DNA from: Alkanindiges illinoisensis DSM 15370
Lineage (GTDB): Bacteria; Pseudomonadota; Gammaproteobacteria; Pseudomonadales; Moraxellaceae
Direction of reading: 5' to 3'
Assembly: GCF_000619845.1 (NCBI RefSeq)
Contig: NZ_JHUX01000003.1
Span: 248,054 to 280,053 of the forward strand
DNA: 32,000 nt
Notes under the pieces: generated by a model
The model's input: only the letters and a program-made list of their open reading frames with translations
Databases searched by the model: none
Told to the model about the DNA's origin: nothing
Shown here: in pieces, positions 1 through 32,000 of the stretch
How the letters are laid out: each line of letters starts with the position of its first letter
Position numbering within the stretch: the stretch's first letter is position 1
Position numbers and translations under genes: made by a program

Positions 1-2298
1 AGCAAGCTTGAGCAATTTTCAAAAGATGGCACTTTAAAAGAGTGGGCTACTGACATTGGGGGTGTGCTGTCTGAAGCTGGTAGCCTGTTTATGGAGCTGG
101 TCGGTATTGTCGGCGATGTTGTGAGTGAAATCTCTACACTCTGGCAGGATCTGGCTGGGTCGGTCAATGAAAGTACTGGTGCTCAAATCGGCTTCTTTGA
201 GTTGCTTAAAAATTCACTTAAGGTTGTGCACGTATTCTTTATTGGGTTGCGTACTGGTATCCAGTTGGTGATGGCAGGCATTAAGGCGGTAGTCCAGGAT
301 GCTGTGGCCACTATTATTGCCTCATTTGTATTATTCCGCACTGGTATTAATACAGCAGTCATTGCGGTAAGCGGTTTTGTTGAAGGCTTAATTGTACTGC
401 TCAAGACACTGGCCACGGTGGCCATGAAGGCATTGCAGCTGGATTTTACTGGTGCTATTTCCGCCTGGGAAAGTGGCACCAATAAGATTGCTGGGATTGT
501 GAAAGACAAGGCTCAGCAGATTGCCAAAGAAACCCGTAGCATGAAATCTGATTTATCAGCTGCTGCTGGTGGATCAGCCTTGCTTAATGGCAGTTTCGTT
601 AATAATGCCAACAAGATTACTCAGGACAGCCGTCAGCGCATAGATGATGTGCTACTGGGTGATGTGTCCATGAAGTCACCTAAAGCCAGCAATGCAGGTG
701 CTGCTGGCAATTCAGCAGTGAATAAGGTGGCTGTCGGTGCTGGTAAGGCAAAAAAGGAAAAAGAGAAAAAACCTAAGGCTGAAAAGTCTGAAATGAGTGA
801 TCTCAACAAGGGTCTGGATGCCAAAAAGTACGAATTCAATCAGAAAGAAAACGTACCATTTGGCCGTAATCTTGAATTTCCGATTGAGCAAGAACGCGAC
901 TACTGGCAGGAAATTTTAGCTACTCGTAAACTTTCAGCCAGCGATCGCTTTCAGGTAGAAGAAAAGCTACAGGATGCAATTCTTAAGTTGCATCGGAAAG
1001 CGGGTGATGAACAGATCCGAACATATAAGGATGACGAGGCAAAATATCGTAATAATCTTGAAGCCAAAAAATCAGCATTGGAGCAGCTAGTTTTAGCCAA
1101 CAAGAAATTGTATGGCGACGATTCAGATCAAGCCAAGTCAGCTCTTAAGGAAGTAGCAGCAGTTAATCAAGAAATGACTTTGCGTGCCTTGGCTAACTTA
1201 AAAACATCGAGAGAGTTTAAGTCATCCCAGAAGGAAAAAGAGCTGGATGCTGAGCAAGCTCATATTGATCATTTAGCTAATCTTAATCTGATCTCTGATC
1301 GTGAAAAGTTGCAGCGAGAACGTGAGCTGGAACAAAAGCGCTATGAGATCAAACGACAAGCACTCGCTGATCGTATGGCACTGTGGGAGGCTGAGAATAA
1401 AGTCACCAATGATGCAGATCCCAAGGAAAAGCAATCCATTCGAAATTCCATGACGGAATTAGATGCTGATCATCAGCAAAATCAGAAAGGCTTTGACATG
1501 CAGTCAGAGGCTGAGAAGATGGAGCGCTTGTTTGGTGGGCTAGGGGATCGGGTCAGCAATTTGTGGGATCAGGGCTTGCAGACCATGATGAATGGCACGC
1601 TGACCTGGCGTAATGCCATGAATGCGATTTTTGCCGATATGGGCGCTTTCTTTGTACAAAAGATGGTCAGTGAACCTTTGAAGCATTATATGGCAGGCCT
1701 TGCACACCGATTACTCGTCAAGATGGGTGTGATCAAGACAGAAGTTGCTGCTGAATCTGCTGGTCAAGCCGCACAGACGGGGGCAACCATTGTTGGTGAG
1801 GCTAGTCGTACAGGCGCAACGGCAGCAGGTGGCCTGATGCGTATTGGTCTTAAAGCAATGGAAGCCGTTAAAGGCATTATGTTGTCTGCATGGGAAGCAA
1901 TGGCAAGTGCTTATGCATCAATTGCCAAAATTCCATTCGTTGGTCCTGTAATTGCTCCAGTAGTCGCTGGTGGAACATTTGCTGCTGTTGCGGCACTTGC
2001 CGGCAAGATCAAGTCAGCATCTGGAGGCTACGACATTCCGGCAGGTGTGAATCCTGTCACCCAGTTGCACGAAGAAGAAATGGTATTGCCTAAACCCTAT
2101 GCCAATGTTATCCGGGATATGGCCAGCGGTGGCGTACCTGCTGCGGGCGGATCTGGTGCCATGGGTGGAACGGTTGAGCAAAATCAGTTCAACATTTCTG
2201 CACTGGATGCCAAGAGCCTCAAAAAACTGCTACGTCAAAATCCCGGAGCAGTGGCTGCTGGCCTAAAGGCCTATGGCCGTAATTTTGGGAGCCGGTAA
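1..2298 (+). CDS. Phage tail tape measure protein (5' end truncated by the window edge)
   Basis: The frame is open from base 1 with no upstream stop, so the listed Met at 64 is internal. Long protein with N-terminal hydrophobic helices, a central K/E-rich coiled-coil region and a Gly/Ala-rich C-terminus. It sits immediately upstream of the distal-tail genes. Confidence 0.8.
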   Translation, partial: SKLEQFSKDGTLKEWATDIGGVLSEAGSLFMELVGIVGDVVSEISTLWQDLAGSVNESTGAQIGFFELLKNSLKVVHVFFIGLRTGIQLVMAGIKAVVQDAVATIIASFVLFRTGINTAVIAVSGFVEGLIVLLKTLATVAMKALQLDFTGAISAWESGTNKIAGIVKDKAQQIAKETRSMKSDLSAAAGGSALLNGSFVNNANKITQDSRQRIDDVLLGDVSMKSPKASNAGAAGNSAVNKVAVGAGKAKKEKEKKPKAEKSEMSDLNKGLDAKKYEFNQKENVPFGRNLEFPIEQERDYWQEILATRKLSASDRFQVEEKLQDAILKLHRKAGDEQIRTYKDDEAKYRNNLEAKKSALEQLVLANKKLYGDDSDQAKSALKEVAAVNQEMTLRALANLKTSREFKSSQKEKELDAEQAHIDHLANLNLISDREKLQRERELEQKRYEIKRQALADRMALWEAENKVTNDADPKEKQSIRNSMTELDADHQQNQKGFDMQSEAEKMERLFGGLGDRVSNLWDQGLQTMMNGTLTWRNAMNAIFADMGAFFVQKMVSEPLKHYMAGLAHRLLVKMGVIKTEVAAESAGQAAQTGATIVGEASRTGATAAGGLMRIGLKAMEAVKGIMLSAWEAMASAYASIAKIPFVGPVIAPVVAGGTFAAVAALAGKIKSASGGYDIPAGVNPVTQLHEEEMVLPKPYANVIRDMASGGVPAAGGSGAMGGTVEQNQFNISALDAKSLKKLLRQNPGAVAAGLKAYGRNFGSR

Positions 2299-2300
2299 TC

Positions 2301-2948
2301 ATGTCTGATGCAATTTTTCCACTATTACCTGGCTTAACGTGGAACCTGACCAAGACACCGATGTTCAACACCAAGGTGATGACCTCGGTCAATGGCCAAG
2401 AACTGCGGGCATCGTTTCAGGCGGTGCCAAAATATGCCATTAGCCTGGGCTTTGAATTTTTACGCCAGCGTGGTGGTAAAACCGAGCTGGATCAGTTGGA
2501 AGCATTCTTTTATGAGCGACGTGGGGCGTTTGATTCGTTCCTGCTGCTTATGCCGGATGATAACCAGTTTAGTTGTACCTTTGTGGGTGATGGGTCAACC
2601 ACGACTTATCAGGTCTATAAAAAACTGTTTAACAGTGTGATACCACTGTCAAATACCCTGCCATTTAGCCTTATTGTGGATGCCTCCATGTGGAAGCAGG
2701 CCAGTAGCACCCTCATGTGGGGTACTGCCAGCAACCTGATGTGGCCATCCAGCAATATGCAGCTTGATAGCAAGGGAATGTTGACACTGGCCACACCTTT
2801 AGAAGCGGGTAAAACATTAAGTGTTACTGGTACATATTATTACCGGTGTCGCTTTAAGGATGATGAGCAGCAATACACTAATTTTATGGCCAACCTTTGG
2901 GAGGCCAAGAAAATTGAGATGGTTGCTTCACTAGGGAGTAAGGTATGA
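2301..2948 (+). CDS. Distal tail protein, DUF2460 / TIGR02217-like (RcGTA g12-like)
   Basis: N-terminus FPLLPGLTWNLTKTPMFNTKV..SVNGQELR and the later LEAFFYERRGAFDSF match the DUF2460 pattern as I recall it. The start lies 3 nt after the tape measure stop. Confidence 0.7.
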   Translation: MSDAIFPLLPGLTWNLTKTPMFNTKVMTSVNGQELRASFQAVPKYAISLGFEFLRQRGGKTELDQLEAFFYERRGAFDSFLLLMPDDNQFSCTFVGDGSTTTYQVYKKLFNSVIPLSNTLPFSLIVDASMWKQASSTLMWGTASNLMWPSSNMQLDSKGMLTLATPLEAGKTLSVTGTYYYRCRFKDDEQQYTNFMANLWEAKKIEMVASLGSKV

Positions 2949-3802
2949 GAGCAGCTTCAGCTAAATTGATCCAGCTGCTGGATGCCAACCAGTTTGTTAT
3001 GGCCGACCTTTACACATTGACCACTATTTTGGGGAAGGTGTACCGGTTTACCAATTATGATCTGGATCTGACAGTGGCTGGCCAGCTGTACCGTGCTGAT
3101 GGTCCTATCATCAGCCGTGACGGCATCAAGCAAACCACGGGCATTGAGGTTAGTAGCCTAAACATTGAGATTAAGGTCAATGATACGGTGCTTCTGGATG
3201 GCGTGCCATTTATTCAGTTACTGCATAACGGTGGCCTTGATGGAGCGCGGTTTAAGCTAGAGCGTATTTTCATGGACTGGCAGACACCAACTGATACCAG
3301 CGCTGGCACTATTAAGCTGTTTGAGGGTAGGCTGGTTGAGCCAGAGTTTCACCGCACCGGTGCCAGCTTTGAAGTGGCGTCCGATACGGAAGTTCTCAAT
3401 GTGCAGATGCCACGTAACCTGTACCAGCCTGGCTGTTTAAATACCCTGTTTGATTCAGGCTGCGGTTTGGTCAGAGCCGCGTATGCTGAGCTGGCCACTG
3501 TGGAAATCAATACCGTGGCCAACCGTATTCAATGTAGCCTTAATCATGCCCAGGGTTATTTTACCCAGGGTGTGGTCGAGTTTTTATCCGGAATAAATAC
3601 TGGGGTAAAACGCACGATTCGCCTGCATGAGTCCGGCGCGCTGCATCTCACCTTGCCATTGCACCAGTTGCCGGCCGTGGGTGACCAGATCCGGGTTTAT
3701 CCAGGCTGTGACAAGCGCATGGATACGTGCACCAACCGTTTTAATAACCTGTCAAATTTCCGGGGCTTTCCCTTTGTCCCGGTTCCTGAAACCGCTGTTT
3801 AA
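2945..3802 (+). CDS. Tail hub protein, DUF2163 plus BR0599 C-terminal domain (RcGTA g13-like)
   Basis: ATGA overlap with the upstream gene. The C-terminal GCDKRMDTCTNRFNNLSNFRGFPFVP is the characteristic Phage_BR0599 motif. Confidence 0.75.
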   Translation: MRAASAKLIQLLDANQFVMADLYTLTTILGKVYRFTNYDLDLTVAGQLYRADGPIISRDGIKQTTGIEVSSLNIEIKVNDTVLLDGVPFIQLLHNGGLDGARFKLERIFMDWQTPTDTSAGTIKLFEGRLVEPEFHRTGASFEVASDTEVLNVQMPRNLYQPGCLNTLFDSGCGLVRAAYAELATVEINTVANRIQCSLNHAQGYFTQGVVEFLSGINTGVKRTIRLHESGALHLTLPLHQLPAVGDQIRVYPGCDKRMDTCTNRFNNLSNFRGFPFVPVPETAV

Positions 3803-3823
3803 CTCAATTAATTTTCTTTTATA

Positions 3824-3846
3824 CCCGGCCAGTGTGCCGGGTTTTT
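3824..3846 (+). terminator. Rho-independent terminator inside the tail operon
   Basis: Perfect stem CCCGGC (3824-3829) / GCCGGG (3836-3841), 6-nt loop, then TTTTT (3842-3846). Confidence 0.7.
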
Positions 3847-3859
3847 CATTGTTGGAGAG

Positions 3860-6800
3860 ATGACAATGGCTGATTTACCTGTTGCAGATGACCTTATTGC
3901 ACCTAGTATTACTGAAGGTCAGTTTAAAGCGGCACTAAAGATATTAGTAGAAAACGTTGTTAGCAAAGATTATGTAAATAACAACGCTTTATTTAAACCG
4001 GTAGCCATTTCAAGTGGCCAATATACGCATATCGACCAGTTTAAAACAGCAGGCTATTACTTTGTACGTTCGACAGCCATTGCTACGGCCATTGTTGGAC
4101 TACCAGAAAGCCGGCCGTGCATCATTGAAGTGATTGCTAACACAAATAGTGCTAACACAAATATAGTATCGCAGATCATTAGACCGCTCGGTGCTGCTTA
4201 TTATTATTTTAGATCAACACTAAGCACGGGCGAATTTGCTGCTACATTTGAGAAAGTTATTGGACAAGCCGCGATTGCGACGCTAATTAGCACTGCAAGC
4301 GATGCTGCCAAAGCTGCTGCAACTGCTGAAGCAAAAACCTACAGCGACACAAAACTTGACGCAAAGCAAGTGATTTATGCGTACAGTGATGGCAATATGA
4401 TCGGCGCAAAAACACTACGCTACCCAAATTTTGGCTTGCGCGGTGATTATACGATTGCAGATAGTACCGTTTATGATGCCGTTATTGTACCAGTGCAGGC
4501 AGGCGATACGCTATACATTCACAACGATCAGTCACGTTACACTGGCTCAACTGGATCGAACTATGCGTTTTTTGCGCAAAACCCGTTTTTAAACAGGGCG
4601 CAAACCGCGCTTGCAACATCCGGTGCTGACAGCAGTACAACGGATAGCACTAGCGCAATTATATATAAAAAGGCGATTGCACCCGCTGATGCCCGTTATT
4701 TAATCGTAAATGAGCGTTTTACCGCAAATGCGGGTGGTACAACAAACTATAACTGGGCGGTGCATAAAGACGCATTCAATCCGGCATATACACAAGGCAA
4801 TGCCTATGTTGCTGAGATAGACGGCATCAAGTTTAAGGATACGTCTGTAAAATTATCAAAAGAAAACAACCCTACTGTGTCAGCAAAAAACATCTACACA
4901 GGTGATGTCAACGTTAAAGCACGGGTAAACGACAACGGTGTGTATATCAGTGCCAATGCCAATGACATTTTATCGCCATTTATTCCGGTTGAATTTGGCA
5001 AGACCTACACCATTAGCGGCATACCCCGCGACATGATGGCAACAACGGCAACCCGCATCATGGGTGTTGCCAGCAACACAGTGCCGAGCACAGACTTTGT
5101 CAAAGTTTTAACGACAACTACTGACACTACTGTCACTGTTACAATTAATGACGTGCAGATTAAATATATTGTATTCCCACTGGCTGCTAACAATCTGGGT
5201 GTGCTGGAAAAAGCACAATTTGCGCCAGTGCAGATTGAGGTCGGCAGCGTAGCCACTGCCTATCAACCCTCCGAATATACAATAGCACTCCAGCGCGTCA
5301 TTAATAAATTTAGCACTAGCGCAAACAGCAGCGGGGCGTTGAAAGATGCAGGCATAAAAGTTGTATCGCAATTTATTGACTTAAACATGGTACGCGAGCC
5401 ACAAATGAGTACTGTGTCACCGATTATCAAAGGTGTCGGCCCGCGCGGTGCAAGTTATGGCGTTAAAGGTACGGCGGCGACAGATAGTGCGAGCAATAAT
5501 ATCTATGCCCAGTTTGATGTGCTTAGCGACAGCAACAAAGCGGTTAATGTCAATGTTATAAAATACGTCAATGGCGAGAGGGCTGCTGGCGTGCTGCATC
5601 CGCGTGCATTTAGCGTACCATCCGGGGCATTAGATAACCCGGACAGCTTTGCTTACGCTGACAAATATCCCAAAGATTTATCAACGCACCCAGTGATTGC
5701 TTATACCGCAACGCCCATCGCAGGATTTAATTACTGGATGATTTCGTCTACTTTTCCGCCCACCTCGGAATCCGGTGTAAAGTGGGAAGATGAAGATATG
5801 TTTGTCAGTAATGATGCGGTGACGTGGCAGCGTATCCGCTCAGTCTATGAAACTGACAAGTCATACACGACAGCAACACTGCGCTTGCCGCCGCAAACGC
5901 TGGTTACCAACAACTCGCGCAAGCATTGTTTTTTACCATCCCCTGCCGTTGGTGATGTGTTTGAAGTAAGCGTACCTGCGAGCAATGGCGCACCAGCACT
6001 TGACCGCCAAACCATGACACTGAGTACACGCTTGCCGTGGAAGCATGACCCGTACTTGCTCATTGACGATGGGTACATCTACACATACCACTCTTTTAAC
6101 CTGTTTTTTAACGAGCGCAATGACGAAAAGAGTCACTTTTTTGTCTGCGTCCGCACTAATAATGGGATTGATTGGGATGTCGTGCGCACTGACGGTAGCA
6201 CCATGCGATTAACCGAAGCCACAAGCCGTCAGCTCTTCACCAAAGACGATCAAGGTCGTTATAACTATATGAATTATGCGTATAACGATGATCGCCAGAA
6301 CCCTGAAATTGTTAAATACGGAACAGGTGATTATGAGCTGGTATGGGGCAGGAACTTTACAGTGCGTTATAAAGGCACAACGCCGTATGCGTTTGATTTT
6401 TCTACTGCGTATCCGTTTAAGGATACCAGCTCGACAAACCATCCGACCTTGTTATTTAAAGACAATATTTTATATGTCATTACAAACAAGGCGGTGTATC
6501 AAAGTACAGACCGTGGCGCGACATTGACGGTGTTGCCAAAATACCCAATGTGGCTGGGTGGTGTGCAGGGCTTTGGCTATAAAAAAAGCTGCTGTATCGG
6601 CGCTGGTGACAAATTTATTGTTGCAGATACCCAGCGCATTAATGCACCCGCTTTTACATCAGGCGCGGTCAACGCAGTTAATGACATCAATCAAGTGTTT
6701 TTCTATGAGTATCCGAGTTTTACTGATTTTTTAACTAAAGCAAACACGGGTTTAATTGATGCGTACATAGATTTGCAAGTGACTAAAGTAAATCTAAATA

Positions 6801-6991
6801 CAAATAGCCGCCAGGTCTTAAATATACCCTGCATTAGCCCAACTGCGTCTAGCGCAACAGGGATTGCTGCACTGTACCGCTTGAAAGTGGCTGACTTAGA
6901 GCTAAAAGCAGGCGACACGGTATATTTTCACGTTACGCTAAATTCAAGATCAGGCGCTGAAATTGTATTTGGCGGTATTGATTTGACTTGA
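3860..6991 (+). CDS. Large multidomain tail fibre / tailspike-like protein with a putative beta-propeller glycosidase-like C-terminal region
   Basis: Residues around 55-130 (TAGYYFV..GLPE..CIIEVIAN..VSQIIRP..YYYFRS) resemble a pyocin-knob-type fibre domain. An Ala-rich AAKAAATAEAKTYSDTKLDAK linker is typical of fibres. Three Asp-box-like motifs are present: SNDAVTW 5807-5827, TNNGIDW 6155-6175 and STDRGATL 6503-6526. The GGAGAG RBS at 3853-3858 suits the ATG at 3866 better than the one at 3860. No family assignment is possible by eye. Confidence 0.45.
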   Translation: MTMADLPVADDLIAPSITEGQFKAALKILVENVVSKDYVNNNALFKPVAISSGQYTHIDQFKTAGYYFVRSTAIATAIVGLPESRPCIIEVIANTNSANTNIVSQIIRPLGAAYYYFRSTLSTGEFAATFEKVIGQAAIATLISTASDAAKAAATAEAKTYSDTKLDAKQVIYAYSDGNMIGAKTLRYPNFGLRGDYTIADSTVYDAVIVPVQAGDTLYIHNDQSRYTGSTGSNYAFFAQNPFLNRAQTALATSGADSSTTDSTSAIIYKKAIAPADARYLIVNERFTANAGGTTNYNWAVHKDAFNPAYTQGNAYVAEIDGIKFKDTSVKLSKENNPTVSAKNIYTGDVNVKARVNDNGVYISANANDILSPFIPVEFGKTYTISGIPRDMMATTATRIMGVASNTVPSTDFVKVLTTTTDTTVTVTINDVQIKYIVFPLAANNLGVLEKAQFAPVQIEVGSVATAYQPSEYTIALQRVINKFSTSANSSGALKDAGIKVVSQFIDLNMVREPQMSTVSPIIKGVGPRGASYGVKGTAATDSASNNIYAQFDVLSDSNKAVNVNVIKYVNGERAAGVLHPRAFSVPSGALDNPDSFAYADKYPKDLSTHPVIAYTATPIAGFNYWMISSTFPPTSESGVKWEDEDMFVSNDAVTWQRIRSVYETDKSYTTATLRLPPQTLVTNNSRKHCFLPSPAVGDVFEVSVPASNGAPALDRQTMTLSTRLPWKHDPYLLIDDGYIYTYHSFNLFFNERNDEKSHFFVCVRTNNGIDWDVVRTDGSTMRLTEATSRQLFTKDDQGRYNYMNYAYNDDRQNPEIVKYGTGDYELVWGRNFTVRYKGTTPYAFDFSTAYPFKDTSSTNHPTLLFKDNILYVITNKAVYQSTDRGATLTVLPKYPMWLGGVQGFGYKKSCCIGAGDKFIVADTQRINAPAFTSGAVNAVNDINQVFFYEYPSFTDFLTKANTGLIDAYIDLQVTKVNLNTNSRQVLNIPCISPTASSATGIAALYRLKVADLELKAGDTVYFHVTLNSRSGAEIVFGGIDLT

Positions 6992-7009
6992 TAATCATAT
7001 TAATCCGCA

Positions 7010-7027
7010 CTTATTTAATTAAATAAG
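7010..7027. repeat. Perfect 18-bp A/T-rich palindrome at the right edge of the inserted cassette
   Basis: CTTATTTAA|TTAAATAAG, read directly. It lies between the stop of the 1043-aa gene and the RBS of the NlpC/P60 gene. Confidence 0.6.
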
Positions 7028-7034
7028 GAAAACC

Positions 7035-7457
7035 ATGAAAACTGATTTAATTATTACTGAAGCCAGATCCTGGCTCGGGACGCCTTACCATCATCAAGGG
7101 CGGATTAAGGGCGTAGGGGTGGACTGTGGCATGCTGCTCTGTGAGGTTTATCATGCAGCAGGCCTTATTCCCTTTGTTGATCCTCGGCCATATCCCCCGG
7201 ACTGGTATATGCACCAGATGGACAATAAATACTTGGACTGGGTGAAACAATATGCCGAGCCAGTAGCTACACCAAAACAGGGCGATATCGCCCTGTTTCA
7301 TTTTGGAAAATCGATTAGCCATGCGGCCATTGTGGTGGCATGGCCAACCATTATCCATGCCTATCATGGCCAGGGCTGCATATTGGGTGATGCGACCAAG
7401 GGCAGGCTGTGCAGTAATTTAGCCGGTTTTTGGCGTATCCGGGAGAATCAGGGATGA
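7035..7457 (+). CDS. Phage cell-wall peptidase, NlpC/P60 family (RcGTA g14-like, TIGR02219-like)
   Basis: WLGTPYHHQGR..GVGVDCGMLLCEVY supplies the catalytic Cys context. GDIALFHF....SHAAIV supplies the His context. Confidence 0.8.
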   Translation: MKTDLIITEARSWLGTPYHHQGRIKGVGVDCGMLLCEVYHAAGLIPFVDPRPYPPDWYMHQMDNKYLDWVKQYAEPVATPKQGDIALFHFGKSISHAAIVVAWPTIIHAYHGQGCILGDATKGRLCSNLAGFWRIRENQG

Positions 7458-9931
7458 GCGGCGGTACAATAAGAATATCGGCAGAAAAATCCAATAGCTT
7501 GCGCGTACAGACCTCAGCCTATGGCTTATGCCTGCCACTGATTTATGGCCGGCAGCGGGTTGCCGCTAATATGTTCTGGTATAGCGATTTTAATGCCATT
7601 GCTCATACCACCACCAGTAAATCCGGGGGCTTTTTAGGTATGGGTAAAACCAAGACTAAAAACACCACCTACACTTATCAGGCAGCACTGATGCTAGGAC
7701 TTGGGGAGTCCATCACCTCAGTAGACACCATCTGGATTGACAAGGATCAGGTCACAGCCAAGCAAAATGGTGGCGCAACAGAAACGGCACTGGCCCAGCG
7801 TGGCCTTGAACTGTTTACTGGCCAGAATAACAGTGTCTGGGGTTATTTAACTTCCCGGCATCCGGATCAGGCTTTAACGTATCCAAGGCTTGCCTATATT
7901 TGCTCTGGCGCGTATGACCTGGGCGAAAGTGCTACATTGGCCAACCATGGGTTTGAAGTCACCGGCAAGTACTCCATTTCCAGCACTGTGCTAGACGCTA
8001 ACCCGGCTGATGTGATTTATGACTATATCAAAAATCCCAATTATGGTGCGGCGCCTGATTTAAACTTGGCTAGCTTAAGTCAGTTCAGAACGTATTGTGC
8101 TGCTGCCAACCTGTTGGTGAGCCCTGCATTTACTGAACAGCGCTCTGCCTATGAAGCGATTAACGACCTGGTGGAATCGGTTAATTGTGCCGTGGTGGCC
8201 AGCGCTGATGGCTTAAAAATCATTCCGTATGGCGATGCACCACTCACTGGCAACGGTTATACCTATACACCGAATTTAACCCCGGTGTATCACTTAACTG
8301 ATGATGACTTCCTGGATCAGGAGGAACCGGTCAGGGTCAAGCGTAGCCGGGATTCTGATGCCTATAACCATTGCCAGATTGAATACGTCAACCGGCACAA
8401 CCAGTACAATACGGAAATCGTAGAGGCTAAGGACCAGGCCAATATTGAAATGTACGGCCTGCGCACTGAAGATCCGGTCAAGCTGAACCACTTTTGTGAG
8501 CCAGTGATTGCCCGCCATGCTGTCCAGCTGCGCATGCAGCGTAAACTGCATATCCGGAATATTTATGAGTTTGAGCTGGGCTGGAAGTACTGCCGGCTGG
8601 AACCTATGGATATTGTCACCCTGACAGATTCATCCTTAGGCTTAAACCAGTTTCCAGTGCGTATTAAGGACATTGACGAAGATGATGACGGCCAGCTGAC
8701 AATCACCGCTGAAGAACTGGTGATCGGTGTTGGGAGTGCCATTAACTATGACCTGCAATCGTCCAACGGTTATCAGGGCGGCAATGAAGATCCGGGGCCT
8801 GTATTTGCACCAGTAATTTTTGAGCCACCGCTGGAATTAACCGATGGCAACAATGAAGTGTGGGTGGCTGTTGCCGGTGGACCAAACTGGGGTGGCTGTC
8901 AGGTTTGGGTGAGTTACGACAATCAGAGCTTCAGTCAAGCAGGGGCTGTTTACGGTGCGGCACGCTATGGCCAGCTTATTGGCAGTATCGATGCAGACGA
9001 TACAGCATTATATGTTGAGCTGAACACCAGCCTGCAAATTTACTCATCCAGCACCGTGGCAGTGGAAGCCGATGTAAGCCTGGTGCTTGTTGGTAATGAA
9101 TACCTGTCTTATCTGAATTCCACGTTAACTGGCCAGCAAACCTACCAGCTGACGGATCTGGAGCGCGGCCGCTTCAATGATGCCCAGGCACATACGGACA
9201 ATACCCGTGTGGTGGTGTTAGATAGTGCCATCTTCAATGCGACAGTGAATAAAAACCTGATCGGTAAAACCATCTATTTAAAATTTACCAGTTTTAACAG
9301 TCTGGAGCGCAAGCACGAGCAGCTGGCCGATGTGGCTGCTTATTCTTACACCCTGGTTGGCGGTGCACCGGGTGGGCCAGCAGGCCTGTCATTGGTTGCA
9401 CCTTTTAATGGCAATAGCTTTACGGTGCAGTGGTCATTTGTCAGTGGTGCGAGCAGCTACGTGGTGCAGATCCTGTCAGATGGGGTGGTGCGGCGTGAAG
9501 TGGAAGTGACATCCACCAGCTACAGTTATGGTTATCAGGATGCTGCTACTGATGGTGGCCCATGGCGTGCTTTTACGGTACGAGTGGCCAGCCGGTCAAA
9601 TGGCAGTGTTTCGGCCTTTGCTGAGCTGAATGTCAGTAATCCTGTGCCGGCAGCAGTCGTTAATGTGATTGCTGTTCCTGGAACAAATAGCATCAGTGTG
9701 TCATGGGATAATAGCAGTGCACCAGACCTGAAGGACTATCAGGTCTGGCTATCAACAACCAGTGGTTTTGATCCTGCCACAATGGCTGCCTCATGGACTG
9801 GAAACAGTACTAACCATACCTTTACGGGTCTGGCTAGTGGTGCCACCTATTACATTCGGGTTGCGGCGCGGGATGTTTGGGGCGCTGGTGCACTAAATTA
9901 TTCAGGACAGGTTAGCCAAGCGGCTGGCTAA
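7454..9931 (+). CDS. Host-specificity / central tail-tip protein (lambda J-like / RcGTA g15-like) with two C-terminal fibronectin type III-like domains
   Basis: LRVQTSAYGLCLPLIYGRQRVAANMFWYSDF is the conserved N-terminal pattern of this family. The ATG at 7454 forms an ATGA overlap with the upstream stop and follows GGGAGA, so I prefer it to the ORF-track start at 7430. The C-terminal region from about 9370 to 9928 holds two FN3-like repeats (SFTVQWS..YVVQI..., SISVSWD..YQVWL..YYIRVAARD). Confidence 0.75.
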   Translation: MSGGTIRISAEKSNSLRVQTSAYGLCLPLIYGRQRVAANMFWYSDFNAIAHTTTSKSGGFLGMGKTKTKNTTYTYQAALMLGLGESITSVDTIWIDKDQVTAKQNGGATETALAQRGLELFTGQNNSVWGYLTSRHPDQALTYPRLAYICSGAYDLGESATLANHGFEVTGKYSISSTVLDANPADVIYDYIKNPNYGAAPDLNLASLSQFRTYCAAANLLVSPAFTEQRSAYEAINDLVESVNCAVVASADGLKIIPYGDAPLTGNGYTYTPNLTPVYHLTDDDFLDQEEPVRVKRSRDSDAYNHCQIEYVNRHNQYNTEIVEAKDQANIEMYGLRTEDPVKLNHFCEPVIARHAVQLRMQRKLHIRNIYEFELGWKYCRLEPMDIVTLTDSSLGLNQFPVRIKDIDEDDDGQLTITAEELVIGVGSAINYDLQSSNGYQGGNEDPGPVFAPVIFEPPLELTDGNNEVWVAVAGGPNWGGCQVWVSYDNQSFSQAGAVYGAARYGQLIGSIDADDTALYVELNTSLQIYSSSTVAVEADVSLVLVGNEYLSYLNSTLTGQQTYQLTDLERGRFNDAQAHTDNTRVVVLDSAIFNATVNKNLIGKTIYLKFTSFNSLERKHEQLADVAAYSYTLVGGAPGGPAGLSLVAPFNGNSFTVQWSFVSGASSYVVQILSDGVVRREVEVTSTSYSYGYQDAATDGGPWRAFTVRVASRSNGSVSAFAELNVSNPVPAAVVNVIAVPGTNSISVSWDNSSAPDLKDYQVWLSTTSGFDPATMAASWTGNSTNHTFTGLASGATYYIRVAARDVWGAGALNYSGQVSQAAG

Positions 9932-9947
9932 AACAATTTTATTTTTC

Positions 9948-9972
9948 AAAGCTCCTAATCGGGAGCTTTTTG
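9948..9972 (+). terminator. Rho-independent terminator after the host-specificity gene
   Basis: Stem AAAGCTCC (9948-9955) / GGAGCTTT (9962-9969), followed by a T run. Confidence 0.7.
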
Positions 9973-9996
9973 CATTTTGAATGGAAGGGAAATCTT

Positions 9997-10377
9997 ATGT
10001 CTGAACCAGTTTCGACGTATGGGGCAGGGGCATTGCTCAAGGCTTATGGCGCTGGCCTGATCATTGGCTTGTTTATTGTGTTGGGTTATCTGGTTGTGAT
10101 TATGACTCGGATGCCACGCACACGGCCAGAGTGGGCTGTTGGGCTGATTGCAACAGTGGTATCCAGTTTAGCTGGCGGCTCATTTTTGGTGATTAAGTAC
10201 CAGCTTCATTCCTGGGGTAATGATTATTACGGCATGGTCGCTTTAGGCGGCTTTTATTTTGCCTGCGGATTGCCGGGCTGGGCGCTGATCCGCTGGATAT
10301 TCAATTTTATCAACCAGCGCGAGGGCGCCACGATTATTGATGTTGTCCGTGAAGTGAAGGACGAGATCCAAAAATAA
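9997..10377 (+). CDS. Putative holin (three predicted transmembrane segments, charged C-terminal tail)
   Basis: The ATG at 9997 is preceded by GGAAGGGA. Three hydrophobic stretches are followed by a charged tail (REVKDEIQK). The gene sits directly upstream of the endolysin. The call rests on position and topology only. Confidence 0.5.
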   Translation: MSEPVSTYGAGALLKAYGAGLIIGLFIVLGYLVVIMTRMPRTRPEWAVGLIATVVSSLAGGSFLVIKYQLHSWGNDYYGMVALGGFYFACGLPGWALIRWIFNFINQREGATIIDVVREVKDEIQK

Positions 10378-10398
10378 CCGGTGTTTTTTTATTCATTA

Positions 10399-10425
10399 AG
10401 ACTTCCTGCAGGAAGTCTTTTTTTT
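10399..10425 (+). terminator. Rho-independent terminator between the holin and endolysin genes
   Basis: Perfect stem AGACTTCC (10399-10406) / GGAAGTCT (10411-10418), TGCA loop, then seven T. Confidence 0.75.
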
Positions 10426-10444
10426 ATGTCTGAAGGGAAATATT

Positions 10445-11209
10445 ATGCTACTGAAGAAAGGTAATACTGGGTCAGCTGTCAAACGATTGCAAACTGCACT
10501 GGCCAAGCAAGGGTTATATATTTATTTGGTAGATGGTGACTTTGGCCAAAAGACTGAAGATGCACTAAAAGCGTACCAGCAAAAATTCAATGTCAAACCT
10601 GATGGCATTTTAGGTGACTATATTGCCGGCAAGCTCGGCCTGGTATTATCTGTGCCAGCTGGTGCACCAGCAAACACTAAACCGGTTATTGTGCTCACTG
10701 CTGGCCATAGTCTGGTAGATCCGGGCGCGTGTAATGGAAAATTCACTGAAGCCGGGATTGTGCGGGAAGTGCGTAACGGCGTAACGGCCATATTGAACAG
10801 TCGAGGCTACAAAGTCATTAATGATGGCACTGGAAACGACAACCAGGCTTTAAGCAAAGCTGCTGCACTAGTCAAACAGGGTAAAATCGCTATCGAGTTT
10901 CACTTGAATGCTGCAACCAGTAAAGCGGCCACCGGTGTTGAAGCATTAGCTCAATCGAAAGATAAAGCGATCTGTCAAAAACTGTGTAGTGCGCTCTCAA
11001 GCGTGCTTGATATTCCTGTACGCGGTGGCAATGGTGGCTGGAAGGATGAAGGCAGTGGCCAGCACAGCAAACTTGCCTACGTCAGTGCCGGAGGCATCAT
11101 TCTTGAGCTATTTTTCATCAGCAACGATGCAGAGCTGCAAAAATACTTCGACCGCAAGGATCAAGTGTTTACGGCCATTGCTGATGTACTGAGTGAAAAT
11201 TTAACATGA
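10445..11209 (+). CDS. Endolysin: N-terminal peptidoglycan-binding domain (PG_binding_1) plus N-acetylmuramoyl-L-alanine amidase (Amidase_3-like)
   Basis: GNTGSAVKRLQTALAKQG...DGDFGQKTEDALKAYQQKFNVKPDGILG is a typical PG_binding_1 repeat. VLTAGHS..DPGA and IEFHLNA...ATGVEAL fit the zinc amidase pattern. No signal peptide is present. Confidence 0.75.
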   Translation: MLLKKGNTGSAVKRLQTALAKQGLYIYLVDGDFGQKTEDALKAYQQKFNVKPDGILGDYIAGKLGLVLSVPAGAPANTKPVIVLTAGHSLVDPGACNGKFTEAGIVREVRNGVTAILNSRGYKVINDGTGNDNQALSKAAALVKQGKIAIEFHLNAATSKAATGVEALAQSKDKAICQKLCSALSSVLDIPVRGGNGGWKDEGSGQHSKLAYVSAGGIILELFFISNDAELQKYFDRKDQVFTAIADVLSENLT

Positions 11210-11215
11210 GAGCAT

Positions 11216-11243
11216 AAAAAAGCCCGAATTAATCGGGCTTTTT
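11216..11243. terminator. Bidirectional intrinsic terminator between convergent genes
   Basis: Stem AGCCCGA (11221-11227) / TCGGGCT (11233-11239), flanked by an A run on the left and a T run on the right. Confidence 0.7.
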
Positions 11244-11246
11244 ACA

Positions 11247-12020
11247 TCATGCACGAGTTATTTTACGATTAAACATTTCAGATAAGGCAGCATCTAAAGC
11301 ATCTTCCTGCTCTTCTGTGCGATCTGCATAAATTTCAATACAAGGGGCCATAGGGGATAACTTAGCTTGCACGAGTGCCTGACGAATTTCTTTAATCTCA
11401 GCAACATCGTTAGCAGATAAAGTACTATGAGTATCAATCGCAGTAATTGAAAAAGAAGATTCTTTTCCTAATTCTTTGTTCATAACAAACCCCTTAACAG
11501 CCATAGCATGGCTAACATCATCTATCGTCATCTCAGTTGTTGCTTCTGGTAAATTGTGACTACTTGTGGCAATTTCGTAAAAATGAACATGGCTTCCAGT
11601 ATGTACATCACGATGTGAAGCTGAATGAACAGCTTTTTTAGCACATTTATTAACTTCCCAGCATGTGATTGCAGGTAAGGTTCCTGAGCCTGTGATTGAA
11701 AGTATATCTTTATGGAAAATTCTTTGATTCTCGTGATAAAAATGCTTACCGTTTTCTAAATCAATAATGCAAATAGCCATAGAATGAGCAGAAGGTCTAG
11801 GAGTACTATAATCTCCTTTTAACCAATCTTTCCATTTTTGAATAGCTGTTCCAGAGCCTGCAAAAAGAAAGCCAAATGCGTGCTGTTCAACATCTTTAAT
11901 CACGAGTTTTGGGTAATTGACCTCGTCAATATATACCATCCACTTAGAAGGTGCCAGCGTTGACCATCGAGTATCTGCTGCTATAATTCCATTTAAACCG
12001 TCAAATACATTTGTTGTCAC
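11247..12020 (-). CDS. Prophage-end orphan: N-terminal HslV/proteasome-beta-like Ntn-hydrolase-like region plus an uncharacterised acidic C-terminal region
   Basis: GTG start preceded by GAGAG. Visibly A/T-rich and on the opposite strand to the phage late genes. MTTNVFDGLNGIIAADTRWS parallels HslV [22 protein letters not shown] and proteasome beta TTIV....GVVLAADTR. FLFAGSGTAIQKW parallels GFAGGTADAF. ITGSGTLPAI parallels IAIGSGGPYA. The assignment is by eye only. Confidence 0.4.
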   Translation of the reverse strand: MTTNVFDGLNGIIAADTRWSTLAPSKWMVYIDEVNYPKLVIKDVEQHAFGFLFAGSGTAIQKWKDWLKGDYSTPRPSAHSMAICIIDLENGKHFYHENQRIFHKDILSITGSGTLPAITCWEVNKCAKKAVHSASHRDVHTGSHVHFYEIATSSHNLPEATTEMTIDDVSHAMAVKGFVMNKELGKESSFSITAIDTHSTLSANDVAEIKEIRQALVQAKLSPMAPCIEIYADRTEEQEDALDAALSEMFNRKITRA

Positions 12021-12339
12021 TAAATACTCTCTATTATTTTCATTAAAATAAGTATGAAAAAATTGACGCGAATCCTACACAATAAAGTTCAAAAAAACAA
12101 CGCTATTTTTTAGTGGAATTCGGCCTTACATTTTTTAAATTATTAATAATTATTTTAAAAATTGTCCAGTCCATTTATCGGATCTATCCATGAATTTTAA
12201 AGATATCCTTTTATACTTACTAATACCGATATTCTGAATAGGCATTTTTCAAAATTTAATCATATTGCAGTATAAGTAAAACCTTATGTTTTACGACTTC
12301 CTACTTTATATAAAAAATCAGAGCGCAGGTTTCTTTGTC

Positions 12340-12348
12340 TGCTATAAT
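12340..12348 (+). promoter_or_regulatory. Extended -10 promoter element upstream of lepA
   Basis: TGCTATAAT matches the TGnTATAAT consensus and lies about 90 nt upstream of the lepA ATG. No convincing -35 element was seen. Confidence 0.4.
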
Positions 12349-12438
12349 CGCGCATCTTTAATTATTGCCTGCATTCAATCGAATGCCGCAAAAATATTCT
12401 ATGTACAAAGTGCTGTACATATTGCTGAGTTTTATTGA

Positions 12439-14259
12439 ATGTCAAGTAACGTAACTCGTTGTAAAATAGAGAATATTAGAAACTTCTCGATTATTGCTCA
12501 TATTGACCACGGCAAGTCCACGCTGGCTGACCGTTTTATTCAGCGTTGTGGCGGCTTGCAGGATCGTGAAATGCAGGCGCAGGTTCTAGATTCCATGGAT
12601 CTGGAGCGTGAGCGTGGTATTACCATTAAGGCTCACTCAGTAACGCTCTACTATAATCATCCCAACGGGGAGCGTTACCAGCTCAATTTTATTGATACGC
12701 CGGGTCATGTTGATTTTTCCTATGAAGTGTCTCGCTCGCTGGCGGCCTGCGAAGGGGCTTTGCTGGTCGTTGATGCTGCACAAGGTGTGGAGGCGCAATC
12801 CGTTGCAAACTGTTATACCGCAATTGATCAGGGACTTGAAGTTTTACCTGTCCTGAACAAGATTGACTTGCCACAGGTTGAGCCAGAACGTGTCATCAAG
12901 GAAATTGAGGAAATCATTGGTATTGAAGCTGAAGATGCGCCGCGTGTTTCTGCGAAATCAGGCTTGGGCATTGATGAACTGCTGGCCACGCTGGTAGATC
13001 GTATTCCTGCGCCAACCGGAGATCGTGATGCACCGCTACAGGCCTTGATCATTGATTCCTGGTTTGACAATTATCTGGGTGTCGTGTCTTTGGTTCGGGT
13101 ACGTCATGGCCGTATCAAAAAAGGCGATAAAATGCTGGTGAAGTCAACCGGCATGAGCCATCTGGTAACTTCTGTGGGCGTATTTAACCCCAAGCATCAA
13201 GAAACTGGTTTGCTAGAGGCTGGTGAAGTTGGCTTTGTGATTGCGGGCATTAAGGACATTTTTGGCGCACCAGTAGGTGATACCATTACCCTGCACAGTA
13301 CCCCTGATGTAGAGATATTACCCGGTTTTAAACAGGTTAAGCCACAGGTTTATGCGGGTTTATTCCCCATTGATTCCAGTGATTTCGAGGCGTTTCGCGA
13401 AGCATTGCAAAAGCTACAAATTAATGACGCCGCGCTATTTTTTGAGCCGGAAAGCTCGGATGCACTGGGCTTTGGTTTTCGCTGTGGTTTTCTGGGTATG
13501 TTGCACATGGAAATTGTGCAGGAGCGCTTGGAGCGGGAATACGATCTTGATCTGATTACATCGGCGCCGACTGTAATTTATGAAGCCGTTAAGAAAAATG
13601 GCGACACCGTTTATATTGATAACCCGTCCAAAATGCCGGATGGCGGTACTGTTGAAGATTTGCGTGAGCCGATTGCCGAGTGTCATATTTTAGTTCCTCA
13701 GGAGTATCTGGGTAACGTGATGACCTTGTGCATTGAGCGCCGTGGTATTCAAAAAGATCTTAAGTTTCTGGGCAATCAGGTTGCTGTAACTTTTGAAATC
13801 CCCATGGGTGAAGTGGTGATGGATTTCTTTGACCGTTTAAAATCAGTATCCCGTGGTTTTGCCTCGCTGGATTATAATTTTGTCCGTTTTGAAAGCTCGA
13901 GTCTGGTTAAGGTTGATGTGCTGATTAACGGTGAAAAAGTCGATGCACTGGCCATGATTTGCCATCGTAATGATGCGCGTTATCGGGGCAATGCACTGGT
14001 TGAAAAAATGAAAGACCTGATTCCGCGTCAGATGTTTGATGTCGCCATTCAGGCAGCGATTGGTGGTCAGATCATTGCACGCTCTACGGTTAAGGCCATG
14101 CGTAAAAACGTTCTGGCCAAATGCTATGGCGGTGACGTATCGCGTAAGAAAAAACTGCTGTCCAAGCAAAAAGAAGGTAAAAAACGCATGAAGCAGGTGG
14201 GGAGTGTTGAAATTCCTCAAGAAGCGTTCTTGGCGGTGTTACAGGTTGATAAAAAATAA
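12439..14259 (+). CDS. lepA: Elongation factor 4 (translational GTPase LepA)
   Basis: [20 protein letters not shown] (G1), DTPGHVDF (G3), NKIDL (G4), and collinear similarity to E. coli LepA across the full length. Confidence 0.97.
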
Positions 14260-14358
14260 GACTGCAAATAAGCGTGAGGAGCACTGCTCCGCAAGGCTTT
14301 GCGCAGTCGCAAAACAGGCAGTTAGGCTGCAAGTGAAATTGCTGAAGAGGAACGCGCT

Positions 14359-15177
14359 GTGGATTTTGATTTTAATTTGATTTTGGTACCAGCAACGCTG
14401 ATCTTTTTTATGATCTGGCTACTGGATAAATTAATCTGGAAGCAACGCGCAACTCGCGGCCGCGATGGCGAAAATATTATAATTGGCTGGGCTTATGATT
14501 TCTGGCCTGTGCTGGCGCTGGTGCTAGTAATTCGTTCCTTTGTGGTTGAACCATTCAATATTCCGTCTGAATCCATGGTACCTACCTTGCAGACTGGTGA
14601 TTTTATTCTGGTCAACAAGTATAGCTATGGTGTGCGTCTGCCAATTAGTAATACCAAGTTTTTGCAGACTGGTGAACCCCAGCGTGGCGAGGTCGTGGTG
14701 TTCCGTTATCCCTTGCAGCCCACTGTAAACTATATCAAGCGGGTGGTGGGCTTGCCGGGCGACCATATTGTCTATGACCGTGGCACATTAAGCATCAATG
14801 GTAAGCTGATTTTCAAGAAAGCCTTGGCAGATCAGGGAAATCCTGAATATGAGCGGTTTTATCAGGAAACGCTGGGTACGCATGCCCATACCATTCGTGA
14901 GTTGAATGGTGCTAACTCTGCTTCTATCGCACCGTTTATTAACAGTCAGGCCAATGAAGGTGGCAAATATGCCGCAACCAACGGCCAGCACTGGGAAGTT
15001 AAGGTGCCGCAGGGTCATTATTTTATGATGGGTGACAACCGTGACCAGAGTGCGGATAGTCGTTTCTGGGGCTTTGTGCCGGAACAAAACCTGTCAGGTC
15101 GTGCTTTTTATGTATGGATGCATAAAGAACCGGGTTTCCATATTCCAAGTTTTGCCAGAAATGGTAGGATTAATTAG
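14359..15177 (+). CDS. lepB: Signal peptidase I
   Basis: PSESMVPTL (catalytic Ser box), YIKRVVGLPGD (Lys box) and GDNRDQSADSRFWGFVP are the canonical S26 boxes. GTG start preceded by GAAGAGGAA. Confidence 0.95.
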   Translation: MDFDFNLILVPATLIFFMIWLLDKLIWKQRATRGRDGENIIIGWAYDFWPVLALVLVIRSFVVEPFNIPSESMVPTLQTGDFILVNKYSYGVRLPISNTKFLQTGEPQRGEVVVFRYPLQPTVNYIKRVVGLPGDHIVYDRGTLSINGKLIFKKALADQGNPEYERFYQETLGTHAHTIRELNGANSASIAPFINSQANEGGKYAATNGQHWEVKVPQGHYFMMGDNRDQSADSRFWGFVPEQNLSGRAFYVWMHKEPGFHIPSFARNGRIN

Positions 15178-15214
15178 GTAAAGCAGGGACTGGATCATTA
15201 AAAGGAATAATATC

Positions 15215-15601
15215 ATGATCAATATGAAAGCGCAGCGTGGTGCCTCTTACTGGGGCATTATGATAGGAATAATGCTGGGAGTAATAGTAATCAAGGCAGC
15301 ACTGATTACCTGGCCGGCGTACTGGGACAACCGTCTGATTAATGCCTCAATTGAAGAAAAGTTAAGAAGTTCAACCAGCAGTGATCCGGCCAAGTTTGTA
15401 CAGGATCTAGAACAGCAATTTAGCCTGAATAATTTACGTGATGTCCAAGCCAAAGACATTATGAAAGTCAGCAACAGCGGTGGTGAACTGGTGGTACAAC
15501 TGGATTATGAAGTCCGCAAAAATTTTATGGGCAATGTTGATTTGGTCATGTCATTTGAAAAGCAGTTTGACCAGCGTGCCATTAAGGCAGGTGCCAAATA
15601 G
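15215..15601 (+). CDS. DUF4845-like small membrane-anchored protein
   Basis: A single N-terminal transmembrane helix. The position between lepB and rnc is conserved, as in Pseudomonas-type operons. RBS AAAGGAA lies 8 nt upstream. Confidence 0.6.
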   Translation: MINMKAQRGASYWGIMIGIMLGVIVIKAALITWPAYWDNRLINASIEEKLRSSTSSDPAKFVQDLEQQFSLNNLRDVQAKDIMKVSNSGGELVVQLDYEVRKNFMGNVDLVMSFEKQFDQRAIKAGAK

Positions 15602-15649
15602 CAGCATGATCGTAACAGGTAAAAATGAATAGGCAGGTGAAACATCAAT

Positions 15650-16333
15650 TTGGTTAATCAACAGCGCTTACTGAGCCGACTGGGCTATCAGTTTAATGAT
15701 CAGGGTTTGTTCAGACAGGCGCTCACGCATCGTTCAGTCAGCCAGCGTCACAATTATGAGCGTCTGGAATTTCTCGGTGATGCGCTGCTGGGCGTGATTA
15801 TTGCGCAATACTTGTATCACCGTTTTCCTGAGGAACAGGAAGGGCGATTAACCCGTATGCGTGCTACACTGGTCCGTCAGGAGTCACTGGCCTGTATTGC
15901 CCGTGATCTCAAACTGGGTGAATCACTGATTTTAAGCACGGGTGAGATGAAAAGCGGTGGACACCATCGTGAGTCCATTCTGGCCGATACAGTGGAAGCC
16001 CTGATTGGTGCCATTTTTCTGGACTGTAGTGATCTGGAACAAATCCGGCCGCTGGTGCTTAAGTGGTATGAACCTTATCTGGCTGACCTGATGCCAACCG
16101 ATGCACTGAAAGATCCCAAAACCCGCTTGCAGGAATATTTACAGGGGCGGCACCTGCCATTGCCGGAATACAAACTGGTTGAGGTGCGTGGTGAAGCGCC
16201 CAACCAGCATTTTACCATTCACTGTCAAGTGACCAATGTTCCTGTTGCCGTAGGTGAAGGAGCAAGCCGTCGTAATGCTGAGCAAACTGCTGCCAGTGTC
16301 ATTTTAAAGCAATTGGAGCAGGCATCATCATGA
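15650..16333 (+). CDS. rnc: Ribonuclease III
   Basis: ALTHRS....[13 protein letters not shown] signature plus a C-terminal dsRBD (GEAPNQHF....[14 protein letters not shown]). TTG start inferred by alignment with the E. coli N-terminus. Confidence 0.95.
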
Positions 16334-17433
16334 CCACGCAACCCAACAATATTCATTCAAATTCTGAAATGCAAAATCCTGAAAAGGATGATTCTCAGGC
16401 TAACGCGATAACGACAAGTGACAGCAGCAATAGTGACAATGCAGACCATGCTAGTCCGCAGGATGTCATTGGTCAGTTCTTTAAAGATAGCCCTGCCGAG
16501 ATTCCGGCAGACTTCCGTTGTGGCTTTGTGGCAATTGTTGGCCGTCCTAATGTGGGCAAATCGACATTGATGAACCACCTGATTGGCCAGAAGCTCTCGA
16601 TCACGTCGCGCAAGCCACAAACCACCCGTCATAAAATTGTGGGTATTGATACCCGCGATAACGTACAGGCTGTCTATGTTGATACACCGGGCATGCATAA
16701 AAAAGAAGTGCGCGCCATCAACAAAATGATGAACCGTGCGGCTTCATCTGCCTTGCGTGATGTGAATCTGGTGCTGTTCGTGGTGGATAGCATGAAATGG
16801 GTGCCAGATGATGAGTTGGTGCTGGAAAAGCTCAAGAATGCTGATATGCCAGTTATTATGGTGATCAATAAGGTAGATACCATTGAAGAAAAACGCACCT
16901 TGCTACCGTTAATAGAGCAGCATGGCAAACGAATGAAGTTTAGCGATATTGTGCCAGTTTCTGCCTTGCGCGGTGCCAATCTTGAGCATTTGCATGAGGT
17001 GATTGCCAAATATCTGCCTTTTGCACCACCGATGTATGCTATTGACCAGTTAACGGATCGTTCAGAGCGCTTTTTGGCCAGTGAAATTGTGCGTGAAAAA
17101 ATCATGCGTCAACTGGGTGAAGAGTTGCCTTATGATCTGGCGGTGCAAATTGAATCCTTTAAGGAAGAACCCGCCACGATTAATGAAAAAACTGGCAAAC
17201 CCAAGCCAGCCTGTTTATATATTGATGCCACAATATTGGTGGAACGTCAGGGCCAGAAACTGATTGTGATTGGTGACAAAGGCCGCAAGCTTAAACAAAT
17301 TGGTATGGAAGCCCGTATCGACATGGAAAAAATGTTTGAGCAAAAAGTCATGCTCACCTTATGGGTGAAGGTCAAAGGTGGCTGGTCGGATGATGAGCGT
17401 GCATTAAAAAGCTTGGGCTATAGTGATATCTGA
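16330..17433 (+). CDS. era: GTPase Era with a roughly 60-aa low-complexity N-terminal extension
   Basis: [16 protein letters not shown] (G1), DTPG, NKVD, and a C-terminal KH domain. ATGA overlap with the rnc stop. Confidence 0.93.
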
Positions 17434-17493
17434 GCGGATTAATGCACAAGGGTTACCAGTAGCTTAGTCAGATTTAGTAGGCGGGATGTGATA

Positions 17494-17676
17494 ATGAAGT
17501 TGATAAATGTATTGACCCTATTAACGCTGGCGCTTGGCCTGCAAGCCTGCCTGGGTACCAAGGTGGTCACCGTACCAGTAAAAGTGGCGTATGGCACCAC
17601 CAAGGCCGTGGTTAAGGGCACTGGTGCCGTGGTTGGTGCTGCCATTCCTGATGATGACGATGAGCAGAAAGAATAA
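17494..17676 (+). CDS. Small putative lipoprotein with an acidic C-terminal tail
   Basis: MKLINVLTLLTLALGLQAC is a signal peptide with a lipobox-like LQAC. The mature part is Val/Gly/Thr/Lys-rich and ends in PDDDDEQKE. RBS-like AGGCGGGA lies upstream. The ATG at 17494 is preferred over the GTG at 17488. Confidence 0.5.
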   Translation: MKLINVLTLLTLALGLQACLGTKVVTVPVKVAYGTTKAVVKGTGAVVGAAIPDDDDEQKE

Positions 17677-17775
17677 GGGCTAGCATGCTGGGCAAGCCAG
17701 TGACAAAAATAAAAAGCACTATCATGCGGTTTTGTGCTGCAATGCTCAGGTGTTTATAGTTATGGAATTATAAAA

Positions 17776-18480
17776 GTGCGCCAGCAGCTCTTGCATGGGT
17801 TTATGCTTCACCAGCGTGCTTATCGTGAAAACAGTAAACTGGTTCATTTTTTTTCGCTGGAATTTGGCCGAATTGATGGCGTGGTTCGTGGGGCGCAAGT
17901 TCCGCTGTACCAGCCTGTTCTGTTATATGCATCTGGTAAGTCTGCCTTAAAAAGCTTGAGTAAAATTGAATGGGTCGGTGCCCCTAAAAACTTGCAGGGT
18001 TCAGCCCTGTTTGCCGGTTTCTATGCCAACGAATTGCTGGTTAGGCTAGCACCACTGGAAGAAGCCTTGCCCAACGCTTTTGGCGCCTATAGTCAGTTAC
18101 TGGATGAACTGCAAAACTTGCCTATACCGGATGACGGCAATCTGGCGCTAATGACCGCATTACGGCGATTTGAGTCGGTACTGCTGGCTGAGCTGGGCTA
18201 TGCAATTAACTTCGCACAGGATTTTTTAGGCATTGCCATTCAGCCGCAACAACTATATCGCTTTACGCCGAATGAAGGCTTTAGTCCCAACAATTCAGGT
18301 GAATTGGGTGAATACATACTGGCCATGGCTGATCCGGAATTTGCATTTACCCAGAAAGTATTGCCTGCTGAAGTGATTGCCATGTTAAGCCGGGTTTATC
18401 GCAAGGCATTGGCCGTATTATTGAACGATAAGCCTCTAAAAAGCAGGGAACTGTGGATTGCACAGCAGTCGGGCACTTAA
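17776..18480 (+). CDS. recO: DNA repair protein RecO
   Basis: GFMLHQRAYRENSKLVHFFSLEFGRIDGVVRG aligns with E. coli RecO [32 protein letters not shown]. The GTG at 17776 gives the same N-terminal length as the E. coli protein. The gene follows the rnc-era-recO order. Confidence 0.85.
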   Translation: MRQQLLHGFMLHQRAYRENSKLVHFFSLEFGRIDGVVRGAQVPLYQPVLLYASGKSALKSLSKIEWVGAPKNLQGSALFAGFYANELLVRLAPLEEALPNAFGAYSQLLDELQNLPIPDDGNLALMTALRRFESVLLAELGYAINFAQDFLGIAIQPQQLYRFTPNEGFSPNNSGELGEYILAMADPEFAFTQKVLPAEVIAMLSRVYRKALAVLLNDKPLKSRELWIAQQSGT

Positions 18481-18570
18481 ATAGCAGCAGTAAAATCAGC
18501 TGAAATCCTGTTTATATCTGAAAGTTTTTAGTGCTAAAACTCATATTTCTTAATAAAGGTGGCAAAGCCA

Positions 18571-19293
18571 ATGAGCATTTTACTGGGTGTTAATATTGAT
18601 CATGTCGCCACGTTGAGAAAGGCGCGGGGAACCATTTATCCTGATCCGGTCAAAGCAGCCTTGCTGTGTGAGGAAGCCGGTGCCGATGGAATTACCCTGC
18701 ATTTGCGCGAAGACCGCCGTCATATTCAGGATAATGATGTAGTTCGGATGCGTCCATTGCTTAAAACCCGCATGAATCTGGAAATTGCCGTGACTGATTT
18801 TATGCTGGATTTTGCCTGTCAGATCCGGCCACAGCATGTGTGTCTGGTACCTGAAAAGCGTGAAGAACTGACTACCGAAGGTGGACTTGATGTCGCCGGG
18901 CAAATCCAGAAAATCAAGGCAGCAACCCGTAAACTCACGCAGGCAGGTTGTGAGGTTTCATTGTTTATTGACCCGGAACCTCGACAAATTGATGCGGCAA
19001 TTGAGTGCGGTGCGCCCACCATTGAACTGCATACCGGGGCTTATGCCGAAGCGGCGGGCACTGAGCTGGCATATGAGCTACAGCGCATTACCGATGCAGT
19101 AAACTATGCGGCCTCGCGCTTGATTGTAAATGCCGGGCATGGCCTGAATTTGCACAATGTAGCAGCCATTGCGCGCCTGCCGCATATTCATGAGTTAAAC
19201 ATCGGTCATGCCATTATTGCGGACAGTGTTTTTGTGGGCTTGCGTCAGGCAGTGCAGGATATGAAACAGGCCATTGCACAGGCCACGCAGTAG
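18571..19293 (+). CDS. pdxJ: Pyridoxine 5'-phosphate synthase
   Basis: [22 protein letters not shown]...[18 protein letters not shown] is near-identical in pattern to E. coli PdxJ. The ATG at 18571 is preceded by AAAGGTGG. Confidence 0.95.
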
Positions 19294-19335
19294 GCGATTT
19301 CTTATTCATTTTTTGCAGTGTTAATGTGTTTCCTT

Positions 19336-19956
19336 ATGAGTTCTACTGACGTCTTATTACAACCTGTTCAGGCTTTTTTAGGCTGTGCGACACCGGAAAG
19401 CTGGCTGCAAGAAGCCTGCCTGCCTGCCAATATTCCGCTAATTATTCAGGATCATGCCAATTGTGAAAAAAAGGCGGCCAGCACGGCCATTAACCTCATG
19501 TTTCGCTATGGTTTTTATACGGACCTGCAGGTGAAGCTATCGCAACTGGTACGTGAGGAAATGCTGCATTACGAGCAGGTGCTCGACATCATGCAAAAAC
19601 GCGGGCAGGCGTGGCAGGCCATTCCGGCAGGACGTTATGCGGGTGGTTTGCGCAAGGAAATTAAAACCTATGAACCACAGGCGCTGGTTGATGTGCTCAT
19701 TGTGGGGGCATTTGTGGAAGCACGTTCCTGTGAACGTTTTGCTGCACTAGCATCCTATGTGGATGATGAACTGGCAAGATTTTATAAATATTTGCTGAAG
19801 TCTGAATCACGCCACTTTGAGGATTATCTGAATCTGGCACAATCCATCAGCAAGGAAGATATCACCGCTCGGGTAGAAACCTTTCGTCAGCTTGAAGCCG
19901 AGCTGATTAGCACATCGGATACCGAGCTACGTTTTCATAGCGGTATCCCAGCCTGA
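19336..19956 (+). CDS. miaE: tRNA-(ms2io6A37)-hydroxylase, diiron family
   Basis: FLGCATPESW, DHANCEKKAA, EEMLHYEQV, GAFVEARSCERFAALA, SESRHFEDYL and the ending ELRFHSGIPA align collinearly with Salmonella MiaE. Confidence 0.9.
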   Translation: MSSTDVLLQPVQAFLGCATPESWLQEACLPANIPLIIQDHANCEKKAASTAINLMFRYGFYTDLQVKLSQLVREEMLHYEQVLDIMQKRGQAWQAIPAGRYAGGLRKEIKTYEPQALVDVLIVGAFVEARSCERFAALASYVDDELARFYKYLLKSESRHFEDYLNLAQSISKEDITARVETFRQLEAELISTSDTELRFHSGIPA

Positions 19957-19970
19957 TATAAATAGACCGC

Positions 19971-21350
19971 ATGAAGAACAAACAGGAAAAGCCGATGGTC
20001 AGAAGCAGGACAACGTCCATAACGGTGTTGCCAAATGCCAGTGCGGTCAACCTGATTTTTTATGGCACACCGGGTACCGGTAAAACCTGGCAGTTGCAGC
20101 AATTGCAGCAGCAATACACCGAGCAGCTGGCACAACAGAATCATGACACCTTTCTCACTGAGAAAATACGTGAGTTAAGCTGGCGCGAAGTGATTTGTCT
20201 GGTGTTTCTGGAAGAAAAGCGCCTGCTGCGTGTGCCGGAAATTTTGAATCATCCTTTAATGCGCTGTAAAGTGCAGCTCACCAATCGCAAGGAAAACATC
20301 AGCCAGACCATCTGGGGCACACTGATGCGGCACAGTGCGCTGGATTCCAGTACTGTTAAATATAATCCTGATAAACGCTCAAGCCTGGCATTGTTCGATA
20401 AGGACGAAGCAGGCTTGTGGTTTTTGTTGCCCAGTGCCAGTGATGATATTGCCCATCTGGCAAAACTGCTAAAAATTATTGAACATGGCGCGCAAGCTGC
20501 TGAGGTCATTCAGCGCTATAGTTTTGTCACCTTTCATCAATCCTATAGCTATGAGGATTTTGTAGAGGGTTTGCGTCCGGTACTGGATGACGATGAAAAC
20601 GGCCAGATTCGTTATGAAATCCGGCGTGGCATTTTTGTAGAACTGTGCGAACGCGCCCGGCTTGATCCAGCGCATCCGTATGCCTTGTTTATTGATGAAA
20701 TCAACCGGGGCAATGTATCCAAAATTTTTGGCGAGCTGATTAGCCTGATTGAACTGGACAAGCGACAGGGCAGGACAAATAGCCTGGAAGTGGTTTTACC
20801 CTATTCGCACAGTAAATTTAGTGTGCCTCCCAATGTCAGTATCTATGCTAGCATGAATACGGCTGACCGTTCCTTAAGCCCTATAGATATTGCCCTGCGT
20901 CGGCGTTTCCAGTTTGTGGAAATGCAGCCAAATTATGAACTATTAGAGCAAGCAGTGCAGGGTAAGCCGGTAAACAGTGATCTTGCAGGGCTGGATTTAA
21001 GTCAGTTGCTGCAAAGTATTAATGCACGGATTGAGTTGCTTATAGGGCGGGATTATCTACTGGGGCATGCATTTTTTTGTGCAGTAGAAGGTTTTGCTGA
21101 CTTACAGGCAGTTATGCAACACAAAATTATTCCGCTATTGCAGGAGTATTTCTTTGATGACTGGCAAAAAATCCGGTTAGTGCTGAACGATCATCGTAAG
21201 CCTGTCGACTTGCAGTTTATTCAACTGGGCAATAGCGAACAGCAGGCCATAGCACTATTTGGAGAGATGCCGGATGTGCCTTTGCAAACTAGTTATACCA
21301 TCAATAAAGCGGCCTTTACACAAATTCAGGCCTATCAACTCATATGCTAA
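19971..21350 (+). CDS. McrB-family AAA+ GTPase subunit, atypical: no N-terminal reader domain and a roughly 125-aa insertion after Walker A
   Basis: Walker A GTPGTGKT (20064-20087), FHQSYSYEDFVEG, Walker B plus McrB signature LFIDEINRGNVSKIFGELISLIE, MNTADRS, and ALRRRFQF. In E. coli McrB, about 23 residues separate GKT from FHQSYSYEDF; here 148 do. An alternative start at ATG 19995 has a better RBS (AGGAAA). Confidence 0.85.
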   Translation: MKNKQEKPMVRSRTTSITVLPNASAVNLIFYGTPGTGKTWQLQQLQQQYTEQLAQQNHDTFLTEKIRELSWREVICLVFLEEKRLLRVPEILNHPLMRCKVQLTNRKENISQTIWGTLMRHSALDSSTVKYNPDKRSSLALFDKDEAGLWFLLPSASDDIAHLAKLLKIIEHGAQAAEVIQRYSFVTFHQSYSYEDFVEGLRPVLDDDENGQIRYEIRRGIFVELCERARLDPAHPYALFIDEINRGNVSKIFGELISLIELDKRQGRTNSLEVVLPYSHSKFSVPPNVSIYASMNTADRSLSPIDIALRRRFQFVEMQPNYELLEQAVQGKPVNSDLAGLDLSQLLQSINARIELLIGRDYLLGHAFFCAVEGFADLQAVMQHKIIPLLQEYFFDDWQKIRLVLNDHRKPVDLQFIQLGNSEQQAIALFGEMPDVPLQTSYTINKAAFTQIQAYQLIC

Positions 21351-22645
21351 ACCAGCATATCGTATGCTTTGAGCATGAACAGTTATATCCAGCCGATAGT
21401 CCTGTAAAACCAGCATCTGGTTTACGGGAAATTCCGCAAGCGCTGTTTGATGAACTGTTTAACCATACATTAGCGCAGCCGCAAGTTTGGCTGGTACGTG
21501 ACTGGCATGGCAAGCAAGCCGTTTTAAAAACCCGGCAATACGTTGGTGTGATACAGGGCAATTGTGGGCATGTGCTGGAAATTTTGCCCAAGACCGGTAA
21601 GGCTGGGCATGCACCAGATGAGATGCGCCTGATGTTGCTACACATGCTGCAAGCCTTGCCAGACATGCCATTTAAGGTTTTACCCCGACAGGCGCTGGTG
21701 CAACTGGCCAAAATGCCCTTACTGGAACTATTCATTCAGCAGGCGTTGACTGGCATTCTGAGTGTATTGCAGCATGGTTTAAAACAGCATTATCGAATTC
21801 AGCAGGATAATCTGGCGGTACTGCGTGGACGCTTACTGGTACAGCAGCAAGTCCGGCATAACCATAGTGATCAGGCGCGTTTTTTTAGTGAGCATGAGGA
21901 ATATCAGGCCAATTGTGCAGAAAACCGGATTTTACGGCTGGCATTAAATATTATTTTGCGCATTAGCCATACCGCCAATCATCAGCATTTGGCACAAGCC
22001 TGTATACAGCGCATGGCACATATTCCAGCATCTGGCCAGCCGGAGCAGGACTTCAAGGCAGTGCGGCTGGATCGAAATACCCAGTATTATAGCAGTGCGC
22101 TGCAATGGGCAAGGCTGATCATTAGCGGATTTAGTCCCACGATTGCACAGGGTCCGCAGCCAGCGTTTAGCTTGTTGTTTGACATGAACAAGCTGTTTGA
22201 AAACATGGTGGCCTGTCAGCTTAAAAAGCAGTTACCCCTAGGTTGGCAGCTTAAAAAACAGCAAAAGACCGCGGCCTTGTTGCAGGTTAATAACCAGCCT
22301 CAGCAAAAACTGCAACCCGACCTGTTGGTGCTGGATGAGCAGCAGCCAATTGCCGTGCTGGACAGTAAATGGAAAAACAAAAACGGAACCACCTTTAGCC
22401 AGCTTAAGCCGGATGAGCATGAGCTGTACCAGATGTTTGCCTACGCGGCCGCCTATTTACCAAAGGGTGGCAGCGTTTGTCTGGTTTATCCTAAAACTGC
22501 ACAATTTAGCCGGTCAGTCGAGCAAGCCATGTTTCAGCACATTCGCGATGCCGAGGTGCACTTGTGGCTGCTGCCATTTTGCCTGCAACGGTTTGAACTG
22601 GTTGATGCGCCTTTCTTATTGTCAGCAACAACGAATCAACATTAA
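21344..22645 (+). CDS. McrC-family nuclease subunit (PD-(D/E)xK)
   Basis: The start ATG overlaps the McrB-like stop (ATGCTAA). C-terminal LQPD (22316-22321) ... AVLDSKWK (DSK at 22361-22369) ... ELYQMFAYA is the McrC-type PD..DxK nuclease core. Confidence 0.8.
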   Translation: MLNQHIVCFEHEQLYPADSPVKPASGLREIPQALFDELFNHTLAQPQVWLVRDWHGKQAVLKTRQYVGVIQGNCGHVLEILPKTGKAGHAPDEMRLMLLHMLQALPDMPFKVLPRQALVQLAKMPLLELFIQQALTGILSVLQHGLKQHYRIQQDNLAVLRGRLLVQQQVRHNHSDQARFFSEHEEYQANCAENRILRLALNIILRISHTANHQHLAQACIQRMAHIPASGQPEQDFKAVRLDRNTQYYSSALQWARLIISGFSPTIAQGPQPAFSLLFDMNKLFENMVACQLKKQLPLGWQLKKQQKTAALLQVNNQPQQKLQPDLLVLDEQQPIAVLDSKWKNKNGTTFSQLKPDEHELYQMFAYAAAYLPKGGSVCLVYPKTAQFSRSVEQAMFQHIRDAEVHLWLLPFCLQRFELVDAPFLLSATTNQH

Positions 22646-22723
22646 AACTAAACCATTCGGCCTGTAAAAAGTCCCCCATACTGGAGGACATTTATTTTTA
22701 CTAAAACTCAATCAAAGCACGGG

Positions 22724-23977
22724 TTATTCCAGAAAACGAACGGTAACACCCGGTTTAACCCGTTTGGACAATGCATTGGCATCCCAGTTAGTCAGGCGGA
22801 TACAACCGTGAGAAGCGGTCTTGGAAATTAGTGACGGCTCAGGTGTGCCATGAATACCAAAGGATGGCTTGGACAAGGCAATCCACATATTACCCACTGG
22901 ATTGTTTGGACCCGGTGGCAGGGACAGCGGTTTCATGTTTTTGCCCTGTATAAAGTTTTTTGGGTTATAGCCATACCACGGATTTGGTGCAACGGCTTTC
23001 ACCTGATAAGTGCCTTTTGGCGAAGGTGTATCAGTACTGCCAATCGTGGCTGGATAAGTTGCTACCATTTTATTATTGCTGTCAAAGGCATAGACCTGTT
23101 TTGCGCCTTTATGGGCAATGATTAGCGATACCGGATCACTTAAATCTTCACGGGTATTGGTAACAATGATGGTTTCACCGGCTTTGGCAAAAGTTGCTTC
23201 CGGATTTAGTTTCTTCAGGAAGTTTTCATCCATGTGAAAACGCTCGCCCAGCATTTCAGTCACGCGCGTGTAGTAAAGCCCTTTCATTTTGGCCTGTTCA
23301 GCATAATCATGTGGAATAGATGTCGCATAAGGGCCATCTATATCCTGCTGGGTGAGAGTGTAGCTTTGGAAAACGTCATTGGTTTGGCCAGCACTCAGCA
23401 AATCCCAGGTCTGGGTATCCAGCAGGCCAGTGGCGGTCAGGCCATTCATGACCTGAAATGCAGAAATGGCCTTGAGCATGTTTTTGCCGGAAATCCCATC
23501 AATGACACCGGGTGAGGCATGATGACGGTTTAGCAAAACCTGTGCCTTGGCATATTCAACAAACTGCCCTTTACCCAGATCACTGACCCAATTGGCGTTG
23601 TTTAGGCCATCCAGTGTCCAGTTCTGTGCTGATTTTTCCTGCGTGGACGTTTTACTGCTGTCATCAGAAGCAGCCGGATTCTCAGGCAGGGTTTCTACTA
23701 CCGCCTGAGCCTTTTCCAGAGCGCGCTCGGTTTGGGGCGTAACAGGCTTGCTGGTATCAGGCTCATTGTCTGATTGCGTGTTAATGTCAGACATCTGATT
23801 AACAATGGTTGGCTTCAGGCTTTGTTCGTCTGCCTGATTTGCTTCGGATGTGTTCTGAGCAGTGGTCTTGTTAGAAGCAGCAGTTACAGATTTATCGGTG
23901 TTATCTTCTGCTGAAAATGCGGGTTGAGTTAAACATAATGCAAGCGCAATTGTTAAGGCCGAGCGAGCAAACATCAT
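22724..23977 (-). CDS. Secreted L,D-transpeptidase (YkuD domain) with a PG-binding domain and a low-complexity N-terminal linker
   Basis: Signal peptide MMFARSALTIALALCLTQPAFSA. Active site HGTPEPSLISKTASHGCIRLTNWDA. A PG_binding-like segment GVIDGISGKNMLKAISAFQ..NGLTATGLLD. Confidence 0.88.
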   Translation of the reverse strand: MMFARSALTIALALCLTQPAFSAEDNTDKSVTAASNKTTAQNTSEANQADEQSLKPTIVNQMSDINTQSDNEPDTSKPVTPQTERALEKAQAVVETLPENPAASDDSSKTSTQEKSAQNWTLDGLNNANWVSDLGKGQFVEYAKAQVLLNRHHASPGVIDGISGKNMLKAISAFQVMNGLTATGLLDTQTWDLLSAGQTNDVFQSYTLTQQDIDGPYATSIPHDYAEQAKMKGLYYTRVTEMLGERFHMDENFLKKLNPEATFAKAGETIIVTNTREDLSDPVSLIIAHKGAKQVYAFDSNNKMVATYPATIGSTDTPSPKGTYQVKAVAPNPWYGYNPKNFIQGKNMKPLSLPPGPNNPVGNMWIALSKPSFGIHGTPEPSLISKTASHGCIRLTNWDANALSKRVKPGVTVRFLE

Positions 23978-24190
23978 AATTTTCCTAAAATATGTAACTT
24001 TCTATGTAGTGACCTAGTATGACAAAACCTGCAACAGTTTGCAGTGAGCAACTGTAAATATATGCAGGTTTCCTGCGACTTAGGCCTGCATTTAAATACA
24101 AAGCAAAATTATTAATTTAAGCGTCAGTTTGTTATGATTTGCCACCTGTTTTAGCCTGCCAATTAAGAAGCTACCGTGAGGAATCCTTCA

Positions 24191-25273
24191 ATGATGCCAC
24201 TCAAAAATGATCGTTTCCTGCGAGCGCTACTCCGTGAACCTGTGGACTGTACGCCAGTTTGGATGATGCGTCAGGCAGGCCGTTATTTGCCGGAATACAA
24301 GGCCACCCGCGCACAAGCCGGGGATTTTTTAAGCCTGTGCAAGAATACTGATCTGGCCTGTGAAGTGACCCTGCAACCCTTGCGTCGTTATGCACTAGAT
24401 GCAGCAATCCTGTTTTCTGATATTTTAACCATTCCCGATGCTATGGGACTGGGCCTGTACTTTGAAGTGGGTGAAGGACCAAAATTTAAAAAAACCGTAC
24501 GTACTGAAGCGGATATTGCCCAGCTTGAATGGACTAATCCGGAAATTTCACTGGATTATGTGATGAATGCCGTAAAAGCGATTCGCTCGGCGTTGGGAGG
24601 TCAGGTGCCGCTCATTGGTTTTTCCGGCAGTCCGTGGACACTGGCAACCTATATGATTGAAGGCGGCAGTAGTCGGGAGTTCCAGCACAGCAAAACCATG
24701 CTGTATCAATCTCCGGAATTGTTGCATGCCTTACTGGACAAGCTGGCCATTGCCGTGACCGAATATTTGAATGCACAGATTCGTGCAGGCGCACAGGCAG
24801 TACAGATTTTTGATAGTTGGGGCGGGGCACTGGCACATCGGGACTATGTGGAATTTTCCCTCAATTATATGCAAAAAATCGTGCAGGGCTTGATTAAGGA
24901 ACATGAAGGCCGCCGTGTGCCAGTCATCTTGTTTACTAAAGGCGGCGGACAATGGATACCACAAATGCTGGACAGTGGCGCAGATGCACTGGGGCTGGAC
25001 TGGACTACCCATTTAAGTATTGCGCGCCAGACAGTTCAGGGCAAAGTGGCTTTACAGGGTAACCTTGACCCTAATACCTTGTATGGTTCTCCTGAACGTA
25101 TCCGTGCTGCGGTAAAAGCCATGCTACAGGATGCCTATGCGGATGGTATTCATACGGGTTATGTGGCGAATCTGGGGCATGGCATTACCCAATGGGTCAA
25201 TCCAGACCATGCTGGCGTGTTTGTTGATGCCGTGCATGAATTTAGCAACCAGATTTTTCAATCCAGCCTGTAA
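24191..25273 (+). CDS. hemE: Uroporphyrinogen decarboxylase
   Basis: [43 protein letters not shown] is nearly identical to E. coli HemE, and the similarity runs the full length. GAGGA lies 8 nt upstream of the ATG at 24191. Confidence 0.96.
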
Positions 25274-25282
25274 GTTTTTGCC

Positions 25283-26080
25283 GTGTTAAAAAGCTTAGTG
25301 AAAGGCAGCATACTGGGTTTGTATGCTGCCTTGTTTGGCATCCTGCTGCTGCTGGCCTTTGTCATTACTCATCAAATGACTCATTATATAAGCTGGCCGA
25401 TTGCCGGGGTTTATCGCTACGATGCCTTGCTGGCCTATGCCTTGCTCATTCAGGTATTTCTGGTGTATTACAAGCTGGAAACGCCGCGTGAAGCCTGGGT
25501 GATTGCCATTTTTCATGCCATGGCCATGCTGATGGAGCTTTTTCTAACCCATCCGAAAATTGGATCATGGCATTATCCGGAACAAGCTATTTTCAGAATT
25601 GCCAATGTGCCGCTGTTTGCCGGATTTATGTATTCGGCAGTGGGGAGTTTTCTGGCGCGTAGCCTGCGTTTATATCAGGCGTCTTTTGTTCATTTGCCCC
25701 GTTTAAAATGGCTGGGTTTGCTGGCTGTATTGTCGTACGCTAATTTTTTTACCAAGTTTTTTATTCCGGATATCCGTAATATCCTGTTTGCAGCTTCGGT
25801 TATTTTATTTTTCAAAACCCGGCTGTTATTTTCAATTGATAAAAAGCAGTATCAGCTACCGTTTTTACCGCTGTTGCTGGGTTTGGCCTTCATCGTCTGG
25901 CTGTCTGAAAACATTGCCACTTTTGCCAACATCTGGCGTTACCCGTCGCAGGCCGACATATGGCATATGGTGGGCTGGGGCAAGCTGGGTTCGTGGTATT
26001 TGCTGCTGACCTTAAGTCTGGTACTGGTGTTGGCGGTAATGGGCAAGCGTGATGACGCCGGAAACTGGCGCCTGCACTGA
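25283..26080 (+). CDS. Multi-pass inner membrane protein, possibly DUF817 family
   Basis: About 7-8 hydrophobic segments. The motifs GSWHYPE, VPLFAGFMYSAVGSF and GKLGSWYLL fit my recollection of DUF817. The family call is unverified. Confidence 0.45.
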   Translation: MLKSLVKGSILGLYAALFGILLLLAFVITHQMTHYISWPIAGVYRYDALLAYALLIQVFLVYYKLETPREAWVIAIFHAMAMLMELFLTHPKIGSWHYPEQAIFRIANVPLFAGFMYSAVGSFLARSLRLYQASFVHLPRLKWLGLLAVLSYANFFTKFFIPDIRNILFAASVILFFKTRLLFSIDKKQYQLPFLPLLLGLAFIVWLSENIATFANIWRYPSQADIWHMVGWGKLGSWYLLLTLSLVLVLAVMGKRDDAGNWRLH

Positions 26081-26105
26081 TTTACTGATGGGATTAATTG
26101 CATTT

Positions 26106-26726
26106 TTAACGCATGCCACCAATTTGAAGATCATTGTCCTTGACGCTAATGAACTGCGTATTACTGATCGGATATAAATGAAGCTGTTGCTGGTATTTAT
26201 TTAATGTTTGTTCAGCAGTTTCCTTAAATGGCGGATTGCCATAATGCGGAAGCGGATAAAAATCCACCATATTTAAAGCTATATAATCTGTCAGTAGCGG
26301 TGCTTTATCTTTTTCATCCATCAAGCCAATATATTCAATATTGGGTGCTACAATCACACTGCCCGCTGATGTCCCAATATAAGGCTTGCCCTGTTGTATT
26401 TGCTGGATAATTAGCTGGTCAGCACCTGATTCTTTTAGCATGTGTAACAGGTAAAAAGTGTTGCCACCACCGATAAAAATATAATCATTTGAAGTGATTT
26501 TTTGCTGTATTAATGTGGGTGTAGCTTCGGCAACATCCAGTTCATCGACCTTAATGCCTAGTGCCTCAAAGGCTTTTTTATCGTTTTGCATGTAATGATT
26601 AATGTCTTCCAGATTGCTGGCTGTGGGAATAAACGTAACCGTTTTGCCCTGGATATTCTCGCCAATAAATTGACTAAAGTACTGGCTGACATCCGCAAAG
26701 GAAGAGGCTAAAAATAACTTTTTCAT
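26106..26726 (-). CDS. Peptidase S51 family (dipeptidase E-like)
   Basis: IFIGGGNTFYLLHMLKESG and YIGTSAGSVIVAPNI (nucleophile Ser context) are the S51 hallmarks. Confidence 0.75.
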   Translation of the reverse strand: MKKLFLASSFADVSQYFSQFIGENIQGKTVTFIPTASNLEDINHYMQNDKKAFEALGIKVDELDVAEATPTLIQQKITSNDYIFIGGGNTFYLLHMLKESGADQLIIQQIQQGKPYIGTSAGSVIVAPNIEYIGLMDEKDKAPLLTDYIALNMVDFYPLPHYGNPPFKETAEQTLNKYQQQLHLYPISNTQFISVKDNDLQIGGMR

Positions 26727-27017
26727 AGTGACCTGCCATCTAGAAGTAATTTTTATGATGAAGCTATGCTATTAAAAACCTGCTTTAGATCTGTTGAGGT
26801 TATGTAGTAACTGAAAAGAATTTACCCAGCATGACTTTATTATCGAAATATTCTAAAGCCAGCATTTGATTAGTTTATAATTTTTGATTGGGTAGAATTA
26901 TCAAGAATTTTTACTTATCCAGCCAGGATAAAATCATGATAAAAGTTCATATCACCTGAGCATTTCTTACTGCTAACTCTTAAACGACCATCAAACCAAC
27001 AAACGAAAGATTTTTAT

Positions 27018-27743
27018 AATGAATAAAATACTCGCGCCACATTTACAGACCGAACTCAATGAATTTGGGCAACCTGTTGGGCAACTGCTTGAAAGCTGGC
27101 AAGGCGCCACCAAGCCACCACGCAACTATTAACTGGACAGCATAGCCAGCTTGTTCCCCTTGGTTTTTCGCAACATGCCGAAGTGTTATGGGCTTTAATT
27201 AATCAGGAGCCGGATGCGTCCTGCTGGACTTATTTACCGTATGGCCCATTTGCAACACAGCTTATCTTTAATCACTGGCTACAGGGCATTCTGGCTGAAG
27301 ATTTATTGTTATATGGAATTTTTACAGGTGAGCAGATTCAGGGCTGGTGTGCCTTGATGCGGGCAGATACTAGGGCGGGCAGTATAGAAATTGGCCATGT
27401 GTATTATTCTGCAAGCCTGCGCCGGACACTGGCTGCTACCGAAGTGATGTGCTTATTGCTAAAGCAGATATTTACGCTGGGTTATCGCCGCTGTGAGTGG
27501 AAATGCAATAGTTTAAATGAGCCATCCAGACAGGCTGCTTTAAGGTTGGTTTTCCAGCACGAAGGACTATTTCGTCAGGCAACGGTTGTTAAAGGGCATA
27601 ATCGCAATACGGACTGGTTTTCCATGCTGGACAGCGAATGGCCGCAGCAGCACAAGGCGATGCAGCACTGGTTAAGCCCAGCTAACTTTGATGAGGCTGG
27701 CCAGCAGCGATTGAGCTTGCAGCAGTGTCGGGAAGCGTTATAG
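27018..27743 (+). pseudogene. GNAT (Acetyltransf_3-type) N-acetyltransferase gene disrupted by frameshift(s)
   Basis: The intact C-terminal ORF (27183-27743) starts mid-domain. The expected N-terminus is split across frames. MNKILAPHLQTELN (from 27018) is in the same frame as the C-terminus. EFGQPVGQLLESWQGATKPPR is in the +1 frame and ends at TAA 27130. QLLTGQHSQLVPLGFSQHAE is back in the original frame. The original frame carries TGA at 27090. Confidence 0.55.
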
Positions 27744-27744
27744 C

Positions 27745-28302
27745 CTAAATATTCTCATTGGGTACAGCCATCAAAAATTCCTGCCGCGCCTGTGTATTGG
27801 TGGTAAATTCACCCAGCATGGATACACTGCGGGTGCTGGAATGCTGCTTTTGCACGCCACGCATCATCATGCACATATGCGCCGCATCCATGACCACCGC
27901 TGCACCGCGCGCGCCTGTCGCATCCATCACAGCCTGTGCAATTTGCTGGGTCAGGTTTTCCTGAATCTGCAAACGGCGTGAATACATATCTACAATCCGG
28001 GCAAACTTGGACAAACCCAGCACATGGCCATTGGGTAAATAGGCAATATGCGCCTGACCCATAAATGGCAATAAATGGTGTTCACACAGGGAATAAAACT
28101 CAATGCCCTTAACCAGAACCATTTCTCGATTGGTAGAGGGAAATACCGCATTATTGGTGACTTCATCCAGCGATTGGTGATAACCATGCGTCAGGAACGA
28201 AAATGCCTTGGCAGCACGGGCAGGGGTGTCAAGCAGTCCCGGACGTTCTAAATCTTCACCAATTGCAGAAATGATATTGGCATAAGATTGTTGCATAGTC
28301 AT
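27745..28302 (-). CDS. folE: GTP cyclohydrolase I (FolE type 1)
   Basis: [35 protein letters not shown] and HMCMMMRGV are the FolE signatures. Confidence 0.95.
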
Positions 28303-28428
28303 TGTGTCAGTTCACCTAATTTGGCAGAAAAGCAGTCTTGTCAGAAGCTGGGTCTGGCAGGAATCAAGTTTGGCCACAGTTTGTCTTGGTATTTGGCAGG
28401 ACGGGATTGGCCAGTATCGAGGGCGGTC

Positions 28429-28437
28429 ATTATAGCA
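28429..28437 (-). promoter_or_regulatory. Extended -10 promoter element upstream of folE
   Basis: The minus strand reads TGCTATAAT, about 125 nt upstream of the folE ATG. No clear -35 element was seen. Confidence 0.35.
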
Positions 28438-28539
28438 GAAAAAACCGATACCAGAAAAAGGCAAGATTAGAAAAAAGCTCAAGAGAAAATACGGTTAAGT
28501 CAGGCTGGCTTGCGCCATTTCACCAACCTGTGATTGCTA

Positions 28540-29268
28540 TTAACGTGTTTTAGGCTTTGAGGTATTGGCTTTTTCATCACTGGACTGGCGCTCGGCACGC
28601 TTGATTAATACCAGCACAGCACCTGTACCGCCTTGCTCCGATGGCGCACTGACAAAGGCCAGTACTTCGCGGTGCTGACGTAACCAGCCATTCACATAGG
28701 TTTTTAAAATGGCTTGCGGCCCTTTGCCGTGTACAATTTTAATGACATTTTCATTGGCTTGTCGTGCCATTTCAATAATTTGCAGCACGGCACTACGGGC
28801 TTCTTCAATGGTACAGCCATGCAGGTCCACCGCTTCATACCAGCGCAGTTTGCCTGTTTTTAATTGTTCAAAAATACGGTGTTGCAAGGTTGCCAGCCGA
28901 TAACTTAAAACGGCTTCACTGGCCACTGGGTTAAGCATGGCCTGCGTATCAGAAATGCCTTGCATGCCCGCTTCATCCACACCCACCGCAGCCGCCCGCC
29001 GTGCCAGAATCTGGGCACTGGGTTTCTTTGGCCTGGCAGAGGCAGGTACTGGTGTTTCATCTGTTTTTATTGGCTTAACGCCACGCATAGCCTGTGCAAA
29101 GAGTTTTTCATCATCCGGGGTTTCTTCTGGCGCCTTGCCGGATGCGCCTTTAATATTTGCAGTCTTGGCTGATGCAGTTATAGTAGTAACCGGCGCAGCT
29201 TTAAGTTGCTGCTTTAATTCCCGTAAAGCCTGTTGTGTGTCTTTATTGAGCGAGGAAGATTTAGCCAT
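28540..29268 (-). CDS. Smr-domain protein (SmrA/YdaL-like)
   Basis: C-terminal VDLHGCTIEEARSAV......IKIVHGKG...LK..V..WL is the Smr domain pattern. The start is placed at the internal ATG (29268, MAKSSSL) rather than at the ORF-track upstream Met. Confidence 0.75.
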   Translation of the reverse strand: MAKSSSLNKDTQQALRELKQQLKAAPVTTITASAKTANIKGASGKAPEETPDDEKLFAQAMRGVKPIKTDETPVPASARPKKPSAQILARRAAAVGVDEAGMQGISDTQAMLNPVASEAVLSYRLATLQHRIFEQLKTGKLRWYEAVDLHGCTIEEARSAVLQIIEMARQANENVIKIVHGKGPQAILKTYVNGWLRQHREVLAFVSAPSEQGGTGAVLVLIKRAERQSSDEKANTSKPKTR

Positions 29269-29387
29269 AATATGCCTTTTAGACCCTACAAAAAGCTGCC
29301 CCCTAATTAGCAGGCCAAACCGCAGGCAAGCCAAAAAAGGGGTCAAATGATTAAAACAGGCTATTGAACCTATCTGAATTCAGGCAA

Positions 29388-30212
29388 TCAGCTAGAACTG
29401 CTGATGGCTTTAGGCTGCCCGAATAACTGGGTTAATGCAGTGCCCGGATTGGCTTCACGCATAAAGCTTTCGCCGACCAGAAAGCTATTTACCCCATTGG
29501 CCAGCATCAGATCTACGTCATTGCGGGTTTTGATGCCGCTTTCAGTCACCAGCATACGATCACTGGGGACATATTGCTTTAGACCCAATGTAACATTCAG
29601 GCTCACGGCAAAATTTTTCAGGTTACGGTTATTAATGCCAATAATGGCAGAACTAGGCAGTTTTAAGGCACGATCCAGCTCACTGTGATTATGCACTTCA
29701 ACCAACACATCCATGCCATGTTCACGAGCCACTGAAGCCATTTCCTGCATTTGGTCATCAGACAAACATGCCGCAATCAGCAGTACACAGTCAGCTTCCA
29801 GCGCGCGGCTTTCCACAATCTGGTAAGGAGAGATCATGAAATCCTTACGTAATGCAGGCAGCTTGGTCACACTGCGTGCCAGTTTCAGGTTCTGGTCATT
29901 GCCCGCAAAAAAATCAACGTCAGTGAGCACTGACAAACAGGCAGCACCGGCTTTTTCGTACTGGACAGCAATTTCTGCTGGCTTGAAGTTTTCACGGATA
30001 ACCCCTTGTGACGGCGATGCCTTTTTGATTTCAGCAATGACTGCCGGTTTTTTGCCTTGCAATGCCTTGGCAAAACCGCGAGTGGGTGAAACACCCTTTG
30101 CACGTTGTTCCAGATCATTCAGCGAGAGTTTTTTCTCACGCAAATCAACTTCTTCACGTTTACGGGCGACAATCTTTCCAAGAATAGTGTCTTCTGTCCG
30201 TACCATATCCAT
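29388..30212 (-). CDS. trpC: Indole-3-glycerol phosphate synthase
   Basis: [56 protein letters not shown] and ESGI are the conserved IGPS blocks. Confidence 0.95.
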
Positions 30213-30277
30213 TAAAGTCCTAAAATAAAGTGATCACAACAACTACAAGTCAAATGGACGCCAGCGTTCTGGCAGGG

Positions 30278-31327
30278 TTAAGTGTTGACTGATTCAGTCA
30301 GACTCTGCGTAAACTCAGCTAAAATTGACATTTTTTCTAAAGCCTGACCACCATAAATAATGTCCTGGGCAAAGCTTATTCCCTGGCCCAAATTGCGGCT
30401 TAAACCAGCCACATATATCCCGGCACCAGCATTTAGCGCAATCATACTGGCTGCTTTATCACCCAGTGATGATTTACCACGTCCCAGCGCATCCCTGATC
30501 AGCTTTAAACTCTCCTGCGAGTTTGCAACATTTAGACCAATTAGGCTCTGGCTATCAATGCCATAGTCTTCCGGAATGAATTGCCACTCACGGATTTCAT
30601 TGTCCTTTAGCTCGGCAACATGGGTGGCCTGTGCAAGGCTGATTTCATCAAGGCCATCTTTTGAATGCACAACCAGTGCATGGACTGTGCCTAGCTGACG
30701 CAGTACCTCGGCAATCGGACGGCATAATCGTTCGTTGAATACCCCAATCACCAAACGTTGTGCACCAGCAGGATTGGTCAATGGCCCGAGCAGGTTAAAC
30801 AGGGTACGCATACCCAGTTCACGGCGTGGGCCAACTGCATGACGCATGGCTGCATGATGGTTGGGCGCATATAAAAACCCTACACCAATTTCACGAATAC
30901 ATCGTTCAGTTTGGGTAACATTTAAGTCAAGTTTGATCCCGGCCTGATCCAGCAAATCAGAGCTGCCGGACTTGCTGGACACACCGCGATTACCATGCTT
31001 GGCAACATGAGCACCAGCCGCCGCCGCCACAAACGCTGAGGCAGTCGATACATTAAATAAGTGCTGGCCATCACCACCTGTGCCAACAATATCAATCAGG
31101 TGCGGCAAATCCGAAACCTGCACCGGCAACATCAGCTCACGCATCACGCTGGCGGCTGCCGTAATTTCATCAATGCTTTCACCCTTCATGCGCAGGCCAA
31201 CCAGCAGTCCGCCAATTTGTGCGCTCGTGGCTTCACCTGTCATGATCACGCGCATTACATCGCGCATTTCAGACTGGGACAGGTCAATATGACGTACCAC
31301 CTGTTCAAGGGCAGTTTGAATATCCAT
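30278..31327 (-). CDS. trpD: Anthranilate phosphoribosyltransferase
   Basis: [42 protein letters not shown] and [13 protein letters not shown] are the TrpD signatures. Confidence 0.95.
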
Positions 31328-31337
31328 TTCTTACCCC

Positions 31338-31922
31338 TTAAGCATATTCATCAATAAAGTTTTTTAATAACTGATGTCCATGTTCACTTAAAATGGATTC
31401 AGGATGGAATTGCACACCTTCGATGGGCAGGGTTTTATGACGCAGCCCCATAATTTCATCCAGTTGGCCGTTAGCATTTTGCGTCCATGCAGTGACTTCC
31501 AGACAATCGGGCAGGGTATTTTTATCCACTACTAATGAATGATACCGTGTGGCCTGATAAGGATTGGTCAAATCTTTAAAAATACCGACATTGGCATGAT
31601 ACATGGCAGACAGGCGACCATGCATCACTTCGCGGGCACGCACCACATCCCCGCCAAAGGCCTGTCCAATGGCCTGATGACCCAGACAAACACCCAGCAA
31701 TGGAATTTTACCGGCAAAATGCTGAATGGCTTGCAGTGAAATGCCAGCTTCATTGGGTGAGCAAGGGCCAGGGCCAATCACAATATATTTGGGTTGCCAT
31801 GCTTCAATTTGCTCAATGGTCACCTGATCATTACGAATTACCTTTACATCCTGCGCCAGTTCCCCAAAGTACTGGACAATGTTATAGGTAAAAGAATCAT
31901 AGTTATCGAGCATGAGAAGCAT
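31338..31922 (-). CDS. trpG: Anthranilate synthase component II / glutamine amidotransferase
   Basis: [41 protein letters not shown] (catalytic Cys) and GVQFHPES. Confidence 0.93.
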
Positions 31923-32000
31923 ATTAATTGCAACCTTATGAAATTAAAAGATTATTTCATTGATGGTGTTGAAGATACCCGTTAGCGTACCCGTTTGGTG

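Follow-up and report, generated by a model that had tools for sequence, protein, structure and literature searches.

The 32,000-nucleotide stretch of Alkanindiges illinoisensis DNA analysed here (the window) includes one end of a prophage and the host genes that lie beyond it (Table 1). On the phage side, genes for a tape measure protein, a tail assembly protein, a J-like tail protein, a phrog_1024 protein and an endolysin all lie on the forward strand. On the host side, lepA is followed by lepB, rnc, era, recO and pdxJ. Between the two is a reverse-strand gene, hereafter the Ntn gene, whose product is a homologue of the N-terminal-threonine peptidases of the proteasome family. The open reading frame had been proposed in a preliminary description of this DNA, and it proves to be real, with every peptide string quoted there present in the translation.

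Table 1. Coordinates of the features at the prophage end and of the two domains of the Ntn protein.
Feature	Position	Strand	Remarks
Endolysin (peptidoglycan-binding and amidase domains), last gene of the late operon, convergent with the Ntn gene	10445..11209	+	
Bidirectional intrinsic terminator in the gap between the endolysin gene (+) and the Ntn gene (-)	11217..11243	.	6-bp GC stem with A-tract and T-tract
Ntn gene, proteasome-family N-terminal-threonine peptidase homologue, complete CDS	11247..12020	-	257 aa; GTG start; TGA stop 11247-11249
C-terminal helical extension, residues 182-257	11250..11477	-	AF2 secondary structure; no family or fold match
Predicted catalytic Ntn domain, residues 1-181	11478..12020	-	Secondary structure, Foldseek, alignment to beta5, invariance, PHROG 1040
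Conserved 5′ region of the Ntn gene	12021..12112	-	79% identity to homologous phage locus L009/L010
lepA (EF4), first host gene	12439..14259	+	Promoter and first codons on the prophage side of the att core
att core-like segment within the lepA 5′ end (codons 5-23)	12453..12506	.	

The att core-like segment has an 80%-identical, in-frame copy in related phage contigs, where it lies between the integrase gene and the Ntn gene. This copy sets the prophage boundary at the segment and thereby places the Ntn gene inside the prophage, ~430 bp from its end. The element, a prophage of temperate siphovirus-like type, has inserted into lepA at its 5′ end. The assignment of the gene to a moron slot in the preliminary description holds, with the endolysin gene on one side, the lepA/att boundary on the other, and transcription running against the late operon. 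The Ntn gene would accordingly be an autonomous accessory (moron) gene of a lepA-integrating prophage. Its base composition, which had been judged more A/T-rich than that of its surroundings, is foreign to the phage as well as to the host. The GC content is 0.376 (GC3 0.236), compared to 0.473 for the phage part (64-11209) and 0.471 for the host genes from lepA to pdxJ, or ~47% on either side.

The gene also carries its own expression signals. Translation from the GTG codon yields the N-terminus MTTNVFDG, and a GAGAG ribosome-binding site is located 6 nt 5′ of this codon. A weak sigma-70-like promoter match (12060..12033) falls within the conserved 5′ region. The terminator noted earlier between the late operon and the Ntn gene was confirmed by folding on both strands: the hairpin AAAAAGCCCGA-ATTAA-TCGGGCTTTTT can form on either one, with free energies of -15.6 and -18 kcal/mol and z-scores of -5.2 and -5.7, and none of 200 shuffled sequences was equally stable. 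A simple consensus terminator scan did not detect this hairpin. With a promoter region and a terminator of its own, and facing the late operon, the gene is likely to be expressed while the prophage is resident.

A hypothetical protein of A. illinoisensis, WP_156935674.1, shows 100% identity to the Ntn protein. An older database entry is 230 aa long and begins at Met28. Because that version lacks the catalytic threonine described below, the choice of the GTG start matters.

Fold and predicted active site

The AF2 model of the Ntn protein (pLDDT 90.4, pTM 0.87) has the alpha-beta-beta-alpha sandwich of the proteasome/HslV-type Ntn superfamily (MEROPS T1 fold). A Foldseek search of the PDB with this model gave 103 matches at E<=1e-3, of which the best 50 are all proteasome beta subunits with probability 1.0. 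The top matches are catalytic 20S beta5 subunits (E 7e-6, probability 1.0). Sequence identity to the listed PDB matches is 14-19%, and TM scores are moderate, at 0.42-0.49 for beta5 and up to 0.64 for small phage homologues. A search of BFVD returned phage proteins annotated as 'proteasome subunit beta', HslV-like or Ntn, and the best-fitting viral structures are small phage proteins (~150-175 aa) with target-normalised TM scores of 0.6-0.64.

Profile comparisons lead to the same superfamily. Residues 1-171 match positions 14-179 of the 277 in PHROG 1040, the 'peptidase HslV family', with an E of 3e-13, and the C-terminal part of that profile has no match in the Ntn protein. All 18 relatives tested also match PHROG 1040 (best E 7.6e-18). 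A profile of the family reaches beta5 in the PDB only at E 0.017, and the alignment is in register at MAGG (Gly47) and RDAYSGG (Asp166/Ser169/Gly170). The HslV/proteasome-beta-like Ntn fold proposed in the preliminary description is thus upheld by significant matches from both the profile search and the AlphaFold model with Foldseek, together with the invariance of the catalytic residues. Scans of the protein with Pfam, NCBIfam and PADLOC models gave nothing significant. Matches to urease-beta and GAIN domains (E ~0.02-0.05) were judged to be chance, as were the zinc-finger matches of a phmmer search against PDB sequences, which yielded no genuine match.

Two departures from the typical proteasome fold are visible in the Ntn domain of the model. 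Helix H2 is absent, leaving one helix (57-68) between strands 47-56 and 81-87, and a helix (166-176) is inserted ahead of the last strand. The helical extension that follows, ~75-100 aa counted from about residue 156 or 182 to residue 257, is poorly conserved except for Ala225-Pro226. When modelled alone (pLDDT 82.7), it has no Foldseek match in the PDB (best E 2.7). An acidic C-terminus of roughly 100 aa that fits no family had been described at the outset, and this agrees with our results: residues 156-257 have a pI of 4.6, carry 18 D/E compared to 10 K/R, and match no known family or fold. Across the family, the median pI is ~5.3 for both halves of the protein, and the acidic character is therefore not family-wide. 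The conserved cysteines C120, C126 and C227 were checked for covariation suggestive of a disulphide or metal site, and no clear pattern emerged.

Conservation of the putative active site was counted in an alignment of 211 diverse relatives. Thr2, which corresponds to proteasome Thr1, is present in all 202 aligned N-termini, as expected if it is the nucleophile named in the preliminary description, with the preceding Met predicted to be removed. The N-terminus of the aligned relatives invariably reads M-T-T-[N/T]-[V/I/A], and none has a propeptide. Threonine is a permitted P1′ residue for methionine aminopeptidase. The equivalent of Asp17 (Asp16) is conserved in 207 of 209 sequences. Five further positions are invariant (211/211): Lys38 (Lys33 equivalent), Gly55 (aligned to Gly47 of beta5), the Gly111-[S/T]-Gly113 loop around the Ser129 equivalent (Gly111-Ser112-Gly113 here), Asp138 (Asp166 equivalent) and [S/T]141 (Ser169 equivalent, Thr141 here). 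Gly142 (Gly170 equivalent) is invariant as well. Together with Asp138 and Thr141 it aligns with RDAYSGG of beta5, and the GSG loop is in register with that of HslV. The assignments of the Asp17 and Lys33 equivalents are predictions made from spacing, predicted strands and invariance.

What points most strongly to an active enzyme is the presence of the Lys33 equivalent (K38) and of the Asp166/Ser169 motif (D138/T141), both of which the preliminary description had missed. The Ntn protein is very probably an active threonine peptidase of the proteasome family. Single beta subunits of the proteasome normally show no activity unless they are assembled into the ring (PMC8665760, section 3.3).

Relatives and their genomic settings

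The gene had been called an orphan, which is incorrect. A family of 573 relatives was found at E<=1e-3, of which 176 remain at E<=1e-30, and almost every one is full length. Comparison with a 73%-identical homologue gives a dN/dS of 0.17, with the same value in both protein halves, and on this ratio and the family conservation we reject a spurious ORF or a pseudogene. The named family members are all Proteobacteria (Alkanindiges, Pseudomonas, Chromobacterium and Pseudogulbenkiania), and most members of the family are metagenomic sequences. A degenerate DNA pattern for the N-terminal motif recovered 16 IMG/VR contigs, 15 of which were confirmed by the family HMM. No match was obtained by tblastn with three family members against 50,697 GenBank phages or with one member against PLSDB plasmids.

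A survey of homologue contexts, which had been suggested at the outset, revealed mobile elements rather than housekeeping loci. Neither a variable Thr2 nor a housekeeping setting, both named there among the grounds for refutation, was seen. The gene lies inside a prophage and adjoining att both in the window and in the homologous phage locus (L009/L010). Other relatives occupy the ends of prophages, where they follow tail or lysis genes or adjoin an integrase gene (L095, L096, L108, L110, L113, L114). Outside prophages, the gene heads the cargo behind tniQ in a Tn7-like transposon (L097, L098) and also occurs in integrase islands (L001, L005). A further group is found among the early genes of phages or their replication and recombination genes (L004, L013, L100, L109), and others lie beside CI-like repressors (L011, L014, L102). 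Structural cousins of the protein were also found by the BFVD search in virulent and jumbo phages. No partner gene is conserved across the ~25 loci examined.

Several of these loci include defence genes confirmed by PADLOC. They encode DRT3a/b (E 1e-115 and 1e-199), a type I REase whose gene directly adjoins that of the relative, a GajA/Old-like ATPase, a GajB-like helicase, and a type I/IIG MTase-specificity fusion. At another locus (L108), genes for an O-antigen acyltransferase and a 'GT4-conflict' glycosyltransferase, recognized by Pfam only, adjoin that of the relative. This association involves ~5 of 25 loci and is anecdotal rather than a statistical enrichment. The Ntn protein itself matches no family among the PADLOC-DB v2 defence models at E<=10.

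A possible role in conflicts between mobile elements

In the mechanism that we propose, the Ntn protein would act as an active N-terminal-threonine peptidase of the proteasome/HslV superfamily that is assumed to be self-contained. The residues involved are conserved as counted above, and we infer their chemistry from that established for the proteasome. Methionine aminopeptidase would strip the initiator Met so that Thr2 becomes residue 1, with no need for a propeptide or autolysis. The hydroxyl and alpha-amine of this threonine would then form a triad with Lys38 and Asp16, Gly55 would provide the oxyanion hole, and Ser112, Asp138 and Thr141 would support the active site, leading to cleavage of a peptide bond. 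The loss of H2 and the presence of a fast-diverging helical C-terminal domain may replace the surface that HslV and beta subunits offer to an ATPase or an alpha ring. Presumably, the C-terminal domain determines which substrates are cleaved or how the protein assembles, and the enzyme would then be a specific protease and not a bulk degradation chamber.

The neighbourhood evidence makes a role in mobile-element conflict plausible, and it is from genomic context that such a role is proposed. The best explanation overall is an active threonine peptidase encoded by a moron gene and acting in these conflicts, to which we assign just short of an even chance. Within this explanation, a function in defence or exclusion is put forward tentatively, at a probability no higher than that of the explanation itself. 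A superinfecting phage might be excluded, or its infection aborted, through cleavage of one of the phage's proteins or of a host protein that is essential, by analogy with Lit of e14. In a more specific form of this proposal, the family would constitute an unrecognised single-gene anti-phage module for exclusion or abortive infection. The module would have a proteasome-family threonine protease as its effector and the C-terminal domain as its sensor or specificity element, and it would have spread as cargo of prophage ends, satellites, integrative islands and Tn7-like transposons. We consider this form unlikely.

Some of the same settings are also what would be expected of a protease that serves the phage. 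In such a counter-defence or host-takeover role, the enzyme would degrade a host immunity protein, a regulator, or a protein of a competitor at entry, at induction, or during lytic growth. Virulent and jumbo phages form no lysogens that would need protection, and the cousins that they encode are consistent with this role, as are the PPH and AAH classes reported in Caudovirales (PMC8665760). The relatives in early, replication or recombination modules point in the same direction, and anti-defence genes are likewise carried in such accessory hotspots of mobile elements. However, the gene in the window opposes the late operon, has its own terminator and promoter region, and occupies the att-proximal end. 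Moreover, relatives are carried as cargo of Tn7-like transposons and integrase islands and directly adjoin R-M and DRT systems, and no family member was found in the GenBank phage records with the three query proteins. These observations leave a counter-defence protease distinctly unlikely. The relatives in early and replication regions and the cousins in virulent and jumbo phages also fit a role that benefits the phage.

The relatives found near repressor genes raise the prospect of a regulator of lysis-lysogeny or inter-prophage decisions, in which a proteolytic 'antirepressor' would cleave a repressor and thereby control induction of its own or a rival prophage. One relative (L011/L012) is downstream of a CI-like repressor gene and an Arc-family gene, another (L102) is divergent from a repressor gene with HTH_3 and Peptidase_S24 domains, and a third, in a prophage of Chromobacterium (L014), adjoins an HTH_3 gene and one of LuxR type. 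Most loci, including that in the window, are nevertheless distant from the immunity region, and carriage by Tn7-like transposons and non-phage islands is ill-suited to phage-specific regulation. We therefore regard a regulatory protease of this kind as very unlikely.

As a test case for the preferred reading of a conflict protease, the locus offers an apparently active family member that has no partner gene, forms a clean transcription unit, and occupies a defined att-proximal moron slot. Its relatives travel with DRT3, R-M and Gabija-like genes. Should the protein prove to be a defence or counter-defence protease, it would represent a new catalytic class among the proteases of phage-bacterium conflicts and would give a phage-linked proteasome homologue its first biological role. 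Were the more specific anti-phage module correct, bacterial immunity would for the first time be shown to employ an enzyme with a proteasome fold. If the protein is not a conflict protease, it would still provide a tractable model for a proteasome-fold enzyme that operates without a chamber or an unfoldase.

Relationship to known proteasome-fold and prophage proteins

Proteasome homologues outside the 20S, HslV, Anbu and BPH groups were catalogued in 2021 by Fuchs, Alva and Lupas (PMC8665760). The homologues listed beyond the classical set have no known function, with the exception of connectase (PMC8665760). The statement in the preliminary description that no role had been described for such a protein is therefore correct as regards function, but homologues linked to phages, and a proteobacterial class with an extended C-terminus, were already on record (PMC8665760). 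Our search of the literature on HslV-like, proteasome-like or Ntn proteins in phage defence found no functional study.

HslV proper is less close to the Ntn protein than are the 20S beta subunits and the 'PPH/RPC' homologues of phages, and we place the protein in the phage-linked PPH/RPC branch of the proteasome/HslV superfamily. Like members of these two classes, it combines a proteasome-like beta-sandwich and the equivalents of Thr1, Asp17, Lys33 and Gly47 with the absence of a propeptide and of H2. The absence of H2 is ascribed to PPH and RPC only (PMC8665760, section 3.3). As in RPC, there is an extra C-terminal domain with no match to a known structure, and the named members are exclusively Proteobacteria. 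These traits fit the RPC class of Fuchs et al. 2021, which is represented by WP_140207863, and membership is suggested on the strength of the traits described for it. RPC is listed for Proteobacteria only, with phages not included (PMC8665760, Table 1), whereas the present family is found on prophages, IMG/VR viral contigs, islands and transposons.

The 20S subunit beta5/PRE2 (MEROPS family T1) provides the best structural matches and the same complete catalytic set, including Asp166, Ser169 and Gly170. Unlike 20S beta subunits, the Ntn protein lacks a propeptide, H2 and an alpha-ring partner, has an extra C-terminal domain, falls below the Pfam and NCBIfam thresholds, and is encoded by a single gene on a mobile element. 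A prohead maturation protease was also considered and rejected, since the gene is not part of the head module and is wrongly oriented, and since its product does not have the fold of such a protease.

The resemblance to HslV (ClpQ) includes the bacterial setting, a small catalytic domain, a Met-Thr-Thr N-terminus with no propeptide as in the E. coli protein, the GSG loop in register, and a nearest PHROG that carries the HslV label. Such features could reflect an alternative HslV-type core, whose rings would dock on host HslU or another AAA+ unfoldase and redirect ATP-dependent proteolysis. The family models for HslV and Proteasome in Pfam and NCBIfam give no significant match, however (best TIGR03634, 16 bits compared to a cutoff of 224), and none of the 18 relatives matches Pfam Proteasome. 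An hhalign comparison with E. coli HslV aligned only 29 columns in the GSG region at E 0.049, and on this basis we reject the statement that the protein is an HslV. It is also 257 aa long compared to ~175 aa for HslV, and its gene has the endolysin gene and lepA as neighbours rather than hslU. In addition, the RD-x-x-S/T-G motif is of the beta-subunit type, the extra C-terminal domain is foreign to HslV, and an AAA+ gene is adjacent in no locus. The missing H2 belongs to the surface through which HslU or an alpha ring is contacted (PMC8665760). An unfoldase-docking core is accordingly very doubtful.

Connectase is a monomeric proteasome homologue with extra elements that acts as a highly specific ligase (PMC8665760), and this precedent raises the question of whether the Ntn protein could be a specific peptide ligase or transpeptidase instead of a hydrolase. 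Both are stand-alone proteasome-fold enzymes in which a C-terminal domain is added and the first helix pair is altered, and in the Ntn protein part of this pair is missing. In contrast, connectase is archaeal and methanogen-specific, and the AF2 model lacks its signature, a lid of two helices inserted between S3 and S4. Connectase does not appear in the sequence or Foldseek results among the matches listed, and the Ntn protein keeps the full hydrolytic set of beta subunits, including Asp166 and Ser169. Ligase activity is therefore extremely improbable.

With regard to the proposed role in exclusion, the closest parallel is outside the superfamily. The zinc metalloprotease Lit, encoded by the defective prophage e14, cleaves EF-Tu when T4 infects the cell. 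Like the Ntn gene, the gene for Lit is a single prophage-borne protease gene, and since Lit is an abortive-infection module, it is offered here as a possible functional analogue. The two proteases are unrelated in fold and catalytic class, and the analogy is one of lifestyle only.

Gene anatomy, predicted fold and active site

The Ntn gene, the proteasome-like gene at the prophage end, is a minus-strand ORF encoding 257 aa from a GTG start, and the product begins MTTNVFDG. All of the peptide strings quoted in the preliminary description are found in this ORF. At a GC content of 0.376 (GC3 0.236), it is poorer in G+C than either the host genes (0.471) or the phage portion of the window (0.473), which bears out the earlier impression of A/T-richness. 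Beside the gene is a 27-nt element, AAAAAGCCCGA-ATTAA-TCGGGCTTTTT, whose two strands both fold into a hairpin (−15.6 and −18 kcal/mol; z −5.2 and −5.7; 0 of 200 shuffles equal). Bordered by an A-tract and, opposite, a T-tract, it has the anatomy of the bidirectional intrinsic terminator proposed earlier; a simple consensus terminator scan did not call it. The GTG start is backed by conservation of MTTNV across the family and by retention of GTG in the homologue on phage contig L009. The gene has the anatomy of an autonomous transcription unit, and it is under purifying selection (dN/dS versus the L009 gene of 0.17, alike in both halves). An older UniParc entry for the same protein (P0001), UPI00047C5B59, begins at Met28 and is 230 aa long, and is therefore missing the catalytic Thr and the first two strands.

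Scans of the window protein with Pfam, NCBIfam and PADLOC yielded no significant match. In PHROGs, residues 1-171 match phrog_1040, 'peptidase HslV family' (E 3e-13), as do all 18 relatives from a first search of 5.8 billion proteins (best E 7.6e-18). An AlphaFold2 model built from the 18-sequence alignment (pLDDT 90.4, pTM 0.87) gave 103 Foldseek matches in the PDB at E ≤ 1e-3. Among the matches listed (the best 50 of 103), all are proteasome beta subunits, mostly catalytic beta5 (E 7e-6, probability 1.0, TM 0.42-0.49 on the target). The best matches among predicted viral structures come from phages and are annotated as proteasome subunit beta, as HslV or as Ntn hydrolase, or lack a name, with target-normalised TM up to 0.64 for proteins of 150-175 aa. 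A family profile reached beta5 among PDB sequences at only E 0.017, and despite this value the alignment is in register, placing FAG on MAGG (Gly47) and A-x-x-x-D-x-x-S-G-G on AAHRDAYSGG (Asp166, Ser169, Gly170). The modelled fold is thus that of a proteasome beta subunit or HslV, as the preliminary description had held.

Searching 1.84 billion cluster representatives with a profile yielded 573 relatives at E ≤ 1e-3, of which 176 reach E ≤ 1e-30; almost all are 235-265 aa long and match end to end. Throughout an alignment of 211 full-length members the N-terminus reads M-T-T-[N/T]-[V/I/A] and a propeptide is absent, and Thr2 is present in 202 of 202 non-gap positions, placing the nucleophile directly after the initiator Met as first suspected. 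Lys38, Gly55, Gly111-[S/T]-Gly113, Asp138 and [S/T]141 are invariant (211/211 each), and Asp16 (207/209) and Gly142 (208/211) nearly so. These residues make up the whole catalytic set of an active proteasome beta subunit, so the straightforward reading is that the protein is very probably an active threonine peptidase; a connectase-like ligase is hardly to be expected. Cysteines are frequent at residues 120 (188/211), 126 (137/211, otherwise Asp) and 227 (95/211, otherwise Phe or Thr), and a motif C-W-x-x-N-x-C-A-K-K-A lies at the H3/H4 junction. No clear pattern of covariation among the three was seen in this alignment.

Probable prophage boundary at lepA

On the plus strand upstream of the Ntn gene are genes for a tape measure protein, a glycoside hydrolase, a tail assembly protein, a 1043-aa ORF, a minor tail protein, a J-like tail protein, phrog_1024 and an endolysin. 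The downstream neighbours are lepA, lepB, rnc, era, recO and pdxJ, so the gene does sit between the lysis gene and the phage/host junction. For the 1043-aa ORF, which stands amid the tail genes, PHROGs gave no match at E ≤ 1e-5; all its neighbours have one.

A 73%-identical homologue (P0002) is carried by two metagenomic phage contigs in the order integrase, 54-bp segment, 61-aa ORF, Ntn homologue and convergent phage lysozyme gene. Between this phage and the one in the window, conservation is 79% over the 112 nt upstream of the gene, a stretch that takes in the GTG start and a GAGAG ribosome-binding site. The 54-bp segment matches codons 5-23 of lepA in the window, in frame and at 80% identity, and because phage genes flank it on both sides we regard it as an attP core mimicking the lepA 5′ end. 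The window prophage would, by analogy, end within these codons and would include the Ntn gene, about 430 bp from its end; it appears to be integrated into the 5′ end of lepA. With this boundary, the 27.8%-GC spacer, the promoter of the lepA-lepB operon and the first lepA codons would be phage DNA in the lysogen. On the host side, after miaE and some 8 kb beyond the end of the prophage, an McrB-like and McrC-like pair (NCBIfam E 2e-42 and 2e-26) forms a host defence locus near the integration site.

Coordinates of features in the window and in loci or contigs bearing relatives, with the setting of each locus
Sequence	Coordinates	Feature
Window	64-11209	Phage part
Window	3860-6991	1043-aa ORF
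Window	11217-11243	Hairpin
Window	11247-12020 (−)	Ntn ORF
Window	about 11340-11662	Residues 120, 126, 227
Window	11940-12020	Residues 1-27, absent from UPI00047C5B59
Window	12021-12506	418-bp spacer and first lepA codons
Window	12453-12506	lepA codons 5-23
Window	19971-22645	McrB-like and McrC-like pair
L009; L010	5603-5656; 14-67	54-bp lepA-like segment, between integrase and Ntn homologue
L001; L096	10001-10729; 10001-10732	Shared chromosomal junction
L001; L002	14186-15019; 4602-5435	277-aa protein, next to integrase
L005; L006	8864-9697; 6157-6990	277-aa protein, directly upstream of Ntn gene
L011; L012	8821-10792; 2700-4689	CI-like repressor to family gene
L097; L098	5434-10732; 3-4603	Tn7-like transposon, family gene first cargo after tnsA-tnsB-tniB-tniQ
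Window, L009/L010, L095, L096, L108, L110, L113, L114		Prophage extremity by host DNA, after tail/lysis genes or beside integrase
L011/L012, L014, L102		Immunity region beside CI-like, Arc or HTH gene
L004, L013, L100, L109		Early or replication region, often opposite strand
L001, L002		Satellite-like integrase island near smpB, with DRT3a/DRT3b or GajA/Old-like ATPase
L005-L007		Integrase island, family gene abutting type I R-M system

Genomic settings and possible role

About 25 loci bearing relatives were inspected, and no partner gene conserved across them was seen. At the prophage extremities, the family gene lies in one case (L108) beside an O-antigen acyltransferase and a 'GT4-conflict' glycosyltransferase, and in another (L113) converges on a DUF2514 spanin-like gene. 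DRT3a and DRT3b of the satellite-like island type were called by PADLOC at E 1e-115 and 1e-199. In the Tn7-like transposons, a Peptidase_S24 gene and a 1045-aa type I/IIG methylase-specificity fusion follow the family gene, and a 1142-aa GajB/RTasHel-like helicase-nuclease is encoded upstream. Two relatives that share only 49% identity (P0009 and P0200) lie at one and the same chromosomal junction in two Pseudomonas genomes, each in a different element, which suggests that elements using the lactate permease/smpB site repeatedly have the gene placed at their very end. This junction is near smpB and comes after the lactate permease gene and a PA14_33160-like gene; the elements there are the satellite-like island in one genome and a tailed prophage in the other. 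Two distinct integrase islands of Pseudomonas that carry the Ntn gene each also encode a protein of 277 aa with no Pfam match, the two being equal in length.

Sixteen IMG/VR viral contigs carry the N-terminal DNA signature, 15 of them confirmed by the family HMM; tblastn of 50,697 GenBank phage genomes (three queries) and 72,556 plasmids (one query) gave no family match. The loci surveyed thus mark the family as accessory genes carried by temperate and integrative elements, with recurrent defence neighbours. It occupies slots where lysogenic-conversion and defence genes accumulate, in keeping with the moron position first assigned to the window gene.

Removal of Met would expose Thr1, and Thr1/Lys33/Asp17 chemistry would then hydrolyse peptide bonds. 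The protein would be expressed from the prophage and may act in mobile-element conflict, bringing about exclusion or abortive infection via proteolysis. The Lit protease of e14, which acts in this way, is an analogue in lifestyle. We hold a defence role tentatively, as a reading somewhat short of an even call. Given the early and replication-region loci, a counter-defence or takeover protease was also considered and is unlikely. In the immunity region of one phage (L011/L012), a CI-like repressor, an Arc-family gene, a 164-188-aa ORF and the family gene follow one another on the same strand, an arrangement that recalls the arc-ant region of P22 immI; a lysogeny regulator is nevertheless improbable. 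The gene is of moderate interest, which would become high only if a conflict role were shown.

Comparison with known proteasome homologues

Where beta subunits and HslV have helices H1 and H2, the model of the window protein has a single helix (57-68). It also has a helix (166-176) inserted before the last core strand, and about 75 further residues of helices follow that strand. The loss of H2 and the variable C-terminal domain may replace the regulator-facing surface and could provide substrate choice or assembly control. Modelled alone (pLDDT 82.7), the C-terminal 102 residues have no Foldseek match in the PDB (best E 2.7), in agreement with the earlier failure to place this region in any family. 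It was also described as acidic, which holds for the window protein (pI 4.6) but is not a family trait; conservation is weak except at Gly177 and Ala225-Pro226. HslV proper was rejected, there being no family-model match (Pfam, NCBIfam) and no hslU neighbour. With hhalign, E. coli HslV aligned at E 0.049 at best, over the GSG loop only, and an alternative core that docks HslU is very improbable.

Twenty-two new proteasome homologues have been catalogued (Fuchs, Alva and Lupas, Bioinformatics 2021; PMC8665760). Two classes, PPH and RPC, were singled out as lacking H2, and PPH proteins are about 140 aa long and occur in Caudovirales and prophage contexts; no function was reported for either (PMC8665760). 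A full-text literature search found no functional or defence study of such homologues. Compared by its described traits, RPC or a close sister is most probably the class to which the family belongs, because all four traits fit. The Ntn gene would then be a new member of a class already catalogued without an assigned function. Our analysis adds a full check of the active site in 211 relatives, the recognition of this C-terminally extended class as mobile-element cargo with defence neighbours, and the reconstruction of a putative lepA attP.
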